Assembly: GCA_046583395.1 (NCBI GenBank)
Contig: JAYGCK010000004.1
Coordinates: forward strand, 337 to 64,336
Length of the DNA: 64,000 bases
DNA from: Deltaproteobacteria bacterium
GTDB lineage: Bacteria; Desulfobacterota; Binatia; UBA1149; CAYXZP01
Reading direction: 5' to 3'
Shown: one piece after another, positions 1-64,000 of the stretch
Layout of the letters: each line of letters starts with the position of its first letter
Position numbering within the stretch: position 1 is the stretch's first letter
Notes under the pieces: generated by a model
The model's input: the letters and a program-made list of their open reading frames with translations, nothing else
What the model was told of the DNA's origin: nothing
Database searches by the model: none
Made by a program: the position numbers and the translations under genes

Positions 1-2033
1 CCGCAAATGCCCAAGTAATCGAAGTCCAGCTTCACAGTCGACGGCCCCGGGCTACCGGTGGCGGCGTTGATCGCGGCACTAGACGAGGGTGCGGTGCAGA
101 AGTTCGAGACCAACTCCGAACCGTTCTGCGACGCAGATCCTTCAGCTGTAATGGGATCGTTGAAGCAGGCGCGGGTCTTGGTGAGGGAGCAGCTCCCACA
201 GTCGCCACCCTGGCACTCGCCGGCCATGGTGTCACAGTCGGCGTCCGCGGTGCAGGTGATGAAGCCATTGCCGTTGGCACGCAATGCGCCGTCGCAGTAG
301 CTGTCGACCGGACCAGCCAGGCATGTGCCGTCGGTGCATTCGCCGTCGGCGCAGGCGTTGGGCCAGCGGTTGGCGCCACCGCCATTGCTCGTGCAGGTCC
401 CGGCCCCGGTGGCCGAACATTCCGCGTCCGAGTTGCACGGCAAGGCCGAGTCACCCGAGCACGTCGCGCACGCACAGTCGAAGCCGGTGTAGGGAGAGTC
501 GCACTCAGTATCGAAGCCCATCGATATTGGGCTGTCGGTCAGGTTCAATATGACGGACAATCCCGTGCCCGAGATATTGGCTCCGTCAGAGGGGCACTCG
601 TAGCTGGTCGGCCCGAAGGTCGGATGGTTGCCGTTCTCATCACACGACTGAGCATCGCGCGAACCGCCGTCACAGGTCCCACCCCGTACGCCATCGTTCG
701 GTGTCGGGTCACCATCACAGGTCGGGCAAGGCTGACTAGCCGAGATGCCAATTCGGATGACCGAGTTCATCGTCACGGCTGTCTCAGTATGTCCGGTTCC
801 CATGTCGGCCTGGCCGTCCAGTTCAGCGGTCAGCTTGTTCTGTATGCAGACGGGGTTACCCGCCGATGACAGAGCAAGCGGGGGACCGAAGGTGCAGTGG
901 CACATGTTGCCTCCGCAGTCGTCGGCGTCGGCACCCTCGATCGTGTCGCAGCGGACTGTCGGATCATTAGCGCAACGGCAGTAACCGTCCGGACGGTCTT
1001 TCATCGGATCGATGGTGACGTTGCAATCCTTGCAGTCCGCGTCACAGGCCAGGCTCACAGAGCCGTGGAACCCGTCAAGAACGTCCACGCCATGGCCCAG
1101 TCCGGTCCAGCCGATATCGAGAGATGTGTTGGTCAGCTGCACGCCGGTACCAGCGTTGACGAACACGCGTGCGCCAGTGGCGCAGTTGCCCGGCAGTTCC
1201 CACTGGGCGGCTACCAGACCACCGGCTTGGGCACCGACGATCTCATCGATACAGTCCTTAATCTGCTGAGCAGTGTCGCCGCAGGAACCCAATGCGTTGA
1301 GCTCGACCTTGCTGAGCGAGCCGCAGCCCTTATCGATGGAGGACATGGCCTTGGCACGCGCCTTGGCGATCTTGCCTTTGCCGTCGTAGCTGCCCTGGTC
1401 CCACACAGCCGTGCTTAAAGCTTTATCCCTGCCGGCCTGGGCCTTTCCGCGTTCTTTGCTGACCGTGTCGACCCACTTCATGTAGGCCTTGGGCAGGGTG
1501 CCGTGGCATTTGGCCTGGCCCTTGCTGAGGCCGGTTGGGGAGCCGAGGATGTCACGGGCGCTTTGCTCGACCGCGGCGTTGGCCAAGGCGACCAGGCAGT
1601 TGCCCAACTCACCAAAGTCGTCGATGCCATCGGTGGCACCGCCGTCATCGTAGCCATTGGCCGGGCTGGGGCAGCGGCCGAAGTTAGCTAGTACAGCGTC
1701 GTAGGTGACGCCGGTCTTTTTGTCCTTACACTTGCTCTTGGCACCGTCGATCGATCCACGAAGCTTATTGGCCGCTTTAGGGATCTTGTTCTTGGTATCG
1801 GCGACACTAATGTCGTTGCAGGCCGTGCTCGATCCCACTTTGCCTTTGTCGCGGTTCTTGTGGCAGCCGCCGAGGGCTTTTTGAGCGGCCGATACATACT
1901 TGCCCAGTCCCTTGGATATGGTCGCGCGGCACTTGCCCTCGGCCTTGTCCCAGGCGTGAGCTGGCGCCGATGAGAACACCAGGCCAACCACTGCCAGCAT
2001 GGCAACGACTTTAGCGAACGAGAAAGCTTTCAT
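1..2033 (-). CDS. Secreted Cys-rich protein, paralog A of the 2310..4709 gene (partial; 3' end lies beyond the window start). Signal peptide MKAFSFAKVVAMLAVVGLVFSSAPAHA.
   Basis: ATG at 2031-2033 on the minus strand. Translating by eye gives a frame that appears open to position 1. It aligns residue by residue with gene B (AWDK..KCRATISKGLGKYVS, CHGTLPKAYMK, TGVQLTNT, GWTG.GHGVD, PTFG, ANISG, CNSDAECSA.GAGTCTSNGGGANRWPN.CADG.CTDG). It is not in the ORF track, presumably because no stop falls inside the window. Confidence 0.6.
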   Translation of the reverse strand, partial: MKAFSFAKVVAMLAVVGLVFSSAPAHAWDKAEGKCRATISKGLGKYVSAAQKALGGCHKNRDKGKVGSSTACNDISVADTKNKIPKAANKLRGSIDGAKSKCKDKKTGVTYDAVLANFGRCPSPANGYDDGGATDGIDDFGELGNCLVALANAAVEQSARDILGSPTGLSKGQAKCHGTLPKAYMKWVDTVSKERGKAQAGRDKALSTAVWDQGSYDGKGKIAKARAKAMSSIDKGCGSLSKVELNALGSCGDTAQQIKDCIDEIVGAQAGGLVAAQWELPGNCATGARVFVNAGTGVQLTNTSLDIGWTGLGHGVDVLDGFHGSVSLACDADCKDCNVTIDPMKDRPDGYCRCANDPTVRCDTIEGADADDCGGNMCHCTFGPPLALSSAGNPVCIQNKLTAELDGQADMGTGHTETAVTMNSVIRIGISASQPCPTCDGDPTPNDGVRGGTCDGGSRDAQSCDENGNHPTFGPTSYECPSDGANISGTGLSVILNLTDSPISMGFDTECDSPYTGFDCACATCSGDSALPCNSDAECSATGAGTCTSNGGGANRWPNACADGECTDGTCLAGPVDSYCDGALRANGNGFITCTADADCDTMAGECQGGDCGSCSLTKTRACFNDPITAEGSASQNGSELVSNFCTAPSSSAAINAATGSPGPSTVKLDFDYLGIC

Positions 2034-2127
2034 ACTTCTTACCCCCAACGTGGTTCTTTATAGCTTGTTCTTTCCATGTCCCCGGAGGGGTCCGTAAGGA
2101 TGGACCCCAGGCGAACGCGCAACGTAG

Positions 2128-2157
2128 AACTTAGTGACTTTGGGGCCCAAAAGTCAA
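2128..2157 (-). promoter_or_regulatory. Candidate sigma70-type promoter for paralog A (minus strand: TTGACT, 18 nt spacer, TAAGTT)
   Basis: rc of 2152-2157 = TTGACT. rc of 2128-2133 = TAAGTT. It lies ~95 nt upstream of the ATG at 2033. Confidence 0.3.
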
Positions 2158-2205
2158 GATATCTAGAGCAGCATTCCGACCACGGGCAGGGGATTTTACA
2201 CCTCT

Positions 2206-2223
2206 CCCCCCCCCTTAGGGGGG
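2206..2223. repeat. C9-TTA-G6 homopolymer hairpin
   Basis: ccccccccc tta gggggg read directly. It sits ~50 nt upstream of the putative -35 of paralog A. Confidence 0.6.
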
Positions 2224-2239
2224 CTGATGTAAAGGGCGG

Positions 2240-2277
2240 GAAGAAAAAAGCCCCGGGACCCTGTCGGCCCCGGGGCT
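2240..2277 (-). terminator. Rho-independent terminator of paralog B (minus strand)
   Basis: 8-bp GC stem gccccggg/cccggggc (2250-2257 with 2269-2276). On the minus strand it is followed by TTTTTTCTTCC (rc of 2240-2249). It lies 33 nt downstream of the stop at 2310. Confidence 0.55.
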
Positions 2278-2309
2278 TTCCTTGCCGTCTTACTGTACGG
2301 CCGTCGTCG

Positions 2310-4709
2310 TTAGTTCAGGCTAGCGCCGCTGTCTATCCAGTCACTAACGGCCTGGATTTGCGCTGCAGTGAGGGTCCCACCGGAGGGCATCTGCGCGCCG
2401 CTGCCTGTGCCCTCCAGCTTGTTAACCAAGTAGCTAAGTGACGAGTCTCCAGGCTCGACCAGGTCCGAGGGGGACTGACCCGACGTCACGCCGACAAGGG
2501 CATTGTATGAACTCACGGCGTCCTCGAATCCGCCCAGGCCCCCTGAGGCCGCACCACTGCTGTGGCAGCCTACACAGGACGACGAGATCGAGTCGTATAT
2601 GGCTCTCCAGGAATTCGCAGGAGATGTGCAGTTCGAACCCGCAGGGGGCTCGGCCACACTGCCATCGTCACAAAGGCCCTCGAATTCCATCGAGACCGTG
2701 ATCCGTGATGGTCCGGGGCTACCCGCAGCAGTGTTTATCGCCATACTATTCGAAGGCGGGGTACAAAATGTTGCTACCACGTCACCGCCGTTCTGACTGG
2801 TGTCACCTTCGGCGGTGATCGGGTCGGTGAAGCATGAGCGAGGCTCAGTGAGAGAGCAGGAGCCGCAGTCGCCTCCTGGGCACTCTGAGTTAAGAGCCTG
2901 GCAGTCTCCGTCGGTCTGACATGCCAGGATTCCCCCTCCATTGGCTCTGAGCATGCCGTCGCAGAAGGTGGCTGCCGGGCCAGCGTTGCAGACGCCGTCG
3001 GTGCAGACGCCATCGGCACAAGAGTTAGGCCAACGGTTGGCGCCACCACCGTTGCTGGTGCAGGTCCCTGCACCGGCCGCAGAACATTCCGCGTCCGAGT
3101 TGCACGGTAGGCTCGTGTCTCCCGAACATACCGCGCAGGCGCAGGCGTAACTCGTGAAGGGAGAGTCGCACTGCGTGTTGAACGGCAGCGAGACACTGCC
3201 CCCGGTGATGGTGAACGAGATATTCAGGCCCGCACCAGAGATGTTGGCTCCGTCCGGGGGGCAGTGGTAGCTGACCGATCCGAAGGTCGGGTGGTTAGCG
3301 TTCACGTCGCATGACTGACCGTCGCGCGATCCACCGTTGCATGTACCACCGTTGTTGCCGTCGTTGGCTGCACCGTCACCATCACAGGTAGGGCAAGGCT
3401 GACTCTGGCTGATCCCCAGACGCACGACCGCAGAACTCCTGATGGTGGTCTCGGCTGTGGCTGTCCCCTGATCGACCGATCCCTCAAGGTCATCGGTGAT
3501 GTTGGTCATAACGCACACCGGCGCACCGCCGGCAGAAAGTGGTAGCGGTGGTCCAAAGTGACAGTTGCATGTCGCGCCACCGCAGTCGTCAGCATCAGGT
3601 CCGGCTACGGTGTCGCAGGTCTGGGTGTAGTCGTTCGAGCAGCGGCAGTTTGCCCAGGGCTGGGTCTTGTCCGGGTCTAGCTCCACCCCGCAGTTGCGGC
3701 AGTCAGCATCGCAGCCGGTAAATGACGCCTGACCGATGAAGCCGTCGAGTATGTCGACGCCGTGCCCCATGCCGGTCCAGCCGGTATCAAGGCCGGTGTT
3801 GGTAAGCTGAACGCCGGTGCCAGCGAACGATTTGATCTGAACCTTAGCGGCACAGCGCGGCGCGATCACAAACTGAGATGACACTAAGCCGCGGGCCTGC
3901 TTGTCCGCGATGGTCTCAACGCAGTCCTTGATCTGCTGAGGAGTGTCGCCGCACGATTCGATCGCGTTCAGTTCTGCCAGGCTAAGCCCGCTGCAGCTCT
4001 TGTCGACGGACCCCATGGCCTTGGCAAGCGCTTTGGCGATCTTGCCTTTACCGTCGTAGTTGGCCTGGCTCCATACAGCCGTGCCACCGGCCTTATCGCT
4101 GCCGGCCTGGGCCTTCCCACGTTCCTTGGCCACGGTGTCGATGTACTTCATGTAGGCCTTGGGCAGGGTGCCGTGGCATTTGAGCTGCCCTTTGCTCAGC
4201 GAGCTGGGGCCAGGAAGCCCTATGATGTCGCGTGCGCTCTGTTGGACCTGGGCATTGGCTAGGGCGATCAGGCAGTCACCCAACTCACCGAAGTCGTCGA
4301 TGCCATCGGTGGCACCACCGTCGTCCGTTGCCTGGCCTGGGCTCGGACAACGTTCGAAGTTTGCAAGTACGTTGGTGTAGACTTGGCCGGACTTCTTGTC
4401 CTTGCACTTGCTCTTGGCGCCATGGATCGATCCACGAAGCTTACTGGCCGCTTTAGGGACCTTGGTCTTGATGTCAGCCTCACTGAGATCGTTGCAGTTC
4501 TTGCTCGACGAGATCTTGCCCTTATCGCGGCTTTTGTGACATCCGCCGATGGCCTTCTGGGCCGTTGAGACGTACTTGCCAAGCCCCTTGGAGATGGTTG
4601 CGCGGCACTTCATCTCGCCCTTGTCCCAGGCGTCAGCCGGGGCGGCCGACAGTACAAAAACGATCGCGGCCACGGTTGCGACTGCTTTGCTATATGCGGA
4701 TGTCACCAT
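2310..4709 (-). CDS. Secreted 799-aa Cys-rich protein (paralog B): signal peptide, Lys-rich N-terminal region, Cys-rich central region, C-terminal PSCyt1-like cytochrome-c-type domain (CVGCH ... VEPGDSSLSYLV ... MP ... WIDSGA)
   Basis: Complete ORF from the track. N-terminal MVTSAYSKAVATVAAIVFVLSAAPADA is a signal peptide. There are more than 60 Cys. The C-terminal ~90 aa match the PSCyt1 (PF07635-type) consensus, recalled from memory. A TAA stop and a terminator follow. Confidence 0.8.
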   Translation of the reverse strand: MVTSAYSKAVATVAAIVFVLSAAPADAWDKGEMKCRATISKGLGKYVSTAQKAIGGCHKSRDKGKISSSKNCNDLSEADIKTKVPKAASKLRGSIHGAKSKCKDKKSGQVYTNVLANFERCPSPGQATDDGGATDGIDDFGELGDCLIALANAQVQQSARDIIGLPGPSSLSKGQLKCHGTLPKAYMKYIDTVAKERGKAQAGSDKAGGTAVWSQANYDGKGKIAKALAKAMGSVDKSCSGLSLAELNAIESCGDTPQQIKDCVETIADKQARGLVSSQFVIAPRCAAKVQIKSFAGTGVQLTNTGLDTGWTGMGHGVDILDGFIGQASFTGCDADCRNCGVELDPDKTQPWANCRCSNDYTQTCDTVAGPDADDCGGATCNCHFGPPLPLSAGGAPVCVMTNITDDLEGSVDQGTATAETTIRSSAVVRLGISQSQPCPTCDGDGAANDGNNGGTCNGGSRDGQSCDVNANHPTFGSVSYHCPPDGANISGAGLNISFTITGGSVSLPFNTQCDSPFTSYACACAVCSGDTSLPCNSDAECSAAGAGTCTSNGGGANRWPNSCADGVCTDGVCNAGPAATFCDGMLRANGGGILACQTDGDCQALNSECPGGDCGSCSLTEPRSCFTDPITAEGDTSQNGGDVVATFCTPPSNSMAINTAAGSPGPSRITVSMEFEGLCDDGSVAEPPAGSNCTSPANSWRAIYDSISSSCVGCHSSGAASGGLGGFEDAVSSYNALVGVTSGQSPSDLVEPGDSSLSYLVNKLEGTGSGAQMPSGGTLTAAQIQAVSDWIDSGASLN

Positions 4710-4783
4710 GAATCAGATATCCCCCTGTTTGGTAGGTTCCCCTTAGCCTGGCCCACGAAGGGACAGCGGGGCACGTAACCGTC

Positions 4784-4813
4784 ATTGGTAGAAGCTAGTT
4801 CGGATGATGTCAA
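4784..4813 (-). promoter_or_regulatory. Candidate sigma70-type promoter for paralog B (minus strand: TTGACA, 17 nt spacer, TACCAAT)
   Basis: rc of 4808-4813 = TTGACA. rc of 4784-4790 = TACCAAT. A GGGGGA Shine-Dalgarno sits 12 nt before the ATG at 4709. Confidence 0.4.
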
Positions 4814-4928
4814 GAATTCAGGACGGTTCTTATAACCCGTTCAGGCGATGCGGCCGCCGGCTTTTGAGGCGAGGGAGGATTCGAGACCTCGCGCTCATGG
4901 GAGTTTTCGGTGAGCGTGCCCGTGGGCG

Positions 4929-4943
4929 CCCCCCCTTTGGGGG
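4929..4943. repeat. C7-TTT-G5 homopolymer hairpin
   Basis: ccccccc ttt ggggg read directly. It lies between the MBL stop (4968) and the paralog B promoter. Confidence 0.5.
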
Positions 4944-4967
4944 TGAGGTAGGCCGGGGCGGCGAGTC

Positions 4968-5654
4968 TTAGCCGGGAGCACCCATCATCGTTAGGAAATC
5001 CTCGACCCTTTCGAAACGCATGAAGGGGTTGTTGGTCTTCTCTCTCGCAATCGTCGAGGCCGGTTCTTCCGAGTAGGCGTGGCCCGGATAAAGGACCGTG
5101 TCGCCGGGCAATTTGGCCAGCTTTTGGGTCAGGCTGTAGTAGAGGTCGCTGGCATTGCTGCCGGGAAGGTCGACACGCCCGCAGGAGCCGATGAACAAGG
5201 TGTCGCCTGAGACCAGATTGTCGCCGGCCATGAAGCACTGCGAACCCGGTGTGTGTCCGGGCGTGTGGATGAAGCGAAGCGGGACCTTGCCGATACTGAT
5301 CTCGGTCTCGCCGTCGACGGCGACCATGTCGCTGGTCTCCAGTCCGATTGTTTGCGAGACCCAGGAGGCCTCTTCTTTGTTCACGTAGACCTTGACCCCG
5401 CGCTCTGTGAGCAACTCGGGGATACCGTCTATGTGCTGACCCATCATGTCCCCGCCTATGTGGTCGGGGTGAAAGTGGGTGACCAGCGCCCCGGTAAGCG
5501 TCATGTCGTCGTTGTCGAGCTGCTCGAGGATGGCCGGGATGTCCCACGCAGCATCGACCACCATCGCTTCGCGGCTTTCGGTGTCGCCGATGAGGTAGAC
5601 GTAGTTGGCCATCGGGCCGAGCAGCATCTGTTTCATGTATAGCGATGAGCCCAT
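4968..5654 (-). CDS. MBL-fold metallo-hydrolase (glyoxalase II-like)
   Basis: THFHPDHIGG (HxHxDH) motif, plus HTPGHTPGS and GDTLF. The start is chosen at MGSSLYMKQML (SD-like AGTAGGA); 5636 is an alternative start. Confidence 0.8.
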   Translation of the reverse strand: MGSSLYMKQMLLGPMANYVYLIGDTESREAMVVDAAWDIPAILEQLDNDDMTLTGALVTHFHPDHIGGDMMGQHIDGIPELLTERGVKVYVNKEEASWVSQTIGLETSDMVAVDGETEISIGKVPLRFIHTPGHTPGSQCFMAGDNLVSGDTLFIGSCGRVDLPGSNASDLYYSLTQKLAKLPGDTVLYPGHAYSEEPASTIAREKTNNPFMRFERVEDFLTMMGAPG

Positions 5655-5659
5655 CGGTC

Positions 5660-6301
5660 CTACTTCTTTGTCCTTGTGGCCTTCCGCTTGGACCTCTTCT
5701 TGGGGGACGGCTCGAGACCGTGTTGCCACAGGGTCTCCTTCTTGCGGCTCTTCTTTGCGATCCAGCGCGACTGCACGAACAGCAGGTCGCTGAGCCGGTT
5801 GAGGTAGCGCGCCGTCCACGGACCGGCGGCCTTCTTGCGTACCAGCGCGGTTACGGTCCTTTCGGCGCGCCTGCACACCGTTCGGGCCAGGTGGAGGGTC
5901 GCGCCTGCGGTACCGCCTCCCGGTAGCACGAAGGAACGGAGCGGTGCGAGGTCCTTTTGCAGCGCGTCCATCCCGGCCTCGAGCCTGTCGGTGTGCTTCT
6001 TGCCAACCGTAATCATTCCCTGGTAGGTCGCGCCGGGCGGGGTGGCCAGTTCCGAGCCCAGGTCGAACAGTTCCTGCTGGACGACTGCAAGTTCAGTGTC
6101 GAGGCGGCCCGAGGCCACCCGTCCTTTATAAGGGGGCTCGCCCAGGATTGCGCGTACCATGCCGACGACCGCGTTCAGCTCATCGACCTCGCCGTATGCC
6201 GAGATGCGCGGGTCGTCCTTGGGCACGCGCTTGCCGCCGACAAGGGCGGTTTTGCCGTCGTCGCCCGTGCGCGTGTAGACGCGGTTTATCCGTATGGCCA
6301 T
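5660..6301 (-). CDS. PduO-type ATP:cob(I)alamin adenosyltransferase with a 35-aa Lys/Arg-rich C-terminal tail
   Basis: N-terminus MAIRINRVYTRTGDDGKTALVGGKRVPKDDPRISAYGEVDELNAVVG is the classic PduO/MMAB signature. The tail reads KKSRKKETLWQHGLEPSPKKRSKRKATRTKK. Confidence 0.85.
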   Translation of the reverse strand: MAIRINRVYTRTGDDGKTALVGGKRVPKDDPRISAYGEVDELNAVVGMVRAILGEPPYKGRVASGRLDTELAVVQQELFDLGSELATPPGATYQGMITVGKKHTDRLEAGMDALQKDLAPLRSFVLPGGGTAGATLHLARTVCRRAERTVTALVRKKAAGPWTARYLNRLSDLLFVQSRWIAKKSRKKETLWQHGLEPSPKKRSKRKATRTKK

Positions 6302-6329
6302 TGTCGGGCAGGTCTAGCCGCTGCCCGGC

Positions 6330-7412
6330 TCAACCGCCAACACGGGCTTCGATGAGGTCGAGAAGGCGCTCGGGGTCGATGGGTTTCTTGAAAATGACGT
6401 CGTCGAGCCCGTCGGTCTTCGAGCGTTTTATTACATGGTCCTTGTCGTAATAGTACGCCGTCATCAGGACGACGGGCACGGACCCCGGCTGCCCGTTGAC
6501 TTCCCTGAACAGGTCGTAGCCGTCCATGTCGGGCATCACCACGTCGCTGATTACCAGGTCGGGGGTCTGCTCTTTGATCGCTTCGAGTGCCTCGAGCCCC
6601 GTTGCGCGCAGCATTACCTTGCAGCCCTCTGCGCCGAGTATCTCGGACATGGTCGAACGGATCTCTTCATCATCATCGACCACAAGTATGATCTTGCCCG
6701 ATAAATGACGGTTGCCGTCGTGTGCCGGTATGGAGCCCGTCTCTTCCTCGCCCAGGCCGAGGTCGGTCATCAGGCGGCCCGGCATATACTCGATGGTTCC
6801 GTAGGTCCCGGCCGCGGCTATCTCACCGACCCGTTCGACGATGGTCTGGATGCGGCGCAGCCCGCGCTTCATCGCTACGATGCGGTCGTGCCCGGACTTG
6901 TACACTTGCGTATCGACGTTGTTCTTGACGAAGCGCTCGAGCATGTCCGCGTGATTTACCAGAGACTCAAGTGGGTTGTTTATTTCGTGGGCCAGCCCGA
7001 TGGCCAGCTCGCCTAGGGTTGCGATCTGTTCGTGCAGGCGAAGCTCTTCGATGTCCTTGGCAAAACCGATGCTGCCCTGTTCGCGTTCCTTTTCGTCGTA
7101 GATGATTGAGCCCGAGACCGCCACGGGGATGCGTTTGCCGTCCTTGTCGACGAACTGTGTCTCGAAGTTCTTTACACGCCCGGCGCCCGATTCGGTCTCA
7201 CTGCGCATTGCGGCCATCACTCGCTTGGCCTCTTCGGCCGAAGGATAGAGCTCGAAAACGTGGGTGCCCAGCACCTCTTTGGCGGTGTAGCCGAGGGTGA
7301 GCGTTGCCCCGTCGTTGTAGAAGATGACCGTCCCCTTACGGTCGACCGCGACGACTATGTCGGGCGAACTTTCGAGCAGTCGTTCGAAGTAGACTTTGGG
7401 GAGTTCTTTCAA
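6330..7412 (-). CDS. PAS - HisKA(DHp) - receiver domain protein lacking a HATPase_c catalytic domain
   Basis: H-box LAHEINNPLESL. The C-terminal REC domain has the DDD ... SDVVMPDMDG ... LMTAY ... FKKP residues. There are only ~45 aa between the DHp and REC domains and no N/G1/G2 ATP-binding boxes. A PAS-like segment lies N-terminal (FELYPSAEEAKRV..TQFVDKDGKRIP). Confidence 0.8.
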   Translation of the reverse strand: MKELPKVYFERLLESSPDIVVAVDRKGTVIFYNDGATLTLGYTAKEVLGTHVFELYPSAEEAKRVMAAMRSETESGAGRVKNFETQFVDKDGKRIPVAVSGSIIYDEKEREQGSIGFAKDIEELRLHEQIATLGELAIGLAHEINNPLESLVNHADMLERFVKNNVDTQVYKSGHDRIVAMKRGLRRIQTIVERVGEIAAAGTYGTIEYMPGRLMTDLGLGEEETGSIPAHDGNRHLSGKIILVVDDDEEIRSTMSEILGAEGCKVMLRATGLEALEAIKEQTPDLVISDVVMPDMDGYDLFREVNGQPGSVPVVLMTAYYYDKDHVIKRSKTDGLDDVIFKKPIDPERLLDLIEARVGG

Positions 7413-7560
7413 TCGTTCGTAGGGGGTCGCAGGCGAGGGGCCGTCGAGGACGGCCTCCGTTTCACGGTATCCCCATGCCCGCTGTAGTCAAGACCGGTGC
7501 CCATCCCGGCGGGTGTCCGGGGGGGCTCTTATCGGGCATAATCCCTGGCTGCTGCCCGTG

Positions 7561-8010
7561 ATGTCACCGACAAGAAACCGCCGGTTGCCCGCGCTGCTGC
7601 TTTTGGCCGCCCTCGTGCTGCTGGCCGCGGGCTGCCAAGGGCGCCGCTTCGACCGGCAACTGACCGTTCATTCCGAACTGCTTGCCACCATGGCTGCCGA
7701 TGCTGCGGCCTCCTTGGAACAGCGGGCCGGGATGCCCGAGATACTCGGTCTCAGGTACCCGCTTGCCCGTGCCCGGGGCCTGGCTGCTCGTGGGACCGAG
7801 CGCTATCCCGGCCGCCCCTCGCTGGCGGCCTTCGAGGCGCTGGTGGCCGATTACGCCCTTCTGGTCGAACATTTGGAGCGCACCCGTGCGTTGGCCGGGA
7901 GCGTGGACGCCGTGGACCGGCAGTCCATCGATGAAGCGCGCCGGCTGGCCCGTCAGGTGGCCGAAGGCCGCGGCGACCTGCTCGTGTTGTTGGGTGGCGA
8001 GGGCCGCTAG
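7561..8010 (+). CDS. Hypothetical lipoprotein
   Basis: MSPTRNRRLPALLLLAALVLLAAGC is a signal peptide with a lipobox. The ORF runs to the stop at 8010. It is divergent from the PAS-HisKA-REC gene. Confidence 0.5.
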   Translation: MSPTRNRRLPALLLLAALVLLAAGCQGRRFDRQLTVHSELLATMAADAAASLEQRAGMPEILGLRYPLARARGLAARGTERYPGRPSLAAFEALVADYALLVEHLERTRALAGSVDAVDRQSIDEARRLARQVAEGRGDLLVLLGGEGR

Positions 8011-8032
8011 GCCGCGGCCCAGCCCGACCTTC

Positions 8033-8677
8033 TTACTTGGGGACCTTTTCCCAGTCGGCCAGAAAACGTTCCAGTCCGATATCGGTCAGCGGGTGGTGGG
8101 TGATTTGTTCGAGCACACTGAAGGGACAGGTCGCGACCTCGGCACCCATCTGCGCCCCGCGAATAAGATGGGTGGGGTTTCTTACGCTGGCGACCAGGAC
8201 CGAGGCCGGGTAGTCGTAGTTGGAGAGCATCTCACAGAGGATTGCCACCATTTCCATCCCGTCCTCGCCGATGTCGTCGAGCCGGCCGACAAAGGGACTG
8301 ATGTAGGTCGCCCCAGCCTTTGCCGCTAAAAGTCCCTGGACCGGTTGGAAGACCAGGGTCACGTTGACATTGATGCCTTCGCTCGAAAGTTGCTTGGTCG
8401 CCTTGAGCCCTTCGACAATCATCGGGACCTTGACGACTATGTTGGGGTGAATGGCGGCCAGGCGGCGGCCTTCCTCGAGCATGCCCGCGCATTCGGTGCT
8501 GACCACCTCGGCGCTTATCGGGCCATCGACGACCTCGCATATATCGGCCAGCGCGCTCTCGAAGCTGCGGCCCGTCTTGGCGATCAGCGAGGGGTTGGTC
8601 GTCACTCCGTCGATGATGCCCCAGGAATTGGCCTCGCGAATCTGGTCGATGTCGGCGCTGTCGATAAAGAGCTTCAT
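8033..8677 (-). CDS. tal: Transaldolase / fructose-6-phosphate aldolase (TalC/MipB family, ~214 aa)
   Basis: [31 protein letters not shown] ... [11 protein letters not shown] ... ISPFVGR are hallmark motifs. Confidence 0.85.
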
Positions 8678-9162
8678 GGTTCGTAGAGCCGCACTCTTTT
8701 AGCGTCGTCGGTTGCCGCCAACAAGGCCGACACTGTGCGTCCACACACAGGGTGGACCAGATCGGGGGCCAGCTCCGACATTGGCAAGAGGACAAAGCGG
8801 CGCTCGGAGAGGCGGGGGTGGGGCACCACAAGCTCGGGCTGGTCGATGATTCGGCCGTCGTAGAAAAGGATATCCAGGTCTATCGTCCGCGAAATCGAAG
8901 CGCCGCCCCGCTTGCGCCCCATCGAGGTCTCGAGCGCCTGTAGCTCACCGAGGAGGGTGCCGGGGTCGAGGTCGGTGGATATTTCGACTGCGCCGTTGAG
9001 GAACCAGTTCCGTGCCCGGCCGTGCGGTTCGCTCTCGTAGACCGACGAGCAGCGCTTTAGCCTGGTGGCTTCGAGCCGCCCCAGGCCCGCCATTGCGGTC
9101 TGCAGGTTGGCGTACCGGTCGCCAAGGTTGCTGCCAATCGCGATGTAGACCGGGTGGCTCAC
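8674..9162 (-). CDS. folK: 2-amino-4-hydroxy-6-hydroxymethyldihydropteridine pyrophosphokinase (HPPK)
   Basis: [11 protein letters not shown] ... RTIDLDIL ... VVPHPR. A GTG start at 9160-9162 is chosen just downstream of the dapB stop. The ATG at 9300 would overlap dapB by 125 nt. Confidence 0.75.
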
Positions 9163-9175
9163 CCCGTGTTCGTGT

Positions 9176-9994
9176 TCAGTCCCCGGCCAGGACGTCTCGC
9201 ATGGAGTAGAGACCGGCCGGCTTTCCGGCCAGCCACGCGGCCGCGCTGAGAGCACCGAGGGCCAGGCAGTCGCGAGAGGTCGCACGGTGGACCAGTTCAA
9301 TCCGCTCGCCGTTGCCGACCAGCATGACCGTGTGCTCGCCGGCGCTATCGCCGCCGCGAAGAGCGACGACGCCTATCTCACCGCTAGGGCGGGCGCCGAC
9401 CGTGCCCTGCCTTGCCGTTACCAGGTCCTTGGCCGGATTGGCGCCGGAGGCCTCGGCCGCCCGTTCGGCCAGCGCAAGGGCGGTCCCGCTCGGAGAGTCT
9501 TTTTTCTGGTTGTGGTGGAGCTCGACGATCTCGCAGTCGAAATCCTTCCCGAGCATGCCCACGGCCGAGCCGACCAGTTCGGACAGTACGGCAACGCCGC
9601 GGCTGACGTTGGCCGCGATAAGCGTCGGCATGGTGGTGGCCAGCGACTCGGCCTCGGCACGCTGGCCGGCGTCCATCCCCGAGGAGCCGACCACGATGGC
9701 CAGGCCCTTGTCGGCGGCCGTGCGCATGTTCTCCAGCGAGGCTTCGGCACTGGTGAAGTCCAAACACACCGCACCCGGCTCGCCGGCCGAGGCCAGGTCT
9801 TGGCCGATCTCGACCCCGAGCGCTTCGGTGCCGGCCACCGTTCCGGCGTCCTGGCCGAGGACCGGGCTCGAGGCAGCCTCGGTGGCACCGACCACGGTGA
9901 AGCGCGGGTCCTGGTATGCCAGCGCGATAATTCTTTTGCCCATGCGCCCGGCAGCGCCGCAGACGATGAGCTCGACCTTTCGTTCGGAGCTCAT
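9176..9994 (-). CDS. dapB: 4-hydroxy-tetrahydrodipicolinate reductase
   Basis: MSSERKVELIVCGAAGRMGKRI ... EIVELHHNQKKDSPSGTA. The start ATG overlaps the dapA stop by 1 nt. Confidence 0.9.
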   Translation of the reverse strand: MSSERKVELIVCGAAGRMGKRIIALAYQDPRFTVVGATEAASSPVLGQDAGTVAGTEALGVEIGQDLASAGEPGAVCLDFTSAEASLENMRTAADKGLAIVVGSSGMDAGQRAEAESLATTMPTLIAANVSRGVAVLSELVGSAVGMLGKDFDCEIVELHHNQKKDSPSGTALALAERAAEASGANPAKDLVTARQGTVGARPSGEIGVVALRGGDSAGEHTVMLVGNGERIELVHRATSRDCLALGALSAAAWLAGKPAGLYSMRDVLAGD

Positions 9995-10866
9995 CAGAGC
10001 AGCCCCTGTTCGGCCAGCACCTGGCCGAGTTGCTTGCGCCCCTCCTCGGTCATCGGTGTGAGTGGCAACCTGATCTCGTCGGTCATCCGGCCGGTCATGG
10101 CCATAGCGGCCTTGGCCGGGATGGGGTTGGTCTCGAGCGTCATGGCCTGCATGAGCGGCAACAGTTCGCGGTGAATGGCCAGGGCCTCTTCGGCACGGCC
10201 GGCCGCGGCGGCCTCGACCATCTCCTTCATACGGGCGGGGCGAAGATTGGCGGTAACGGCTATGACGCCGCGTGCGCCCACGGCCATCAGTGGCAGGGTC
10301 AGGGGGTCGTCGCCCGATAGGACTGTGAACTCGTCGCCGCACAGCTGCATCACGCGCATGGCGTGGTCGAGCGACCCGCTGGCTTCCTTCAGACCGGCGA
10401 TGTTTGGGACTCGGGCCATCTCGGCGATGGTTTCGGGTGCCATGTTGACGCCGGTTCGTCCGGGGATGTTGTAAACGATGATGGGAATATCGACCGCTTC
10501 GGCTACGGCGGCGTAGTGGCGCACATGACCCTCTTGGGTCGGCTTGTTGTAATAGGGGCTTATAAGGAGCGCGGCGTCGGCACCCGCGGCGGCCGCGAAG
10601 CGGGTCAGCGCTACGGCCTCGGAGGTGCTGTTAGAGCCCGTGCCCGCAATCACCTTGGCGCGTCCGGCGGCCTCTTCGAGCGTTATGCCGATTACGGTCT
10701 CGTGCTCGCCGTGGTCAAGGGTGGCCGACTCGCCGGTGCTGCCGCAGGGGACCAGGCCGTCTATTCCGGCCTCGACCTGTTCGCGGACCAGACGCCGTAG
10801 GGCGTCCTCGTCGACCTTGCCGCCCTTGAAGGGGGTGACCAGTGCGGTGTGTGTGCCTTCGAGCAT
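9994..10866 (-). CDS. dapA: 4-hydroxy-tetrahydrodipicolinate synthase
   Basis: ALVTPF ... GSTGES ... YNIPGRTG ... active-site region. Full-length 290 aa. Confidence 0.9.
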   Translation of the reverse strand: MLEGTHTALVTPFKGGKVDEDALRRLVREQVEAGIDGLVPCGSTGESATLDHGEHETVIGITLEEAAGRAKVIAGTGSNSTSEAVALTRFAAAAGADAALLISPYYNKPTQEGHVRHYAAVAEAVDIPIIVYNIPGRTGVNMAPETIAEMARVPNIAGLKEASGSLDHAMRVMQLCGDEFTVLSGDDPLTLPLMAVGARGVIAVTANLRPARMKEMVEAAAAGRAEEALAIHRELLPLMQAMTLETNPIPAKAAMAMTGRMTDEIRLPLTPMTEEGRKQLGQVLAEQGLL

Positions 10867-10896
10867 TCTGTCTCCCGTCGTTCCTGCGCTTGTGCC

Positions 10897-11766
10897 CTAT
10901 ACGGCCCGCCCGGTCATACGGCCCCGCTCGAGGTCGACATACACGGTGGCCGTGAACAGCTCTACTGCCGGTCCGGTCATCAGAACGCTACCGTCCTCGC
11001 GGTATTCGATATCGAGACTGCCGCCAGCGAGTTCGACCCGGCAGCTTCGCTCGGCAAGCTCCGAGAGCACCGCGGCCACGACTGCCGCACAGGCACCCGT
11101 GCCGCATGCCGCCGTTTCACCCGAGCCGCGTTCCCAGACTCGCATGGTCAGGTGGTCGGGCGCATCGACGCGGACGAACTCGGTGTTGACGCCGGCCGGG
11201 AAGAAGGAATGGCCGGCAAAGGCCGGGCCTATGGCCTCGAGGTTCAGGTCTGCGGGGTCCTCGTCGAAGGTAACGCAGTGAGGATTGCCGACCGCTACAC
11301 AGGTCACTGTCCAATCGCGCCCGTCGACCGTGAGCGGGGCGTCGATAATCTCGCCGTCGCCATCGACCGGGATGCTGCGTCCGTCGAGAACGGCTTGTCC
11401 CATCTCGACGCTTACCGAGTCGACCACCCGGCCCTCCCCGTGGAGCGAGAGCACTTTGGTTCCCGAATCGGTCTCAATCTCGAGCGAGCGCTCGGAGACC
11501 AGCCCGTGCTCGAAGGCGTATTTGCCGAGTGCGCGGATGCCGTTGCCGCACATCTGGCCGCGACTGCCGTCGGCGTTGTACATTTCCATCCGCAGGTCGG
11601 CCTGGCCCGAAGGGTAGATGCATATGATGCCGTCGCTGCCCACTCCGCTGCGACGGTCCGAGAGTATTCGCGAGACCTCGGATGCGTGCTCGAGGGCCGT
11701 TTCGGTGCAGTCAAAGAACAGGTAGTCGTTGAGGCAGCCGTGGAGCTTGGTGAAACTGAGTTCCAT
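10897..11766 (-). CDS. dapF: Diaminopimelate epimerase
   Basis: MELSFTKLHGCLNDYLFFD ... CGNGIR ... ERGSGETAACGTGACA. Confidence 0.9.
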   Translation of the reverse strand: MELSFTKLHGCLNDYLFFDCTETALEHASEVSRILSDRRSGVGSDGIICIYPSGQADLRMEMYNADGSRGQMCGNGIRALGKYAFEHGLVSERSLEIETDSGTKVLSLHGEGRVVDSVSVEMGQAVLDGRSIPVDGDGEIIDAPLTVDGRDWTVTCVAVGNPHCVTFDEDPADLNLEAIGPAFAGHSFFPAGVNTEFVRVDAPDHLTMRVWERGSGETAACGTGACAAVVAAVLSELAERSCRVELAGGSLDIEYREDGSVLMTGPAVELFTATVYVDLERGRMTGRAV

Positions 11767-11773
11767 CGCCCGG

Positions 11774-13027
11774 CTATGTGAGCCCGTCGGGGATCGACTC
11801 GCCCTCGAACAGGGACGCGGTCGTTTCACGGCGGCGGACCACGTGGAACTCGGCACCGTCGACCATGACCTCGGCCGGCCGCGGGCGGCTGTTGTAGTTA
11901 GAGGCCATCACGAAGCCGTAGGCACCCGCGCTCATGACGGCCAACACGCCGCCGGGCTCGACAGCCGGGACCTCACGGCCCCTTGCCAGAAAATCGCCGG
12001 TCTCACAGATAGGTCCGACGACGTCGGCCACCACGGTATTTGGTGTTTCTTCGACCGCTTCGATGCGATGGTAGGCATCGTAGAACGAGGGTCGGGCCAG
12101 ATCGTTCATCGCCGCGTCCACGACGAGGAAGTTCTTGTCGGCGTTGCTCTTGTGGAACAGCGCCGTGGTAAGCAGCAGCCCGGCGTTTCCCGCAATCGAG
12201 CGTCCGGGCTCGACTAGGATGGTCAGCTCGCGCCCGCCCACGGCCTGACCCAGCACGGCCGCCCAGTCGGCGGCCTCGGGCGGCTGCTCGTCGTCGTAGA
12301 CGATCCCCAGCCCGCCGCCCATGTCGAGGTGGCTGAGGGGTATGCCGGCCTCGGCCAGGCGGTCGATCAAGGCAACGGCGCGCGAGGCCGCCTCGGCGAT
12401 AGGGGCGGCCGAGGTCAGTTGGCTACCGATATGGCAGTCGAGCCCGATGACATCGAGGCCTTCCATCGATGCCGCCCGGGCGTAGTCCTCCATGCAGCGC
12501 TCCATGGCGATGCCGAACTTGCTCGTCTTGAGGCCGGTCGAGATGTAGGGGTGGGTCTCGGGGTCAACATCGGGGTTCACCCGTAGCGACACCGGCGCGC
12601 GTAGTCCCATCTGGCCGGCTACGCGGTCGATGAGGTCAAGCTCGGCCGGGCACTCTACGTTGAGCATCAGGATGCCGGCCTCAAGCGCACGGCGGAGTTC
12701 CCACTCCTGTTTGCCGACCCCGGAGAAGACCACCTTGGAAGCATCGCCGCCGGCGGCAAGCACGCGTTCGAGTTCGCCGCCCGAGACCACGTCGAAGCCG
12801 GCGCCGCGGCCGGCAAGTTCGGCCAGTACGGCAAGATTGGAGTTGGCCTTTACCGAGTAGCAGACCAGATGTGGGAGATTGCCGAAACCACGGCCGTAGG
12901 CGTCGAAGGCGGCCCCGAGCGCAGCCCGGCTGTAGACGTAGCAGGGCGTACCGACCTCGCGCGCGATGCGTGAGAGCGCGACCTCTTCGGCGTGCAGTTC
13001 GCCATTCTTTCTGCTGAACGCTTCCAT
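11774..13027 (-). CDS. lysA: Diaminopimelate decarboxylase
   Basis: PLP fold III decarboxylase motifs: YSVKAN, HIGSQ, GGGLG, EPGRS, CETGD. Confidence 0.9.
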   Translation of the reverse strand: MEAFSRKNGELHAEEVALSRIAREVGTPCYVYSRAALGAAFDAYGRGFGNLPHLVCYSVKANSNLAVLAELAGRGAGFDVVSGGELERVLAAGGDASKVVFSGVGKQEWELRRALEAGILMLNVECPAELDLIDRVAGQMGLRAPVSLRVNPDVDPETHPYISTGLKTSKFGIAMERCMEDYARAASMEGLDVIGLDCHIGSQLTSAAPIAEAASRAVALIDRLAEAGIPLSHLDMGGGLGIVYDDEQPPEAADWAAVLGQAVGGRELTILVEPGRSIAGNAGLLLTTALFHKSNADKNFLVVDAAMNDLARPSFYDAYHRIEAVEETPNTVVADVVGPICETGDFLARGREVPAVEPGGVLAVMSAGAYGFVMASNYNSRPRPAEVMVDGAEFHVVRRRETTASLFEGESIPDGLT

Positions 13028-13092
13028 CGCGGTGCCCTACTCTTGGCGCGAATATAATCGGGCCATTCCTCGAAGGCGAGTGGGAAGGGGGG

Positions 13093-14043
13093 TTAGCCGC
13101 CGTTTGTGGCGGTGCCGAGCAGTTTCGCGGTGGCGGTGTCCTTTACCGAGACCACGGTCTGGCCCACCGCTTTGAAGAAGCCGCCTAGAGGCCGGCCGGG
13201 ACCTACCTCGATCACCCTGGCCGCCCGGTCCTGTCCGGCGATGGCCGCCATATTGTCGGCCCACCTGACCGTCGAGCTGAGCTGACGCCCGAGTGCATCG
13301 ACCAGGGCGGCACGCTCGCCGCTGTGGAAGCCGCCGCTGGTGTTCGAGGTCACCTTTGTCGCGTGTTCGCAATTCCAGGCCCCGGACCCTTCGTCGAGCA
13401 GCGCGGTCAGGGCGGCCGCCGCGCTGCGCATGAAACGCGAATGAAAAGGCGCAGAGACCCGCAAGCGTTTGACCCGCGGTCGCATGCCGCTGTTCCTTAG
13501 TACGGCCACGGCGCGGTCCAGCTCTTCGGCCAGTCCGCTAAGGACTATCTGGTCGGGGGCATTTATGTTGGCGATGTCGACCTCGAGATCCTCGATGGCA
13601 GCCGTGACCGCTTCCTCGTCGAGCGGGTTCCCTGGTCTGGCTATCAAGGCGGCCATCGCACCGTCGGCGGGCGCGGCCTCCTGCATCAACCGCCCACGCT
13701 CACGGACCAGGGGGGCTGCCTGGGAAAGCTCGAGCACACCGGCGGCGACCAGCGCGGCGTATTCTCCAAGGCTGTGACCGCCGAAGATGTCCGGCCTGAT
13801 GCCGAACTCGGCGGCGAGCGTGCGGTACATCGCTATTTCGGCCACCAGGATGGCCGGTTGCTGGAACTCGGTCATAGAGAGCCGCCGCTCGTCCTGGCAT
13901 AGCTCGGCGACGTCGAATCCGAGCGCGCCGGAGGCCTCGACAAAACTTTCACGGGCCGCGGCGAAGTCGCGCCTGAAGTCGGCGGCCATACCGGGCCGCT
14001 GCGAGCCCTGTCCGGGAAAGACGACGGCGGTCGTCCGTTTCAT
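13093..14043 (-). CDS. fabD: Malonyl-CoA:ACP transacylase
   Basis: VFPGQGSQRPGM ... GHSLGEYAALVAAG ... active-site GHSLG. Confidence 0.9.
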   Translation of the reverse strand: MKRTTAVVFPGQGSQRPGMAADFRRDFAAARESFVEASGALGFDVAELCQDERRLSMTEFQQPAILVAEIAMYRTLAAEFGIRPDIFGGHSLGEYAALVAAGVLELSQAAPLVRERGRLMQEAAPADGAMAALIARPGNPLDEEAVTAAIEDLEVDIANINAPDQIVLSGLAEELDRAVAVLRNSGMRPRVKRLRVSAPFHSRFMRSAAAALTALLDEGSGAWNCEHATKVTSNTSGGFHSGERAALVDALGRQLSSTVRWADNMAAIAGQDRAARVIEVGPGRPLGGFFKAVGQTVVSVKDTATAKLLGTATNGG

Positions 14044-14055
14044 GCCCGTCATCCC

Positions 14056-14487
14056 TTAGTGTGCCGGGAGCGTAATCGACGAGGCCGGGCTAGGTTGGCC
14101 CCGCTGCCCGTCGGCAAGAAATGCGCGCACCCGGTATGACAGGCGTCCGGGCAATGCTTGGTCGTCACGCGCTTCGAAGTCCCGTTGCGGGCGTATGCGT
14201 TGGTTGTCGTTGACTGTGACTCGCGCGATCTCCTCGAACCCGCCGCCGCTATCGCGCTCTATACTGAAACCGGCAAGGTCGTAGAGGCGGGCGCCGTCGT
14301 GGCTGTGTTCGGCGCGTTGCCAGCTGACGCTTACCTCGCCGCTTTCGGATACCACCAACCGGGGTGCCGACGGGACCAGCGGCGCCGTGTCCTCCATCGG
14401 TCGCGGGGCGGTCTTGAGGCCGCAGGCCAGCAAGGTCGTCAGCAGCAGGCAGACCGCCAGGGTCCTGGGCTGGCAGCGGCGGGTCAC
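14056..14487 (-). CDS. LptM(YifL)-like lipoprotein with an extended (FN3-like?) C-terminal region
   Basis: MTRRCQPRTLAVCLLLTTLLACGLKTAPRP has lipobox-Cys followed by GLK, as in E. coli LptM (..LTGCGLKGPLY). The ATG overlaps the argH stop (ATGA). It lies in a dapF/xerC neighbourhood, as lptM does in enterics. Confidence 0.5.
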   Translation of the reverse strand: MTRRCQPRTLAVCLLLTTLLACGLKTAPRPMEDTAPLVPSAPRLVVSESGEVSVSWQRAEHSHDGARLYDLAGFSIERDSGGGFEEIARVTVNDNQRIRPQRDFEARDDQALPGRLSYRVRAFLADGQRGQPSPASSITLPAH

Positions 14488-15896
14488 TTCGACAGCCGCC
14501 GTAGCCGCCGCCTGAGGACCGTTCTTGCGGTGCCGCCGGCGCTCTTTCTCGAATCTACCGCCCGGGCGCTGCTCAGTCCGCCGACCATGCCGGCATCGAG
14601 CTTGGACGATATCTTTTTCAGGGCCGCGGCGCCGACCTCCCCTAGGGCCAGCCCGGTGTCGAGACAGTGCGCCACCAGGCGTCCGGTTATCTCGTGGGCC
14701 TCGCGGAAGGGTAGGCCCTGCTCGACCAGGCCTTCGGCCAGGTCGGTGGCCAGCAACAATGAGTCCGAGGCCGCCTCGGCCATCTTGTTCTCGTCAAAGG
14801 ATAGAGTTGCCACCATGGCGGCAAGCGTATCGAGCGCGCCCACGGATGTATCGACACTGTCGAACAAGGGCTCCTTGTCCTCCTGCAGGTCGCTGTTGTA
14901 GGCCAGCGGTAGTCCCTTGATGGTCGTCAACAGGGCCATAAGGTTTCCGTAGGCCCGTCCCGACTTGCCGCGCACCAGCTCGGCAATGTCCGGGTTGCGC
15001 TTTTGCGGCATCATCGAACTGCCGGTCGAGAACCGGTCGTCGAGACGAACGAAGCCGAACTCGCTGGTGGCCCACAGCGTTATCTCCCCGGCCAAGCGGC
15101 TGAGGTTGGAGAATAGTATGGCGATTGCTGCCAGTAGCTCCGCGATGAAATCGCGGCTGGCCACGGCATCCATCGAATTGTCGGCCACCTGGGCAAACCC
15201 CAGCTCACGGGCGACCATCCCCGGGTCGATGGGCAGGGTGGTCCCGGCCAAGGCACCGGCGCCGAGCACCAATGTGTCGGCCCGGGCCACCGCATCGGAT
15301 ACCCGGCCGCGGTCACGGCCGAGCATATCGTGATAGGCCAGCAAGTGATGGCCGAGCAGTACGGGTTGCGCCCTTTGCAGGTGGGTGTAGCCGGGCATCA
15401 AGGCCTCGCCCTGTTTGCCGGCAACGGCCACGAGAGCACTCTGCAGCCCGGCGATGGCCTGGTCTATGGCCTGGCCGGCATCCTTGACGAACAGGCGAAC
15501 ATCGGTGGCGACCTGGTCGTTACGGCTCTTGCCGGCGTGGAGCTTGGCGCCGACCCGCCCGATCTTTTCCACCAGCCGTCTTTCGACGGCCATGTGGATG
15601 TCCTCGTCGCTCTTGTCGGGAACGAACTTGCCGGCGGCCAGCTCGGCTTCGACCGCACCGAGACCGGCGACTATCTTGTTACGCTCGGCCGCGCTTATCA
15701 CGCCGACCTTGGCCAGCATACGGGCATGCGCCGTCGAGACGCGGATGTCGTAGGGGTAAAGCCTGATGTCGAAGCCGATCGAGGCCGTGAACGCGAGCGC
15801 GTCCCGGTCGGTCGCGGCGGCGAAACGTCCGCCCCAACTCCGATTGGCTTGCCGCTTGGCGGCCGGCTTTGGTTTACTCTTCTTCTTGGCCACCAC
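14484..15896 (-). CDS. argH: Argininosuccinate lyase with a Lys-rich N-terminal extension (GTG start)
   Basis: SWGGRF ... GKSRNDQVATD ... MPGYTHLQRAQP. The only start codons upstream of SWGGRF are GTG GTG, giving (M)VAKKKSKPKPAAKRQANR. Confidence 0.9.
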   Translation of the reverse strand: MVAKKKSKPKPAAKRQANRSWGGRFAAATDRDALAFTASIGFDIRLYPYDIRVSTAHARMLAKVGVISAAERNKIVAGLGAVEAELAAGKFVPDKSDEDIHMAVERRLVEKIGRVGAKLHAGKSRNDQVATDVRLFVKDAGQAIDQAIAGLQSALVAVAGKQGEALMPGYTHLQRAQPVLLGHHLLAYHDMLGRDRGRVSDAVARADTLVLGAGALAGTTLPIDPGMVARELGFAQVADNSMDAVASRDFIAELLAAIAILFSNLSRLAGEITLWATSEFGFVRLDDRFSTGSSMMPQKRNPDIAELVRGKSGRAYGNLMALLTTIKGLPLAYNSDLQEDKEPLFDSVDTSVGALDTLAAMVATLSFDENKMAEAASDSLLLATDLAEGLVEQGLPFREAHEITGRLVAHCLDTGLALGEVGAAALKKISSKLDAGMVGGLSSARAVDSRKSAGGTARTVLRRRLRRLSK

Positions 15897-17111
15897 TCAG
15901 CCTCGCTTCTTGGCCAACAGATTGCGGACCCTGAGCCTGAGCGCGTTTAGCCGGATGAAGCCGGTCGCGTCGGCCTGAGCGTAGACCTCGTCGGCTTCGA
16001 AGGTCGCCAGCTCGGGGTCGTAAAGGGAGTTGTCCGAGCGCCGGCCGACCACGGAGGCCGTACCTTTATACAGTTTTATCCGGACGCTGCCGCTCATGGG
16101 CTTCTGGCTTTCGTCGACGGCCGCCTGGAGCATCTCGCGCTCGGGGGAGAACCAATAGCCGTAGTAGACCATCTCGGCGTAGCGCGGCACCAGGCTGTCG
16201 CGCAGGTGGACGACCTCGCGGTCGAGCACCAAGGACTCCAGCCCCCGGTGGGCGGCCGCCAGGACCGTTCCGCCGGGGGTCTCGTAGACACCCCGCGATT
16301 TCATCCCGACATAGCGGTTCTCGACAATGTCGGCTCTTCCGACCCCCTCGGCGCCGGCCACGGCGTTTAACCGGGCGAGCAACTCGTAGGGTGAGAGCCG
16401 TTGGCCGTCTATGGCCACGGGGTCGCCGTTCTCGTAATCAATCTCAAGATAGACCGGGCGGTCGGGGGCCTTTTCGGGTGCAACCGTGGTCAGGAACATG
16501 TCCTCGGCCGGTTCCTGCCAGGGGTCTTCCAGGTCGTAGCCCTCGTAACTGATGTGGAGCGCGTTGGCGTCCATCGAGTAGCCACGCTCGACCGTGCCGG
16601 GCACCTCTATCCCGTGCTTTGATGCGAACTCGAACAGCTTGGTCCGCGAGTCGAGGTCCCAGGTCCGCCACGGCGCCACAATCGCAAGCTCCGGGGCCAG
16701 GGCGTTGAAGGTAAGTTCGAAGCGAACCTGGTCGTTGCCTTTGCCGGTGGCACCGTGCGAGACCGCGTCGGAGACGGTGGCATGGGCGACCTCGACCTGG
16801 CGCTGGGCGATGGCGGGCCGCGCAATCGCGGTGCCGAGCAGATAGCTGCCTTCGTAGACCGCCGCGGCCCTCATCATCGGGAAGACGAAATCTGACACGA
16901 AACTCTCGCGCAGGTCCTCGACCCTTACTTCGGCCGCGCCGGTAGCCTGGGCCTTGGCCTCTATCGCCCGAAGGTCCTCGTCCTGGCCGACGTCGGCTAC
17001 GTAGGCCACTACCTCGCAGCCGTAGGTCTCGACCAGCCACTTGAGGATGACCGAGGTGTCGAGCCCGCCGCTGTATGCCAGCACTATTTTCTTGGGACCG
17101 GAGCCGCTCAT
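15897..17111 (-). CDS. argG: Argininosuccinate synthase
   Basis: [14 protein letters not shown] ... full length 404 aa. Confidence 0.9.
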
Positions 17112-18058
17112 GGCCTGGCCCCTTCGGCGCCCAGCAGCCAGGCGAGCAGGGCCTTTTGTGCGTGAAGCCGGTTCTCGGCCTGCCTGAGCACGATGGAGTG
17201 GGGGCCGTCGAGGACCTCGGCGCTGATTTCCTCACCTCTGTGCGCGGGCAGACAGTGCATGACCATTACGTCCTTGGCGGCGCGCTCAACCGCGGCAGCG
17301 TCGAGTTGGTAACCGTTGAAGTCACGTCTGCGTTGCCCGGTCTCGTCTTCTTGCCCCATGCTCGTCCACACGTCGGTATAAAGGACATCGGCGTCTGTGG
17401 TCCCCGTCACCATGTCGCCTGTGACCGTAATCTTGCCCGAGGCGTGCTCGCGGGCCCTTGCCAGGATGGTCTCGTCGGGCTCGTAACCGGGGGGGCATAC
17501 AAGTGTGAAATCGAAACCCATGGTGGCGGCCGCCAGCAGCCATGAATGTACCACGTTGTTGCCGTCGCCCACGAAGGTGACCGACAGGGAGGACAGGTCG
17601 CGGGGGGTCTCGGCCAGCGTAAAGCAATCGGCCAACACCTGGCAGGGGTGGCTCAAGTCGCTAAGACCGTTGATGACCGGAACGCTGGCGTGCTCACCGA
17701 GCTCGACCACGGTCGAGTGCGAGAAGGTCCGGGCCATTATCGCGTCTACCCAGCAAGAAAGGTTGGTTGCGATGTCGGGGACCGACTCCCGGCTACCGAG
17801 CTGTATGTCGCCCGGTGCCAGATAGATGGCCACTCCGCCCAGTTGGTTCATCCCGGCCTCGAAGGTGACCCGCGTCCTCAGGCTCGGCTTCTCGAATATC
17901 ATCGCCAAGGTGGTGCCCGGCAGCCACGGGTGTGCGCGGCCGGCCTGGAGATCGGCCTTGAGACGTCCGGCGATCCCGAGAAGGAACTCGAACTCCTCCT
18001 TGGACAGGTCAGCAAGGGTGATGAGGTCTCGTTTTGGGGATAGCGCCGGTTTGGTCAT
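17108..18058 (-). CDS. argF: Ornithine carbamoyltransferase
   Basis: SLRTRVTFE ... [10 protein letters not shown]. Confidence 0.85.
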
Positions 18059-19227
18059 CCCAGTGCCCTTCCCAGCATATCGATGCCTTCGTCGATCTCG
18101 TCGGTGCTGATGATGAGCGGCGGTAGGAAGCGCAGCACGGTGACGGCCGTAGAGTTCACGAGCAGGCCCTCGGCGAGCGCGGCCTCTACCACCGGGCGCG
18201 CGGGCCTGTCCAGCTCCATGCCCACGAGCAGCCCTTTACCGCGAACGTCGACGACATCGCTGCGGGTCCCGGCGAGCTTTTTGAGCGCGGCCAGCAGATG
18301 TGCCCCCGACCTTTTGCAGTTATCGATGACGGCGTCGTTGTCGAAGGCCTCGAGCAGGGCCAGGGATGCCCGGCAGGCCACCGGGTTTCCGCCAAAGGTG
18401 GTGCCATGGCTGCCGGCGACCAGGGCCGCCGAGGCCTTTTCGGTGGCCAGCACCGCGCCTATCGGAATACCGCCGGCCAGACCCTTGGCGGTGGTAAGGA
18501 TGTCGGGAACGGCGCCGCTGGGTTCGTAGGCGAACAAAGTGCCGGTCCGTCCCATGCCGGTCTGCACCTCGTCGAGTATCATCAGGCAACCGGCCTGGTC
18601 GCAGATCTCGCGTACGCGGGCGAGATAATCATCGTCGGGCACGACCACGCCGCCCTCGCCGAGCAGCGGTTCGACCAGGACGGCTGCGGTGTTCTCATCG
18701 GCCGCTTCGGCCAGTGCGGCCGTGTCGTTATAGGCCACGTGGGTGAAGCCTTCGGGCATCGGGCCGAAGCCCTCCCGAGGCGCGCCCTGTCCGGTGGCGG
18801 CCAAGGAGGCCATGGTCCTGCCGTGGAAGGAATCATGGCTCGATACGATGCCGTGGCGCGTGGCGTCGCTGCGCCGGGCCATTTTGATTGCCGCCTCGTT
18901 GGCCTCGGTCCCGCTGTTACAAAAGAACACGCGGCTGGCAAAGCTCCTGTTGACCAACTGCTCGGCCAGCCGTGCCGAGGGTTCGTTGTAGAACAGATTG
19001 GAGGTGTGGAGCAGGGTGGCGGCCTGTTCCGAGATTGCCCGGACCAGACCGGGGTGCGCGTGGCCGAGCGCCGACACGGCAATCCCCGCCATCATATCGA
19101 GATAGGACCGGCCGTCCTCGTCCCATACCCGGCAGCCCTCGCCGCGTACCAAGGCCACCGGAAAGCGCGCGTAGTTGGCTACCGTATAGGAGTCGGTCGT
19201 CTCTTTGGTGCCGGCCATGGGATTCAC
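18055..19227 (-). CDS. argD: Acetylornithine aminotransferase
   Basis: Class-III aminotransferase: DEVQTGMGRTG, TTAKGLAGG. Confidence 0.85.
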   Translation of the reverse strand: MNPMAGTKETTDSYTVANYARFPVALVRGEGCRVWDEDGRSYLDMMAGIAVSALGHAHPGLVRAISEQAATLLHTSNLFYNEPSARLAEQLVNRSFASRVFFCNSGTEANEAAIKMARRSDATRHGIVSSHDSFHGRTMASLAATGQGAPREGFGPMPEGFTHVAYNDTAALAEAADENTAAVLVEPLLGEGGVVVPDDDYLARVREICDQAGCLMILDEVQTGMGRTGTLFAYEPSGAVPDILTTAKGLAGGIPIGAVLATEKASAALVAGSHGTTFGGNPVACRASLALLEAFDNDAVIDNCKRSGAHLLAALKKLAGTRSDVVDVRGKGLLVGMELDRPARPVVEAALAEGLLVNSTAVTVLRFLPPLIISTDEIDEGIDMLGRALG

Positions 19228-20126
19228 CCCCCGACCGACGAACGCTTGCCGGCTTTCTTCACCGCGGCGCGCGGCACTATCTCGGTCCCGACGCCCTTGT
19301 CCGTGAATATCTCGAGCAGGACGGCATGCGTGACCCGCCCGTCTATTATGTGGACCTGCGAGACGCCCCCGGCGGTGGCCCTGAGTGCCGATTCAATCTT
19401 GGGCAGCATGCCGCCCTTGATGACGCCGCTCTTGATCTGTTGCCGGGCCTCGGAGGCCGAGAGCTTGGCCTGCAAGGAGCCGCTTTGGCCGCGCACTCCG
19501 GCGACGTCGGTTAGTATCATCAGCTTGTCGGCCGCCAGCCCTACGGCAATCTCGGCGGCCGCGGTGTCGGCGTTGACGTTGTAGCTCAGCCCTTCCTCGT
19601 CGACCCCAAGCGGGGCGATGACCGGGATACGCGCGCTGGCCGTGAGTCCCTCTATCATGTCGGAGCATACCGATTCGACGTGGCCGACCCGGCCGAGGTC
19701 GGGTTCTCCGCGTTTGCTTCCGAGACGGCGGACGTTGAGGGCCTTGCCGTTGCGGCTGCCGAGACCGACGGCCTTGCCGCCGTGCGATTTGATGAGGTTG
19801 ACGATCTCGCGATTGATCGTGGTCCCGAGCACGCGCTCGACCACTCGCATCGCCTTGTCGTCGGTGACCCGCCGGCCGTCGATGAAGCGGCTCTCGATAC
19901 CCTCGCTCTTAAGGGCGCTCTCTATCTGCGGTCCGCCGCCGTGCACGACCACCGGGCGCAGGCCGAGCGATTGGAGCAGTACGATGTCCTCGGCGAAGCC
20001 CGCCTGGAGCTTGCGCTCGACCATGGCATTGCCGCCGTACTTGATGACGACCGTGGTGCCGGCAAAGCGCTGGATGTAGGGCAGCGCCTCGAGCAGGACC
20101 TTGGCCTTGGCTATGAGCTTTTCCAT
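19224..20126 (-). CDS. argB: Acetylglutamate kinase
   Basis: VIKYGGNAM ... VVHGGGPQI ... NVNADTAA. Confidence 0.9.
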   Translation of the reverse strand: MEKLIAKAKVLLEALPYIQRFAGTTVVIKYGGNAMVERKLQAGFAEDIVLLQSLGLRPVVVHGGGPQIESALKSEGIESRFIDGRRVTDDKAMRVVERVLGTTINREIVNLIKSHGGKAVGLGSRNGKALNVRRLGSKRGEPDLGRVGHVESVCSDMIEGLTASARIPVIAPLGVDEEGLSYNVNADTAAAEIAVGLAADKLMILTDVAGVRGQSGSLQAKLSASEARQQIKSGVIKGGMLPKIESALRATAGGVSQVHIIDGRVTHAVLLEIFTDKGVGTEIVPRAAVKKAGKRSSVGG

Positions 20127-20159
20127 TCCCGGGTATGTCCCCGGGCGGCCCGGGGAAGC

Positions 20160-21506
20160 TCAGAGTATATAGCGGGAGAGGTCTTGGTCTTCCAAGATCG
20201 GGCCGAGGCGTTCGCGAACATACTCGGCATCCACGGTCACGGTCGTATCGGAGCGTTCCGGGGCCGAGAAGGATATCTCGTCCAGGAGTCTCTCCATGAT
20301 CGTGTGCAGACGCCGGGCACCGATGTTCTCGGCCTGGGAGTTGACCTGGGCAGCGGCCGAAGCCAGCGCCTGGAGCGCCGAGTCCTCGAATATCAGCCGG
20401 ACGTTCTCGGTGCCGAGCAACTCGACGTACTGGCGGGTCAGCGAGTTCTGGGGTTCGCTCAATATCCGCACGAAGTCTTCCTCGCTGAGCGCTTCGAGTT
20501 CCACACGGATGGGGAAGCGGCCCTGGAACTCCGGGATGAGGTCGGCGGGCTTGGATGCGGTGAAGGCGCCCGAGGCCACGAACAGTATATGGTCGGTCCG
20601 GACCATCCCGTGCCTGGTCTTGACGCTCGACCCTTCGACTATGGGCAGTAGGTCGCGCTGCACGCCTTCGCGGGAGACGTCGGGCCCGCTGTGGGCGGCG
20701 TCCCGGCCGCAAATCTTGTCGATTTCGTCGATGAAGACTATGCCGTTCTCCTGAACCCTGGCCACGGCCTCGGCGGCGACCTTCTGCATGTCGACGAGGC
20801 TCTGGGCCTCCTGCTCCGACATTATCTCGAGGGCCTCTTTGACGGTTGCTTTGCGGGGGCGCGACTCGCGCATGCCGCCCATCATGTTGGTGATCGACTC
20901 GCGCAGGTTCTGACCGGCCTCTTCGAGGTTGTCGGGCGTGATGACCTCGAGCATGGTCGCACCCGCGGGCATCTGCGGCTCTATCTCGACGTCACGTTCG
21001 TCGAGCTTGCCGGCACGCAGAAGCTTGCGAAGTTTCTCGCGGGTGCCGTCGTTCTCGGGCTGCGACTGCGGGCCGCCCGGACCCTGCGGCGTGGCTATCT
21101 CGCCGGGCAGCAACATGTCGAGCACCCGTTCCTCGGCGATGTTGCGGGCCTTGACCTCGACCTTGGCGGCCTCTTCCTCACGCACCATATCGACGGCCAG
21201 CTCGGTAAGGTCGCGAATGATCGACTCGACATCGCGGCCCACGTAGCCGACCTCGGTAAAGCGCGATGCTTCGACCTTTATGAACGGGGCCTGGGCAAGC
21301 CGGGCCAGACGGCGCGAGATTTCGGTCTTTCCGACCCCGGTCGGGCCTATCATTATGATGTTCTTGGGCGCAATCTCCTCGCGTAGTTCTTCGGGGACCT
21401 GTAATCGCCGCCAGCGGTTCCGAAGTGCGATGGCCACGGCACGCTTGGCGTTGTTCTGTCCGACGATGTAGCGGTCGAGCTCGGACACAATCTCGCGGGG
21501 CGTCAT
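20160..21506 (-). CDS. hslU: ATP-dependent protease ATPase subunit HslU
   Basis: [17 protein letters not shown] ... [13 protein letters not shown] ... the start is chosen at MTPRE. Confidence 0.9.
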
Positions 21507-21517
21507 CGGGTGAAAGT

Positions 21518-22048
21518 TCACGGCAGTTTCTCCACGGTCAGTGACCCGTTGGTGAAGACGCAGATGTCGGCGGCAATCTTCATCGATTCGGAGGCTATTT
21601 CTTCGGCTCCTAGTTCGGTTCGTGCCATCAGCGCGCGTGCGGCGGCCAGGGCGTAGGAGCCGCCGGAACCGATGGCGAGGATGCCGTCGTCGGGTTCGAT
21701 GACGTCGCCCGCTCCCGAGACCAGTAAAGAGGTGTCCTTGTCGGCGACCACGAGTGTCGCCTCCAGGCGGCGCAGTACGCGGTCGCTGCGCCAGTCCTTG
21801 GCCAGTTCGACGGCCGCTCGCATCAGGTTGCCGCTGTATTGCTCGAGCTTGCCCTCGAACTTCTCGAACAGGGTGAAGGCGTCGGCCGTGGCACCGGCGA
21901 AGCCTCCCAGCACCTTGCCGTCGTAGATTCGGCGGACCTTGCGGGCCGAGTGTTTGAGGACGGTGTCACCGAGGGTGACCTGGCCGTCCCCGGCCAGGGC
22001 GACCTCGTCTCCACGTCGCACCGCGATTATCGTCGTTCCATGGAACAT
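21518..22048 (-). CDS. hslV: ATP-dependent protease subunit HslV (CodW-like N-terminus [10 protein letters not shown])
   Basis: [23 protein letters not shown] ... [14 protein letters not shown]. Three residues (FHG) precede the catalytic Thr-Thr, as in B. subtilis CodW (MSSFHATT). Confidence 0.85.
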
Positions 22049-22106
22049 CCTGAGCTTGTAACCACTCGGAACGACAATGCCAGTCTTTTTTTGCCGTCGG
22101 CGGGGG

Positions 22107-23156
22107 TCAGGCCCGCGGATGGGCCTTGTCGTATACGGCCGATAGCCGCTTGAGGTCGAGGTGGGTGTAGCGCTGGGTGGTCGAGATAGAGGCATGGCCG
22201 AGCATTTCCTGGATGGCCCTCAGGTCGGCCCCCTGCTCGAGAAGGTGGGTGGCAAAGCTGTGGCGCAGCGTGTGCGGTCCGGCCTTGGCCTGGATGCCGG
22301 CCCGGGCCAGGACCCTGGTCACCACCCGGGCCAGGCTGCGCGAGCTCAGCCTCGAGCCGCGATTGTTGAGGAATACCGGTGCTTCGTTGCCGGGGTGCTC
22401 ATTGCGGCCGGCGGCGGCCGCGGTTTCCAGCGCATGCCGGTACTCGGTGAGCGCATCGAGCGCGGCCGGGCCCACCGGGACCACCCGCTGCTTGCCGCCC
22501 TTGCCGTGTTCGACCCGAACCACGCCGAGCTCGAAGTCGATGTTCCTCCAGTCGAGCGCCACACACTCCGAGGCCCTCAGCCCGCAGGAGTAAAGGACCT
22601 CCAGAAGCGCGCGGTCACGCAGTCCGAGCCGGGTCTTGGCCGGGCCAGTGCCGGCCTGGTCGCCGAGTGCGGCCGCCAAGAGACTCTCGACGTCCTCGAG
22701 GTCGAGGCAGGTCGGTAGCCTGGACCCGGTCTTGGGAGCCGACAGGGGTTCGGTCGGGTCGGCCCCGCCGGTCTCACGGGCCAGGTAGGCGAAGAAGCTC
22801 TTGAGGGAGGCCAGTTTGCGGGCCACCGTGGTGCGCCCGGCGGTCTCCAGGGAGTCGGCTACGAAGGAGCGCAGCACCGCGGTCGAGGCCGAGCCTGCGC
22901 TCTTCGGACCGCGCAAGAGACCGCGTCCGGCCATGAAGTTTAGGAACTGGCCGAGGTCGGCAAGGTAGGCCGACCGGGTCCGCTCGGCCAGTCCGGCCTC
23001 GGTCTCTAGATAACGGGCAAATCCCGCCGCTTCGGCCGCCACCGGGTGTCCGGCCGGCAAAGCGTCCACGATGCTGTCGAGCACGCGGCCGGGCCGCCCG
23101 CCCGTAGGTCCGCGGCTGGCCACGGGCCGTTCCTTTCTTGAGCCTTTCTTGGGCAC
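22107..23156 (-). CDS. xerC: Tyrosine recombinase XerC
   Basis: [37 protein letters not shown] is the C-terminal catalytic box. It is in a conserved position next to hslVU. Confidence 0.85.
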
Positions 23157-23164
23157 CCCAGGCT

Positions 23165-23980
23165 ATGGTATCAACTAGCGCCGTGGGCCCTCAAGTCGGC
23201 AGTGCACCAGCGAGCGAGCGAGTCGAGTTTCCCAGCCGCAGGGGCTCCAACCTGGTCGGCGACCTTCATCGCGGCAGGCCCGGCGGGCCGGCCATGCTGC
23301 TCTGCCACGGCATGGAGTCTAGCCGTGGCGGTGACAAGCAGCTGGCCATCACCGAGCGTTTCATTCCGCTCGGTCTTACGGTCCTGCGTTTCGATTTCTC
23401 GTACGTCGGTGAGTCCGAGGGGGTCTTCGAGGACATCAGCATCAGCGGCGAGATGGCCGACGCGCTCGGTGCGGTCGATTTTATCCAGAACTTCTTGCCC
23501 TCGCGCTTGACGCTGGTCGGCTCGAGCATGGGCGGTGCGGTGGCCTTGCTCGTGGCCGCCGCTGCAAGCCATGTGGTCGATGCTGTGGCCACCATCGCCG
23601 CGGTCGGCCATGCTTCGCTCTTCCTCGAGGGTCTGGCTCCGGCCGAGCTCGACCAGTGGCGGCGTTCGGGGCGCCGGCGCTGGCGAGAAAGCTGGGTCGG
23701 AACCGGGCTCCTCGATGACGCCGAACGTATCGACATCCTGGCCGCGGTCAGTTCAGCACCCCAGCCCTTGCTGGTGATGCACGGCGAGGCCGACGCCTCG
23801 GTCCCGCTCCAGCACGGCCGCGACATAGCCGGTGCGGCCGGCGACCGGGCCGAGTTCGAGGTCTTCGAAGGTGTGGGGCACCGCTTCGACGGTCCCGGGC
23901 AGCTCGAGTCGCTGATAGAACGTCTGGCGACCTGGATGGGGGACCAGGGCCTTTGCGACCCGGGTAACGGCCTTGCCTGA
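23165..23980 (+). CDS. Alpha/beta hydrolase
   Basis: GSSMGG nucleophile elbow, HGEAD, GVGHRF. The start is uncertain; the most upstream start at 23138 would overlap xerC. Confidence 0.7.
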   Translation: MVSTSAVGPQVGSAPASERVEFPSRRGSNLVGDLHRGRPGGPAMLLCHGMESSRGGDKQLAITERFIPLGLTVLRFDFSYVGESEGVFEDISISGEMADALGAVDFIQNFLPSRLTLVGSSMGGAVALLVAAAASHVVDAVATIAAVGHASLFLEGLAPAELDQWRRSGRRRWRESWVGTGLLDDAERIDILAAVSSAPQPLLVMHGEADASVPLQHGRDIAGAAGDRAEFEVFEGVGHRFDGPGQLESLIERLATWMGDQGLCDPGNGLA

Positions 23981-24269
23981 GCCCGTCACGCTATCCTGTC
24001 ACCGCTGCTCGGAGCTTCACGAGGTTGAGGGGCCGGTCCCGCGGTCGGCGCTTTGCAGCGCTTGTGGGGTAGAACTGCGCTGCTGTATGAACTGCCGCTT
24101 TTACGACAGTTCGGCCTACAACGATTGTTCCGAACCGGCGGCCGACCGGGTGGTGGAAAAAGACAAGGCCAACTTCTGTGATTACTTCAGTGCCGGTGCC
24201 GGCAGCGGCGGTACCAAAGGCCGGAGCCCGGACGCGGCCGGCCAGCTCGAGGGCCTGTTCAAGAAATGA
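23973..24269 (+). CDS. Small Cys-rich (Zn-ribbon-like) protein, 98 aa, TTG start
   Basis: CHRC-x17-CSAC ... CCMNC ... C ... C. The strong GC3 bias supports coding. The TTG overlaps the hydrolase stop. The downstream lipoprotein gene overlaps by ATGA. Confidence 0.45.
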   Translation: MPEPVTLSCHRCSELHEVEGPVPRSALCSACGVELRCCMNCRFYDSSAYNDCSEPAADRVVEKDKANFCDYFSAGAGSGGTKGRSPDAAGQLEGLFKK

Positions 24270-24691
24270 GACCGCGGCCCGTTCGATGGTCCGTTCCGCG
24301 GGCCGCGCTGCTGGTCGCGTTGGCCACTGTGGTCGCCGCCTGCGGTGCGCCCGACCGCAACTCGCGTTCGGCTGCCCGGGCCTTCCTCGACCGGCACTAC
24401 GTCGCCATCGACCTCGATGCGGCCCGTGGGCTGACCGTGTCGTTGGCCGCGAGCAAGATTGCCGACGAGATAGAACTCACCCGTGGATTTGTCATCGATG
24501 CCGGGGTGGCCAAGCCGCGGATCAACTACAGCTTGGCCCGTTCGGACGAGGCCGAACTCAAGGCGCGTTATGTTTACGAGCTGACCATCCGGCCGCCTGG
24601 GCTGGAGCCCTTCGCCAAACTGGTCACCCTGAGCCTGAGGTCGACCGCCGATGGCTGGCGGGTGACCAACTATTCTGAATCGGATCCCTAG
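24266..24691 (+). CDS. Hypothetical lipoprotein
   Basis: LLVALATVVAACG lipobox. It is translationally coupled to the upstream small ORF. Confidence 0.5.
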   Translation: MRPRPVRWSVPRAALLVALATVVAACGAPDRNSRSAARAFLDRHYVAIDLDAARGLTVSLAASKIADEIELTRGFVIDAGVAKPRINYSLARSDEAELKARYVYELTIRPPGLEPFAKLVTLSLRSTADGWRVTNYSESDP

Positions 24692-24696
24692 GCCGG

Positions 24697-25485
24697 CTAG
24701 CGTCCGGTGAAACGAGGGTCGCGTTTCTCGAGCACCGCGGCCAATCCCTCGCGAGCGTCCTCGGTGGTAAAGGTCTCGGCCTGAGCGCTGGCCTCGCGTT
24801 CCAGCGCGGCCTCCAGGTCGCAGCGCTCGCTAGCGGCCAGCGAGCGCTTGACCGAACGCACCGCCAGGGGTGCCGCCGCGGCGACCTCGGCGGCAAGGCC
24901 ATCGACCACTTCGTCGAAGTCCTCGCCCGCGATGCGATTGACGAGTCCCATGCGGTAGGCCTCCTGGGCGTCGATTACCCTGCCTGTGAACAACAGTTCG
25001 GCCGCGCGTGCGGAACCGGCCAGCCGGGGTAGTGTCCAGGTGGCGGCCATACCGGGGTGGATGCCCAGGCGGGTAAAGGTCATTCCCACCTTGGCGCGCT
25101 CGTGTATGACCCGCATATCGCAGGCCAGGGCCAGGCATAGTCCGGCCCCGATGGCGTGCCCGTTTATCGCGGCGATGGTCGGTACCTCGAGCTGGCGTAC
25201 CGAGAGGAACAGCTTGTAGAACTTGAGCCCGCCACCGAGGCCTGGCGCGTCGCTATCGACGCCGGTCTCGCTGGCCAGGGACTTGAGGTTTCCCCCGGCA
25301 CTGAAGGCCTTGCCGGCCCCACTAACGATGACGACCCGGGTTCCGGGGGCGGAGTTTATTTCGGAGACGGCTGCCGACATCTCGTGGCCCATCTCGGGGC
25401 TCATCGCGTTACGTAGCTCGGGCCGGTTGAGGGTGAGCCGGGTGATGCCCTCGTGGGACTGGAGGGTCAGTTGTTCGAACGGCAT
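24697..25485 (-). CDS. Enoyl-CoA hydratase/isomerase (crotonase) family protein
   Basis: Crotonase-fold motifs: VIVSGAGKAFSAGGNL, AINGHAIGAG. Confidence 0.85.
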   Translation of the reverse strand: MPFEQLTLQSHEGITRLTLNRPELRNAMSPEMGHEMSAAVSEINSAPGTRVVIVSGAGKAFSAGGNLKSLASETGVDSDAPGLGGGLKFYKLFLSVRQLEVPTIAAINGHAIGAGLCLALACDMRVIHERAKVGMTFTRLGIHPGMAATWTLPRLAGSARAAELLFTGRVIDAQEAYRMGLVNRIAGEDFDEVVDGLAAEVAAAAPLAVRSVKRSLAASERCDLEAALEREASAQAETFTTEDAREGLAAVLEKRDPRFTGR

Positions 25486-25584
25486 GGCAAGGGTTTGATA
25501 GCGGCAGTCCGCAGCAATACACTCGACCGTTCCGTAGCGTTGCCCGGCGGGCCAGTCAACGCCACCTCGGTCACTTTCGAGTCT

Positions 25585-27618
25585 ATGCGTAAGCTCTCCC
25601 TAACCGTCGCTGTTCTTGTGGCGGCAGCGGTCTCGTTCGCGTTGTCCAACCTCAAGGCCGAGGTCCGGCGTTCGGCCGACCAGTACGCTGCCGAATTGTC
25701 CGAGCGCAGCGGCGCTCGGCTGGCCGTAGGCGAGCTTGGCTTCGACCTGTTCCCGTTCCCGGCCGTCGAGCTGCGGCGTCTCGAACTCGGAGCATCCGCG
25801 GAAGGAGCGAGCGGTCTCCGCGTTCGAGCACTGCGGGTCTATCCCCGCCTGCTCCCGCTCTTGGCCGGGCGTGCGGTGGTTTCGCGGCTGCACGCCAGTG
25901 GCGTCGAGCTGGTGGTGCGCAGGAACGAGGCCGGGAAGATGGAGATACCCCCCTTGGCCGCGGCACGTCTGGCCCCCGGCCGGGGAGGACGGATAACCAT
26001 CGATCGCTCGCGGCTGCTCATCGAGGATATGAGCGGGCGCGTTCCGGCAAGGCTCGAGGTCGTCGGTCTCAAGCTCGAACTTACGGCCGAGGAGACGGCC
26101 ACGGTGTTCACACTCGAAGGCGCCCCACTCGGAACTGGCTCGCGTTTGCGCGCTTCGGGGCGCGTCAGCGGCCAGGCCGGTGAGATAGACGCGAAATTTT
26201 CGATAAGGCGGGGACGGGTCGACACGCTAGTGGCCGCGTTTCCCTCGCTCGGGGGCTTGACCTTTGATGGTCCGGTATCGCTAAGCGGAACCGTTCGCGG
26301 CCCGCTTGCCACTTTCCGTGCTCCGACCGACGACTTGGCTGAAGGGGCTCCTCCCGAGCCCGTGGACGTCGAGCTGGAGGCCGCTTCCGGTCTGCGGCTC
26401 TACGGGGTGGGGGGCGATGCCGGGCTCGAGGCTCGTCTTGCCTTGGATGGCAGGCGTCTGGTGATGCGTGAGGGCCGCTTGGTCTGGGGCGGGCTCGAGG
26501 CCGGGCTGTCGGGATGGACCGAGACGCGGACCGGCGGCCGGATGTCGCTCAGGCTGTCCTTCGAGGGTGTGGATCTGCCCGGTCAGCTCGACGACCTGGG
26601 CCTGCCGCTGCCGTGGCCGGCCGAAGCGGTGTTCGATGGCCTGCTGCGTATCGACGGGACCCGCGAGAAACCGCGGATGTCGTATCGTGCGGTGGCCGAC
26701 GGGGTTTTGCTGGCCAAGGACACCGCCTGGGCGGCCGAGGCCGGACGGGTCGAGGTCAACGGCACTATAAAGGCGATTAACGCCGATTTCTCGGCCTCCT
26801 TTGGAATCGACGGTCTGCAAGTCGGCTCAACCTATCTCGATAAGGCCCGGGTAGGGACGCTCTACTGGCGCGACAAGGTGACCATAACTGCACTCGAGAG
26901 CCCCGTCTTTGGCGGCAAGACCAGTTTGAGCGCGGTGATATATCCGGATGAGGATTGGCGGGTCGAAGGCGGGGTGGTCCTAAGCGACGTAGATGCGGCC
27001 CGCGTGGCCACCGTCCTCGGCCTTGCCGCCGGGCGTTTGCCCCGAGGACGGCTCGATGCGCTCGGCCACTATGGCAGGGACCAGGGGCGTGCCTGGGGAC
27101 AGGCGCGCGTGGCCTTCCATCTGGGCGCTATTCCCGGCCCTTCGCCGGTCGATGCCGTGGCCGAACAACTGTTGTCCGCCCCGGCCGGTTTCCAACCCGC
27201 GCCCTGGTCCTTCGAGCGGCTGGCCTTCGATGCCGAACGCGAGGTCGAGGGCTGGCGAGTGGCCGCCTTTGCGGCCGAGAGCATCGACGGCCGTTTCGAC
27301 GGGGCGGGCAGGGTCGGTGACGACGGCCAGGCGCTGCTCACCGGCCAGGTCTCGTTCGATGCCGCGACCGCCGCCCGCATGGTGGTCGAGAGCCCGGAGC
27401 TGGCAGGATTGCTCGGTGAGGATGGAACACTGGTCGTGGGCGTTGGCGTCAGCGGGACGCTCGGTCAGATGGAGGTCCGGCCCGACCAAGAGTTTGGCGC
27501 CGAGCTGGCCCGCCTGCGCGCCGGGTTGCCCGTCGTCTGGCCACGGCCCCCGCGTCAACAGCCACGGGGCGGCATCGAGGTAGACCTGCCGGGCCTCGTG
27601 GAACACTTCGGCCGCTGA
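25585..27618 (+). CDS. AsmA-family outer-membrane biogenesis protein (N-terminal TM anchor)
   Basis: MRKLSLTVAVLVAAAVSFALSNL then a long periplasmic region typical of AsmA-like proteins. The family call is by resemblance only. Confidence 0.55.
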   Translation: MRKLSLTVAVLVAAAVSFALSNLKAEVRRSADQYAAELSERSGARLAVGELGFDLFPFPAVELRRLELGASAEGASGLRVRALRVYPRLLPLLAGRAVVSRLHASGVELVVRRNEAGKMEIPPLAAARLAPGRGGRITIDRSRLLIEDMSGRVPARLEVVGLKLELTAEETATVFTLEGAPLGTGSRLRASGRVSGQAGEIDAKFSIRRGRVDTLVAAFPSLGGLTFDGPVSLSGTVRGPLATFRAPTDDLAEGAPPEPVDVELEAASGLRLYGVGGDAGLEARLALDGRRLVMREGRLVWGGLEAGLSGWTETRTGGRMSLRLSFEGVDLPGQLDDLGLPLPWPAEAVFDGLLRIDGTREKPRMSYRAVADGVLLAKDTAWAAEAGRVEVNGTIKAINADFSASFGIDGLQVGSTYLDKARVGTLYWRDKVTITALESPVFGGKTSLSAVIYPDEDWRVEGGVVLSDVDAARVATVLGLAAGRLPRGRLDALGHYGRDQGRAWGQARVAFHLGAIPGPSPVDAVAEQLLSAPAGFQPAPWSFERLAFDAEREVEGWRVAAFAAESIDGRFDGAGRVGDDGQALLTGQVSFDAATAARMVVESPELAGLLGEDGTLVVGVGVSGTLGQMEVRPDQEFGAELARLRAGLPVVWPRPPRQQPRGGIEVDLPGLVEHFGR

Positions 27619-27628
27619 GTTCTGACAG

Positions 27629-27946
27629 ATGGGTCTGGCGCTAACAGCCGCGCTGTTGCTCGCTCTCGGTTTTTCGGGCTACCGCTTTTTCTCGCGGCGT
27701 TCCCATCAGAGCCGCTGGCGGCGCCTGCCCGGAGGAAGCCCCGAGTCGGCGATGCCGGTGTCCTCTTTCGATGAGCTAGATAGCGAACTTATCCGTAGGC
27801 GTTGTCACTGCGGGGGGCGTTACGACCGTCATGGCGAAGGTCCGGTAGGGGCCGAGGGGCGTGTGCTGAGGTCGGTGGCGGTCGAGTGCCGACGCTGCGA
27901 GGAACGGACACGCGTGTACTTCGACCTGACCGTGGTCTACCACTGA
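27629..27946 (+). CDS. Small membrane-anchored Zn-ribbon protein
   Basis: N-terminal TM helix (LALTAALLLALGFSGY), then CHCGG ... CRRCE. Confidence 0.4.
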   Translation: MGLALTAALLLALGFSGYRFFSRRSHQSRWRRLPGGSPESAMPVSSFDELDSELIRRRCHCGGRYDRHGEGPVGAEGRVLRSVAVECRRCEERTRVYFDLTVVYH

Positions 27947-27950
27947 GACC

Positions 27951-28253
27951 GTGGCGGTACCGGCGTTCCATTTTGACGAGGAACTCGAAGCCTCGACCTT
28001 GTTCTTCAGCGTCCCCAAAAAGAACGCGGTGTGGGTGCGCGCGATACTCGATTCCTATGAAACGCTGGGGGTGGTGCGCTCCGAGGACCCGGAGTTGGAA
28101 GGCGACCGTTCGCTCATGGTCTTCATCTCGGTTCCCGACATGGTCGGTGACAGTGTTCCGGTCTTTGAAGAGCTGGCCCGGCTTGCCGATGTCGAGTTCG
28201 TTCGCGCCGATGCCCGCCTGCTCGCTCAGTTGCGCTGCGAACTTGCGGCCTGA
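27951..28253 (+). CDS. DUF4911 domain protein
   Basis: Resembles the DUF4911 family that recurs in deltaproteobacterial genomes (LFFSVPKKNAVWVRAILDSYETLGVVRSEDPELEGDRSLMVFISVPD). It overlaps the tatC 3' end convergently by 28 nt. Confidence 0.55.
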   Translation: MAVPAFHFDEELEASTLFFSVPKKNAVWVRAILDSYETLGVVRSEDPELEGDRSLMVFISVPDMVGDSVPVFEELARLADVEFVRADARLLAQLRCELAA

Positions 28254-28981
28254 CCCACCGCCCAGGCCACCGCGACCGAGAGCATGTAGAGGGTCAGCAG
28301 CGGGCCGACCATTAGCAGTTGCGAGACCACGTCGGGCGGAGTGAGTAAGGCCGAGGCTATGAACAGCACGAGCACGGCGTAACGGAATTGCGCCAGCAGG
28401 GTACGGTGGGTGACTACCCCCATGCGTGCCAGAAAGAAGGTCACCACCGGCATCTCAAAGGTCAGTCCGAAGGCGAGCAATAGGCGGGAGGAAAACGAGA
28501 GGTATTCGGTTATGCGGATGGCCGGTGCGACCTCGATGCGCGCATACTCCGACAGAAAGAAAGGGAACCCGACCGGGAACACGGTGCTGTAACAAAATCC
28601 CGCGCCGGCCAGGAAGAACACCGTGCCGAAGACTACGAAAGGACCTACGTACTGGACCTCCCTCCTTTTTAATGCCGGCAGTACAAACATCCAGCCCTGA
28701 TAGAGAACGACCGGAAGCGCGACGAAAACGGCCGCTATGAAGGCCACCTTGAGGCGGGTGAAGAATGCTTCGGCCACCCCGGTGCCAATCAGCTCGACCC
28801 CCAGCTCGTTTGCGTGGGTACCCGCACCGGCGGCAAGCAGCGGGGCCGTCAGGAGGTCGAACAAGAACTCCGCGTTGGGGTAACAAAGGGCAAAGGCGGC
28901 GGCCACGGCCAGAAGGGCGCGGGCCAGTCGGCGGCGCAGTTCCTCGAGGTGGCCGCTGAGCGGAAGCTCGACGTCGGCCAT
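28226..28981 (-). CDS. tatC: Sec-independent protein translocase TatC
   Basis: LEELRRRLARAL, six TM segments, typical TatC. Confidence 0.9.
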   Translation of the reverse strand: MADVELPLSGHLEELRRRLARALLAVAAAFALCYPNAEFLFDLLTAPLLAAGAGTHANELGVELIGTGVAEAFFTRLKVAFIAAVFVALPVVLYQGWMFVLPALKRREVQYVGPFVVFGTVFFLAGAGFCYSTVFPVGFPFFLSEYARIEVAPAIRITEYLSFSSRLLLAFGLTFEMPVVTFFLARMGVVTHRTLLAQFRYAVLVLFIASALLTPPDVVSQLLMVGPLLTLYMLSVAVAWAVGQAASSQRN

Positions 28982-29208
28982 CAGTCGTCTTTGTCGTCCT
29001 CGTGGGCGGCCTGCCGGGCCTCCTCCTCGAGCATGATACGCGCGTTGTCGAGTTCTTCGGTGACGTCGCCGGTGGCACGCCGGAATTCGGCCAGACCGCG
29101 GCCGAGCGAACGAGCCAACTCGGGTAGCTTCTTTGGGCCGATGACCAAAAGTGCCACCACCAAGATGACGATCAGCTCAGTCGCGCCTATTCCGAACACA
29201 GGGCCCAA
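28981..29208 (-). CDS. tatA: Sec-independent protein translocase TatA/E (TTG start)
   Basis: (M)[52 protein letters not shown] Shine-Dalgarno sits 10 nt upstream of the TTG. The stop overlaps the tatC ATG by 1 nt. Confidence 0.7.
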
Positions 29209-29254
29209 GTGAACGCTTTCACCTCGGCTGTCAACCCGTGATAGACCGGCGGTC

Positions 29255-30274
29255 GTGGCCCGTGTCGGAGTAGTTAGCGATGCTCGCTTTCGCGCGCACC
29301 AGCCCGGGCCGGGACATCCCGAACGCCCCGAACGTCTCGAGGTCATAGAGAAAGTACTGGCGCGTGAACCATTTGTGGCCCTGCCACGCATTAGCCCTCG
29401 TGCCGCCAGCCAGGAAGAACTGGGGCGGGTGCACAGCGCCGCGCACATAGGGGCGGTGGCGGCCAGCCAGGGACGTCCGCATACCCGTTACGATGTTGAC
29501 ACCGCGGCCTCGGCCGATACCTTCGAGGTCGCACTGCTCGCGGCCGGCTCGTCGGTGGCCCTGGCCGAGGCTGTGCTGGCCGGCGACATCGAGCGCGGTT
29601 TCGCCGCGCTCAGACCGCCCGGCCATCACGCCGAGCAGGACCGGCCGATGGGTTTCTGTTTCTTCAACAACGTTGCCGTAGTGGCGCGTCATCTCGTGGC
29701 CGCCCATGGGCTCGGCCGCGTTCTCGTCATCGATTGGGACGTGCACCACGGCAACGGTACCCAGCACAGCTTCTATGACGATGAGTCGGTAATGTACGCC
29801 TCCTTACACCAGTACCCCTTTTATCCGGGGACCGGGGCGGCCGGCGAGACCGGCAACGGCCGGGCCGCCGGAGGCACGGTCAACCTGCCGATGCCGGCCG
29901 GCGCCGGGGACGATGACTACTACGCCGCATGGCGCGAGGTTCTTTTGCCGGTGGCGCGCGCCTTCGACCCCGACTTCGTGCTGGTTTCGGCCGGCTTTGA
30001 TGCCCACCGCGACGACCCGCTGGCGATGGTTGAGCTCAGTACGGAGGCCTTCGGGCGCATGACCGACGCTGTTTCGGGCCTGGCCGAGGAGTGCGCCGGT
30101 GGCCGCCTACTGCTTCTGCTTGAGGGGGGCTACAGCCTGGAGGCTCTCGAGTCCTCGGTCACGACGGTGCTCGAACGTTTGGCCGCTCCGGGCACAGCCG
30201 GCCTCGGTTCGGGCGAGCTTGGCCCCTGGGGCGAGGAGGCCCGTAGTTCGCTGGCGTCCTTTTGGTCGCTTTGA
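29255..30274 (+). CDS. Histone deacetylase-family (acetoin utilisation AcuC-like) Zn-dependent deacetylase
   Basis: [11 protein letters not shown] ... FCFFNNVA ... [12 protein letters not shown] ... EGGY. Confidence 0.85.
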
Positions 30275-32502
30275 GGTTCGTCGGACGGGTCTGACAGGCG
30301 CGCCGGTTCGGTGCCTTCCTTGAAGCACTCCAGATAGGGGTTGTCGCTCTCGAGCGAGGCCCGTTGTCCGGTCTCGCGGTCGACGTTGACGCACACGATG
30401 CCATCGGGCATCGCAAAGTCGGAGATCTCGTGTTCTGCGGTGGCGCCCCGCATGAACTCCAACCACACCGGCGCGGCCATACGGCCGCCTGTGCCGCTAG
30501 GCCCGAGCGTTCTTTCGTCGTCGTAACCGACCCACACGCCGGTGACGAGTTCGGGCGTAAAGCCGATGAACCAGGCGTCGCGCTGGTCGTTGGTGGTCCC
30601 GGTCTTGCCGGCGACCGGTCTGCCGAGCCCGCGCACGACCCGGCCGGTGCCCGATTGGACCACGCCTTCGAGCATGCTCGTAATGAGGTAGGCGGTCTGT
30701 TCGGACATAACGCGCTCGCGCGTGGGTTCAATCTTGGCCACCAGGCGGCCCGAGGCGTCCTCTATCCTGCTTATAAGCAGCGGCTGGACCCTCTCGCCGG
30801 CGTCGGCGAACACCGCATAGGCCGAGGTCAGTTCGAGCAGGCTGGTCTCAGAGGTGCCGAGTCCGACCGAGAGGTTACGGCCGATGGGGCGCTGGAAGCC
30901 GAAGCGCGACACATAGTCGACGACGGCAGAGGTGCCGAGGTCCTGCACCACACGGACGGTGACGACGTTGCGCGACTTCTCGAGCGCGCGTCTGAGTGTG
31001 GTCGGGCCGTAGTAGCGGCGGCTGTAGTTCTGCGGGCGCCACACGCTGTCGTGGTCCACCCATTGTATTGGCGCATCCAACACGACGCTGGCCGGCGTGT
31101 AGCCGTGGTCGAGGGCGGCGGCGTAGACCAGCGGCTTGAAGGCCGAGCCGGGTTGGCGCGCGGCCCGGGTGGCACGGTCGAACTCGGTTGCGGAGAAGTC
31201 GTGGCCACCGACGAGCGCACGCACGGCCCCCGAACCGGGTTCGAGTGCGACCAGTGCCGCCTCACTATGGCGGCTTTGGGTCAGTGTGAGCCCGCCCCGG
31301 TCATCTGCCGCGACCTCTATGACATCGCCCGGCACCAGCCGCCGGTCGGTACGTTCGATGTCGGGGTGCCAGGTGATGTCGGCGATAGTGACCGTGGCGC
31401 TGTGGGGGCCGATGAGCACATCGGCACGTCCGTCGGCGGCCGCGACCACCACGGCGCGGTAAATCTCGTGGGGCCGGAGTGTGTCGGGGCCGTCCGGTTC
31501 GGCGGCCAGCCTTGTGGCCAGGGCTTCCGGTGTCATTCGGTCGATGGGGCCGAGGTAGCCTAGCTGCGCATCGACCGCAGCCGCGCCACGTCGTACTGCG
31601 GCCTCGGCCAGGCTCTGAAGCCCCATGTCCATCGAGGTGTAGACACGGAAGCCGCCGTAGTAGAGGGCCTGTTTGCCGAAGTTGTCCTCGAGGTAGCGGC
31701 GAACGTATTCGGTGTAGTAATTGCCCACCCGTTTGCGCGTGGCGGTGCGCGGCCTGACCTCGACCACCGTGTTTAGCGCCGAGGCGTAGTCCGTCTCCGT
31801 GATGAGCCCCTCCTCACGCATCCGGGCCAGTACGTAGCGTTGCCGCATTGTCGCGCCTTCGGGGTTGCGGGTGGGCGAGTAACGGCTCGGGGCCTGGGGC
31901 AGGCCGGCTAGTAATGCAGCTTCGGGAAGCGTCAGGGCCGATGGTTCCTTTCCGAAGTAAGAACGGGCCGCCGCACCAATGCCGTAGTTGCCGTCACCGA
32001 GATAGATCTGGTTGAGGTAGAGGTAGAGTATCTCGTCCTTGGACAGCGCCCGCTCGAGTTTTATCGCGAGCAACACCTCGCGGATCTTTCTGCGGTAGCT
32101 GCGTTCGGGCGACAGAAGCAGTGCCTTGACGACCTGCTGGGTAATCGTGCTTCCACCCTGGACGATGCCGCCGGCGCGCATGTTGACCACCATCGCACGC
32201 ATGATGCTGGTCAGGTCGATGCCGTGGTGGGAGTAAAACTCGGAGTCCTCGCCCGCGACGAAGGCTTGGCGGACGATCGCGGGGATATCGTGTATCGGCG
32301 TCAGGTAGCGGCGTTCGAAGAAGAAAGCGCCGACCAGTCCGTCGTCCTTGTCATAGACACGGGTGGCCACCGGCGGCTCGTAGCGCGCCAGCTCCTCAAC
32401 CGACGGCAGCTCGGCCCAGTACTGATTGTAGGCGGTCGATGCGAGCCGGCCGCCGGCGACGGCCAGACAGAGCGTGACCACTATCCACGCCACTCGTTTC
32501 AT
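30130..32502 (-). CDS. mrcA: Penicillin-binding protein 1A (bifunctional glycosyltransferase/transpeptidase)
   Basis: Glycosyltransferase motifs: EDSEFYSHHGID, GGSTITQQ, RKIRE. Transpeptidase motifs: SAFKP, SRN, KTGT. The start is at MKRVAWIVVTL (32502). It has a low-complexity Ser/Pro tail. Confidence 0.9.
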   Translation of the reverse strand: MKRVAWIVVTLCLAVAGGRLASTAYNQYWAELPSVEELARYEPPVATRVYDKDDGLVGAFFFERRYLTPIHDIPAIVRQAFVAGEDSEFYSHHGIDLTSIMRAMVVNMRAGGIVQGGSTITQQVVKALLLSPERSYRRKIREVLLAIKLERALSKDEILYLYLNQIYLGDGNYGIGAAARSYFGKEPSALTLPEAALLAGLPQAPSRYSPTRNPEGATMRQRYVLARMREEGLITETDYASALNTVVEVRPRTATRKRVGNYYTEYVRRYLEDNFGKQALYYGGFRVYTSMDMGLQSLAEAAVRRGAAAVDAQLGYLGPIDRMTPEALATRLAAEPDGPDTLRPHEIYRAVVVAAADGRADVLIGPHSATVTIADITWHPDIERTDRRLVPGDVIEVAADDRGGLTLTQSRHSEAALVALEPGSGAVRALVGGHDFSATEFDRATRAARQPGSAFKPLVYAAALDHGYTPASVVLDAPIQWVDHDSVWRPQNYSRRYYGPTTLRRALEKSRNVVTVRVVQDLGTSAVVDYVSRFGFQRPIGRNLSVGLGTSETSLLELTSAYAVFADAGERVQPLLISRIEDASGRLVAKIEPTRERVMSEQTAYLITSMLEGVVQSGTGRVVRGLGRPVAGKTGTTNDQRDAWFIGFTPELVTGVWVGYDDERTLGPSGTGGRMAAPVWLEFMRGATAEHEISDFAMPDGIVCVNVDRETGQRASLESDNPYLECFKEGTEPARLSDPSDEPQSDQKDASELRASSPQGPSSPEPRPAVPGAAKRSSTVVTEDSRASRL

Positions 32503-32599
32503 TCGAAGGTCCCAGGTTACGCTAACGACCGGCAGGGGGGTGGTCAACAGGCACCGCGGCTGGCTGGATGCCGGATGCCGGCCTGTGTAACGTGCCTGC

Positions 32600-33409
32600 G
32601 TGGATGAACGGGAGGCGATCACCCGGGCCGCCCGATTGCTGGAGGCCGCCCGCCGTGTCGTGGTACTGACGGGAGCCGGCATCTCGACCGAATCGGGCAT
32701 ACCTGACTTCCGGTCCCCTGGCGGGCTGTGGTCGAAGTACAACCCGGCCAAGCTCACCTACGACCTGTTCTGCACCAGCGAGGAGACCCGGCGTGCCTAC
32801 TGGCAGATCGCAAGCGAGTCCTACCCCGTGCTTCGCGACGCCAGGCCCAACGCTGCCCACCAGGCGGTGGTCCGCATAGAGCAGGCCGGCAAGCTCAGCC
32901 GGCTGGTCACCCAGAACGTAGACGGCCTTCACCTCAAGGCCGGCAACTCAGCTCAGGCCACCATCGAGATTCACGGTTCGGCGCTTTCGGCCTACTGCAT
33001 AGAATGTGGCGCCGAGCACGACCGCCAGGAGGTCCACGACCGGGTCCAGGGCGGCCAGGCGGTGCCGCTGTGTACGGCCTGTGGCGGGCCGCTCAAGCCG
33101 GCCACCATCTCCTTTGGCCAGGCAATGCCAGAGCGTGAGACTCGCGAGGCCTTCGAGGCGGCCGGGACCTGCGACCTGATGATAGTCATCGGTTCTTCGC
33201 TGGTCGTATATCCGGCCGCCACCTTGCCAGACGAGGCCGTGCGCGCGGGCGCCGAACTTGTAATCGTCAATCGTGAGGCTACCGATAAGGACCCGCTGGC
33301 CAGCGCGGTGGTCCGTGGTGCGGCCGGTGAATCGATGTCGCTGATAACTCGACAGGCCGGTCTGGAAGCCGGCGGCCCGGCCGGTCCTGAGGCCGGGGAG
33401 GCCGTCTGA
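32600..33409 (+). CDS. cobB: NAD-dependent protein deacylase (sirtuin, CobB/Sir2 family)
   Basis: GAGISTESGIPDFR ... QNVDGLH ... CxxC-x-CxxC zinc site. Confidence 0.85.
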   Translation: MDEREAITRAARLLEAARRVVVLTGAGISTESGIPDFRSPGGLWSKYNPAKLTYDLFCTSEETRRAYWQIASESYPVLRDARPNAAHQAVVRIEQAGKLSRLVTQNVDGLHLKAGNSAQATIEIHGSALSAYCIECGAEHDRQEVHDRVQGGQAVPLCTACGGPLKPATISFGQAMPERETREAFEAAGTCDLMIVIGSSLVVYPAATLPDEAVRAGAELVIVNREATDKDPLASAVVRGAAGESMSLITRQAGLEAGGPAGPEAGEAV

Positions 33410-33434
33410 ACGGCTCTGGGGTAGACTAGGTACG

Positions 33435-34595
33435 ATGGAAGTTCCGTTCCTGTCGCTGGCCTCCGATTGGGAGGCCGTGCGTGACGACGGCCAGGCCCGC
33501 ATCGCACGCGTCCTCGATTCGCAGGTCTTCGTGCTCGGACCTGAGACGGTCGAGCTCGAGTCGGCCCTGTCCGAGCTTGCCGGTACCGGGGAGGCCGTGG
33601 CCTGTTCCTCGGGTACCGATGCTCTGTTCCTGGCCCTGCTCGGTCTCGGCGTCGGGCCCGGTGATGCCGTGCTCTTGCCCGCCTTGAGCTTCTTTGCCAC
33701 CGCCGGTGCGGTGGTGCGTGCCGGTGCGCGTCCGGTCTTCGTTGATATCGACCCTGCGACCTTCAACAGCGGGGCACGCGAGTTCGCCCGGGTCATCGAG
33801 GCCGAGTTCGAGGAGGCCGGCGAGGGTCTACGTCTTAAATCCGGCGGCGCACGTCTTGCCGCCCTCATGCCGGTCCATTTGTACGGGCGGGCTGCAGAAC
33901 TGGCCGAAATAACCGAGCTGGCTGAAACGGCGGGTGCGGTCGTCGTTGAGGATGCCGCCCAGGCCATAGGTGCCAGGTCGGGCACAAGGAGCGTGGGGTC
34001 GGTGGGACAGGCCGGGTGCTTTTCCTTCTATCCGACCAAGAACATCGGCGGGGCAGGTGACGGCGGGGCTGTCGTGACCGACAGCGGCGCATTGGCCAAG
34101 AAGCTTCGGGCCCTCCGGGTCCACGGGTCGAGCGGCGAGGCGCGCCATGAGCTGCCCGGTATCAACGCTCGCATGGGCGAGCTGCAGGCGGCGGTCATAA
34201 ACGCCAAGCTTGGGCACTTGGCCGAGTGGACCGAGGCACGGCGCCGCATTGCCTGCCGCTACGACGAACTTCTGGCCGGCGCGGCGCCACGGATAACCCT
34301 TCCGGCCGCGGCCGGCCAGGGCGAGCACGTTTATCATCAGTACACGGTACGGGTGGCCGGTGACCGTGACTCCGTAGTGGGGACCATGGAGGGACAGGGC
34401 ATCGCAACCGCAGTGTTCTACCCTTTGGCCCTGCACCAGCAGCCCGCTCTCGGCTGCGGTCATGTCCCGGCCGCCGGCCTGGAAGAGGCCGAACGTGCCG
34501 CCGGTGAGGTCCTGTGTCTGCCCATATACCCAGCGCTTGGCGACGAAGAGCTTGTCCGGGTCTCCGACAGTCTAATCGACGCCGTGGGCGCCTGA
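33435..34595 (+). CDS. DegT/DnrJ/EryC1/StrS-family PLP-dependent (sugar) aminotransferase
   Basis: SSGTDAL ... typical DegT-family layout. The catalytic Lys region reads YPTKNIGG. Confidence 0.8.
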   Translation: MEVPFLSLASDWEAVRDDGQARIARVLDSQVFVLGPETVELESALSELAGTGEAVACSSGTDALFLALLGLGVGPGDAVLLPALSFFATAGAVVRAGARPVFVDIDPATFNSGAREFARVIEAEFEEAGEGLRLKSGGARLAALMPVHLYGRAAELAEITELAETAGAVVVEDAAQAIGARSGTRSVGSVGQAGCFSFYPTKNIGGAGDGGAVVTDSGALAKKLRALRVHGSSGEARHELPGINARMGELQAAVINAKLGHLAEWTEARRRIACRYDELLAGAAPRITLPAAAGQGEHVYHQYTVRVAGDRDSVVGTMEGQGIATAVFYPLALHQQPALGCGHVPAAGLEEAERAAGEVLCLPIYPALGDEELVRVSDSLIDAVGA

Positions 34596-34599
34596 CACT

Positions 34600-35406
34600 G
34601 TGCTCGGCAGCAGAAAGCTCGGAGTGCCGGTCGTGGTGGCCGTGGGCGGTTCCGACCCTAGTGCGGGCGCCGGCATACAGGCCGACCTGCGCAGTCTCGA
34701 GGCCTGCGGTGTGCTGCCGGCTACCGTGGTCACCGCTATAACCGTGCAGGCCGGCCGTGGGCTCAAGCGAATGCGTCCGGTCGAACCTCGATTGGTGGTC
34801 GAGCAGTTGCGCGAGCTTCGGCGCGCGATGGCCCCGGCCGCCGTAAAGACCGGCGCCCTTCCGACCGCAGCCTGCGTGACCGGGCTTGTCCGCGAGCTTG
34901 CCGCCTGGCGGGTTCCCATCGTTGTCGACCCGGTGACCGAAGCCAGTGGCGGCGGCCGGCTTGCTTCCCGAAACGCTTTCCGTGCCATGTCGCGGGAACT
35001 GTTTCCCTTGGCCAGTCTGCTTACCGTCAACCTGGCCGAGGCCTCCGCGTTGCTCGACCGGCCGGTGACAGGATTGGCCGACATGAAAGAGGCCGCGGGT
35101 GAGCTGGCCCGCTTCGGTTCGGATGCCGTGTTGGTCAAGGGCGGCCACCTCAAAGGCCAACCCGCCGACGTCCTCTGGGACGGGGAAGCGCTCGTCGTCT
35201 ATCGCGGCGCGCGCATCCGGGGACCCGACATGCACGGCAGCGGTTGTGCTCTGGCCTCGGCCGTGGCCGCCGGGCTGGCCCGTGGAATGACGCTTAGACG
35301 CGCCGTGGCAATGGCGCGCCGGCACCTACGTGGGCTGCTTGGTCGGGCTCTTCCCCTTGACGCTCGCCGCTCTCTCCGGGGGCCGGCTGCTTCCAGGGGG
35401 CATTGA
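34600..35406 (+). CDS. thiD: Hydroxymethylpyrimidine/phosphomethylpyrimidine kinase (ThiD/PdxK family)
   Basis: VVVAVGGSDPSAGAGIQADL ... VVDPV ... VKGGHL ... DMHGSGCALASA. Confidence 0.75.
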   Translation: MLGSRKLGVPVVVAVGGSDPSAGAGIQADLRSLEACGVLPATVVTAITVQAGRGLKRMRPVEPRLVVEQLRELRRAMAPAAVKTGALPTAACVTGLVRELAAWRVPIVVDPVTEASGGGRLASRNAFRAMSRELFPLASLLTVNLAEASALLDRPVTGLADMKEAAGELARFGSDAVLVKGGHLKGQPADVLWDGEALVVYRGARIRGPDMHGSGCALASAVAAGLARGMTLRRAVAMARRHLRGLLGRALPLDARRSLRGPAASRGH

Positions 35407-35462
35407 GCCGGCCGCCCGGCCTGGGCTATCATCTCGCGCCGCCCGTCCCTTAGGCCCGTCCG

Positions 35463-37898
35463 TTGGGCCCTGAGAGCTGCGGCCAGGAGGAGGCAGCCAT
35501 TTCCGACAGCAGCCAGAGCAAGGGACCGGCGACGGTTGAGACCCTCGAACTGCTCGAGGCCGTCAGCGAGCTGGTCGGCCGTACCGGCGACTATCAGGAG
35601 GCCCTGGAGGGCACCGTCCGGCTGCTGGCCCACCGTCTCGATTGCGAGGTCTGCTCTTTGTACAGCTACGACCCCTCGAGCGAGACCCTGACCCTGGCGG
35701 CCACCGAGGGGCTGCCGACCCGCAGCATCGGGCGTGTAATCCTGGGCAAGGGTGAGGGCCTGGTCGGACTGGTCGTAGAAGAGGGTGCTCCGGTAAGCGT
35801 CGAGGACGCGCTGTCCCACGAGCGTTTCAAGTTCTTTCCCGAGCTGGGCGAGGAGAAGTACCGTGCCTTCCTCGGCTCTCCGGTCGGAGAGGGCCAGGGG
35901 ATCGTCGGCGTACTGGTCTTGCAGGCCCGCCGCCGCCGCCGTTTCGGTCAAAACGAGTTGTCCCTGCTGCGTTCGGTCGCCAACCAGTTGCGTCCCGTGA
36001 TGGTGGGCGTCCAGTTGGCCGAACGCCTCCTCAAAGAGGAGAAGGAACGCGAGGTCTACCGCCGCGGGATGGCCCGCGCGATACGCCGCCTCGAACAGCA
36101 CGAGGCCCGTTCGCGCCGCCGCGCGTCGTCCGACGGGCTGACGCACCACGGGGCCGAGCGCATGACCGGCAACCCCGTATCCCCCGGAATCGGGATCGGG
36201 CGGGTGGTGGTCGTAGAGGCCCCGGCCGACCTCGATCATGTCGGCGTCCACCGTGGCCAACCCGAGGTCGAAGCCGAGCGTTTCGAGAAGGCCTTGGCAG
36301 ACAGCCGCAAGGAGGTCGAGCGTGCCCGTGCCCACATGCGCGAACTGGTGCCCGAGGTCGGTGGTGCGATTTACGAGGCGCTCGGGATGGTCCTCGACGA
36401 TCCCAGTTTCGGCGAGCGCGTCCGTTCTCGTATCGGACACGGAATGGCGGCCGAGTCGGCCCTCAAGGGCGTTGTCGAGGAATACGTCGAGCGCTTCAAG
36501 GCCATGGACGACGCCTACCTGCGCGAACGCGGTTCCGATGTCCGTGACGTCGGCCAGCGCATTCTCCGCTACCTGAGCGGGGCCGAGGCCGTGCCGGCCG
36601 ACATCGGCGAGGACGCCATACTGGTGGCCGATGAACTGACCCTTTCCGACCTTTCCATGGTCGATGCCTCAAAGCTCAGGGGCATCGTGGGGGCACGCGG
36701 CGGGGCCACTTCACATGCGGCTATTCTCGCGAAATCATTGGAGATTCCCACCGTCGTCGGTGTTCCGGGAGTGGACCGGGCCACGGCCGAGGGCGAGCCC
36801 ATCATCGTCGATGGTAACTCCGGCACCGTCTATCTGCGTCCCGGCGAAGAGGTCACGGCCGAGTACAAGCGGCTCGAGAGCCAGTTCAAGGCATTTCAGA
36901 AGGGCTTGGAAAAGCTACGTGACGAACCGGCCGAGACCACCGACGGTCACCGTGTTTCGCTCTATGCCAATATCGGGCTGTTGGCCGACCTCGATTTTGC
37001 CGACGCCCATGGGGCCGAAGGCATCGGACTGTACCGCACCGAGCTGCCCTTTCTTTCCTATCGTGACTTTCCGAGCGAGGACGAGCAGGTCCGTCTCTAC
37101 AAGCGCGTGGTGGAGCGCATGAAGGGTAGGCCGGTCACCATCCGGACCCTCGACCTTGGTGCCGACAAGTATCCGTCGTATCTCGACGGTGAGAAGGAGC
37201 GGAACCCCTTCCTCGGGTGGCGTTCTATACGAATCTCCCTTTCCGACGAGAACATGTTCCAGGAACAGCTGCGCGCCATCCTCAAGGCTGCGACCGATTG
37301 TCCGCTGCGAATCCTGTTCCCGATGATCAGCGGGGTCGAGGAACTGCGGCGCACCCGCGAGATTTATTCCGAGTGTGTCTTTGATCTGTCGTCCGAGGGC
37401 GTGGTCGTGCGCGACGATATCGAACTCGGCGCCATGATAGAGGTCCCCTCGGCGGTGCTACGGGCGCCGCAGATAATGCGCGAGGTCGACTTCGTTTCTA
37501 TCGGCACCAACGACCTTATCCAGTACACGTTGGCCGTGGACCGTGACAATCGCCGGGTTGCCCCTATGTACGAACCCCTGCACCCGGCCGTTCTCCAGTC
37601 GATACGGACAGTGGTCGAGGCTGCGCACGATGCCGGTCGCAGGGTAGGAATGTGCGGCGAGATGGCGGCCGACCCACGGTGCACGCTGTTCCTGTTGGGT
37701 ATCGGGCTGGACGAGCTGAGCATGGGGCCGCTCCACATCCCCGTGGTCAAGCAGCTGATACGCTCGGTGAGCGCCGGCGAGGCCCGTACGATAGCCGAAC
37801 AGATGCTTCGTTACGACACCGTCGAGGAGGTCAAAGGCTATAGCTTCGCCCGGCTCCGGGAGCTCGGGCTGGTCGAAGTAGCGGAATCTTTGGCCTGA
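35463..37898 (+). CDS. ptsP: Phosphoenolpyruvate-protein phosphotransferase PtsP (GAF-EI, nitrogen-PTS type)
   Basis: N-terminal GAF domain. GGATSHAAILAKSLEIPTVVG is the phospho-His region. C-terminal PEP-utilising TIM barrel. Confidence 0.85.
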   Translation: MGPESCGQEEAAISDSSQSKGPATVETLELLEAVSELVGRTGDYQEALEGTVRLLAHRLDCEVCSLYSYDPSSETLTLAATEGLPTRSIGRVILGKGEGLVGLVVEEGAPVSVEDALSHERFKFFPELGEEKYRAFLGSPVGEGQGIVGVLVLQARRRRRFGQNELSLLRSVANQLRPVMVGVQLAERLLKEEKEREVYRRGMARAIRRLEQHEARSRRRASSDGLTHHGAERMTGNPVSPGIGIGRVVVVEAPADLDHVGVHRGQPEVEAERFEKALADSRKEVERARAHMRELVPEVGGAIYEALGMVLDDPSFGERVRSRIGHGMAAESALKGVVEEYVERFKAMDDAYLRERGSDVRDVGQRILRYLSGAEAVPADIGEDAILVADELTLSDLSMVDASKLRGIVGARGGATSHAAILAKSLEIPTVVGVPGVDRATAEGEPIIVDGNSGTVYLRPGEEVTAEYKRLESQFKAFQKGLEKLRDEPAETTDGHRVSLYANIGLLADLDFADAHGAEGIGLYRTELPFLSYRDFPSEDEQVRLYKRVVERMKGRPVTIRTLDLGADKYPSYLDGEKERNPFLGWRSIRISLSDENMFQEQLRAILKAATDCPLRILFPMISGVEELRRTREIYSECVFDLSSEGVVVRDDIELGAMIEVPSAVLRAPQIMREVDFVSIGTNDLIQYTLAVDRDNRRVAPMYEPLHPAVLQSIRTVVEAAHDAGRRVGMCGEMAADPRCTLFLLGIGLDELSMGPLHIPVVKQLIRSVSAGEARTIAEQMLRYDTVEEVKGYSFARLRELGLVEVAESLA

Positions 37899-37937
37899 AC
37901 CGGGCCCGGGCCCGAAAGGGGCCCGAAGGTGCTAGAC

Positions 37938-37967
37938 TTGACAGCCGGACACAGGCCCGGCTAAGCA
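37938..37967 (+). promoter_or_regulatory. Candidate promoter of the HU gene (TTGACA, 18 nt spacer, TAAGCA)
   Basis: TTGACA at 37938-37943. GAGGGGGAGAAAAATG is a strong Shine-Dalgarno at the gene start. Confidence 0.25.
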
Positions 37968-38001
37968 TGGGCCTATTCTTGATTGTCCGAGGGGGAGAAA
38001 A

Positions 38002-38280
38002 ATGACTAAGACCCAGCTCGTTGAGAAGCTCGCCGATGCGGCCGACCTCAACAAACAGCAGGCCGCCGGAGTGCTTGAGGCGTTGGTGGCTATCATCGTC
38101 GATTCCGTGAAGGGGGGTGACCCGGTGAAGATTGCCGGTCTCGGCACCTTCAAGAAACGACATACCAAGGCACGTCAGGGCCGGAACCCGCAGACAGGGG
38201 AGACCATTCAAATCCCCGCCCGCACCAAGGCTGCTTTTACGGTAGCCAAGTCGTTCAAGGACACGGTTCTCGGCAGCTAG
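38002..38280 (+). CDS. HU/IHF-family DNA-binding protein
   Basis: MTKTQLVEKLA ... GFGTFKKRHTKARQGRNPQTGETIQIPA. Confidence 0.9.
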   Translation: MTKTQLVEKLADAADLNKQQAAGVLEALVAIIVDSVKGGDPVKIAGLGTFKKRHTKARQGRNPQTGETIQIPARTKAAFTVAKSFKDTVLGS

Positions 38281-41200
38281 CCGGGTAGCCCCTTCGGGGC
38301 GGCCCCAGTTCCTTCATCTGCGGCGCCGGCCGCTTCGACGGTCGGCGCTTGCCTTGTTGATGTCTTCGACAGGCCGGTCCTGGCCCTGTCGATCATACTG
38401 TAGAATACCGGTACCACGACCAGCGTGAGCAGGGTCGAGGTCGTCATTCCGGCGACCACCGCCACGCCCAGGGGCCGGCGGGTCTCGGCACCCGCGCCCG
38501 TTCCCAGGGCTATCGGCAGTATCCCGAAGATTGTCGATAGGGCGGTCATCAGGATGGGGCGCAAGCGGATACGCCCGGCCTCCAGAATCGCCTCACGGGT
38601 CTCGACCCCGCGGGTTCGTAACACGTTTATGTAGTCGACCAACAGGATTGAGTTCTTGGTGACCAGGCCCATGAGCATGATGATGCCTATGAAGCTGTAG
38701 ACGTTGAGCGTCATGCCGAGCGCCGACAGGCCGACCAATGCCCCCAGCATGGCCAGCGGCAAGGCCATCATAATCGTCAGCGGATGGATGAAGCTCTCGA
38801 ATTGTCCGGCCAGTACCAGGTAGATTGCCACCAGGGCCAGAACGAAGGTGAAGCCCAAGCCCTCGGAACCCTTCTGGTATTCGCGGGACTGGCCCACCAG
38901 CGCCGTCGTGAAACCTTCGGGTAGCACGCTCTTGGCCGCATGCTTTATCTGTTCCACGGCCGTTCCCAGGTCGGTGCCGTCGAGACTGGCGTCGATTATG
39001 ACCGAACGCTTACGGTCGTAATGGTTGACCGCGCTAGGACCCACACGTTCCGTCACCGAGACCACGTTGGCCAGCGGCATCAGTTCCCCCGAGCGGCTGC
39101 GGACATAGATGGCCTCGAGGTCACCGGGGCTGAAGCGGTCGTCGGCCGCCAACTGCAGGATTACGTTGTAGCGTTCGTTGCCGACCGTGTAGTGGGTGAC
39201 CTCGTCGCTGCCCAACAGCATGCGCAGGGTTTCGGCTATGTCGGTGGCCGACACTCCCAAGACCGCCGCCTTGTCCCGCTCGATTGCCACGGCCAGTTGC
39301 GGCTTGTCGATGTCGAGGTCGGTCTCGACATCGCGCAGGCCCTTCATGCCCGCAACCACGGTTCGGAGCCGTTCGGAATGCTCTGACAGTTCTTCGAGCC
39401 GGGGGTGTTGGACGGCCACCCGTACGGGTTTGGAGCGGCTGCCCATGTGAAGCGCGTTGGAAACGAAGAAGGCCACGTCGGCCCCGGCGATGCTGCGGGC
39501 GCTAGCGCGGAGGTCTTCGACCACCTGTTGGGTGCTCTGCTTGCGAGTCGGGCGTGCTTGGAGACGGACGAACATGACGCCGGTGTTGACCTTGCCCGGT
39601 CCGCCCCGGGTTATGGCCACTACCGAGAAGTAGGAACGGATGTCGGGGTTGGCGTCGAGCATGGCTTCGACGCGGCGTTGGTAACGGTCCTGGTATTCCA
39701 GCGTGGAGCCCTCGGGGGTCTTGATGCGGGCCACCAGATAGCCGCGGTCGTCGGTCGGGATGAACTCCTTGCCAATGTTGGTGAAGAGCAGGACGCTCAT
39801 GCCCAGCGCCGCCACCAGTATGCCGACGACCAAGGCGCGGTGGTCGAGTGCGCGGTCGAGCAGGCGTTCGTAGGCGTCCGAGAGTCGTTTGACGAGGTCG
39901 TCGAACAGACGGGCCAAGCTGCCGAAGAGTCCCGCCCGGGCGGCCGTCGAGCGGACCGTGAGAAAACGCGAGCACAGCATCGGGGTAAGCGTCAGCGCTA
40001 TGAAGCTCGACGCCGCCACCGCGACGGCCACCGAGATGCCGAACTCGTAGAAAAAGCGTCCGACCACTCCGGACAGAAAGGCTATCGGCACGAACACCGC
40101 CAGCAGTGTGAGCGTCGTCGAAATAACCGCGAAGGCTATCTCGGCGGTGGCCGCATGGGCGGCCTGTATCCGGTCGGCACCGGCCTCCATGTGACGGTAG
40201 ATGTTCTCGAGCACGATGATGGCGTCATCGACCACCACCCCGACCACCAGGGTCAGCGCCATCAGGGTGAGCGTGTTGATGGTGAAACCCAGGAAGTAAA
40301 TCACCCCGAAGGTCGCGATGATGGCAGAGGGCATGGCCAGGCTGGGAATCAGGGTCGTTCGGGCGCTTTGCAAGAAGACGAAGATGACCACCAGCACCAG
40401 CACACCCGCCAACACGAGCGCTTGGCGTACCTCGTGCACCGAACGCTCGATAAAACCGGACTGGTCGTAGGCCACATCGAGGTTGAAGCCTTCGGGGAGC
40501 CGCTCGCGCTCCTCTCGCATGACCCGCTTGACCTCGTTTGCCACGGCCAGGGTGTTGGCGCCCGATTGCTTGACGATACCCAGGCCGCTGGTGGGTATGC
40601 CGTTGAAGCGCGCACGAACGCGCTCGTTCTGGTAGCCGCGCCGGACCTGGGCCACGTCGCCCAGTCGGATAGGTTGGTTGCCGGCATAGGAGACGATCAG
40701 CTCGCGGAACTTCTCGGGGGACTCGAACTCACCTTCGGTGCGAACCACGAACTCCCGCCAGCGCCCCTCGACCCGTCCCGAGGGTATCTCGATGTTCTCG
40801 GTGCGAAGCGCGGTGGCCACGCCGGAGACCGTAAGCCCGTAAGCGGCCAGCCGTTCGCGGTCGATCTCGACTCGCATGGCTTGGCGGTTGGAGCCGCCGA
40901 CCATGACCCTTCCCACGCCGGAGATGGTCTGCACCCGTGGCTTGAGGACCTTGTCGGCGTATTCCATGATTTCGATGGGGTGCCGGCTTTTAGAGTGCAG
41001 GGCCAGCCACATGATGGCCTGGGCGTCCATGTCAATCTTGGTTACGCGCGGTTCTTTGGCCTCGTCTGGCAGCTTGTTGCGCGCGCGTGCCACGCGGTCG
41101 CGCACGTCCTGGGCCGCGGCGTCGATGGGGCGGCTGAGCGCGAACTGTACGGTGATGGAGCTGACCTCCTCTTTGGACACCGAACGGATGAACTCGATTC

Positions 41201-41426
41201 CTTGTATCCCGTTGATCTCCTCTTCGAGGAACTCGGTAATCTCGGTCTCGACCACCTCTGCGCTGGCGCCGGGCAGCACCGTCGACACGCTCACCACGGG
41301 GTATTCGACATTGGGCAGCTCGCGTACGGGAAGGCGCGAGTAACCGACCAGGCCAAAGACGACCATTCCGGCGGTCATGACCGTGGCAAGCACCGGCCGC
41401 CGGACGGAAACGTCGGATATAAGCAT
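38277..41426 (-). CDS. RND efflux transporter permease (AcrB/HAE1 family)
   Basis: 1049 aa with 12-TM topology and two large periplasmic loops, typical of the AcrB family. Confidence 0.9.
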   Translation of the reverse strand: MLISDVSVRRPVLATVMTAGMVVFGLVGYSRLPVRELPNVEYPVVSVSTVLPGASAEVVETEITEFLEEEINGIQGIEFIRSVSKEEVSSITVQFALSRPIDAAAQDVRDRVARARNKLPDEAKEPRVTKIDMDAQAIMWLALHSKSRHPIEIMEYADKVLKPRVQTISGVGRVMVGGSNRQAMRVEIDRERLAAYGLTVSGVATALRTENIEIPSGRVEGRWREFVVRTEGEFESPEKFRELIVSYAGNQPIRLGDVAQVRRGYQNERVRARFNGIPTSGLGIVKQSGANTLAVANEVKRVMREERERLPEGFNLDVAYDQSGFIERSVHEVRQALVLAGVLVLVVIFVFLQSARTTLIPSLAMPSAIIATFGVIYFLGFTINTLTLMALTLVVGVVVDDAIIVLENIYRHMEAGADRIQAAHAATAEIAFAVISTTLTLLAVFVPIAFLSGVVGRFFYEFGISVAVAVAASSFIALTLTPMLCSRFLTVRSTAARAGLFGSLARLFDDLVKRLSDAYERLLDRALDHRALVVGILVAALGMSVLLFTNIGKEFIPTDDRGYLVARIKTPEGSTLEYQDRYQRRVEAMLDANPDIRSYFSVVAITRGGPGKVNTGVMFVRLQARPTRKQSTQQVVEDLRASARSIAGADVAFFVSNALHMGSRSKPVRVAVQHPRLEELSEHSERLRTVVAGMKGLRDVETDLDIDKPQLAVAIERDKAAVLGVSATDIAETLRMLLGSDEVTHYTVGNERYNVILQLAADDRFSPGDLEAIYVRSRSGELMPLANVVSVTERVGPSAVNHYDRKRSVIIDASLDGTDLGTAVEQIKHAAKSVLPEGFTTALVGQSREYQKGSEGLGFTFVLALVAIYLVLAGQFESFIHPLTIMMALPLAMLGALVGLSALGMTLNVYSFIGIIMLMGLVTKNSILLVDYINVLRTRGVETREAILEAGRIRLRPILMTALSTIFGILPIALGTGAGAETRRPLGVAVVAGMTTSTLLTLVVVPVFYSMIDRARTGLSKTSTRQAPTVEAAGAADEGTGAAPKGLPG
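38286..38306. terminator. GC hairpin between the convergent HU and RND permease genes (possible bidirectional terminator)
   Basis: gccccttcggggc stem-loop with no clear U-tract. Confidence 0.3.
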
Positions 41427-41429
41427 GCG

Positions 41430-42530
41430 TCAGGCCCCGGAAGGGGTGGGGGCCGTTTCGACACGGTCGCCGTCGTGAAGGCGATGCTGGCCGCCCACGA
41501 CGACCTGTTCACCGGCGGCCAGGCCGGCCAGGACCTCGACGCGGCTGGGCATACGGGTGCCCAGACGGACGAGCCGGCGTTCGGCGGTGTCACCGGTCAC
41601 CACGAAGACCCAGCTCTTGCCCTCAAAGGTCACCACGGCCTCTTCGGGAACGACCACTTGTGAGCTGCGTGTCTCGAGCAGTATGGTGACCTCGGCGAAC
41701 TGTCCGGGCTTTAGAGTGCCCGAGTCGTTTGCGACCCTGGCCTTGAGCCGTAACATCCGCGTGGCGTTGTCGATCTTGGGGTCTATGAAGTAGATTGTGC
41801 CGTCGACCGGTGCTCCACCGGCGGCCGACACATCGACCGTTATCCCGGTACGAAGCTGTTCGGCGTGACGGTCGGGGACACCAAAGCTGACCTCGACGGG
41901 GTCGGTCTTTACCAGTGTGACCAGTATCTCTCCGGCCCGTACATAGTTGCCGGGGTCGGCCAGGCGGGCGCCGACCATGCCGCCGAACGGAGCGCGCAGG
42001 TGGTAGTCGTCGAGTTCGCGGCGGGCCAAGGTCAGCGCAGCCCCGGCCTCGCCCAAAGCCGCGCGCGCGGCCAGGAACTCGGCCTCGACCTCTTCAAATC
42101 GCTGGCGTGAGACCAGTTCTTCAGCAATCAGGCTCTCGTGGCGCCGCATGCGCTGTTCGGCCATTCCAAGTTTGGCCGCTGCGCTATCGACCGATGCCTG
42201 TGCCAGCGCCAACTGAGCATCGGCCTTGCGGTCGTCGAGCCGCACCAAAAGGTCGCCGGCCTCGACACGGCTGCCTTCCTCAAAGCCCAACTCGGCTATG
42301 ACGCCGCTTACCTGGGGGCGGATGTCGGCATGCTGGCTGGCCTCCACATTGCCGACCGCCCGCAGCGTAACCGAGATATCCTCGACCAGGGCAGCTCTGG
42401 TCTCTACCTGGAATATTCTTGCCGGAACGGTGCCGGCCTCGGGTGGTTCCGACGAGCAGGCCGCCAGCGTACAGGCGGCCGCCATGGCGGCCGCTGTGGC
42501 GAATCCTTTGTTGCCTATGTCCCCGAACAT
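41430..42530 (-). CDS. RND efflux periplasmic adaptor (membrane-fusion protein), lipoprotein
   Basis: Lipobox TLAAC. Coiled-coil and beta-barrel MFP layout. Located upstream of the permease. Confidence 0.85.
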   Translation of the reverse strand: MFGDIGNKGFATAAAMAAACTLAACSSEPPEAGTVPARIFQVETRAALVEDISVTLRAVGNVEASQHADIRPQVSGVIAELGFEEGSRVEAGDLLVRLDDRKADAQLALAQASVDSAAAKLGMAEQRMRRHESLIAEELVSRQRFEEVEAEFLAARAALGEAGAALTLARRELDDYHLRAPFGGMVGARLADPGNYVRAGEILVTLVKTDPVEVSFGVPDRHAEQLRTGITVDVSAAGGAPVDGTIYFIDPKIDNATRMLRLKARVANDSGTLKPGQFAEVTILLETRSSQVVVPEEAVVTFEGKSWVFVVTGDTAERRLVRLGTRMPSRVEVLAGLAAGEQVVVGGQHRLHDGDRVETAPTPSGA

Positions 42531-42633
42531 CGTGTTGACTGGTGTTTTACCGGCGTAAGGGAGCCCGTCAGCTTCCCTACCAACAGACGAGCCTATCAGA
42601 TACGCGCGAGCCTAACAGCGCTTTTTAGGTGAG

Positions 42634-43467
42634 TCACGGGGCGTGGGCGAAGCCACGTTTCTCCATCAGCCATCGCAGTATGGCCTTGGTGGCACGCGGG
42701 TCGATTGAGAACACGGTGTCGGACCTTTTACTGGTCTGTGCCAGTAGCGCGTGCGGGGCGTCCTTTATGACCACGAGCTTGGTCGCAAGCTTGCTGCCCG
42801 GTTCGTTCTTACGCGCATCGGCGACGAACTCGCCGAACTGAAAACGGTCTTCGGGAGCCTCGTCACCGACGACCACCAGTGTTGGAGCTGTAATCCTCAC
42901 GGCGGCCCGTTCTCCGACCTGGTTCGACAAAAGTACCACGCCGGCCACCGGGTTGATGTCCTCGTAGCGGGGGTAGATTCCCGCGATTGTGCCCGTTCCC
43001 GAACTGTGGCCGATGAGGAACACGCGTGAGGCGTCTATGCGGGCATGGTCTACTGCCCGCCGGTAGGCTTCGAGCGCGGTCGAACGGTCAGTGGCGTAGC
43101 GCCCCGGACTACTGCGCCCGGCCCCCGGCGCGTCGTAACGAAAGACGGCAAAGCCATTGCTCACCAACAGGTCGGTCAGTCGGGCGTAGATGCCGTCGTC
43201 ACCTTCGTTGCCGGTATCGGGCAGCGAGCCGTGGCGGTCTATCCGGCCCGCCGGAGGAACCAACAGTACCAACGGTGCGTTACCTTCGGCGGGGAAGTCC
43301 CACTGCGCGGCCACCACCGAGTCGACGCTTTCGAAGGTGGTCTCGGCCACGGGCGGGCGTGAACCGGGCTTGGGCGAGGCCACGGCGGTGGTTGCCGCCA
43401 CCAGCATGGCCATTGCGACGGCCGCGCCGAGCTTTGTCCTGAGCGGAGATGTCGTAGGGGCTGTCAA
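42634..43467 (-). CDS. Secreted alpha/beta hydrolase
   Basis: Signal peptide, GHSSG nucleophile elbow. Confidence 0.7.
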   Translation of the reverse strand: MTAPTTSPLRTKLGAAVAMAMLVAATTAVASPKPGSRPPVAETTFESVDSVVAAQWDFPAEGNAPLVLLVPPAGRIDRHGSLPDTGNEGDDGIYARLTDLLVSNGFAVFRYDAPGAGRSSPGRYATDRSTALEAYRRAVDHARIDASRVFLIGHSSGTGTIAGIYPRYEDINPVAGVVLLSNQVGERAAVRITAPTLVVVGDEAPEDRFQFGEFVADARKNEPGSKLATKLVVIKDAPHALLAQTSKRSDTVFSIDPRATKAILRWLMEKRGFAHAP

Positions 43468-43522
43468 GGAAGGCCGCGGGCCTGCCGCGGACTTTCAATC
43501 TGTGCTCCAGCAGCGCGGTGAG

Positions 43523-43759
43523 TCAAGACGGCCAACCCCGGCATGCTAGCGCTTCGCCGATGTGCGCGGCCGCAATCAGTTCGCTGTCGGCGAGGTCGGC
43601 GATAGTACGGGCAACGCGGGTCGTGCGTACGATTGAACGGCCACTGAGCCCGAGCTTGACCGCTGCTCTTACCATGAGCCGGTCGGCCTCGGGGCACAAG
43701 GTCTCGATGAGCGGCCGGGCCTGCGGCCGTTCCCGTGCACGACGGCGGGCCCGTCGGTA
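43523..43759 (-). pseudogene. 3'-terminal remnant (~75 codons) of comM/yifB (Mg-chelatase-like competence protein)
   Basis: Minus-strand frame reads ..ARPLIETLCPEADRLMVRAAVKLGLSGRSIVRTTRVARTIADLADSELIAAAHIGEALACRGWPS*. This matches the YifB/ComM C-terminus (LGLS.R ... RVARTIADL ... EAL.YR). An in-frame stop lies at 43760-43762. No AAA+ or N-terminal part exists in any frame upstream. Confidence 0.6.
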
Positions 43760-43869
43760 TCAATGACCCATCTGTTATTTAGCGCGTCGCGTCCGTCCGG
43801 CCTATTTGTCACGGGGCTCGCTCTGAGGGCTACGCTGGAAGTTCCGGTCGCACGCCGTAGGATGGGGCC

Positions 43870-44436
43870 GTGCTGTTGATGATCGATAACTATGACTCGT
43901 TCACCTACAACCTGGTTCAGTACCTGGGCGAGCTGGGTGCCGAGATAGAGGTCCACCGCAACGATCGTATCTCGGTCGAGGAGGTCCAGGCCAGGTCGCC
44001 CTCGGCCCTGCTTGTTTCGCCGGGCCCCTGCGACCCGGACAAGGCCGGCATCTCGGTTGACCTCATAAAGGCCATGGCCGGCCAGGTCCCGGTCCTCGGC
44101 GTGTGCCTCGGGCACCAGTGCGTCGGCCAGGCCTTCGGGGCCCGAATCGTACGCGCCGACCGTCTAATGCACGGCAAGACCTCGCCGATAGAGCACGACG
44201 GCCGCGGAATTTTCGAGGGGCTCGAACAGGGCTTTACCGCCACACGCTATCATTCGCTCATCGTTGAACGTGCCAGCATTCCCGAGGACTTCGAGATAAG
44301 CGCGTGGACGGCCGAGGGCGAGATTATGGGTCTTCGTCACAAGGAGATGGCCATCGACGGCGTTCAGTTCCATCCCGAATCGATACTGACAGAGGCCGGC
44401 AAGCAGTTGCTCGGTAACTTCCTGGCCACGCTGTGA
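43870..44436 (+). CDS. Glutamine amidotransferase of anthranilate / aminodeoxychorismate synthase (TrpG/PabA type)
   Basis: [19 protein letters not shown] ... GVCLGHQ ... HSL. Confidence 0.85.
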
Positions 44437-44951
44437 AGTTCGTCTCGCCATGGCCACGACGGTTGTGCACGGGCCTGTTGCTCTCGACAGCGGTCCTGGT
44501 CCTGCCGGGCTGCGCCACCTTGCGCGTTTTGCTCCTGCCGCGTTCCCCGTCGGCCGGGCCGGCCGGACAGCCGGCCGCGCAGGCCGTGGCGCCTAGCGGC
44601 GCCGAGCGGGCGCTGCTTTGCGGGGCCGCACGGGTATTGCAGGAGGCTGGCTTCAGTACCGCCGCGCTCGGAGACCGGGTGCTGGCCAACCGGCGTCTGC
44701 TACCCGAGCGCGGGCGCGTCGAGCTATTGGCCGGCCAATACGAGGTCGAAACGGACCCGGGCCACGAGGGGCCGGCGGTGCTTCGGTTGGCCTTGTCCGG
44801 CGGCGACGACGGCCTTTCCGTGGACCTTTCGACGGCGGGCTTTTCGATGAGCGCGGCCGCAGGCAAGGGCTTTGCCGAAGCGCTTCGTTCGGCGGCCTCC
44901 GATGCCGCGGCCTCGGCCGAATGCGCGCCTGGCCGGGCCGGACTTAAATAA
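44433..44951 (+). CDS. Hypothetical lipoprotein
   Basis: [13 protein letters not shown] lipobox. ATGA overlap with the upstream gene. Confidence 0.5.
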
Positions 44952-45048
44952 CAGTCCGGTCATTGCCCCCGCGGCGGGCCGGCTCGCCACGGGCCCTGTT
45001 TAGCCAGTGCGCCGATGAACTGCCCGCCCGCTCATCGATACCGGCGAG

Positions 45049-45354
45049 ATGTTCGCGGTCCTCGGACTCGGTCCCGCAGCCGGGGCCGCGGCCGGTGCCG
45101 GGGATGCCGAAAGTCCGGATAAGCCCGATAGGTCGCGGCTTCTCGCCCTTCTCAGGGACGGTCCCCAGCTGCTCGACGGGTTGGTTTCGGCCAGCGGGTT
45201 TGACGGCGCACGCGTCTTGGAGTTGTTAACAGCGCTCGAAATCGGGGGACTGGCCGAACGCACGTCGAGCGGCCTGTTCCGGGCCACGGTGAGACTCCGC
45301 CCGAACGGGGGGGGGGTTGACAACTGCGGCCCGACGGGCTTCCCGTATCAGAGG
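45049..45354 (+). pseudogene. Remnant of the dprA C-terminal winged-helix domain, in frame with topA
   Basis: SRLLALLRDGPQLLDGLVSASGFDGARVLELLTALEIGGLAERTSSGLFRATVR matches the DprA C-terminal (WH) consensus ..L..L..P...DeL....gl....l...L..LEl.GlV.r..Gg.y.r. No DprA Rossmann domain lies upstream in any frame. Confidence 0.5.
45307..45316. repeat. G10 homopolymeric tract 39-48 nt upstream of the topA ATG
   Basis: gggggggggg read directly. Confidence 0.6.
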
Positions 45355-47706
45355 ATGGCTGCAACCAAGCTTGTCATAGTGGAGTCGCCCGCCAAGGCGC
45401 GGACGCTGTCGCGCTATCTCGGCCGCGACTACCTCGTCAAGGCCTCGGTCGGTCACATCGCCGACCTGCCCAAGAGCAAGCTCGGTGTTGACGTCGACGA
45501 CAACTTCAAGCCCGACTACGAAATCATCCACGGCAAGGGCAAGGTCATCAAGGAGCTCAAGGCTGCGCTCAAGGGCAAGGACGCGCTCTATCTGGCACCC
45601 GACCCGGACCGTGAGGGCGAGGCCATTGCCTACCACATTGCCGAGCGTGTCGTGCCCAAGTCCTTCAAGGGTGAGGTGCACCGGGTGCTGTTCAACGAGA
45701 TTACGCGTTCGGGTGTCAAGGACGCCATCGCCAAGCCGGGAAAACTGGACATCGATAAGTTCGAAGCGCAGCAGGCCCGCCGTCTGATAGACCGTCTGGT
45801 CGGTTATCAGATAAGTCCATTGCTGTGGGAGAAGGTGCGTCGTGGTCTTTCGGCCGGACGCGTGCAGTCGGTGGCCGTCCATCTGATTGTCGAACGCGAC
45901 CGTGCCATCAAGGCCTTCGAGGCCGTCGAGTATTGGAGCATCACCGCCTCGCTCAACCCGACCGATGATAAGGACGCCGTGTTCAAGGCGCGCCTCATCG
46001 AGGTCGGCGGCAGCAAGATTGATCTGGCAAAGCTGCGCGAGGGCAAGAAGGACGAGGCCTTCTTCATCGGCGACGAGAAACAGGCCGGCGATATCATCAG
46101 CCGTCTCCAGGGTCGCGACGATTGGAATGTCGCGGCCATCAAGCGCTCGGCGCGCACGCGCAAGGCTCCGCCGCCTTTTATCACCTCGACGCTTCAGCAG
46201 GAGGCCTCGCGCAAGCTCGGTTACCAGCCCCGCCGCACCATGTCGGCGGCCCAGCGCCTGTACGAGGGCGTAGACCTCGGCGAGCATGGGATGACCGGGC
46301 TTATAACCTACATGCGCACCGATTCGGTGCGTTCGGCCCCCGAGGCCATCGATGCGGTGCGCGGCTACATAAAGAAGGAGTACGGCCAGGACTATCTTCC
46401 CGACAAGCCCAACGCCTATAAGACCAAGAAGGCCGCGCAGGACGCTCACGAGGCCATACGCCCGGCTTCGATGGATCTGCCGCCTGCGGCGGTGGCCAAA
46501 CACCTCAAGGCCGAGGAGCTAAAGGTCTACACCTTGGTGTGGAACCGCTTTGCCGCCAGTCAGATGCGGCCGGCGGCCTACGACCAGACCAGCGTCGACA
46601 TATCGAGCGATGATTGCGTGTTCAGGGCCTCGGGGCAGGTGATGAAGTTCGACGGTTTTCTCAAGATTTACGAGGAGGGTCGCGACCAGCCCTCCGACGA
46701 CGACGATGACATCGGCGCCCTGCCCGAGCTTGCCGAAGGCCAGGGGCTGGGTATGTCCGGCTTGGAGCCCGCCCAGCACTTCACCCAGCCGCCGCCTCGG
46801 TTCACGCAGGCATCTCTCATTCGCGAACTCGAGGAGAACGGCATCGGCCGGCCTTCGACCTATGCCTCTATCATGTCGACCATCATCGGGCGCGAGTACG
46901 TCACCCAGGACGACAGCCGGCGATTGCTGTCCACGCAGTTGGGCGAACTGGTCACCGACCTTCTTACCGAGGCCTTCCCCGACATCCTCAACGTGGAGTT
47001 CACCGCCGGGCTTGAGGACCATCTCGACCTGGTGGAGGGGGGAAGCGAGGATTGGCTGACGGTCACAAAGCGATTCTACGAACCCTTCAAGGCCAATCTG
47101 GAAAAGGCCAAGGTGGAGATGCCCGACGTCAAGGGGCGCGTCGAGGAGACCGAACTTCCCTGCGAGAACTGTGGCCACAAGTTGGTCGTCAAGTGGGGCA
47201 AGAACGGGGAGTTCCTGGCCTGCCCCGACTACCCGGACTGTAAGTTCACCAGCAACTTCGTTCGCCTGGACGACGGCACCATCGAGATTGAGGAACCCGA
47301 GGAGACCGGAGAGGTCTGCGACGAGTGCTCCAGTCCGATGCAATACAAATGGGGGAGCTACGGTAAGTTCCTCGGTTGTTCGGCCTACCCAGAATGCAAG
47401 AACGTGCGTTCTCTCAACCGCCCGGTGCCGATCGGGCTGGCCTGTCCGCCCGAGCCGCTCGGCTGCGGCGAGGGTGAGATGATGCGCAAGGTCTCGCGCC
47501 GGGGCCGGGTGTTCTACGGGTGCAATCGCTATCCCAAGTGCGAGTTCGCGTTGTGGGACAAGCCGGTCGAGGCGCCCTGCCCGGAGTGCGACGCGGCCTT
47601 CGTGGTCGAGAAGACCACCAAGCGTGCCGGCACGGTCAGACGCTGCCCCAGCGAGGACTGCGAGTACCAGGAGAGCATCGGCGAAGTGACAGCCGAGCAG
47701 GCCTGA
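45355..47706 (+). CDS. topA: DNA topoisomerase I with C-terminal zinc-ribbon repeats
   Basis: MAATKLVIVESPAKARTLSRYLG ... Toprim, then the topo IA core, then four Cx2C ... Cx2C ribbons. Confidence 0.9.
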   Translation: MAATKLVIVESPAKARTLSRYLGRDYLVKASVGHIADLPKSKLGVDVDDNFKPDYEIIHGKGKVIKELKAALKGKDALYLAPDPDREGEAIAYHIAERVVPKSFKGEVHRVLFNEITRSGVKDAIAKPGKLDIDKFEAQQARRLIDRLVGYQISPLLWEKVRRGLSAGRVQSVAVHLIVERDRAIKAFEAVEYWSITASLNPTDDKDAVFKARLIEVGGSKIDLAKLREGKKDEAFFIGDEKQAGDIISRLQGRDDWNVAAIKRSARTRKAPPPFITSTLQQEASRKLGYQPRRTMSAAQRLYEGVDLGEHGMTGLITYMRTDSVRSAPEAIDAVRGYIKKEYGQDYLPDKPNAYKTKKAAQDAHEAIRPASMDLPPAAVAKHLKAEELKVYTLVWNRFAASQMRPAAYDQTSVDISSDDCVFRASGQVMKFDGFLKIYEEGRDQPSDDDDDIGALPELAEGQGLGMSGLEPAQHFTQPPPRFTQASLIRELEENGIGRPSTYASIMSTIIGREYVTQDDSRRLLSTQLGELVTDLLTEAFPDILNVEFTAGLEDHLDLVEGGSEDWLTVTKRFYEPFKANLEKAKVEMPDVKGRVEETELPCENCGHKLVVKWGKNGEFLACPDYPDCKFTSNFVRLDDGTIEIEEPEETGEVCDECSSPMQYKWGSYGKFLGCSAYPECKNVRSLNRPVPIGLACPPEPLGCGEGEMMRKVSRRGRVFYGCNRYPKCEFALWDKPVEAPCPECDAAFVVEKTTKRAGTVRRCPSEDCEYQESIGEVTAEQA

Positions 47707-47708
47707 GC

Positions 47709-49049
47709 GTGAGCGAACGGGTAACGGTGATTGGCGGCGGGCTGGCCGGCAGCGAGGCCACCTATCATCTCGCTCAGGCCGGAGTCGGGGTCGATCTCTA
47801 CGAGATGCGTCCCTGCCGCAGCACGGACGCACACAAGACCGACCGTCTGGCCGAACTGGTCTGCTCGAACTCCTTTCGCGACAACAGCACGATGACCGCG
47901 GTCGGAGTGCTGAAGCGCGAGATGCGAGCGATGGGCTCGCTGGTGATGAAGGTCGCCGACGAGGTGGCCGTGCCCGCCGGTTCCGCCCTGGCTGTGGACC
48001 GCGTACGCTTTGCCGAAGGTGTGACGGCCGCCGTCGAGGGACTCGACAGCGTGACCATACACCGCCAAGAACTGCTCGACATCCCCGATGGGCCGGTCTG
48101 TATCGTTGCCACGGGGCCCTTGACCTCGCCCGAGCTGAGCCGGTCGCTGGCGCGTTTCATCGGCACCGAGCACCTCTATTTCTACGACGCTATCTCTCCC
48201 ATCATCACGGCCGATTCCGTCGATATGACCCGTACCTTTAGGGCCTCGCGTTACAACAAGGGCGGGGACGACTATGTGAACTGCCCGCTCGACCAGGAGA
48301 CCTACGAGGGTTTCATCGACGCGTTGATGGAGGCCGACAAGGTTCCGCTCAAGAGCTTCGAGCGTTGCACCTACTTCGAAGGCTGCATGCCGGTCGAGGA
48401 GCTGGCCCGGCGCGGGCGCGATACTCTCAGGTTCGGTCCCATGAAGCCGGTCGGGCTCCAGCCGCCCGATGGCAGCCGGCCACATGCGGTGGTGCAGTTG
48501 AGACAGGACGACCGGGAAGGCCGCCTGCTGAGCATGGTCGGTTTCCAGACCAAGATGACCTACGGTGAGCAGCGACGTGTTTTCCGCAGTATTCCGGGGA
48601 TGGAAGCGGCCGAGTTCGTGCGGCTGGGCAGCCTCCACCGCAACACCTTCATCAATTCGCCGCGCGCTCTGACGCGCGAACTGATGGTACGCGGTAGCCG
48701 GGGCGTGTTCGTGGCCGGTCAGCTTGTCGGTGTCGAGGGTTATGTAGAGTCGGCGGCCAGTGGAATGTTGTGCGGGCTCAACGCGGCCCGCCTGTTGGGG
48801 GGGCTCGAGCCGGCCTCGCCGCCGTCGACCACGGCCTTGGGTTCGCTGCTCGATTACGTGACCGAACGTAGCCGGCGCGAGTTCCAGCCGATGAACGCCA
48901 ACTACGGGCTGTTCCCCCCGCTTGGCCGGCGTCTGCGAGGACGCGAGAAAAAGAAGGCGCTTGGCAGCCGGGCCGAGGCGGACCTGCACGCGTGGATGTC
49001 CGAGGTTCCAGTTGGGAATCCGGAACGTCTGTGCAGAACTTCTAGCTAG
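47709..49049 (+). CDS. trmFO: Methylenetetrahydrofolate-tRNA-(uracil-5-)-methyltransferase TrmFO (GTG start)
   Basis: VSERVTVIGGGLAGSEA ... LFFAGQ-like region FVAGQLVGVEGYVESAASG. Confidence 0.85.
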   Translation: MSERVTVIGGGLAGSEATYHLAQAGVGVDLYEMRPCRSTDAHKTDRLAELVCSNSFRDNSTMTAVGVLKREMRAMGSLVMKVADEVAVPAGSALAVDRVRFAEGVTAAVEGLDSVTIHRQELLDIPDGPVCIVATGPLTSPELSRSLARFIGTEHLYFYDAISPIITADSVDMTRTFRASRYNKGGDDYVNCPLDQETYEGFIDALMEADKVPLKSFERCTYFEGCMPVEELARRGRDTLRFGPMKPVGLQPPDGSRPHAVVQLRQDDREGRLLSMVGFQTKMTYGEQRRVFRSIPGMEAAEFVRLGSLHRNTFINSPRALTRELMVRGSRGVFVAGQLVGVEGYVESAASGMLCGLNAARLLGGLEPASPPSTTALGSLLDYVTERSRREFQPMNANYGLFPPLGRRLRGREKKKALGSRAEADLHAWMSEVPVGNPERLCRTSS

Positions 49050-49171
49050 AACGAAGAAAATCGCCGCACCTGCTTCGAATCCGTTGACAGGACGGGGCAA
49101 GGCGCGGCATCCTGTGCGCTGGTCCGGGTTGGCCGGGCAAGAAAAACCCAGAAGCAAAGGAAGGAGACAGC

Positions 49172-49441
49172 ATGACAAAATCCGATCTCATCGAAGCCGT
49201 TGCCAAGGCGACGGGACTATCAAAGCGCGGCGCAGCGGGGGCCGTCGACGCCACGATTGTCGGCATTTCCAAGGGCATCAAGAAGGACAAGAGACTGTCG
49301 ATTTCCGGTTTCGGCACCTTCACCGTGCGAAAGCGCGGCGCTCGCACAGGCCGCAATCCCCAGACCGGCGAAGAGATTCAGATTTCTGCCAGCCGGACGG
49401 TCGGCTTCAAGCCGGCCCCCGGCCTCAAGAAAGGGCTCTAA
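49172..49441 (+). CDS. HU/IHF-family DNA-binding protein (second paralog)
   Basis: MTKSDLIEAVAK ... GFGTFTVRKRGARTGRNPQTGEEIQI. GGAAGGAGA Shine-Dalgarno. Confidence 0.9.
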   Translation: MTKSDLIEAVAKATGLSKRGAAGAVDATIVGISKGIKKDKRLSISGFGTFTVRKRGARTGRNPQTGEEIQISASRTVGFKPAPGLKKGL

Positions 49442-49481
49442 GGTATCGGCGCTGGCCGCTGCCGGCGTTCAACGAAACAAT

Positions 49482-49524
49482 CCACCGTGGCGGGCAAATT
49501 GTCCGCCACGGTGGTATTTTTTTT
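49482..49524 (+). terminator. Rho-independent terminator
   Basis: 12-bp perfect stem ccaccgtggcgg / ccgccacggtgg, loop gcaaattgt, then T8. Confidence 0.75.
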
Positions 49525-49530
49525 GCCTAG

Positions 49531-52500
49531 ATGCCCAAGGCCTTCCAACCCGCCGGCGGCCTTAGTGATGCCACCGGGCAGGCCCCGTCGCCGGCGCTTG
49601 CCCGGGGCTTCATCGAGCGTTTGACCGAGAGCGACGTCGGCCGTGGTCTTTCGGGCCTGACGGCCGAAAGACTGGGCGATCTCTGCTTCCTGCTTGGTTC
49701 GAGCCCGGCCTTGGCCAGACGGTTGCTCGCGCGCGGGACCGGATGGCCCCAACTTTTTGCTTCGGTATACGATGATGCCAACGGCAAGGGACCGCCGTCC
49801 GGTTCTGAGGCTGGCCGTCTGCAGGCCAGGCTGGCCGAACACGTGGCCGACGAGATGTTGCGCATCGGCGGCCGTGAGCTTTTAGGCCTTGCCGGGACAG
49901 CCGAGACCACCGCGCAGCTCAGCCGTCTGGCCGAAGGTGTTATCGAGGTCGCGCTTGCCGGTAGCCGACAGGCACTGGCCGCCGAACGCGAGCAGCCCTT
50001 GGATGCCAGAGGGCGCCCCCTGGGCTTCGTCGTTCTGGGGTTGGGCAAGCTCGGCGGCTCGGAACTCAACTATAGTTCGGACGTCGATCTCATCTATCTG
50101 CACGCGGGCTCGGACCGGACCGGCAGTGGTTCGGTGGCTCCCTTCTTCGACCAATTGGCCAAACGGCTTACCGCGATGCTCGCCGGCACCGGTTATCCGT
50201 CGTCCTGCTTTCGTGTCGATATGCGGCTCAGACCCTACGGGCGTGATGGCCCCCTGGTCTGCTCGGCCCAGGCCGCGCTCGATTACTACCAGCGTGCGGG
50301 GGAGACCTGGGAGCGTGGCGCTCTGATAAAGGCCCGTCCCGTGGCCGGCGACCTCGAGCTTGGCCGTGACTTCATCGAGCGGGTGGCCCCGTTCATATAC
50401 CGCCGCCACCTCGATTACCGCACGGCCGAGGACCTCAGGCTCATGAAGTCGCGCATCGACCAAGCTCAAAGCGGGAGCGGTCGCGCCGTGCGCGACGTCA
50501 AGATCGGCCCGGGCGGTATCCGCGAGATTGAGTTCGTTACCCAGCTCTTGCAGCTCGTTCACGGCGGACACGAGACCGGCGTGCGCGAACGCGGCACGGT
50601 CCGCGCGCTCGAGCTTCTCGAGGAGCACCGTTTTATCGGTTCAGAGCAGGCCATGGGCCTGCGCCAGGCCTACGGGTTCTTGCGGCAGGTCGAACACGCC
50701 GTCCAGGTTCCAGAGCAGCGCCAGACCCATACCCTGCCCACCGCCCCCGAAGGTCTCCGCCAGTTGGCCAGGCGTTTGGGCTACGGGAGCGGCCGGCGCG
50801 GCCGCGACCTGGGCGGGGATGAGGTCGCGAACTTCGAACGCGACTGGGGCCGCCACACCGGGTGTGTGCACGAGGTCTTTTTGCGCTTCCACGAACTGCG
50901 CCCACCCGAGAGCGGCCAGGGCAGCGCCTCCTCGGACCCGCTAAGTGCCGCCTTATTCGCCCATCTTGAGGCCGGCCGTTTGCGCGGGGCCGCTGACCTG
51001 CTCGAACAGCTCGGCTTTGGTGACGGCGAGCGCGCGGCCGGAGCCTTGGCGCGCCTGCAATCGGCCACAGAGACCGACACCGGCGGGCAGCGCACGCGGG
51101 CCGTGGCCGCGATGGCACCGTCGTTGGTAGAAGCGGCCGCGATATCCTCCGACCCCCAGTCATCGCTCGACAAGCTCGTTGACTTTCTCGTTCGTGCCGG
51201 TGCCCACACCAGTTACGCGGCTTTGTTGAGCGGCTCGGAATCGGCGATGCGAATTCTGGCAGTGCTCTTTTCGAGCAGTCCGTATCTGGCCGGGCTGCTG
51301 GTCGGACGTCCCGAGCTGCTCGATTGGTTGGCGCGCACGGCCGACCATGAGCGTCAGCCCGAACGCGCCGAGCTTGCCGCGGAAATCGTCGGGCGGCTCG
51401 CCGCTCCGGTCGCCGAGACCAAGACCAGCGGTGACGAGGAGCCGCTCTTGGCCCAGCTTCGTCTGTTCCGCACCGGACATCTGGTCCGCATCGGGATGGC
51501 CGACCTCGGTGGTGCGATAGACGACGCGGAGGTCCACGTGCAGTTGAGCCTTCTCGGCGAGGTCACTCTTGCCGCCGCGCTCGATGCCGCCCGTGACCTG
51601 CTTGGCACAGACCAGGCCCGAGGCGACTTGGGTAGGCTCGACCTGGCCGTGCTTGCACTCGGCAAGCTGGGCGGTCGCGAGATGAGCTATGGTTCCGACC
51701 TCGACCTCATCTTTGTCTATGATACCGGCAGTGCCGATTACGATGCCGGTTGCCACGCGCTGGCCACGCGCTGGGCCCAACGGTCGCTGGCGCTCTTGCA
51801 GACCCGGACCCGCGACGGGATTGCCTACCAGGTCGATACCAGGCTCAGGCCTTCGGGTTCGAGCGGACCGCTGGTGGTCTCGCTGGCGCGTTTTGCCGAG
51901 TACCATGCCGGTGAGGCGGCACTGTGGGAGCGCCAGGCTCACATCAAGGGGCGGGTGGTGTACGGAGGCACCGAACTGGCCGCACGAATCGAAGACCTGC
52001 GCCAAGGCTTTGTTTACGGGGCCGGCCTCGACAGTGCAGGTGTGGCCGAGATTGACCGAATGCGGCGCCGCATGGAAGCCGAACTGGCCCGCGAGTCGAG
52101 CCGGGGACGCAACATAAAGAGCGGGCGCGGGGCATTGGCCGATATCGATTTCCTGGCCCAGATGCTCGGGCTCGGCCACGGCGGCCGCCAGCCCGGAATG
52201 CGCCAGCGTTCGACGCTGTCGATTCTGGCCGCAGCCGCCGACAACGGACTTCTAGGCGCACACGAGGCGGCAGCCCTCATCGAGGACTATCGATTCTTGC
52301 GCCGTCTCGAATCCCGCTTGCGGCTCGAGCGCGACCGTCCCGTCGAACGCTTGGGGGACGATCCTCACGAGCTCGAACCCTTGGCCCTTAGACTGGGTTT
52401 CACTGCAAGGGATGCAGGAGCCGAACTGTCGGCGAACTACGACGCGACCTGCCAACGAGTGCGCGCCGCTTACGAAAGACACTTCGCGATAACCCGTTGA
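49531..52500 (+). CDS. glnE: Bifunctional glutamine synthetase adenylyltransferase / adenylyl-removing enzyme
   Basis: Two nucleotidyltransferase modules: GKLGGSELNYSSDVDLIY and GKLGGREMSYGSDLDLIF. Confidence 0.85.
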   Translation: MPKAFQPAGGLSDATGQAPSPALARGFIERLTESDVGRGLSGLTAERLGDLCFLLGSSPALARRLLARGTGWPQLFASVYDDANGKGPPSGSEAGRLQARLAEHVADEMLRIGGRELLGLAGTAETTAQLSRLAEGVIEVALAGSRQALAAEREQPLDARGRPLGFVVLGLGKLGGSELNYSSDVDLIYLHAGSDRTGSGSVAPFFDQLAKRLTAMLAGTGYPSSCFRVDMRLRPYGRDGPLVCSAQAALDYYQRAGETWERGALIKARPVAGDLELGRDFIERVAPFIYRRHLDYRTAEDLRLMKSRIDQAQSGSGRAVRDVKIGPGGIREIEFVTQLLQLVHGGHETGVRERGTVRALELLEEHRFIGSEQAMGLRQAYGFLRQVEHAVQVPEQRQTHTLPTAPEGLRQLARRLGYGSGRRGRDLGGDEVANFERDWGRHTGCVHEVFLRFHELRPPESGQGSASSDPLSAALFAHLEAGRLRGAADLLEQLGFGDGERAAGALARLQSATETDTGGQRTRAVAAMAPSLVEAAAISSDPQSSLDKLVDFLVRAGAHTSYAALLSGSESAMRILAVLFSSSPYLAGLLVGRPELLDWLARTADHERQPERAELAAEIVGRLAAPVAETKTSGDEEPLLAQLRLFRTGHLVRIGMADLGGAIDDAEVHVQLSLLGEVTLAAALDAARDLLGTDQARGDLGRLDLAVLALGKLGGREMSYGSDLDLIFVYDTGSADYDAGCHALATRWAQRSLALLQTRTRDGIAYQVDTRLRPSGSSGPLVVSLARFAEYHAGEAALWERQAHIKGRVVYGGTELAARIEDLRQGFVYGAGLDSAGVAEIDRMRRRMEAELARESSRGRNIKSGRGALADIDFLAQMLGLGHGGRQPGMRQRSTLSILAAAADNGLLGAHEAAALIEDYRFLRRLESRLRLERDRPVERLGDDPHELEPLALRLGFTARDAGAELSANYDATCQRVRAAYERHFAITR

Positions 52501-53447
52501 CGCCGCCAATCCCGCCGTATACGAGTCGGCGTGTGGAAAAGGCTGATTTTATATGGATGAACGGAGAACTCGTCGCCTGGGACGACGCCAAGGTCCACGT
52601 CCTCACGCACACCCTTCATTACGGGCTCGGTGCCTTCGAGGGCGTGCGTTGTTACAAGTGCAGCGACGGCCGTTCGGCCGTCTTTCGGCTTGACGACCAC
52701 ATGAAGCGGCTGTGGCAGTCGCTCCACATTCTCGGCATCGATGCTCCGTACACGGTCGATGAGATGGCGGCCGCATGTTTGGAGACCATCCGCGCCAACA
52801 AGCTCGAGGAGTGCTATATACGGCCGATAGTCTTTGTCGGTGACGGCGAGATGGGGCTGGCTGCGGTCGATAACCCCATAAACATGAGCGTTGCCGTGTG
52901 GCCCTGGGGCTCGTACCTGGGCGAGGACGGCATCACCAACGGGATTAAGGTCAAAACATCCTCTTTTCAGCGTTTTGCCGTCAACAGCCAGATGACCAAG
53001 GCCAAGGCCGTCGGTCATTACGTCAACTCCATCCTGGCCAGCCTCGAATCGAGGCGGGCGGGCTACGACGAGGCCCTGATGCTCGACACCGACGGCTACG
53101 CTGCCGAGGGATGCGGTGAGAACCTGTTCATAGTCCGGGGCGGGCGCGTCAAGACCCCGCCTATCGCCACTGTTCTCGAGGGTGTCACCCGCAACACGGC
53201 CATTGACCTGCTGTCCGGCGCCGGGGTTGAGGTGGTCGAGGAACGGTTCACCCGTGATGAGATATACATCTCCGACGAGGCCTTCTTTACGGGTACGGCC
53301 GCCGAAATAACGCCAATCCGTTCGCTCGATGACCGTAGCATCGGCGAGGGTGGGCCGGGGCCGGTCACTCGCCGGGTCCAAGACGAGTATTTTGCCGCCA
53401 TCAAGGGCGAGATATCCGAGCGGGCCGGCTGGCTGACCTATCTCTGA
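52497..53447 (+). CDS. ilvE: Branched-chain amino acid aminotransferase
   Basis: KADFIWMNGELVAWDDAKVHVLTHTLHYGLGAFEGVRCY aligns with the E. coli IlvE N-terminus. ATGA overlap with glnE. Confidence 0.9.
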   Translation: MTPPIPPYTSRRVEKADFIWMNGELVAWDDAKVHVLTHTLHYGLGAFEGVRCYKCSDGRSAVFRLDDHMKRLWQSLHILGIDAPYTVDEMAAACLETIRANKLEECYIRPIVFVGDGEMGLAAVDNPINMSVAVWPWGSYLGEDGITNGIKVKTSSFQRFAVNSQMTKAKAVGHYVNSILASLESRRAGYDEALMLDTDGYAAEGCGENLFIVRGGRVKTPPIATVLEGVTRNTAIDLLSGAGVEVVEERFTRDEIYISDEAFFTGTAAEITPIRSLDDRSIGEGGPGPVTRRVQDEYFAAIKGEISERAGWLTYL

Positions 53448-53466
53448 ACCTTCCTAGCATCCCGGT

Positions 53467-54252
53467 ATGGCCCAGCATCAAAGGTATCGATTCGCACCCC
53501 CGGGGGGTGGCGGGCTTGGCATAGGTCCGGGCGCACGCGTGCCGCCGACGGTCAAGGCGCTGATGATCGCCTGTACGACCGTTTACCTTGCCGAGGCGTT
53601 CGGTGGCCGCCGGTTCCTTATCGAGGCCTTCGGGCTGATTCCGGAAAGCGTGGCCGGGTTCGAGTTGTGGCGCCTGTTCACCTACCAGTTCCTCCACGGC
53701 AGCGTGTGGCATCTGGCCATGAACATGTTCATGCTGTGGATGTTCGGTTCCGAGCTCGAGGATCGTTGGGGCCGGACCTTTTTCCTCAAATACTATTTCT
53801 TGTGCGCGGTGGGTGGCGCCATCGTTTATACGTTGGTGCGCTTTGGGACGGTGACCCCGAGCGTGGGCGCCTCGGGCGCGATTTACGGGATACTGATGGC
53901 CTACGCGGTGTGGTTCCCCAACCGGGAGGTCTACCTGTGGTTCATGTTCCCGATAAAGGTGCGGACGTTGGTCGTCTTCCTGATGGCCATAGAGTTCATC
54001 CAGGCCATAGAGCAGACCGGCACCGGCATCGCGCACGCCGCTCACTTTGGCGGGATGGGATTCGGTTACCTCTATCTGAAGTGGTGGCAACGCAGTGGCA
54101 CCACGAGTTCGGCGGGCGGTGGTCCGGGTCTGGACCTTTCGGGGTTTCCGCTGAGCCTGAAAGAGCTTCGGCGGGTCTGGTACCGTTGGCAGTTCCGGCG
54201 TCTTCAGCGAAAGCGGATGGGCAAGGACGACAGTGGGCCGACCCTGCACTGA
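53467..54252 (+). CDS. Rhomboid-family intramembrane serine protease
   Basis: GASGAIYG catalytic serine motif and AHFGG histidine in the last TM. Confidence 0.8.
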   Translation: MAQHQRYRFAPPGGGGLGIGPGARVPPTVKALMIACTTVYLAEAFGGRRFLIEAFGLIPESVAGFELWRLFTYQFLHGSVWHLAMNMFMLWMFGSELEDRWGRTFFLKYYFLCAVGGAIVYTLVRFGTVTPSVGASGAIYGILMAYAVWFPNREVYLWFMFPIKVRTLVVFLMAIEFIQAIEQTGTGIAHAAHFGGMGFGYLYLKWWQRSGTTSSAGGGPGLDLSGFPLSLKELRRVWYRWQFRRLQRKRMGKDDSGPTLH

Positions 54253-54295
54253 GCTACGGGCCGGTGTAGCGGCGGGCGGCCTTTCGGGCCCGCTC

Positions 54296-54361
54296 CGGGC
54301 TTCAGGCCTCGGGGAAGAAGAGTCCGAGGAGGACGAAACCGGTTATCAAGAGAACTGACTC
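54296..54361 (-). CDS. Possible 21-aa hydrophobic micro-protein (MLESVLLITGFVLLGLFFPEA)
   Basis: ATG preceded by GGGGAAAA 8 nt upstream. A single TM-like helix. Speculative. Confidence 0.15.
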
Positions 54362-54422
54362 TAGCATAAGGGTTTTCCCCTAGTCATTTCCCTTTTTGAC
54401 AGATTTGCCGCGGCTCCGTCAA

Positions 54423-54431
54423 CCCCCCCCC
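54423..54431. repeat. C9 homopolymeric tract within a 360-nt GC-tract-rich intergenic region
   Basis: ccccccccc read directly. A G7 tract at ~54528-54534 lies nearby. Confidence 0.6.
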
Positions 54432-54616
54432 TCCGGGTATTTCCGGCCAAGGACCTAGGGGCCCGTGAAAGCGGCCCTCCTGGCGGGGGCCTTGGATGTT
54501 GCCGTTCGGGGCAGGTCCGGTCCGTTCGGGGGGGCGGCGGCGGCAGGCCGTCGCCGCGGCCGTCTCGACAGGCCCGGCCCCCTGTCCTATGAGGGGCCGC
54601 CGGGGGCCGGAATTCC

Positions 54617-55393
54617 ATGATGACCCATGAAAGCGGACACTTGGCTGCCGGTGACGGGACCGGGCTTTTCTGGCAGAGCTGGCTCCCCGAGGGTGCCGAG
54701 AGGGCCACGGTCTTGCTCGTCCACGGCATGAGCGAGCACAGTGGCCGCTACCGGCCGCTGGCCGAGATGCTGGCCGGTCGCGGGCTCCGGGTGAATGCCT
54801 ATGATCACCGGGGCCACGGACTTTCCGAGGGCCGGCGAGGCTGGGTCGCACGCTTCGAGGACCTCTTGGACGACCTCGAACTGTTCATGGCCAGGGCCCG
54901 GGCCGGCGGGGGGCCGCTGTTCATGCTGGCCCATTCGATGGGCGGATTGGTCGCTACCGCCTATCTGTTGGCCGGCCGGCCTACTCCTGACAGCCTGGTC
55001 CTTTCGGGTCCGGCCATCGTTCCGCTCGTTGACGGTAGCGACCGTTCAATCGACCCCTCCAGGCTGACCAAGGACCCCGAGATGCAAAAAGCTTACATGG
55101 ACGATCCCCTGATATTGCGCGACAGGGTCGACCCCGAGCTGTACCTGCGCCTGGCCGAAGGCATCATGACCTTTCCCGGCCGCGCCCATGAGATAGGGCT
55201 GCCGGTACTGCTTATCCACGGCGAGGATGACCCGCTGTGCAGCGCCGAAGGCGCCAGCGATTACGTCGCCGGTTTCTCGAGCCAGGACAAGACCGTTATC
55301 GTTTACCCCGGCGGCCGCCACGAGATGCTCAACGAGACCAACCGTGACCAGGTCATGGACGATCTGTGGCAGTGGGTCGAGGCGCGCCTTTAA
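54617..55393 (+). CDS. Alpha/beta hydrolase (lysophospholipase / monoacylglycerol lipase-like)
   Basis: LLVHGMSEHSGRY ... AHSMGG ... HGEDD ... GGRHE. Confidence 0.8.
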   Translation: MMTHESGHLAAGDGTGLFWQSWLPEGAERATVLLVHGMSEHSGRYRPLAEMLAGRGLRVNAYDHRGHGLSEGRRGWVARFEDLLDDLELFMARARAGGGPLFMLAHSMGGLVATAYLLAGRPTPDSLVLSGPAIVPLVDGSDRSIDPSRLTKDPEMQKAYMDDPLILRDRVDPELYLRLAEGIMTFPGRAHEIGLPVLLIHGEDDPLCSAEGASDYVAGFSSQDKTVIVYPGGRHEMLNETNRDQVMDDLWQWVEARL

Positions 55394-55441
55394 GAGCACG
55401 GCCCCGGCACCGGACGTCGCGTTCTGTTAGGATGGCTGGCC

Positions 55442-56458
55442 ATGGCTGAGGAATTCCGCAGCAAGGTCGTATTCGTGGTCGGTTCCCCGCGCTCGGGGTC
55501 GACCATGCTGGCCCGCATGATCGGTTCGCATTCGCTTATATACGGCCGGCCCGAGCCGCACATGCTTACCCCGCTGGCCCACCTCGGTTACTACGACAAG
55601 GTCGACCGGGCGCCCTACGACGCCGTGTTAGCGGCCGAGTCAATGCGCGAGTTCGTAGCCGAGCTTCCCGACGGCGAGCAGGACTATATCGATGCTTGCC
55701 GAGCCTACTCCGACACGTTGTATCAACGCATGCTGTCGACCGCGCCTGGTAAGGTGTTCTTCCTCGACAAGACCCCGGCCTATGCGCTTGTGCTCGATTT
55801 CATATCGACGATTTATCCCGACGCACGCTATGTCGTGCTGACCCGCCATCCGCTGGCGGTGTTCAGTTCCTATGCCGAATCGTTCTTCGACAGCGACTAC
55901 CGCGCCGCCCATGCCTACAATCCGATTACCGAGCGGTACGTGCCCGCAATCGCCAAATTCCTGCGCGACAAGAAGGTGCCGACCTTTCAGGTCGTCTACG
56001 AGAATCTAGTCGCCGACCCCGAGCCGGTCATGCGTGGCATCTTCGAGTTCATAGGGGTCGAGCACGAGGCCTCGGCCGTCAACTATGGCGAGCACCAGCA
56101 GTCCGGCAAGGGACTTGGCGACCCCATCGGTGTGGCCAAGCATAGCCGGCCGACCACCGGTTCGGTTGAGAAGTGGGCCGCCGAGATTGCCTCCGACCCC
56201 GACCGGCTGGCGCTTTGCCAAGAGATGATTGCCAAGCTCGACCCGGCCGACCTCGCGCTTTGGGGGCATCCGCTAGAGGGTCTCTGGGAACCGCTCGAGC
56301 GTGCCTCCGGCAGCAAGCCCAAGGCCAAGAAGCTCGACCGCTACCGCCTGCAGCGCAAGGCGATAGTCAAGCTGCGCGCCTTTGTAGGCCGTTACGGGGT
56401 AATCCGCCGGCTGCTCGGGCGGGCCCGCTTGGTACTCGACGTCTTGCTCCGCGACTAG
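55442..56458 (+). CDS. Sulfotransferase-family protein
   Basis: VVFVVGSPRSGSTMLARMI PAPS-binding loop. The later RHP motif fits the Sulfotransfer_3 layout. Confidence 0.65.
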   Translation: MAEEFRSKVVFVVGSPRSGSTMLARMIGSHSLIYGRPEPHMLTPLAHLGYYDKVDRAPYDAVLAAESMREFVAELPDGEQDYIDACRAYSDTLYQRMLSTAPGKVFFLDKTPAYALVLDFISTIYPDARYVVLTRHPLAVFSSYAESFFDSDYRAAHAYNPITERYVPAIAKFLRDKKVPTFQVVYENLVADPEPVMRGIFEFIGVEHEASAVNYGEHQQSGKGLGDPIGVAKHSRPTTGSVEKWAAEIASDPDRLALCQEMIAKLDPADLALWGHPLEGLWEPLERASGSKPKAKKLDRYRLQRKAIVKLRAFVGRYGVIRRLLGRARLVLDVLLRD

Positions 56459-57369
56459 TTCCGTCCGGCGCCGTGTTCGACCAGCCGGGGGAACAGCTCC
56501 TTACAGACTGAAACAAAGGCGCGATGGGACTGCGGGGTCGCTTCGGCCGATCTGCGTACCACTCCCCAGGAACGATAGAGGCCTCCGGGTGCCAGCGGAC
56601 GTGCGATAAGCCGGCCCGCTGCGACCTCTTCCTTGACCGCGAACCCAGCCACTACCGAGACCCCGAGCCCCGACTCGACCATCTTCTTTACCGCCTCAAG
56701 GTCGCTTATCTCCATGGCCATCGAAGGAAAGACGCCGGCTTCGAGGAGGAAACGCTCGACTATCCTGAAGGTGCTGCTGGCCCGGGCATAGGCGATAAAG
56801 GGTTGCCCGACGACGTCCTTGGCGCGTACGCGGTCGAGCCCCTCCCAGTCGTGGCCTGCGGGTGCGATGGCCACCAATTCGTCGCGTGGCAGCTCTTCTA
56901 CGATAAGGGCCGAGTGCGTGACCGGAAGCAGCAAGAGGCCGAGATCTACGGTGCCCTCGAGAGTGCGCTTGAGCGTTTGCTCGGTAAAGCCCGATACCAC
57001 CCGGACCTCTATCTTGCCGAACCTCGTCGTGAACTCGCGCAGTAGTTCGGGAAGTACGTGTTGGCAGATTTCACCGCCGGCGCCGATAGAGATACGCCCG
57101 CGGCCGGCGGCCTCAAAGTCGCTCACTACGGCGATGGCCTCCTCGACCTTGGCGATTATCTGGCGCGCGTAGGGTAGCAGTACGTCGCCGGCCTGGGTCA
57201 GTGCGACGGTGCGCGACTGGCGGGTGAACAGCGGGCTGCCGAGGTTCTGCTCCAGACTGCGGACCTGTTGGCTGATGGCCGACTGAGTGACCTTCAGGCG
57301 GCGGCCGGCGCGGGTGAAGCTCTCGGCCTCGGCCACGGCCACGAAGGCGCGCAAAGCCTTAACGTCCAT
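56455..57369 (-). CDS. LysR-family transcriptional regulator
   Basis: N-terminal helix-turn-helix FTRAGRRLKVTQSAISQQVRSLE. Divergent from amt. Confidence 0.85.
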   Translation of the reverse strand: MDVKALRAFVAVAEAESFTRAGRRLKVTQSAISQQVRSLEQNLGSPLFTRQSRTVALTQAGDVLLPYARQIIAKVEEAIAVVSDFEAAGRGRISIGAGGEICQHVLPELLREFTTRFGKIEVRVVSGFTEQTLKRTLEGTVDLGLLLLPVTHSALIVEELPRDELVAIAPAGHDWEGLDRVRAKDVVGQPFIAYARASSTFRIVERFLLEAGVFPSMAMEISDLEAVKKMVESGLGVSVVAGFAVKEEVAAGRLIARPLAPGGLYRSWGVVRRSAEATPQSHRAFVSVCKELFPRLVEHGAGRN

Positions 57370-57544
57370 AACAAATTCTTATCGCTGCTAGTGAATTTGG
57401 AGTCAAGGTCGGAGGGGGAAGCCATGCCCGCGGGGTGGGCATGGCCGCGCCCACGGATAAGGCAGCAAGGGCTTTCCAGGTAGCCGTTTTGTGCGCATTG
57501 CGGCCTCAGGCGCAGACATCCACGGGCTTCGGGGACGGCCCGAG

Positions 57545-57561
57545 TTGGCATCGTTTGTGCT
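57545..57561 (+). promoter_or_regulatory. Candidate sigma54 (-24/-12) promoter for amt
   Basis: TTGGCATCGTTTGTGCT gives GG-N10-GC spacing, matching TGGCAC-N5-TTGC. The perfect palindrome AACGATCGTT lies 9 nt downstream. Confidence 0.4.
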
Positions 57562-57627
57562 TATAAAACAACGATCGTTCAGTCGGGGGCCTAATTGGGT
57601 CCGAATTACTTAGGAGGAAGAGGGACA

Positions 57628-58971
57628 ATGACAGCAAGAACTCTGACAATCGCTATCGCCGCGGGGGTGCTGCTGCTTAGCAGTTACGGCGTTGCGCTGG
57701 CCGAGGATGGCGTCTCGCAGGAGATGTTCACGGCCAACAACATCTGGATGATGCTGGCCGCGGGGCTGGTATTCACAATGCACCTTGGTTTTGCCACGCT
57801 CGAGTCGGGGCTGACCAGGGCCAAGAACACGACCAATATCCTTTTCAAGAACACCTTCATCGTATGTGTGGGGATTATTACCTACGCGCTGGTGGGCTTT
57901 AACCTCATGTACCCGGGCGACTTCAATGGTTGGTTCGGGTTCGCCGGTTTCGGGCTGTTCCCGGGTGCGGCCGACCAGACAATCGAGTACGCCGGCGGCG
58001 GTTACACCTACTGGACCGACTTCCTGTTCCAGGCGATGTTCGCGGCCACGGCGGCCACGATCGTGTCGGGAGCGGTGGCCGAGCGTATCAAGCTCAATTC
58101 GTTCATGGTCTTTGCGACCATCTTCGTTGCGCTTGTCTACACGGTGGCCGGTTCGTGGAAATGGGGCGGCGGCTGGCTCGACGGCCTCGGCTTCTATGAT
58201 TTCGCCGGTTCGACCCTGGTCCACTCGGTGGGCGGTTGGGGAGCGTTGGCCGGAGCGATGTTGCTCGGCCCGCGTCTCGGCAAGTACACCAAGGACGGCC
58301 TTATCAACGCCATCCCGGGCAGCAGTCTGCCCCTGGCGGCCATCGGTGTGTTTCTGCTCTGGCTCGGTTGGTTCGGGTTCAACGGCGGCTCGGTACTGAG
58401 CGCCGATCCGGCACTGGTCTCGCTTACCTTGGTAACGACCTGCCTGGCGGCCTCGGCCGGTTGCCTGTCGGCGATGTTCACTTCGACCATCGTTTCCAAA
58501 AAGCCCGACCTGTCGATGGCTCTAAACGGCATCCTTGCCGGTCTCGTCGGCATCACCGCCGGCGCCGACCAGATGGCCATGTGGTCGGCCATCATCATCG
58601 GCCTGGTCGCCGGTGTCATCGTGGTCTACTCGGTCATGTTCTTTGACAAGATCAAGATTGACGACCCGGTCGGTGCCATCTCCGTCCATTTGGTTTGCGG
58701 CATCTGGGGTACGTTGGCGGTAGGCCTTTTCGGTGAGATGAGGGGCATGGAGCAGTTTGTGAACCAACTGATCGGTGTAGCTGCTTACGGTGTGTTCGCC
58801 TTTGGTTCGGCCCTGATCATCTTCGGCGTTATCCGCGCCACGATGGGTCTGAGGGTCAGCGAGGAGGACGAGTTCGAGGGCCTCGACCAGTCCGAGCACG
58901 GCATGCATGCCTACCCGGACTTCCAGCCGGTAACGGTTGGGCTGGGTCATACCGGTGCGATTGCCGACTGA
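57628..58971 (+). CDS. amt: Ammonium transporter (Amt family)
   Basis: AGGAGGAAGAGGG Shine-Dalgarno. Signal peptide and 11 TM segments. DFAGSTLVH and GAxxER motifs. Confidence 0.9.
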   Translation: MTARTLTIAIAAGVLLLSSYGVALAEDGVSQEMFTANNIWMMLAAGLVFTMHLGFATLESGLTRAKNTTNILFKNTFIVCVGIITYALVGFNLMYPGDFNGWFGFAGFGLFPGAADQTIEYAGGGYTYWTDFLFQAMFAATAATIVSGAVAERIKLNSFMVFATIFVALVYTVAGSWKWGGGWLDGLGFYDFAGSTLVHSVGGWGALAGAMLLGPRLGKYTKDGLINAIPGSSLPLAAIGVFLLWLGWFGFNGGSVLSADPALVSLTLVTTCLAASAGCLSAMFTSTIVSKKPDLSMALNGILAGLVGITAGADQMAMWSAIIIGLVAGVIVVYSVMFFDKIKIDDPVGAISVHLVCGIWGTLAVGLFGEMRGMEQFVNQLIGVAAYGVFAFGSALIIFGVIRATMGLRVSEEDEFEGLDQSEHGMHAYPDFQPVTVGLGHTGAIAD

Positions 58972-59041
58972 ATGTCTGTTGCTCTGGCCATGAAACCGGA
59001 GATGGTGACCATCTAGGTTGCCGAACCGTTTCCGGGCCTGT

Positions 59042-59083
59042 GGGCGCGCCGACTTGGTCCCCAGTCGGCGCGCCCTTTTTCGT
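59042..59083 (+). terminator. Rho-independent terminator of amt
   Basis: gggcgcgccgact ... agtcggcgcgccc stem followed by TTTTT. Confidence 0.7.
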
Positions 59084-59086
59084 GGT

Positions 59087-59809
59087 TCAGGAAAGGGCCA
59101 CCGAGCAGGCAATCAGAATCTGACCGGCGTAGTAGCAGGGGCCCACCGTCAGTTCCCGTCTCCAGGGCCGGCCTTTGAAGCGGCCGGCGAAACGGTCCAA
59201 GGCAAGTGCGGTGTCGGAGGCCACGAACAACCAAGCCCCCAAGGCGGCCACCGCTGAGGCCGGTTCCCACCAGGCGCTCAGACGAAGAGTGGCAAGACCG
59301 GCCATGACCATTATCGCGCCGACATAGACGGCCACCGGACGCCGCAGCCCGGTCTCTATGCCCGGTTCGAGCCGCCGGTAGACCGAAAGCGCCAAAAGGA
59401 AGACCGTCCCGACCACAAGTCCGGTCACCGGTGCCACCGCGTGGGGTGCCATGAAGGTCCCTCGGAAGGCACCGAACATTTCGGCCCACTGGCGGGCAAA
59501 GGCGACCGAGTAGAGGACGTGGGCGGTAAGGAAGGACACCAGCGCGGCCTTGAACAGCCGGTCGTGGATGATGAGCATGTCGCCGGCCAAAGAAACGGCC
59601 AGGCCGGCCAGCACCAGAAGCGCATAGGCGCGGTCGGTACCCGGGTAGAGCCACACCAGCGCCATGGCCAGGACCACGGGTAGGGCCTTTAGCGGGTAGC
59701 CCAGCGGCAGGCCGTCGCCGACACGAAGCCGCCAGGCCGTGCGTGCCACGGCTGCGGCGACCGCAGCCGCGGCAAGCAGAAAGAAACCGGGTTCAAGGTC
59801 GGCCGGCAT
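59087..59809 (-). CDS. Polytopic membrane protein, possibly YhhN/lysoplasmalogenase family
   Basis: ~8 predicted TM helices in 240 aa. The family call is by general resemblance only. Confidence 0.4.
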   Translation of the reverse strand: MPADLEPGFFLLAAAAVAAAVARTAWRLRVGDGLPLGYPLKALPVVLAMALVWLYPGTDRAYALLVLAGLAVSLAGDMLIIHDRLFKAALVSFLTAHVLYSVAFARQWAEMFGAFRGTFMAPHAVAPVTGLVVGTVFLLALSVYRRLEPGIETGLRRPVAVYVGAIMVMAGLATLRLSAWWEPASAVAALGAWLFVASDTALALDRFAGRFKGRPWRRELTVGPCYYAGQILIACSVALS

Positions 59810-59811
59810 GG

Positions 59812-60627
59812 CTATCTTCCTTTGAACTCGGGGCTGCGCTTGTCGAGGAAGGCCAGCATGGCCTCACGGAAGTCCTCGCTCGTTTGCGCGAGCAGGAATT
59901 GGTCGGCGTCCATGTGGACCATCGCGGTGTGTGCGTTGGCCACGGCGTTGACCGTTTCTTTTATCATCGAGGCTGCCATCGGTGGCACACCGCTGGCAAG
60001 CTCGCGGGCCCACAGCAGCGCGGTCTCGTGAACGGCCGCGTCCCCGGCCCCGGCCAACCGGTTGGCCAAGCCCCAACTGACCGCTTCTTCGGCTTCGACA
60101 AAACGTCCGGTCAACAACAGGTCCTTGGTCCGCGACGGCCCGAAGTGAGCGACCATCAGCGGGACCGAGTGCCAGCTCATGTTCATACCACGAAGCACTT
60201 CGGGCATCCCGAACTTGAGGTCGGCTCCGGCCACGCGCAGGTCGGCGGCCAGCGCGATACATCCGGCCCCGCCCAGACAGTGCCCCTGCATGGCCACGAT
60301 GGTGGTCTGAGGCATGGCCTGGATGGCCGCTACCAGCCGGGGGCCGGTCTGGACCATACGGCGACGCTGGCCGAGGTCGGCCTTGACCATGGAGTTGAGC
60401 TCTTTGTCGTCGAGGTCGACCCCGACCGAGAAATCACGGCCGCGGCCGCAAATGACTACGACCCGGACGTCCTCGTCGTCGGCCAGTTGCTGGCAGGTCT
60501 GGCGCAGACCTTCGAGCATGGCCCGCGAGAGGCGGTTCCTGGCCTCGGCCCGGTCGATAGTGACCAGGGCGACCCCCGGCTCCTCGCTATCCCTTTCTAC
60601 CTTCAGTTGGCCGGTGGGCTGGCTCAT
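59812..60627 (-). CDS. Enoyl-CoA hydratase/isomerase family protein
   Basis: Crotonase fold: VVICGRGRDFSVGVDL, MQGHCLGGAGC. Confidence 0.8.
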   Translation of the reverse strand: MSQPTGQLKVERDSEEPGVALVTIDRAEARNRLSRAMLEGLRQTCQQLADDEDVRVVVICGRGRDFSVGVDLDDKELNSMVKADLGQRRRMVQTGPRLVAAIQAMPQTTIVAMQGHCLGGAGCIALAADLRVAGADLKFGMPEVLRGMNMSWHSVPLMVAHFGPSRTKDLLLTGRFVEAEEAVSWGLANRLAGAGDAAVHETALLWARELASGVPPMAASMIKETVNAVANAHTAMVHMDADQFLLAQTSEDFREAMLAFLDKRSPEFKGR

Positions 60628-60714
60628 GGGCCGCGACTAACACGGTGACCGGACCTCTTCAATGCGCTATGACAATCGGCCGGGCCGGGCCATTATACCG
60701 GCCGGGTCCAGGCG

Positions 60715-61128
60715 ATGGCCGAACTTCGTTTTGAGTGTACCGAGTGCGGTGAGTGCTGCCGGCAGCGTGGCCGCTATGCCTACGTTTACGTTAACGAAGA
60801 GGAGTGTGGCGAACTGGCCGCCCATCTCGGGCTAGAGCTTGCCGCGTTCAAGAAGGCCCATACCTTCATAGATGAGGACGGTTGGCGGCAGCTGGCCATC
60901 GATGGAGAGGCCTGCCGTTTCCTCGACGGTGACGGTCGCTGTACGGTCTACCAGGCACGCCCGGTACAGTGCCGGACCTTTCCGTTCTGGCGCGAGCTGG
61001 TCGGGAGGAACGGTTTCAAGGCCGAGGCCGGGCGCGTCTGTGAAGGCGTGGGCCGGGGCAGGCGCTACGGTGAGGCCGAGGCCGAGACGCTGATGGCCGC
61101 CAAGGAACGTGCCGACGAACTTGAATAG
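60715..61128 (+). CDS. YkgJ-family (UPF0153) cysteine-cluster protein
   Basis: CTECGECC ... C ... C motif characteristic of the family. Confidence 0.7.
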   Translation: MAELRFECTECGECCRQRGRYAYVYVNEEECGELAAHLGLELAAFKKAHTFIDEDGWRQLAIDGEACRFLDGDGRCTVYQARPVQCRTFPFWRELVGRNGFKAEAGRVCEGVGRGRRYGEAEAETLMAAKERADELE

Positions 61129-61169
61129 GCAGCGGGCAGGCGACGACCAAGGAGGACAGGTACAGGACA

Positions 61170-61483
61170 ATGGCCGAACAGGATAGTGAAAAGAAGAAAC
61201 GCGACGGGCTTGTCGTCGAGAGTGACCCCGAGATTGCGACTGGCGTCTACAGCAATCTCATGCTGGTCAGTCACCGCAAGGAGGAGTTCGTTCTCGACTT
61301 TCTCTTTGTCGAACCACAGGCTTCGGCCGGCGCCAAATCGACAGCACGATTGAGGGCGCGCGCAATAACTTCTCCCGAGCACGTCAAACGCATCGTGCGT
61401 GCGCTCGGGGAGAACATCAGCCGTTACGAGGCCCGCTTTGGAGTGATAGAGGCCGCCACCGACCTTCCCAGGGTCGTTCACTG

Positions 61484-61484
<1 letters not shown>
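61170..61484 (+). CDS. DUF3467-like small protein
   Basis: [21 protein letters not shown] resembles the DUF3467 core. Confidence 0.5.
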
Positions 61485-63171
<1,687 letters not shown>

Positions 63172-63175
<4 letters not shown>

Positions 63176-63552
63176 GCGCAAAACTCAAGATTGTCGCCAA
63201 GAGCCTGGGCGTGCCCTCCATCAAGCGGCACATCTTTCTGTGCTGCGACCAGACCGACCCGCAGTGCTGCGAGAAGGCCGACGGCTTGGCGTCGTGGAAC
63301 TTCTTGAAGGCCCGTCTCGACGAGTTGGAGCTGACCGGCCGCGACGGTTCGGTCTACCGCACCAAGGCCAACTGTCTGCGCATCTGCGACAAGGGACCGG
63401 TCGCCGTCGTCTACCCCGAAGGCACTTGGTACCACTCCTGCACCCCCGAAGTCCTTGAGCGCATCATCGAAGAACATCTCATCGGTGGCCGTCCGGTCCA
63501 GGACCATGTCTTTGCCACCAACAGATTGGAGGGCAGTGGCGATGCCGAGTGA
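63172..63552 (+). CDS. Thioredoxin-like [2Fe-2S] ferredoxin-family protein
   Basis: MSAKLK ... [14 protein letters not shown] ... [24 protein letters not shown] overlap with the ilvD stop. Confidence 0.5.
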
Positions 63553-64000
63553 AGAACTAAAAGTGGTAATCGAAATGCTCGAAGCCCGGCCCGTGCTGGC
63601 CGACGCCAGTTTCGAGCAGTTGCGTGCCGGCATGGCCGAAATGGCGGTGCTGGCCTCTTTGCCCGAGGGCGTGACCACCGAAACGGTGCTGGCCGGTGGA
63701 GTGAAGGCCGAGTGGGTCTCGGCGGCCGGGGCCGATGAGTTCCGTGTCCTGCTCTATCTGCACGGGGGCGGCTACTGCATCGGTTCCATCGATACCCACA
63801 GGGCCATGGTGGCCTCCCTGTCGGAGGCTTCGGGCATGAAGGCATTGGCGCTCGACTATAGGCTTGCCCCCGAACACCCACACCCGGCAGCGGTCGATGA
63901 TGCGGTGGCGGCCTACCGCTGGTTGCTGGCCAACTCGGTGGCGCCCGAGCGTATAGCTATTGCCGGCGACTCGGCCGGGGGTGGGCTCAGCGCGGCCACC
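63542..64000 (+). CDS. Alpha/beta-hydrolase fold-3 esterase/lipase (partial; continues past the window end)
   Basis: [12 protein letters not shown] (HGGG oxyanion motif) and GDSAGGGLS nucleophile. No stop before the window end. Confidence 0.7.

Follow-up and report, generated by a model that had tools for sequence, protein, structure and literature searches.

What do two adjacent minus-strand genes at the left end of the window encode, and what could a cytochrome-like domain be doing at the end of one of them? The window is the whole stretch of DNA that was analyzed, 64,000 nucleotides of contig JAYGCK010000004.1. The sequence evidence supports the view that the products of both genes, here called A and B, are exported and disulfide-rich.

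Two paralogous genes and their signals

Gene B is preceded by a Shine-Dalgarno-like GGGGGA ahead of its ATG (within 4707-4725), and its product is a 100% match to P0001, for which the NCBI entry has 787 aa and is labelled hypothetical. The two genes and their parts are the following.

1..2033, minus strand: gene A, partial coding sequence, 677 aa visible, in frame from base 3, cut by the left window edge
1953-2033, minus strand: signal peptide of gene A
1182-1949, minus strand: helical modules of gene A
3-1181, minus strand: central module of gene A
2310..4709, minus strand: gene B, complete coding sequence, intact open reading frame of 799 aa
4629..4709, minus strand: putative signal peptide of gene B, aa 1-27, ending in ...SAAPADA before WDK, from reading of the sequence; A25 and A27 conserved; AF2 pLDDT below 50 for aa 1-24
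4206..4625, minus strand: helical module N1 of gene B, aa 29-168, basic, 6 Cys, three long helices by DSSP on the AF2 model
3852..4205, minus strand: helical module N2 of gene B, aa 169-286, a duplicate of N1 by hhalign
2628..3851, minus strand: central acidic Cys-rich beta module of gene B, aa 287-694, 35 Cys plus C286, pI 4.05, predicted 8-stranded barrel core
2313..2627, minus strand: predicted C-terminal mono-heme cytochrome c-like domain of gene B, aa 695-799, from Pfam scores and homolog alignment A2

A preliminary description of this DNA had taken the genes for tandem paralogs of about 800 aa each, identical at roughly two-thirds of their positions. The kinship stands, as BLASTP aligned A and B over 680 aa with 65% identity and 3 gaps. 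The length is right for gene B but not for gene A. The homolog P0004, which is 95% identical to gene A, has 692 aa, stops 15 aa past the window edge and lacks the cytochrome domain. By this comparison gene A is predicted to have a full length of about 692 aa and no cytochrome tail. Its visible part contains 45 Cys.

Upstream of and between the genes the following signals were recognized.

2244..2277, minus strand: intrinsic terminator downstream of gene B, AGCCCCGGGGCC-GACAG-GGUCCCGGGGCU followed by UUUUUCUU, from RNA folding
4785..4813, minus strand: promoter-like element of gene B, TTGACA (4813..4808), 17 nt, TACCAA (4790..4785), kept upstream in L004, L008 and L001
2129..2157, minus strand: promoter-like element of gene A, TTGACT (2157..2152), 17 nt, CTAAGT (2134..2129), common to the window and L004
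2206..2224, minus strand: C6-TAA-G9 palindrome between the terminator and the gene A promoter, found in L004 too

The terminator is as strong as had been supposed, with a GC stem of 12-13 bp and a U-run; the 88-nt region folds with -40.7 kcal/mol (z = -3.8). An Rfam search of the intergenic regions gave sub-threshold matches only, located on the terminator hairpin. The claim that each gene has its own promoter holds in part. A consensus promoter scan called no sigma-70 site for gene A or gene B, but both promoter-like boxes are conserved although the rest of the orthologous intergenic regions has diverged. A and B are thus tandem paralogs, and because of the terminator and these conserved boxes each is predicted to be transcribed separately.

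The exported cysteine-rich core and its family

Both proteins start with a typical Sec/SPase I leader, as the preliminary description had stated. A hydrophobic core and an A-x-A before WDK can be read from the sequence, and A25 and A27 of the leader are invariant or nearly so among homologs. Gene B encodes 48 Cys (6% of its residues), of which the 46 non-heme ones form an even number. In the family alignment 34 columns are invariant, almost all of them Cys, and the variable Cys pairs (680-694, 610-615, 200-215 and 125-149) are present either with both members or with neither, with zero discordance in 77 sequences. N2 of gene B has lost the 200-215 pair, which 70% of the homologs possess. Because of this parity and the pairwise gain and loss, the data indicate that the non-heme Cys of gene B would form about 23 disulfides. 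A core so rich in disulfides would therefore be expected to fold outside the cytoplasm. Both a cell-surface location and heme binding, which the preliminary description had considered possible, are inferences.

The central region had been credited with more than 50 Cys in about 450 aa. This count was too high, since residues 287-680 (394 aa) contain 34; their richness in Asp, Gly and Asn is as described (G 57, D 33, N 25). Equally correct was the picture of a Lys-rich N-terminal region of about 250 aa, with 32 Lys in 258 aa and a pI of about 9.1 (9.15 for N1). The internal repeat noticed in this region is real and larger than claimed. It is a tandem duplication of N1 (29-168) and N2 (169-286), for which hhalign gave a probability of 99.1% (E 1.3e-18), and the helical region is composed of two copies of a basic, Lys-rich three-helix module that is stapled by disulfides.

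The AF2 model of gene B has a pLDDT of 89 overall and >95 for aa 30-680. It is helical in aa 30-280 and beta-rich in aa 287-680, and the central module of about 400 aa is modelled as an acidic, 8-stranded meander beta-barrel with long loops. Among its conserved residues are H316, D319, R356, D360, D372, R462, R624 and N659. An internal repeat in the central module was ruled out, as hhalign of its two halves gave a probability of 0.8%. In the model the barrel resembles the 8-stranded antiparallel barrel of YceI-like proteins (PF04264), such as the polyisoprenoid-binding protein TT1927b and BcnA. However, the central module is about three times larger than the YceI-like, PsbO and DynF barrels, and differs by its predicted ~18 disulfides and long loops. 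Pfam gave no YceI match for the central module and hhalign of the central profile with a YceI protein gave 0.1%; profile comparison rejects a common origin of the central module with YceI or DUF5777. The helical region can be compared to the PhoU-like duplicated three-helix bundles and to the Pfg27 fold, with which it shares only 6-11% sequence identity. Unlike these, it would be extracytoplasmic, and it is Lys-rich, disulfide-stapled and devoid of evident metal-binding motifs. The likeness is probably topological only.

The suspicion that the family was undescribed has been borne out. When the N-terminal and central segments were searched by themselves, Pfam gave no match even at E <= 10, and an NCBIfam scan of A and B was negative as well. 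The family profile found a chance match only among PDB sequences (E 0.15), and Foldseek against the PDB and against BFVD viral models found none at E <= 1e-3. The homolog search returned 102 matches, all hypothetical and all without Pfam domains; each source-named homolog is called 'hypothetical protein'. Clustered at 50% identity, the family numbers 2,960 representatives with E <= 1e-3, and 634 if the limit is set to E <= 1e-30. The members come from Binatia, Binatota and UBP10 MAGs and from MAGs labelled by their submitters as Myxococcales, Deltaproteobacteria or Proteobacteria. The family is thus large, unannotated and centred on MAGs of Binatota (UBP10), an uncultured phylum of global distribution. 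No account of it was found in the literature on cysteine-rich proteins of Binatia and on PSCyt1. With ~3,000 clusters at 50% identity, a confidently foldable core and no counterpart in Pfam, NCBIfam or the PDB, it invites a domain definition that would clear a block of 'hypothetical' annotation in Binatota.

The central module is found by itself, doubled, or as the C-terminal part of larger proteins in which it is combined with DUF4215, Cohesin, Lcl_C or beta-helix/PMP domains. A Pfam scan of 31 longer relatives gave extracellular-type modules or no match. What follows the core varies from member to member. In most of them the chain ends here, and in others this slot holds Thr-rich linkers with small Cys-knot repeats or DUF4215 repeats; in the small clade of gene B it is occupied by the cytochrome domain. 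Myxococcus-type Cys-rich repeat proteins with DUF4215 (PF13948 / TIGR02232) are similar to the family in being exported, disulfide-rich, modular and found in similar organisms, and several relatives have their central module joined to DUF4215 repeats. No such repeat (PF13948) was detected in A or B, whose core forms one large globular unit and not an array of short repeats.

Tandem arrays are frequent in the family, and the syntenic position is kept down to 40% identity. In L004 the copies at positions 1 and 2 are 74% identical, and the position-1 copy is 73% identical to its ortholog in the window; the pairs of L001 and L027 group within their own genomes. In close relatives the family genes lie in synteny with housekeeping genes for HPPK, transaldolase, a PAS/response regulator, Cob adenosyltransferase and an MBL-fold hydrolase. 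A functional operon or a conserved partner gene was ruled out, as distant members lie in unrelated contexts.

The cytochrome-like tail of gene B

The elements of the tail that could serve in heme attachment and ligation are the following.

2562..2576, minus strand: putative heme-attachment motif CVGCH, aa 712-716, C-H invariant in A2, orthologs with Cx4CH
2385..2390, minus strand: Met774-Pro775, candidate distal heme ligand, M-P invariant in A2

Three Pfam models match this region, with gathering scores of 21.3 bits for Cytochrom_C (PF00034), 27 for Cytochrome_CBB3 (PF13442) and 22 for PSCyt1 (PF07635). Cytochrom_C reaches 23.8 bits with the isolated domain, which is above the gathering score, and 20.6 bits with the whole protein, which is below it. 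For CBB3 the values are 24.3 and 21.5 bits, both below 27, so that with the whole gene B protein both matches to the cytochrome clan remain under their gathering scores. In the 10 sequences of alignment A2, CBB3 matches all 10 and Cytochrom_C 4 of them. Throughout A2, with identities down to 36%, the C-H of heme attachment and the distal M-P are invariant and the upstream Cys stands at a spacing of 2 or 4 residues. The nearest relatives of the tail are stand-alone lipoproteins of ~150 aa that have lipoprotein leaders and no precomputed Pfam domain; in a direct Pfam scan, six of nine stand-alone relatives gave clan matches below threshold only. The best PDB sequence matches are weak and all cytochromes, namely FoxE (E 0.048), cytochrome c6 and the heme domain of hydrazine synthase alpha. 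AF2 places helices where they are expected, at low confidence (pLDDT 43.5 for the tail alone with the 10-sequence alignment, 50-70 in the full model). These data support a c-type cytochrome-like, putatively mono-heme domain of ~100 aa with CxxCH or Cx4CH and Met-Pro. As in class I cytochromes c, the CxxCH follows an N-terminal helix, the Met-Pro comes ~60 residues on, and a C-terminal helix closes the domain. In contrast to these cytochromes, it is appended to the C-terminal end of a disulfide-rich protein of 690 aa that is unrelated to it. Such a tail was found in 4 of about 252 family members examined.

The tail had been described as a PSCyt1 module, a domain that usually lies N-terminal to DUF1549/DUF1553 (PSD) domains. 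It could indeed be a true member of the PSCyt1 lineage that has moved out of this context. The tail shares the PSCyt1 motif layout, CxxCH ... GGL ... (V/E)PG..S.L ... MP, including CVGCH and Met-Pro. The PSCyt1 match recurs in gene B, P0002, P0003 and P0237 over nearly the whole of the 59-position model (positions 1-56 in gene B) and is the sole match for P0002 and P0003. However, every tail scores below the gathering score of 22: gene B has 15.8 and 15.5 bits, P0002 16.9, P0003 16.8 and P0237 20.6. The score of gene B is exceeded by those for CBB3 and Cytochrom_C, and in A2 PSCyt1 matches only 4 sequences of 10. Moreover, A, B and the relatives that were scanned have no match to DUF1549 or DUF1553, and the closest relatives are the stand-alone lipoproteins and not Planctomycete multidomain proteins. 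We consider descent from PSCyt1 rather unlikely. 'PSCyt1-like' is a fair resemblance as far as the motifs go, with membership not demonstrated.

Possible roles of the core and its putative heme domain

In view of the above, several roles can be considered. The best reading overall, to which we would give about an even chance, is that the proteins are extracytoplasmic binding scaffolds and that gene B has in addition a tethered one-electron carrier. The core would then be no enzyme but a stable scaffold for binding, located in the periplasm or at the cell surface, with the barrel holding or presenting a ligand, possibly one that is lipophilic or redox-active. The tail of gene B would tether a His/Met-ligated heme c to this scaffold as a one-electron carrier, and the heme domain could exchange electrons with the ligand or with a partner docked on the barrel. 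Gene A and most other family members would perform the binding step only. This mechanism is suggested because genes for stand-alone, lipoprotein relatives of the tail are followed directly by genes for YceI-type 8-stranded lipid/isoprenoid-binding barrels. In two lineages a cytochrome gene lies directly upstream of a bona fide YceI gene, and the two cytochromes are 35% identical. The link to gene B would be one of analogy and not of homology, and is drawn from two gene pairs.

Alternatively, A and B may be structural or adhesive proteins of the surface or matrix, similar to coat proteins or adhesins, in which the core is a rigid disulfide-stabilized block and the cytochrome tail of gene B is incidental. 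The fusion of the central module elsewhere to Cohesin, Lcl_C, beta-helix/PMP and DUF4215 and the Thr-rich linkers would agree with this, as would the signs that the arrays (L004, L001, L027) were shaped by repeated duplication or by gene conversion, the separate promoter-like elements and the strong terminator after gene B. The opposite charges of the two halves (pI 9.1 and 4.05) would suit self-association or the binding of a charged polymer. However, no lipobox, PEP-CTERM, LPXTG or T9SS domain was seen in A, B or the tails examined, and a structural role leaves unexplained why the heme-binding residues of the tail are retained. We regard it as possible, if somewhat unlikely; if the function were structural only, this would be an ordinary lineage-specific family of secreted proteins. 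A barrel embedded in the outer membrane, like OmpW or OmpA, with the Cys-rich loops exposed from this anchor, is scarcely credible. Outer-membrane barrels score as well as YceI-like and other soluble barrels in the fold comparison, but the soluble PsbO, DynF, YceI and avidins come close to them. With a pI of 4.05 the central module is acidic; it has few aromatic residues (18 in 408) and a GRAVY of -0.19, and its ~18 predicted disulfides are distributed across strands and loops. A terminal aromatic beta-signal is also missing: in close relatives the core ends in ...PGGSNCP, and gene B runs on into a soluble domain.

The high Cys content, the presence of CxxC at four places in the core (aa 337, 439, 525 and 615) and the weak Pfam scores and low-confidence model of the tail could also mean that the Cys bind metals, as in metallothioneins or Fe-S proteins, or that the CxxCH tail is degenerate and carries no heme. 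The export signal peptide, the strictly pairwise gain and loss of Cys with an even count, the compact fold predicted with high confidence without cofactors and the invariance of C-H and M-P in distant tail relatives argue against this, and we hold it to be very improbable. To return to the binding scaffold, a more far-reaching version would be that the duplicated helical module and the 18-disulfide barrel constitute a new extracytoplasmic fold class, a carrier of lipophilic or redox-active compounds. Gene B and its few orthologs would then be natural fusions of such a barrel with its cognate lipoprotein-type cytochrome c and would define a new electron-transfer module of Binatota, located in the periplasm or outside the cell and paralleling the cytochrome-YceI pairs. 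In this full form the proposal appears doubtful. The rare cytochrome c fusion and the cytochrome-YceI pairs together offer a testable lead on a joint role of 8-stranded periplasmic barrels and lipoprotein cytochromes.

Genes A and B and their family

The two neighbouring minus-strand genes at the left end of the window belong to an exported, disulfide-stapled, three-part modular and undescribed family whose members often stand in tandem, and gene B carries a rare cytochrome c tail.

2310..4709, minus strand: gene B, intact ORF, 799 aa
ATG at 2033, open to the left window edge, minus strand: gene A, 677 aa visible

The proteins are 65% identical over 680 aa with three gaps (BLASTP), as expected for the tandem paralogs of roughly two-thirds identity recognised in the preliminary description; tblastn with gene B found no further copy in the whole window. 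Gene A, earlier taken to encode about 800 aa, is about 692 aa long and without a cytochrome tail, because its 95% identical homolog P0004 stops at 692 aa, 15 residues past the window edge. The leaders of both proteins are hydrophobic and end in A-x-A followed by WDK, with these alanines conserved family-wide, in agreement with the Sec signal peptides assigned before. NCBI places the gene B start 12 codons further in than the ATG at 4709 (window 4673-4709; P0001, 787 aa); the longer start is the better call because of an SD-like GGGGGA upstream and the alignment with the gene A N-terminus.

The N-terminal 258 aa of gene B are indeed Lys-rich (32 Lys, pI about 9.1); the central module has a pI of 4.05 and abundant G, D and N. 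The more than 50 Cys reported for the central region were an over-count: residues 287-680 contain 34, residues 29-286 contain 11, and C694 and two in CVGCH bring the whole protein to 48. An AlphaFold2 model built with 77 homologs as input (mean pLDDT 89, pTM 0.83, >95 over residues 30-680) is all helical over residues 30-280, each half consisting of three long helices. Profile-profile comparison identifies residues 29-168 and 169-286 as a tandem duplication (probability 99.1%, E 1.3e-18), which accounts for the short internal repeat noticed earlier, and finds no internal repeat within the central region 287-680. The latter is beta-rich in the model, and structure comparison places it near the barrels of OmpW, PagL, PsbO, OmpA, DynF, YceI and avidins; Foldseek against PDB and viral models gave no match at E <= 1e-3.

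The family alignment has 34 invariant columns, almost all Cys. The variable pairs 680-694, 610-615, 200-215 and 125-149 are both present or both absent in 77 of 77 sequences, and gene B has an even number (46) of non-heme Cys. Paired loss, even count, Cys conservation and the signal peptide together indicate an extracytoplasmic protein with about 23 predicted disulfides and no metal clusters. The best-conserved non-Cys polar residues are the His and Asp of LDxGWTGxxH. In the relative P0094, the opening part of the central module recurs incompletely in the C-terminal tail (aa 543-621; GGVLDTGWTGISHD...), and this motif with it.

No Pfam or NCBIfam model covers the core, i.e. the helical and central modules, and the 102 relatives from a word-indexed search are all hypothetical and without a Pfam domain, so that the family is as unrecognised as first thought. 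The core has no named relative or significant solved structural neighbour; the tail belongs to a known domain type. An exhaustive profile search gave 2,960 representatives of 50%-identity clusters at E <= 1e-3 and 634 at E <= 1e-30. Among GTDB species representatives the close relatives are Binatia, Binatota and UBP10 MAGs, some from MAGs labelled Myxococcales or Deltaproteobacteria by their submitters. The central module is mobile: it occurs alone, duplicated, or C-terminal in larger proteins with Cohesin, Lcl_C, beta-helix/PMP repeats or DUF4215 Cys-rich repeats, which we take to be mostly extracellular modules. The core is followed by a variable slot, where most members end; others carry Thr-rich linkers with small Cys-knot repeats, or DUF4215-like repeats.

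The cytochrome-like tail

Pfam scores of gene B (bits: whole protein; tail alone; gathering score)
Cytochrome_CBB3: 21.5; 24.3; 27
Cytochrom_C: 20.6; 23.8; 21.3
PSCyt1 (PF07635): not listed; 15.8 (E 0.022); 22

Only Cytochrom_C reaches its gathering score, and solely for the isolated tail. The proposed likeness to PSCyt1 holds for the motif layout but not for the score, which stays below threshold for gene B and for the orthologous tails (16.8-20.6 bits). Closest to the tail are ~150-aa lipoproteins without a precomputed Pfam domain. The heme-motif His with its adjacent Cys and a Met-Pro are invariant among them, and the first Cys is spaced as CxxCH or Cx4CH. Gene B (CVGCH, window 2562-2576) and the ortholog P0237 (CVSCH) have the former; the orthologs P0002 and P0003 and most stand-alone relatives have the latter (C-A-[AT]-S-G-C-H), so that the heme motif differs even between close orthologs. 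Weak PDB matches of the tail profile are all cytochromes (FoxE, E 0.048; cytochrome c6; hydrazine synthase alpha); the tail folded alone gave an unusable model (pLDDT 43.5). We conclude that the tail is a predicted divergent mono-heme class I-type cytochrome c domain. It is a recent, lineage-specific fusion, present in only 4 of the ~252 family members compared.

Directly behind each of two stand-alone lipoprotein relatives, P0106 and P0111, which share only 35% identity, lies a YceI (PF04264) gene (L023:8001-9970; L029:1072-2101); the YceI scores are 58.5 and 96 bits, where the gathering score is 23.7. The former locus continues with a DUF5777 'membrane bound beta barrel' gene. The cytochrome and YceI genes appear to form a conserved but unnamed pair. 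YceI is an 8-stranded barrel, like the gene B core, and the same kind of cytochrome that neighbours YceI is fused to the core in gene B. The likeness is analogy only, since core and YceI share no sequence homology.

Possible function

The core could serve as a stable extracytoplasmic binding scaffold to which the gene B tail would tether a one-electron carrier, perhaps for electron exchange with a ligand or partner that the barrel holds; we give this reading about an even chance. No new mechanism is demonstrated. As an exported, modular, Cys-rich protein to which a cytochrome c module is joined, gene B belongs to a known kind; a new electron-transfer module made of barrel plus cytochrome seems an unlikely reading. 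The main competing explanation is a surface protein with a purely structural or adhesive role, favoured by the extracellular-type fusion partners of the central module, by the dynamics of the arrays and by the opposite charge of the N-terminal and central halves. Embedding of the core barrel in the outer membrane is less likely in view of its composition. Metal binding by the Cys fits poorly with their loss in pairs, and a dead heme site in the tail with the invariant heme ligands of its relatives; both are less likely than the tethered-carrier scaffold.

Arrays and transcription signals

The genes occupy a slot in the order HPPK, transaldolase, small ORF, PAS/response-regulator, Cob adenosyltransferase, MBL-fold hydrolase and family genes, an order kept even where relatives are only 40% identical. 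More distant members are found in unrelated surroundings, with no partner gene to define a pathway. Orthologous loci hold two copies (L001, L027) or three (L004, L008); the copies of the latter (L004:10001-17055, L008:6001-13055) are 817, about 697-702 and 687 aa long. By this pattern the sequence just past the left window edge may hold a third copy. In a distance tree gene B groups with L004 position 1 and gene A with position 2, and the L001 and L027 pairs each group within their own genome. L004 position 1 is 74% identical to position 2 and 73% to its window ortholog. This within-genome clustering and near-equal identity point to arrays shaped by repeated duplication, gene conversion, or both.

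The strong terminator proposed between the genes was recovered just past the gene B stop.

2244-2277: hairpin with a GC stem of 12-13 bp, then a U-run

Its 88-nt region folds at -40.7 kcal/mol (z = -3.8 against shuffles). A consensus scan found no sigma-70 promoter, but alignment of orthologous upstream regions revealed elements conserved amid diverged DNA, TTGACA-17 nt-TACCAA before gene B and TTGACT-17 nt-CTAAGT before gene A, which make the suggested separate promoters plausible. Rfam gave no real match at these signal regions, and the whole window (1-64000) has zero tRNA genes and zero Rfam families at gathering score. A C6-TAA-G9 palindrome (2206-2224) between the gene B terminator and the gene A promoter-like boxes is kept at the same place in L004. 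The mechanically called ORF at 4968-5876 (302 aa) shares sequence with that of the Cob adenosyltransferase (5660-6301); since the MBL-fold hydrolase has 228 aa in orthologous loci, an internal Met near 5650 is probably its real start.

Follow-up and report, generated by a model that had tools for sequence, protein, structure and literature searches.

A fragment of comM is found in the window (the whole 64-kb stretch of DNA that was analysed), where it lies between an alpha/beta hydrolase (42634-43467, minus strand, with a probable ATG at 43413) and a divergent class-I glutamine amidotransferase of the trpG/pabA type (43870-44436, plus strand). The minus-strand frame of the fragment is open from 43759 to 43526, which gives 78 codons, and is closed by a TGA at 43525-43523. 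Another in-frame TGA is located directly upstream at 43762-43760, as had been claimed from the sequence alone. The features of this interval are listed below.

43523-43759, minus strand: 3' remnant of comM, 78 codons and a stop, recognised by Pfam and tblastn matches and by its dN/dS
43760-43803, minus strand: retained ancestral comM leader, recognised by local DNA alignment to positions 8374-8415 of the relative L004, just upstream of the intact comM there
43761-43778, minus strand: motif ATAACAGATGGGTCATTG in the orphan comM leader, exact match
43804-43869, unstranded: trpG-upstream region, the rest of the divergent trpG-comM intergenic region, aligning to about 2256-2341 of L004
43683-43796, minus strand: 114-nt segment present in the window and deleted in the close relatives L001-L003, defined by alignment, blastn break points and repeat positions
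43414-43522, minus strand: intergenic spacer from the comM stop to the probable ATG of the hydrolase (43413), nearly invariant among close relatives

The full reading of the frame from 43759 to 43526 is YRRARRRARERPQARPLIETLCPEADRLMVRAAVKLGLSGRSIVRTTRVARTIADLADSELIAAAHIGEALACRGWPS, followed by the stop. The peptide quoted in the original prediction is read in the same frame and begins 12 residues in, and its assignment to the C-terminal end of a minus-strand comM/yifB gene is confirmed by four separate matches. The remnant matches the Pfam profile PF13335 (Mg_chelatase_C) at positions 40-94 of 94 with an E-value of 2.6e-13 and 50.8 bits against a cutoff of 26, which disposes of the concern that the fragment might fail to align with ComM/YifB. 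It also matches residues 447-495 of 509 in the solved ComM structure 8rxd and residues 452-492 of Escherichia coli YifB. When the intact ComM found at the syntenic position in L004 was compared with the window by tblastn, only its ORF residues 432-506 were observed to align (57% identity, E 3e-16). The remnant corresponds to about the last 75 of the ~494 residues of ComM, that is, to the second half of the Mg_chelatase_C domain, and carries the VARTIADL...EAL.YR signature of the PF13335 helical domain.

The remaining parts of the protein were not found. The ChlI/Lon-like N-terminal domain (PF13541) occurs neither in the fragment nor in any of the six reading frames of the window, and no segment of the window matched the AAA+ core (PF01078, Mg_chelatase, with Walker A and B) at E <0.03 in tblastn searches with E. 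coli YifB and the ComM proteins of L004 and L005. The PF13335 domain is itself incomplete, with its first 39 profile positions missing. No frameshifted continuation of comM was recovered further upstream, either by reading the three minus-strand frames of 43523-43870 or by sensitive tblastn with three full-length ComMs, and the suspicion that a longer gene might appear once frameshifts are allowed can be set aside. Compared with ComM/YifB (8rxd; E. coli YifB, b3765), the remnant shares the C-terminal helical domain PF13335 and the orthologous position but lacks PF13541, PF01078 and the first 39 positions of PF13335. Judged from this domain content, the remnant cannot be an ATPase or a helicase.

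The original prediction had also described the fragment as lacking a start codon and the next 110 nt as holding no further ComM sequence, and both statements need some qualification. The ancestral start is lost, but internal starts exist in the remnant frame at TTG 43699 and at ATG 43675, the latter with a GAGG 11 nt upstream. The fragment has been called as a gene by three pipelines, either as a 58-aa ORF (NCBI, 'hypothetical protein') or as a 50-aa ORF. No part of ComM is encoded in the 110 nt from 43760 to 43869, but these have a recognisable origin, being made up of the comM leader (43760-43803) and the trpG-upstream region (43804-43869).

The ancestral locus and the breakpoints of the deletion

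Species-representative genomes were searched with the hydrolase of the window, and two relatives, L004 and L005, were found in which the hydrolase is 78% and 53% identical to that of the window, respectively. A full-length comM is located directly upstream of the hydrolase in both, and the ComM ORF of L004 has all three domains, namely ChlI (residues 32-155), Mg_chelatase (residues 207-411) and Mg_chelatase_C. Further loci (L009-L011, L012, L013 and L014) were reached through homologues of the L004 ComM. An intact comM of 490-562 aa was observed at the orthologous position in seven related contig lineages; in L014 the gene stops at 443 aa at the contig end, and that contig ends before the abhydrolase-MFP-RND genes. 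The conserved gene order is trmFO-topA-dprA-trpG followed, in divergent orientation, by comM-abhydrolase-MFP-RND, and the window agrees with it in gene content, order and orientation. It departs from its relatives only by the comM stub, a dprA stub and a gene of 172 aa between trpG and dprA, the last being shared with L004. comM lies between trpG and the abhydrolase gene in L005, L009-L011, L012 and L013 and next to trpG in L014, and the remnant is homologous to this intact comM and occupies its syntenic position.

In L004, comM is directly upstream of the abhydrolase gene but is separated from trpG by 6 kb (2342-8331) that encode a hypothetical protein, a TetR regulator, two amidohydrolases and a short-chain dehydrogenase. 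This block is probably an insertion specific to L004, since trpG and comM are adjacent in the more distant L005, L009, L012, L013 and L014. We also noticed that L005 (CAXQPB010000034.1) is labelled as an archaeal (Nitrosopumilus) MAG, yet it carries the bacterial topA-dprA-trpG and comM-abhydrolase-MFP-RND locus. The archaeal label in the public record probably stems from misbinning.

About 1.3 kb is missing from the window between the comM leader and about codon 420, which amounts to the first ~85% of the gene. The leader, read from 43803 to 43760, is GGCCGGACGGACGCGACGCGCTAAATAACAGATGGGTCATTGA, and the 5' deletion junction (about 43757-43760) forms its end. On its other side, the alignment of the trpG-upstream region (43804-43869) to L004 runs up to TTGACAAATAG(G/A)CCG(G/A)ACGG, and this region departs from L001 by a single change and from L003 by two. 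After GTCATTGA, the sequence of the window passes straight into codons that match ComM at residue ~420 of ~494, although the position of the junction is uncertain by roughly 10 nt as the nearest intact relative is too diverged in DNA. The R-rich 'ARERQ' and the 'NARL...C' found just past the junction are native features of ComM, as seen in P0008 and P0013.

Comparison with L005 and L009 places the real start of comM at a GTG/ATG (MLA.T..C) about 35 nt downstream of GTCATTGA. The start codon was therefore deleted and not frameshifted, and a conserved but out-of-frame ancestral TTG, which the start of the L004 ORF (TTG 8412) had suggested as a candidate, is ruled out. With the ancestral start inside the deletion and no core detected in the window, the earlier statement that both were missing is upheld. 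The same statement had left undecided whether the fragment marked a deletion or a replacement. Both flanks and the comM leader are kept, and by comparison with the syntenic relatives the event is a deletion and not a replacement. No mobile element or foreign DNA was found between halves of comM; there is a single comM piece, the leader runs without a gap into codon ~420, and both flanks are colinear with those of the relatives. On the downstream side, the spacer between the comM stop and the hydrolase shows one mismatch (43493) against L001 and L003, and the hydrolase is called in relatives as a protein of 259 aa that starts at the equivalent ATG.

The window comes from a metagenome-assembled genome, and the implausible taxon label of L005 illustrates that binning errors do occur. 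One might ask on these grounds whether the truncation is an artefact of assembly or binning, such as a collapsed or chimeric contig, with an intact comM really present. However, the junction of trpG, comM tail and abhydrolase gene is repeated in the independent assemblies L001, L002 and L003, no runs of N occur at the junction, and both flanks are colinear with the relatives. We consider an artefact to be so improbable that it can practically be disregarded.

Decay of the fragment in close relatives

L001, L002 and L003 are contigs from other samples that share about 98.5% identity with the window across 7.3 kb. They carry the truncated comM locus as well, which together with the window makes four assemblies from different samples. 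The fragment was observed to have 11 mismatches in 160 nt, the highest value of all sliding windows over the 7.3 kb (mean 2.5; Poisson P 7e-5). Its changes comprise 8 non-synonymous and 2 synonymous substitutions, giving a dN/dS of 1.5 against L001 and 1.3 against L003, where it should be kept in mind that the counts are small (10 changes). In the neighbouring genes (abhydrolase, trpG, the 172-aa gene, topA and trmFO), dN/dS is 0.04-0.30 and dS is 0.025-0.042. The ratio of 8:2 in the fragment differs from the pooled 19:50 of the neighbours (Fisher p 0.002), and the dN of the fragment is 10-40 times that of the neighbouring genes. Counting all changes, the fragment has diverged by about 0.067, a value equal to or slightly higher than the synonymous rate of the neighbours (P about 0.04), which fits neutral drift.

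The conserved EAL.YR positions have changed independently in different lineages, with Y replaced by C in the window and L replaced by R in L001. In addition, a segment of 114 nt that is present in the window has been lost from L001-L003. The segment is bounded exactly by direct AGGCCG repeats that start at 43803 and 43689 on the minus strand, and with it L001-L003 have lost the leader motif, the junction and the first 26 codons of the remnant. Relative to its neighbours the fragment is under relaxed constraint, and it carries lesions that preclude a product and continues to erode. A scan of 43300-44000 for sigma-70 promoters and terminators found none, and a scan of 43300-45500 against Rfam gave no family match at E up to 1. 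Because of its top-ranking divergence, its dN/dS, the 114-nt loss and these two negative scans, we read the fragment as neutral DNA, and it behaves as such while still eroding.

These data also bear on whether the short ORF, of 58 aa if translation starts at TTG 43699 and of 50 aa if it starts at ATG 43675, could be a functional mini-protein consisting of a stand-alone Mg_chelatase_C domain. Gene callers have annotated it in four assemblies, the ORF is open in all of them, and a GAGG precedes ATG 43675 by 11 nt. The remnant may also be transcribed, as it still lies behind its old leader in the window, though not in L001-L003. However, such a protein would be expected to be under purifying selection and to keep the same start and length in different relatives, whereas dN/dS is at least 1 and the length is 58 aa in one call and 50 aa in the other. 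The dN/dS of 1.3-1.5, with a dN 10-40 times that of the neighbours, belongs to the most divergent stretch in 7.3 kb; the N-terminal extent varies, since 114 nt including upstream codons are deleted in L001-L003; residues conserved in the family have mutated independently between lineages; and the ORF covers only half of the domain profile. A functional mini-protein is accordingly regarded as very improbable.

Another explanation is that the remnant DNA is kept for a function in cis, for example as a promoter or 5' element of the abhydrolase-MFP-RND genes, with longer deletions being selected against. The near invariance of the spacer 43414-43522 (1 mismatch) would agree with this, as would the analogous 3' remnant of dprA, where a conserved TTGACGGCGCACG.GT..TGGAGTTGTTAAC suggests an embedded control element for topA. 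The comM fragment, by contrast, is the least conserved DNA in the region, and therefore a constrained element, if there is any, would lie in the spacer and not in the fragment. Moreover, neither a sigma-70-like promoter or terminator in 43300-44000 nor an Rfam match was seen. We hold a cis function of the fragment to be unlikely and retain the reading of a decaying gene: it is very probable that the feature is a non-functional, decaying relic of comM that was left behind by a deletion of about 1.3 kb.

Remnants of dprA and the motif shared with comM

The adjacent dprA gene is also reduced to fragments in the window (44972-45354, plus strand). The relevant features are the following.

44948-44965, plus strand: second exact copy of the motif, immediately after the 172-aa gene ends and ahead of the dprA remnant
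44972-45037, plus strand: N-terminal piece of dprA, about codons 30-51, in a frame that differs from that of the C-terminal piece
45022-45354, plus strand: C-terminal piece of dprA, codons ~276-374, with the winged-helix domain, recognised by tblastn and Pfam

The N-terminal piece, RRAGSPRALFSQCADELPARSS, aligns to residues 30-51 of the L004 DprA with a score of 51, which was reached by 2 of 500 shuffles. Residues 276-374 of the same protein match the window at 45022-45312 in tblastn (53.5% identity, E 4e-22). The L004 DprA is a protein of 375 aa with the domains DNA_processg_A and DprA_WH, and the relatives that have an intact comM all have an intact dprA (375-396 aa). A weak DprA-like match elsewhere in the window (50619-49951, E 2e-4) was judged to be spurious, since it runs antisense to glnE and gave no match in Pfam.

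The ORF annotated as 'TopA' (45049-47706, 884/885 aa) opens with the Pfam domain DprA_WH at ORF residues 19-73. The window and L001 have lost one A beside a run of ten G (45307-45316) relative to L017, and the dprA stub now reads into topA. The native dprA stop, GAT TGA, is kept in L017, L016 and L004, which rules out a conserved DprA_WH-TopA fusion protein; L017 (...GGGGAT TGA) otherwise has the allele of the window. The adjoining 885-aa 'TopA' should be understood as the TopA ORF run together with a dprA pseudogene.

L016 and L017 are short Tara Oceans contigs; where they overlap the window, their identity to it is about 96-97%. L016 (a contig of 538 nt from Tara ERR594333, compared with window 44940-45360) keeps dprA codons 7-20, ~109-136 and 304-375, and the dprA pieces kept by the window are missing from it. 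Since L016 keeps different pieces, dprA was lost at least twice in the clade, by independent routes that started from a gene still intact until recently.

One part of the dprA 3' end stands out by its conservation. The stretch 45198-45290 (plus strand), which begins TTGACGGCGCACGCGTCTTGGAGTTGTTAACAGCGCTCGAA, is about 95% identical to L004 and includes rare TTG/TTA codons in a genome of 65% GC. The sequence TTGACGGCGCACG.GT..TGGAGTTGTTAAC.GCGCT.GA within the dprA 3' stretch is recognisable even in L009 and L013, and the core GTTGTTAAC.GCGCT.GA together with a TTGAC box can be recognised where the neighbouring proteins are only ~50-70% identical to those of the window. A candidate topA control element embedded here may be present and would explain the survival of this end of dprA.

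A near-identity of 21 nt (19/21), GCCCG(G/C)CCGCTCATCGA(G/T)ACC, was noticed between the comM remnant (43720-43700, minus strand) and the dprA remnant (45022-45042, plus strand). The two segments are in inverted orientation, both encode ARPLI(E/D)T, and the score of their match was reached by 0 of 300 shuffles. A templated patch or recombination scar was rejected as an explanation because ARPLI(E/D)T is native to each family, its counterparts being 'NARL...C' of ComM in P0008 and P0013 and 'ARPFLAT' of DprA in L004. The match is probably a coincidence between native sequences.

Exactly two matches to ATAACA-N5-GTCATTG were found in the 64 kb, with no further match at up to 2 mismatches, and these are the copies in the comM leader and ahead of the dprA remnant. 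L004 likewise has exactly two copies, which are located upstream of its intact comM (8397-8414, plus strand) and its intact dprA (1179-1196, minus strand). The core G[GT]CATTG was observed in sense orientation upstream of dprA in 7 of the 7 lineages examined and, in relaxed form, upstream of comM in 5 of the 7, against a background of one hit per about 2.7 kb per strand that makes for a generous statistic since the pattern was derived post hoc. The motif reads as an imperfect dyad, ATrAC-N6-GTCAT, and as such it is a plausible candidate for a common operator of comM and dprA.

The CRP-S competence sites of Gammaproteobacteria are located upstream of competence genes and have the sequence TGCGA-N6-TCGCA. 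Our motif is like them in being an imperfect 5-N6-5 dyad upstream of both comM and dprA, but it differs from TGCGA-N6-TCGCA in sequence, it concerns the two target genes examined and it is a putative operator. We would suggest only tentatively, and with some doubt, that the dyad is the operator of an undescribed competence regulon in an uncultured marine lineage and that the paired, repeated destruction of comM and dprA records a loss of transformation. If this were true, transformation would have been lost, whether by selection or by mere tolerance, in a free-living planktonic bacterium and not in a pathogen or symbiont. The shared motif also offers a testable handle on the regulation of competence genes in this uncultured group. 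The marine lineage is labelled as Deltaproteobacteria/Myxococcales in the source records.

Proposed history and comparison with known systems

In the ancestor, comM was adjacent to and divergent from trpG and lay directly upstream of the abhydrolase-MFP-RND efflux cluster. A single deletion of ~1.3 kb, or a few that together had this effect, then removed the gene from just after GTCATTGA in the leader to about codon 420. Lost with it were the start codon, the N-terminal ChlI/Lon-like domain, the entire AAA+ ATPase core and one half of the domain at the C-terminus. The remaining 78 codons have subsequently drifted without constraint at the protein level, and further erosion, presumably by microhomology-mediated deletion, has cost the sister lineage another 114 nt. 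The adjacent dprA was likewise cut to fragments by several deletions, with a different path of decay in another closely related marine population.

ComM/YifB is a hexameric AAA+ helicase that drives branch migration during the integration of transforming DNA, and DprA loads RecA onto the incoming single-stranded DNA. The two proteins represent the two dedicated cytoplasmic steps of natural transformation, and both genes are deleted at this one locus. Since comM and dprA are both reduced to remnants, these cytoplasmic steps have most likely been abandoned in the lineage. Several metagenomes, of which at least two are marine (Tara Oceans), contain closely related populations with this paired loss, and dprA has been lost by at least two independent routes.

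It might be objected that only the local comM is dead and that a second functional comM (and dprA) elsewhere in the genome leaves no function lost. The visible part of the genome is 64 kb, and in other bacteria, members of the ComM family are found in different genomic surroundings (L015). However, no protein more than 58% identical to the L004 ComM was found among 5.8 billion database proteins, a set that includes the MAG's own annotation of the remnant, although this is weak negative evidence. The loci of the relatives, examined by tblastn, also gave no second ComM match beyond the syntenic copy, and comM and dprA decay together, dprA repeatedly, which is the pattern expected if the whole pathway is dispensable. 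P0116 (L014) and P0132 (L015), which bear the same organism label, were considered as second comM copies and rejected because both are from other assemblies. A functional second copy therefore has a small chance of existing, and we favour a genome in which comM would be absent apart from the remnant.

Previous work describes ComM as having the ChlI, Mg_chelatase and Mg_chelatase_C domains and as a helicase that aids the recombination of transforming DNA, while DprA shields incoming single-stranded DNA and recruits RecA (PMC11472951). In Acinetobacter baumannii, comM is the transformation gene that is most often pseudogenised (22% of strains), and inactivation of comM is also found in Aggregatibacter actinomycetemcomitans and the Pasteurellaceae (PMC11472951). 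The known cases are mostly due to mobile elements (AbaR/Tn7-like islands, IS and defence islands) that leave both halves of the gene in place (PMC11472951). The locus described here resembles the A. baumannii type of comM pseudogene in being an inactivation of comM in a natural lineage, with reduced transformation to be expected. It differs from that type in having a clean deletion of ~1.3 kb without a mobile element and with intact flanking synteny, in the additional loss of dprA, and in its origin from an uncultured marine lineage. If the proposed history holds, the locus would be an environmental example of a lineage that abandoned transformation without the involvement of a mobile element.

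On every point compared above, the remnant falls short of a functional ComM and has the properties of a pseudogene, and the public labels 'hypothetical protein' and 'magnesium chelatase family protein' should read comM pseudogene. It is an ordinary deletion pseudogene of a known type, to which the paired, recurrent loss of comM and dprA and the shared dyad add modest interest. Deletional decay of pseudogenes is a general principle of genome reduction in bacteria. The internal deletion, the neutral substitutions and the small deletions between short direct repeats (AGGCCG) observed here are all in keeping with this principle, a matching pattern is shown by dprA and by glnE in L001, and no essential difference was apparent. 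The locus is a typical case, followed here through several closely related uncultured marine populations.

The window has an intact glnE gene (glutamine synthetase adenylyltransferase, 989 aa) at 49531-52500 (plus strand). In the 98.5%-identical L001 it is an in-frame stub of 123 aa (3892-4263) from which about 2.6 kb, corresponding to window 49736-52322, is missing. At the orthologous position, glnE is absent in L009 and present in L012. It seems that this lineage has repeatedly undergone large internal deletions.

Follow-up and report, generated by a model that had tools for sequence, protein, structure and literature searches.

In an uncultured marine Binatia bacterium, remnants of the natural-transformation genes comM and dprA bracket an intact trpG/pabA-type amidotransferase gene and a gene for a predicted lipoprotein, which raises the question of whether the gene pair destroyed both of its neighbours or whether these decayed on their own. 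A sequence-only reading of the stretch of DNA analysed here (64,000 nucleotides, the window) had placed the comM remnant, the dprA remnant, the pabA-like gene and the lipoprotein gene at coordinates that were confirmed by Pfam and ORF checks (Table 1), and had proposed that a ~1.1-kb segment carrying the pair replaced the 5′ halves of the divergent comM and dprA genes, together with their shared promoter region, in one event. Our analysis points instead to a stepwise pseudogene decay of the two genes, not to an insertion knocking out both, a reading to which we assign a probability of roughly 85%.

Table 1. Features of the comM-dprA locus (positions in the window).
Feature	Position	Strand	Evidence
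comM (YifB-family) 3′ remnant	43523-43742	-	Pfam, tblastn, alignment, divergence
comM native start region and first 7 codons	43743-43763	-	Alignments with L094
Left motif copy, TAAATAACAG-N3-GGTCATTG	43761-43781	-	Repeat search
Native comM-pabA intergenic region	43782-43869		Local alignment to L012; conserved in L094
trpG/pabA-type glutamine amidotransferase, intact	43870-44436	+	Pfam, TIGR00566, L012 ortholog, pN/pS
Predicted lipoprotein, lineage-specific	44433-44951	+	GC frame plot, L012 ortholog, pN/pS
Right motif copy, TAAATAACAG-N3-GGTCATTG	44945-44965	+	Repeat search; core also in L012
dprA 5′ remnant, RRAGSPRALFSQCADELPA	44972-45028	+	tblastn, DNA alignment, profile, codon comparison
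Junction of the 688-nt internal dprA deletion	45022-45031	+	Codon-level comparison with L012
dprA 3′ remnant, linker and winged-helix domain	45022-45320	+	tblastn, Pfam DprA_WH
Poly-G tract, length variable	45307-45316	+	Comparison of assemblies
topA, intact, 783 aa	45355-47706	+	Pfam Toprim, Topoisom_bac, Zn_ribbon_Top1

Since the window and every relative come from metagenomes, and one contig (L177) appears chimeric or recombinant past position 43917, the truncations might be assembly artefacts that arose through collapsed or chimeric contigs. However, the same arrangement is present in the MAG GCA_046583415.1 and in more than 15 independent Logan/ENA contigs from different samples (95-100% identity), and the junctions in these assemblies are identical, so the probability of an artefact is practically negligible.

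We compared the comM feature with its counterpart in L012, the closest sampled relative (TopA 89% identical) and the sole one between 60% and ~100% TopA identity. Window 43526-43759(-) is recognised by Pfam Mg_chelatase_C over profile positions 40-94 of 94 (PF13335; E 2.6e-13; 50.8 bits, cut-off 26), and the feature has the position and orientation of comM in eight relatives. It consists of the stop codon and the ~77 last codons, approximately residues 430-506 of the L012 protein, and was aligned with the ComM C-termini of nine relatives; L012 ComM residues 432-506 match it with 57% identity (tblastn, E 1e-18). The Lon-like ChlI N-terminal domain (PF13541), present in L012, is absent from the window by Pfam and tblastn, and the AAA+ core (PF01078, Mg_chelatase), which is found in L012 ComM at E 7.8e-85, has no match at 43300-45500 or elsewhere in the window. 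With its C-terminal domain kept and its descent from the ComM/YifB family (TIGR00368) shown by synteny, the feature is a remnant of that family and not a functional member.

Both fragments had been taken for pure 3′ ends, and this does not hold for either. In comM, the start region and seven codons (TTG ATA CCG ACG GGC CCG CCG) are retained, the 3′ remnant being out of frame relative to this start; the ATG of the comM gene of strain L094 is ATA in the window allele. A deletion with its junction at 43742|43743 has removed ~419 codons (~1.26 kb, codons ~8-428). In L094, the same 21 nt run on into ComM residues 10-63, which survive in this strain only (85% identical to L012, E 5e-7 against YifB models); codons 1 to ~65 are kept there and the remainder is gone. 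L092 comM has an extra deletion of 103-114 nt at a short CCGG-type microhomology, and the window allele is also carried by L001, L003 and L175-L178. Within the species, the flanking genes diverge by 1.2-1.4%, versus 5.4% in the comM remnant (against L092) and 5.7-7.1% in the dprA 5′ remnant, both of which are neutral-like. The comM polymorphisms are nonsynonymous at seven sites and synonymous at two, and the window allele has drifted away from residues common to L092 and L012.

The dprA gene is also left in two pieces. The 3′ remnant, corresponding to residues 276-375 (53% identity to L012 DprA by tblastn, E 1e-24), is recognised by DprA_WH (PF17782) at 45049-45354(+) with E 1.4e-08 and 35.1 bits against a cut-off of 22.9; the homology to DprA begins at 45022, upstream of ATG 45049, and the ancestral stop codon is the TGA within TTGACA. 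No Pfam signal is left at the window dprA for the DNA_processg_A Rossmann-fold domain (PF02481), which spans residues 75-279 in L012 DprA and which binds ssDNA and loads RecA. The 5′ remnant corresponds to L012 DprA residues ~28-49 (the peptide RRAGSPRALFSQCADELPA to residues 30-48), in a frame different from that of the 3′ remnant. It was detected by tblastn (E 0.015-0.02), by DNA alignment (window 44971-45031 to L012 8926-8986) and by a six-frame scan of 351 nt with a profile built from 57 DprA N-termini (E 1e-3), these being weak scores (E ~1e-3 to 2e-2) from small search spaces. Between the motif copy and this remnant, ~110 nt of L012 (ribosome-binding site, start codon and ~27 codons) are missing, and downstream of it the 688-nt deletion takes out residues ~50-275 and results in a frameshift. 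A codon comparison with L012 8980-8985 and 9668-9673 shows that the deletion junction falls on a directly repeated CGCCCG; L092, L093 and L094 have exactly this junction, which is common to all strains that cover it.

The fragments are thus ComM- and DprA-derived by their Mg_chelatase_C and DprA_WH matches, and both genes are inactivated at this locus, as the sequence-only reading had stated. No second copy of either gene was found within the window, and a protein search of 5.8 billion proteins gave no close full-length DprA or ComM. Searches with the lipoprotein, the DprA remnant and the L012 ComM protein yielded neither an intact allele nor a closer sister lineage.

The genes between the remnants present a different picture. 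The trpG/pabA gene encodes 188 aa from a GTG start; window 43870-44433 matches Pfam GATase class I (E 3.6e-60), and the protein belongs to NCBIfam TIGR00566 (trpG_papA; 259.5 bits, cut-off 121). It is a full-length class-I GATase in which the motifs of the Cys-His-Glu triad, GVCLGHQ and HPES, are readable, while for anthranilate versus aminodeoxychorismate synthesis every equivalog model was below its cut-off. The gene is 86% identical to its L012 ortholog (pN/pS 0.07-0.19), and a box upstream of it, CCGTCCGGCCTATTTGTCA (43792-43810), is common to L012 7644-7662 (17/19 identical, a score reached in 1/300 shuffles). The lipoprotein gene (172 aa) overlaps pabA by GTGA, with a GTG start at 44433 and the TGA at 44434-44436, and not by ATGA as had been claimed; its L012 ortholog, 51% identical, shares a 4-nt overlap with pabA. 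Its codon-position GC pattern agrees with its frame (pN/pS 0.34-0.43), and the ORF has no family match in Pfam or NCBIfam. The predicted signal peptide ends in an LPGC lipobox with an unusual Pro at -2, the L012 ortholog having the canonical LSAC; the AlphaFold2 model (pLDDT 32.5) was too low for use. At the sequence level, pabA, the lipoprotein gene and topA remain under purifying selection. A metagenome scan with PabA returned only generic TrpG/PabA proteins (≤69% identity) and no relatives at an intermediate distance.

The state of the relatives bears directly on how the pair and the truncations are connected. In L012, the pabA-lipoprotein pair immediately precedes an intact 375-aa dprA (TIGR00732, 208 bits versus 191), and an intact 506-aa comM is found on the same scaffold (TIGR00368, 454 bits versus 362), linked to the rest across a 10-N scaffold gap and separated from dprA by an additional block of ~6 kb. 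By blastn, L012 7727-8697 is syntenic with window 43866-44860, and L012 9789-14113 with window 45140-49463. More distantly, comM(-) directly adjoins dprA(+)-topA without pabA in seven related Binatia loci, which bears out the claim that comM and dprA were ancestrally divergent neighbours, and topA directly follows dprA in 77 of 80 related loci. As comM is directly divergent from dprA-topA in distant Binatia, pabA and the lipoprotein gene would be an older insertion between then-intact genes. Hence, the pair is an insert relative to the more distant Binatia, as had been proposed, but L012 has it beside intact genes.

A single replacement event could call on the direct comM-dprA neighbourhood in these distant loci and on a 21-nt inverted repeat that lies on both sides of the pair. 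It is contradicted by L012, by the alleles that differ between strains, and by the survival in the window of the start region of comM, the native sequence between comM and pabA and the dprA N-terminal piece; in L094, the comM N-terminus is even retained beside the same pabA upstream sequence. The breakpoints do not coincide with the edges of the pabA-lipoprotein segment but fall within the comM and dprA genes, the one in dprA being internal, at the CGCCCG repeat, ~70 nt past the lipoprotein stop codon, and the inverted repeat is also found beside the intact L012 genes. Hallmarks of a genomic island or transposon were lacking, with no integrase or transposase and no significant direct repeats between the remnants; at 43760-43869 and 44952-45048, neither direct repeats nor remnants of an integrase site turned up apart from the inverted motif. 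We therefore consider one event removing both 5′ halves to be extremely improbable. The inverted repeat itself (TAAATAACAG-N3-GGTCATTG) has two matches in the window versus zero expected. Its left copy lies directly upstream of the comM start, which it overlaps, and the right copy precedes the dprA remnant and extends over the stop codon of the lipoprotein gene; a conserved 18-nt core, ATAACA-N4-S-GTCATTG, is found in L012 at the comM start (1572-1589(-)) and upstream of the intact dprA (8790-8807(+)). The repeats could accordingly be the ends of a transposase-less cassette, with the pair (and the 6-kb block in L012) as its cargo, which would have inserted into the comM-dprA interval of the common ancestor and truncated neither gene. 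In both species, the copies do bound the inserted material exactly, and the insert is missing in more distant relatives. However, each copy is fixed in orientation and position relative to the comM or dprA start, and the core is conserved between species with ~50% synonymous difference, which fits cis-regulatory selection better than relict transposon ends. As neither the rest of the 64 kb nor 161 other loci contain a further copy of the core, and as a transposase and a target-site duplication are both missing, the cassette appears unlikely. A continuous inverted duplication around the pair was rejected: similarity is confined to two separate 21-nt blocks and does not extend to the intervening 40-56 nt (510/1000 shuffles score equally).

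Stepwise decay would start from an ancestral Binatia locus with comM(-) divergent from dprA(+)-topA(+). Before L012 and the window species separated, their common ancestor would have gained pabA and the lipoprotein gene in the comM-dprA interval, with both flanking genes left intact. In the window species, dprA would then have lost the 688 nt between the CGCCCG direct repeats, and with them the whole RecA-loading Rossmann domain, as well as the ~110 nt from its 5′ end. Thereafter comM would have decayed independently, strain by strain (window, L092 and L094 alleles), and the G tract that ends the dprA remnant would slip between 8 and 11 G. We infer that dprA was lost before comM, on the assumption that the strains inherited their common deletion from one ancestor and did not acquire it repeatedly. 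The deletions probably arose by slippage or illegitimate recombination, and loss of transformation would be the phenotype. Two independent decays had been offered as a fallback in the sequence-only reading; the independence stands, and the count rises to at least four or five events.

Contrary to the other remnants, which diverge by 5-7% within the species, the dprA 3′ remnant diverges by only 1.3-2.0%, like the functional neighbours. Its polymorphisms in the DprA frame are synonymous at seven sites and nonsynonymous at two, small counts with nine polymorphic sites. Against L012, pS = pN = 0.16, compared to a pS of 0.46-0.54 in the neighbours, and identity to L012 reaches 94-95% over positions 45197-45285, which rank as one of the two most conserved 88-nt windows across 13 kb of synteny. 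As the remnant evolves non-neutrally, part of this 'pseudogene' may still have some function. It could have been kept as a winged-helix mini-protein or, more likely, for a topA promoter or leader located in the final 120-170 nt of dprA, a tentative reading to which we give slightly less than even odds; topA signals would fix the 3′ limit of any tolerated deletion. The mini-protein would be an 89-aa ORF, or a fusion to TopA where the tract is G10. The tract is G10 in the window, G8, G9 or G11 in other assemblies and G6 in L012. With G10, the remnant is in frame with topA, which gives an 885-aa ORF (45049-47706), and in the G8 strains ATG 45049 starts an 89-aa ORF; an ORF of 89-90 aa is annotated by gene callers. 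However, the C-terminal frame is freely shifted by the G tract, and the ribosome-binding site at ATG 45049 is poor. A sigma-70-like promoter was not found, a scan of 43400-45450 giving no promoter-like sites and terminator-like sites at chance level, and structured RNA was indicated neither by Rfam, which had no match, nor by the folding of 45185-45360, which was not significant (z -1.47). Since the conservation of the dprA 3′ end is not elevated in the other Binatia clade, any constraint would be lineage-specific. A wider combination, in which the winged-helix stub is functional (as the 89-aa protein or as a G10 N-terminal extension of TopA), the G8-G11 tract is a phase switch before the essential topA, and ATAACA-N4-S-GTCATTG is the signal of a competence regulon specific to this Binatia lineage, seems very unlikely to us.

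The stepwise loss of dprA and comM is a known kind of event, ordinary gene decay. As in reductive decay at short repeats, the window has deletions of 0.1-1.3 kb with 4-9 nt of microhomology, neutral remnant rates, a lost start codon and an unstable homopolymer; nothing essential differs, and what is added is the co-existence of comM deletion alleles in one population together with a fixed dprA deletion. Natural-transformation genes are lost or interrupted within lineages, and transformability varies by strain (PMC11472951, PMC6744872). The same pattern is seen here, as comM and dprA are inactivated in the window lineage and intact in a close relative, and strains carry different alleles. In Acinetobacter baumannii, comM is interrupted by AbaR-type islands. 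In contrast, the damage in the window is due to small microhomology deletions without a mobile element, the genes between the remnants are housekeeping-type and predate the loss, and the host is an uncultured marine Binatia lineage. In Bacillus subtilis, dprA(smf), topA and trmFO(gid) form a conserved gene cluster. The window has the corresponding order of dprA remnant, topA and a GIDA-family (trmFO-like) gene, but its dprA is a frameshifted stub whose 3′ end is kept and is unusually conserved in DNA.

The locus provides a population-level example of pathway dismantling, with a fixed dprA deletion that would have been followed by several independent comM deletion alleles, and it corrects a tempting single-event story. 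This suggests that the marine Binatia population may no longer be able to process transforming DNA through DprA and ComM, which bears on gene exchange in such uncultured lineages. The current understanding of competence or genome decay is unchanged; two small leads are the 5′ motif common to two competence genes and the constrained dprA 3′ end, with its candidate topA control signals. Another inverted-repeat pair, 43700-43720 versus 45022-45042 (19/21 complementary), corresponds to ARPLIET in ComM and ARPLIDT in DprA; it is probably a coincidence, both arms appearing native to their genes.

We examined the locus between comM and dprA and found that, as the sequence-only reading had described, a C-terminal comM remnant on the minus strand and a dprA remnant on the plus strand enclose a pabA-like gene and a lipoprotein gene. 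This is supported both by profile matches (Table) and by recurrence in independent assemblies. The MAG GCA_046583415.1 has the same arrangement at 95-100% identity, as do more than 15 Logan/ENA contigs that come from different samples, and the arrangement is therefore real. The overlap between pabA and the lipoprotein gene, previously given as ATGA, is actually GTGA. The lipoprotein ORF gave no family match; its frame agrees with the codon-position GC pattern in this high-GC DNA (~62-74% across the locus region), purifying selection of moderate strength acts on it, and an ortholog is present in the closest sampled relative, L012 (CAYXZP010000022.1). No second comM or dprA copy was found within the 64-kb window, and no close intact DprA or ComM was found in a collection of 5.8 billion proteins.

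Table. Features of the locus in the window and in its closest relative, L012 (coordinates of each sequence)
Feature	Position	Strand	Description
Window, comM remnant	43526-43759	minus	78-codon open frame; PF13335 Mg-chelatase-like ATPase C-terminal domain, E 2.6e-13, profile positions 40-94 of 94
Window, motif copy 1	43761-43781	minus	abuts comM start
Window, pabA	43870-44436		trpG/pabA class-I glutamine amidotransferase, 188 aa, between the remnants; TIGR00566 trpG_papA, 259 bits (cut-off 121)
Window, lipoprotein gene	44433-44951		putative, 172 aa; lipoprotein-type signal peptide
Window, motif copy 2	44945-44965	plus	upstream of dprA remnant
Window, dprA remnant frame	45049-45354	plus	DprA winged-helix domain PF17782, E 1.4e-08
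Window, topA	start 45355		
L012, comM	54-1574	minus	506 aa; TIGR00368, 454 bits (cut-off 362)
L012, ~6-kb block	1655-7644		comM to pabA; two amidohydrolases, SDR, TetR regulator, unknown ORFs
L012, pabA	7731-8297		
L012, lipoprotein gene	8294-8776		4-nt overlap with pabA, as in the window
L012, dprA	8840-9967		375 aa; PF02481, E 8.6e-64, and PF17782; TIGR00732, 208 bits (cut-off 191)
L012, topA	start 10001		

A TopA-anchored scan with one genome per species placed the window in Binatia and returned only one close relative, L012 (TopA 89% identical), the next ones being ~60% identical. In 77 of the 80 loci, topA is immediately preceded by a dprA homologue; dprA-topA-trmFO is an anciently conserved gene cluster. 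Next after L012 come seven loci (L013, L015-L019 and L021; gene identities in L013 were verified against NCBIfam) in which a full-length comM is directly divergent from dprA without pabA, and hence the supposition that comM and dprA were once divergent neighbours is correct for the deeper ancestry. The gene order of L012 implies that the pabA-lipoprotein pair already sat beside an intact dprA, and comM is intact there too. This is decisive against the proposal that the pair replaced the divergent 5' halves of both genes in one event. The ~6-kb block that follows comM in L012 has no counterpart within the 64-kb window; as a caveat on the L012 gene order, a 10-N scaffold gap separates this block from comM (~L012 1677-1686). 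In contig L177, the 617 nt upstream of 43917 are the same as in the window, and beyond that point pabA differs by 16.5% (L177 1-231, corresponding to window 43870-44100), the diverged part being about as distant from L012 as from the window. L177 is chimeric or else a recombinant, and reveals a third related lineage in sample SRR27277816.

We then compared dprA with its intact counterpart. By blastn, L012 7727-8697 aligns to window 43866-44860 and L012 9789-14113 to window 45140-49463, and at the protein level window 45022-45312 corresponds to L012 DprA residues 276-374 (53% identity, E 1e-24). Directly upstream of this 3' remnant and in a different frame, a 5' piece (44972-45028) encodes RRAGSPRALFSQCADELPA, which aligns to L012 DprA residues 30-48 (window DNA 44971-45031 to L012 8926-8986) and matches a profile of DprA N-termini (n = 57; consensus ekFgsPeavFaasedelaa) at E 1e-3 when 351 nt are searched in all six frames. 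A codon-level comparison with L012 puts the deletion junction at GCCCGCCCG (45022-45031), and CGCCCG is present on both sides of the junction in L012 (8980-8985 and 9668-9673). The dprA gene has thus lost 688 nt between short direct repeats, a frameshifting deletion that removes the entire Rossmann-fold domain. A further ~110 nt, which in L012 hold the ribosome-binding site, the start codon and ~27 conserved N-terminal codons, are gone between the upstream motif and dprA residue 28. The junction is identical in the more diverged strains of the same species that cover it (L092, L093 and L094).

In the case of comM, the window remnant keeps ComM residues ~430-506 (43526 to ~43737). The strain L094, from a Tara marine metagenome, has flanking DNA 96.5% identical to the window and differs from it between 43541 and 43743, where it encodes ComM residues 10-63 (85% identical to L012; YifB models positions 2-52, E 5e-7). 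The 21 nt at 43743-43763 (TTG ATA CCG ACG GGC CCG CCG; TTG ATG ... in L094) are common to both and continue directly into the ComM N-terminus in L094, showing that the window keeps the native comM start region, with ATG changed to ATA, and the first 7 codons. After these, the window allele resumes out of frame at ~codon 428, having lost ~1.26 kb internally, and the L094 allele carries a separate internal deletion from ~codon 65 to within ~5-10 codons of the stop. Neither allele is derivable from the other, which implies that comM still had both ends beside the present pabA upstream region after the gene pair had arrived. The window allele is also found in contigs L001, L003 and L175-L178, and in L092 it has lost a further 103-114 nt at a short microhomology of the CCGG type, a deletion that starts at window 43690 and takes out the comM start region too. 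Contigs L179 and L180 stop at 43538, near 43541 where L094 has its breakpoint, and this is expected of a strain-variable site.

The locus is best explained by a stepwise decay of dprA and comM, to which we give a probability of about 85%. The pabA-lipoprotein pair would have come between intact comM and dprA in an ancestor common to L012 and the window species; microhomology deletions would later have destroyed dprA, producing the allele common to all junction-covering strains; and comM, its partner in the pathway, would then have decayed via two or more independent deletions, which are still segregating in the population.

The 64-kb window has exactly two copies of the motif TAAATAACAG-N3-GGTCATTG (0 expected by chance). 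As inverted repeats around inserted genes, the two copies could be relict transposon ends, but this fits less well than a shared 5' regulatory signal of comM and dprA, since L012 carries the core ATAACA-N4-S-GTCATTG at both corresponding positions (1572-1589, minus; 8790-8807, plus), beside intact genes, and the core is conserved across ~50% synonymous divergence in a fixed orientation per gene. The motif may be a promoter or operator shared by comM and dprA; its core was not found in 161 other fetched loci. A second inverted pair, 43700-43720 (minus) and 45022-45042 (plus), is complementary at 19 of 21 nt, a score reached by none of 500 shuffles. The arm in the ComM remnant encodes ARPLIET and the one at the dprA deletion junction ARPLIDT; the pair is probably a coincidence, as both arms look like native coding sequence. 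In both species a separate box, CCGTCCGGCCTATTTGTCA, is conserved ~60-70 nt ahead of pabA (window 43792-43810, L012 7644-7662); it includes TTGTCA, a -35-like hexamer, and is probably the pabA promoter.

For substitution rates, the window was compared with L092, L093 and L094. The comM remnant (5.4% divergence; 7 nonsynonymous and 2 synonymous polymorphic sites) and the dprA 5' remnant (5.7-7.1%; 2 and 4) act as neutral DNA, their divergence being close to that of pabA and topA synonymous sites (4-7%). Overall, pabA, the lipoprotein gene and topA diverge by 1.2-1.5% from L092 and L093 (topA, 10 nonsynonymous and 30 synonymous). The window comM allele departs from residues common to L092 and L012 by three A to V changes, Y to C and E to A. 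Unlike the other two remnants, the dprA 3' remnant is not neutral (1.3-2.0% for L092 and L093; 2 nonsynonymous and 7 synonymous). Against L012, pS and pN are both 0.16 in its last 144 nt, compared to a pS of 0.46-0.54 in neighbouring genes. When 88-nt windows were scanned over 13 kb of synteny with L012 (mean identity 79%, sd 7%), 45197-45285, inside the dprA pseudogene, was one of the two best conserved (94-95% identical); the other equally conserved stretch is 53668-53780. These values suggest a DNA-level constraint on the dprA 3' end, most simply topA control signals within it, which would explain why every allele retains this piece. Searches of the dprA 3' end for promoter-like sites, Rfam families and a significant RNA fold were all negative, and the region is not specially conserved in the other Binatia clade. 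The remnant could also be a winged-helix mini-protein.

In transformation, RecA is loaded onto incoming single strands by DprA, and ComM acts as the branch-migration helicase; the locus hence marks the loss of that part of the transformation pathway, from which a loss of the transformation phenotype would be predicted. In Acinetobacter, comM is a classic island target, whereas the truncations at the window locus come without a mobile element. Competence-gene loss and strain-level polymorphism have been amply described for pathogens in culture (PMC11472951, PMC6744872), and the present case is a new instance, in an uncultured phylum, of an event type already known.

The motif, the constrained dprA stub and a G tract are modest leads. 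This tract (45307-45316), just before topA, is G10 in the window and L092, G11 in L093, G9 in contigs L004-L008 and G6 in L012. G8, in contigs L001 and L002, keeps the ancestral frame, whose stop is the TGA of TTGACA, and G10 puts the winged-helix remnant in frame with topA as an 885-aa ORF (45049-47706 in the window). The variation could be true slippage or a homopolymer assembly error. A few kb downstream of pabA, past topA, trmFO-like and HU genes, contig L004 carries an Aminotran_4 (class-IV aminotransferase) gene (6064-6954) that could encode either a PabC-like aminodeoxychorismate lyase or a branched-chain aminotransferase, and its identity bears on whether the amidotransferase works as PabA.

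Follow-up and report, generated by a model that had tools for sequence, protein, structure and literature searches.

The open reading frame of topoisomerase I in the stretch of DNA analysed here (64,000 nucleotides, hereafter the window) begins well upstream of the conserved start of TopA, and a preliminary description of the sequence had recognised the C-terminal domain of DprA in the additional codons. The question is whether this locus encodes a new DprA-TopA fusion protein, perhaps frame-switchable through the G tract that joins the two parts, or keeps the leftover of a decayed gene. We conclude that the feature is real but ordinary: it is the tail of a dprA pseudogene, not a designed fusion protein. 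It is very probable that dprA became a pseudogene by deletion and that the in-frame join of its tail to topA arose incidentally, as a polymorphic side effect of a slippage-prone run of G.

The topA frame is open since the stop at 45016-45018, and its first ATG (45049-45051, plus strand) stands 306 nt (102 codons) 5' of the ATG at 45355, just as had been described. Read from the first ATG, the long ORF (45049-47706, plus strand) comprises 885 amino acids, and topA from its native, conserved start (45355-47706, plus strand) 783; exact-sequence look-ups with the 885- and the 783-residue proteins gave no match. The protein has the features of a bacterial topoisomerase I of type IA, namely Toprim (PF01751, E=1.9e-18), Topoisom_bac (PF01131, E=1e-118) and, at the C-terminus, three Zn_ribbon_Top1 domains (PF01396), together with a conserved N-terminus abutting the first Toprim strand. 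This N-terminus, MAATKLVIVESPAKA, aligns with the TopA starts of all relatives, which follow the pattern MA(K/A).LVIVESPAKA and in most cases have an in-frame stop just 5' of it. The peptides that meet in the fused ORF are …RPNGGGVDNCGPTGFPYQR and MAATK….

A profile search confirmed the assignment of the extra 102 codons: DprA_WH (PF17782) scores 35.1 bits against the extension (curated cut-off 22.9; E=1.4e-8), and the match spans residues 19-73 of the extension, corresponding to profile positions 5-59 of 61, so that the winged-helix domain (45103-45267, plus strand) is complete. DprA also contains the DNA_processg_A domain, a Rossmann-like domain that binds single-stranded DNA and RecA. The preliminary description had noted the absence of such a domain upstream, rightly, since this catalytic domain (PF02481) found no match in any frame between 44952 and 45354, while the same search recovered it in the positive controls, the DprA proteins of the relatives L001 (E=9e-64) and L002 (E=2e-76). 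Measured as a DprA/Smf recombination mediator, the locus therefore has the winged helix and lacks the catalytic domain. A second dprA was not found within the 64-kb window, and tblastn with two full DprA proteins together with local alignment indicated that only residues 276-374 and 29-49 are retained there.

What is missing becomes clear from the comparison with relatives. The closest one, the MAG contig CAYXZP010000022 (L001), has a TopA 89% identical to that of the window, and TopA is approximately 50-61% identical to that of many Candidatus Binatia and related 'Deltaproteobacteria' MAGs. In L001 the order is trpG, a lipoprotein gene, an intact dprA of 375 amino acids (8840-9967) and topA (from 10001), and its DprA carries DNA_processg_A at residues 75-279 and the winged helix at 312-361. 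The window has the same neighbours on one strand: trpG (43870-44436, plus strand), the lipoprotein gene (44433-44951, plus strand, lipobox LPGC), the remnant, topA and trmFO. Altogether, DprA homology was detected directly 5' of topA in 163 of the fetched loci and was absent in two, the dprA stop of the relatives being located 0-100 nt from the topA ATG, and a dprA-topA fusion was found in none of the approximately 160 relatives' loci. Some candidates had to be discarded in this survey. A script reported a full fusion in L083, where a TAG stands immediately 5' of the ATG; the long open frame 5' of topA in L007 is not in the dprA frame and is a high-GC artefact; and a single called protein with winged helix and Toprim (P0091, L163) was rejected as a precedent, since frameshifts occur throughout its contig. 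In L058 only a short dprA match is present, which looks like a frameshifted dprA of low quality.

The dprA residue in the window consists of two pieces. The N-terminal one, RRAGSPRALFSQCADELPAR (44972-45031, plus strand), corresponds to codons ~29-49 of the orthologue; against residues 29-49 of L001 DprA it reaches a local score of 50 with 13 of 20 positions identical, a score attained by 3 of 2000 shuffled sequences. The C-terminal one (45022-45306, plus strand) corresponds to residues 276-374, contains the winged helix found by Pfam, and in tblastn these residues of L001 DprA align to 45022-45312 with 53.5% identity (E=2e-22). The truncation of dprA that had been considered is thus strongly supported, nevertheless more of the gene survives than the last ~60 codons supposed at first: about 95 C-terminal codons and a 20-codon N-terminal fragment. 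Their overlap is GCCCGCCCGC (45022-45031, plus strand), where both parental contexts align, and the two pieces are mutually out of frame. In L001 the hexamer CGCCCG occurs at both parental sites, 8980 and 9668, which are 688 nt apart. The simplest reading of these alignments is that a single out-of-frame, microhomology-mediated deletion of ~688 nt would have removed codons ~50-275 with the entire catalytic domain; approximately 130 nt at the 5' end of dprA are missing too. An intact syntenic orthologue in a close relative, the loss of an essential domain and a disrupted frame together identify a pseudogene. Furthermore, the place of the first ATG (45049) is taken in the intact L001 orthologue by an internal GTG (Val) codon. 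Several neighbouring genes in the window have no Shine-Dalgarno sequence, therefore its absence 5' of this ATG is uninformative and the argument was dropped.

In order to see how the locus varies, 14 further contigs of the same marine species-level lineage, 96-100% identical to the window, were collected from JGI, ENA/TARA, NCBI and Logan assemblies; TARA Oceans and other metagenomes of marine origin supplied the nearest of the short contigs, and over 17 kb the window is 99.64% identical to the NCBI MAG contig JAYGCJ010000119 (L164, GCA_046583415.1). The exact deletion junction of the window is present in 13 of the 14, at 0-4% SNPs from the window. The fourteenth, L162, a single contig of 538 nt, has a different deletion, in which codons ~98-128 are kept and joined to about codon 297, and it also has an upstream frame break; neither deletion can be derived from the other. 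The 3' end of dprA is left in place by both deletions.

The run of ten G that had been noted at 45307-45316 (plus strand) is indeed present and reads GGG GGG GGG G, and it proved to be hypervariable. It is followed by an invariant TTGACA (45317-45322, plus strand) containing the ancestral dprA stop, TGA (45318-45320); in L001 dprA ends with ...AGC AGG GGG GAT TGA, its TGA being part of the same TTGACA. Because G10 directly precedes TTGACA in the window, the TGA is out of frame and the topA frame is entered. Counting as tract length the G run plus an optional A before TTGACA, length 8 occurs as G8 in L164 and L165 and as G7A in L162 and L170; length 10 as G10 in the window, L081 and L171; length 11 as G11 in L168, L169, L172, L173 and L174 and as G10A in L161; and length 17 as G17 in L167. 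L166 ends within the tract after at least nine G and was left out, which gives 14 scorable alleles. At lengths 8, 11 and 17 the TGA is in frame and closes a separate ORF of 89-92 amino acids (P0001, P0002, P0123-P0129), and only length 10 fuses the remnant to topA. Consequently 3 of the 14 scorable alleles are fused and 11 end at the ancestral TGA, and topA keeps its own ATG in all alleles, regardless of tract length.

The fused alleles (window, L081, L171) stand on three distinct SNP backgrounds, therefore the fused state is recurrent. The nearest neighbours of L081 (L173) and of L171 (L161) have length 11, and the scorable nearest neighbours of the window, L164 and L165, have length 8. The recurrence may reflect real slippage or homopolymer miscalls; the fusion is polymorphic and may be technical in origin. 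It should be emphasized that these counts are not allele frequencies: most alleles were obtained through one protein cluster, which is biased against fused and third-frame forms, and only the window and L081, both of them fused, were found independently of the winged-helix protein cluster. In this sample, itself biased toward alleles with the stop in frame, most differences in tract length are multiples of three, and such steps could mean that the frame is under selection.

The proposal that the winged helix has become an N-terminal extension of TopA accordingly holds only at the level of the ORF in the window allele. As a DprA-TopA fusion fixed in the lineage it fails: there is no catalytic domain, and the join is limited to the three alleles mentioned and occurs in none of the relatives' loci. 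Likewise, the suggested frame switching by way of the G tract stands as a sequence polymorphism (lengths 8, 10, 11 and 17), and biological switching is a candidate beside homopolymer sequencing error.

Substitution patterns were used to ask at which level the remnant is constrained. Among the alleles the ratio of segregating nonsynonymous to synonymous changes (N:S) amounts to 12:8 for the remnant ORF, the codon phase of its second half having been corrected by hand, to 11:37 for topA and to 4:19 for trmFO. The first half of the winged-helix coding region alone gives 9:6 (Fisher P=0.011 against topA), and the ratio of the remnant does not differ significantly from that of the fast-evolving lipoprotein gene (9:6). 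Constraint on the remnant at the protein level thus appears relaxed, although the similar ratio of the lipoprotein gene and the DNA-level constraint on part of the remnant qualify this reading.

That part is a block at 45194-45290 (plus strand), 65-160 nt 5' of the topA ATG, with 90-95% nucleotide identity to L001. Its identity to L001 equals that of the best parts of topA, and its SNP density is low across the 15 alleles. Of its 16 four-fold degenerate sites only one differs from L001, compared with 300 of 684 (44%) in topA, trpG and trmFO (P=0.0013), and a scan of topA found no run of 16 four-fold sites as conserved. This pattern of substitution indicates that the constraint on the block is acting on nucleotides and not on amino acids, and the conservation of synonymous sites suggests a second, non-coding role of the retained piece. 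A sigma-70 consensus scan of 43400-45500 revealed no promoter-like site, Rfam gave nothing at E<=1, and the predicted structure of the RNA from 45190-45375 is of ordinary stability (z=-1.44). The block is a candidate cis-acting control element of topA and is probably retained for that role. What novelty remains at this locus lies in this stretch of about 100 nt within former dprA coding sequence, which marks a candidate for topA control in a phylum without cultured members, and in the slight possibility that the switch serves a function.

Among the alternatives the best surviving one is that the remnant ORF of 89-92 amino acids, its TGA 34 nt before topA, is functional as a small winged-helix protein or as a translated leader aiding the translation of topA, the fusion being a slippage error. 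The ATG and an ORF with a complete winged helix are intact in all 14 alleles, lengths 8, 11 and 17 all retain the ancestral frame, gene callers predict the ORF, and the distances between dprA stop and topA ATG in the relatives are compatible with coupling. However, the apparently relaxed N:S ratio speaks against a maintained protein, the sample is skewed to precisely this frame by its origin in one protein cluster, and the two alleles found outside that cluster are both fused. In addition, few new stops are expected anyway in gene-derived sequence of 69% GC at a few percent divergence. We regard a functional remnant ORF as unlikely, though deserving more credit than the other alternatives.

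Less probable still is the recruitment of the winged helix as a real, phase-variable N-terminal extension of TopA, in which slippage in the G tract would add a Z-alpha-like winged helix as a DNA-binding module. In favour of it are the in-frame fusion on different backgrounds, the completeness of the domain above the Pfam cut-off, the polymorphic tract and the existence of TopA N-terminal extensions elsewhere (e.g. P0117), as well as the reported fusion in Myxococcus xanthus (PMC5817196). Against this, the majority of alleles are unfused and all have the native TopA start; replacements in the first half of the winged helix accumulate at a relaxed rate, and in the conserved half it is the synonymous sites that are conserved, a sign of constraint on DNA and not on protein; the start codon of the extension derives from an internal Val codon; none of the ~160 relatives' loci carries a fusion; and the one-base difference between G10 and G11 falls within sequencing error. 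It is equally doubtful, at a very low probability, that the poly-G is a true phase switch between a separate winged-helix leader ORF and a TopA isoform with the Z-alpha-like winged helix salvaged from dprA; if it were true, a subpopulation would have a topoisomerase I whose targeting to DNA is changed.

An assembly artefact, in which an intact dprA at the locus was collapsed in the window, is scarcely credible, because beyond the general ability of MAG assemblies to collapse repeats nothing was found to support it, and an identical junction recurs in 13 other contigs, from the assembly sources named above, at 0-4% SNPs from the window, so that misassembly, named in advance as a ground for refutation, does not apply.

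The dprA-topA(-gid/trmFO) arrangement is a classical one, exemplified by smf-topA-gid of B. subtilis. The present locus resembles this pair or operon in having dprA, topA and trmFO (gid) in order on one strand, with the remnant in the exact slot of dprA, and differs in that the catalytic domain is lost, the internal frame is broken and only the topA-proximal 3' end is left. The dprA-topA arrangement was found in 14 of 24 phyla, the gene order in N. meningitidis is dprA-smg-topA, and dprA and topA were stated to be fused in Myxococcus xanthus (PMC5817196), hence a dprA-topA fusion is not unprecedented. In the fusion reported for M. xanthus, as here, DprA-derived sequence and TopA share one frame; there, however, the whole dprA is involved, whereas here it is the winged-helix tail only, in a polymorphic state that depends on homopolymer length.

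The G tract also recalls the poly-G contingency loci of Neisseria, Haemophilus and Campylobacter, in which tract length sets the frame and several natural lengths exist. Here length varies among strains and the reading frame shifts, as known between assemblies only; the likeness is in sequence behaviour only, the essential topA keeps its own start at any tract length, and the variation may be partly technical. With deletional pseudogenes of reductive evolution, formed through microhomology, the locus shares short direct repeats and the presence of similar lesions in the comM stub and, in strain L168, in glnE and comM; it differs from them in that the retained piece has a block conserved at synonymous sites. 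As a caution, the high-GC tail of a pseudogene reading into the next gene can mimic a domain fusion, and in this case the population comparison exposes the fusion of the window as a homopolymer-dependent accident.

Returning to the pseudogene reading, the ancestral order was trpG-lipoprotein-dprA-topA-trmFO. A deletion of ~688 nt between CGCCCG direct repeats then removed codons ~50-275 and left the pieces out of frame, with ~130 nt also lost from the 5' end of dprA. The tract before the ancestral TGA varies by strain, and at length 10 the reading frame bypasses the stop and happens to enter that of topA. TopA is presumably made from its own ATG, and the extension may be untranslated or made in small amounts as a by-product. 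As for the final ~160-270 nt of dprA, they may have been kept for nucleotide-level signals, such as a promoter or leader, that express the essential topA. In favour of this, both independent deletion alleles spare the dprA 3' end, and the deletion and an earlier trpG-lipoprotein insertion removed the ancestral region upstream of dprA. N. meningitidis points the same way: a dprA null mutant of this species continues to make TopA, and a predicted promoter lies within its dprA gene (PMC5817196).

The loss of dprA is accompanied by that of a neighbour. Only the last ~85 codons of comM (43538-43753, minus strand) are left, with a Pfam match to Mg_chelatase_C on 43523-43699 (E=3.2e-14) and, in tblastn, to residues 423-507 of L002 ComM (E=1e-9); the stub was also called in L164 and L168. 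In seven relatives of ~60% identity (L002, L004-L008 and L010) comM on the minus strand and dprA on the plus strand form an intact divergent pair. The lineage may be shedding its genes for recombination of incoming DNA, because the adjacent comM is also just a stub. Since dprA and comM have both been lost at this locus, this marine Binatia-like lineage is probably no longer naturally transformable by the canonical route. Strain L168 has two more deletions at short repeats, one of 103 nt within the comM stub and one of ~2.6 kb, in frame, within glnE.

Besides the dprA remnant, the window carries comM as a C-terminal stub (43538-43753, minus strand; Mg_chelatase_C, about the last 85 codons); the two are separated by trpG and a lipoprotein gene. 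In the relatives at about 60% identity the divergent neighbour of dprA is a full-length comM. Since comM is a stub and dprA a remnant, both of these DNA-uptake recombination genes are in decay in the lineage of the window. The erosion of the gene remnants is still ongoing: in L168 (JGI Ga0496640_0001777), another contig of this lineage, the comM stub has been shortened by an additional deletion of 103 nt (L168 about 619-629, corresponding to window 43690-43792), which is flanked by CCGG.CGGCCT repeats. The same strain has also lost about 2.6 kb of glnE in frame (L168 6351-6722 versus window 49736-52322); an ORF of 123 aa remains, the junction of the deletion is located at a short GCGCG-type repeat, and the lesion is of the same style as that of dprA.

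A dprA lesion unlike the window type was observed in L162, one TARA contig of 538 nt from the same lineage (L162 1-130): codons of about 98-128 are retained with a frame break upstream, followed by an in-frame join to about codon 297. It has 3' SNPs in common with L170, a contig of the lineage carrying the window-type deletion, a hint that haplotypes have recombined or that the L162 contig is a chimera.

On L163 (Logan SRR31481469), from an unrelated organism, one called protein (P0091, 212 aa; 436-1074) contains both DprA_WH and Toprim; this contig is probably an assembly riddled with errors, since its dprA pieces are spread over all three frames and its topA is broken. In L058, a Binataceae MAG locus, the dprA upstream of topA is divided between two frames (3000-4100) and its WH tail is not recognisable; it is either another decaying copy or the product of a low-quality assembly.

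The G10 tract preceding topA is by itself statistically unexceptional, because the number of G8 matches in the window (7 observed, 8.6 expected from shuffles) agrees with the shuffle prediction; the only other 9-G runs are at 2206-2214 and 54423-54431, both on the minus strand. In the dprA-topA spacer (45317-45354, plus strand) the elements TTGACA and TTCCCGT are identical in the window lineage and in its closest relative, L001, and no -10-like hexamer stands downstream at a distance of 16-18 nt. On the other side of the remnant a hairpin (44938-44959, plus strand; 7-bp stem CCGGACT/AGTCCGG, 8-nt loop) extends across the stop codon of the lipoprotein gene. It was ruled out as a canonical terminator because it is without a T run; its stem is preserved through G-U pairs in L161, a further contig of the lineage.
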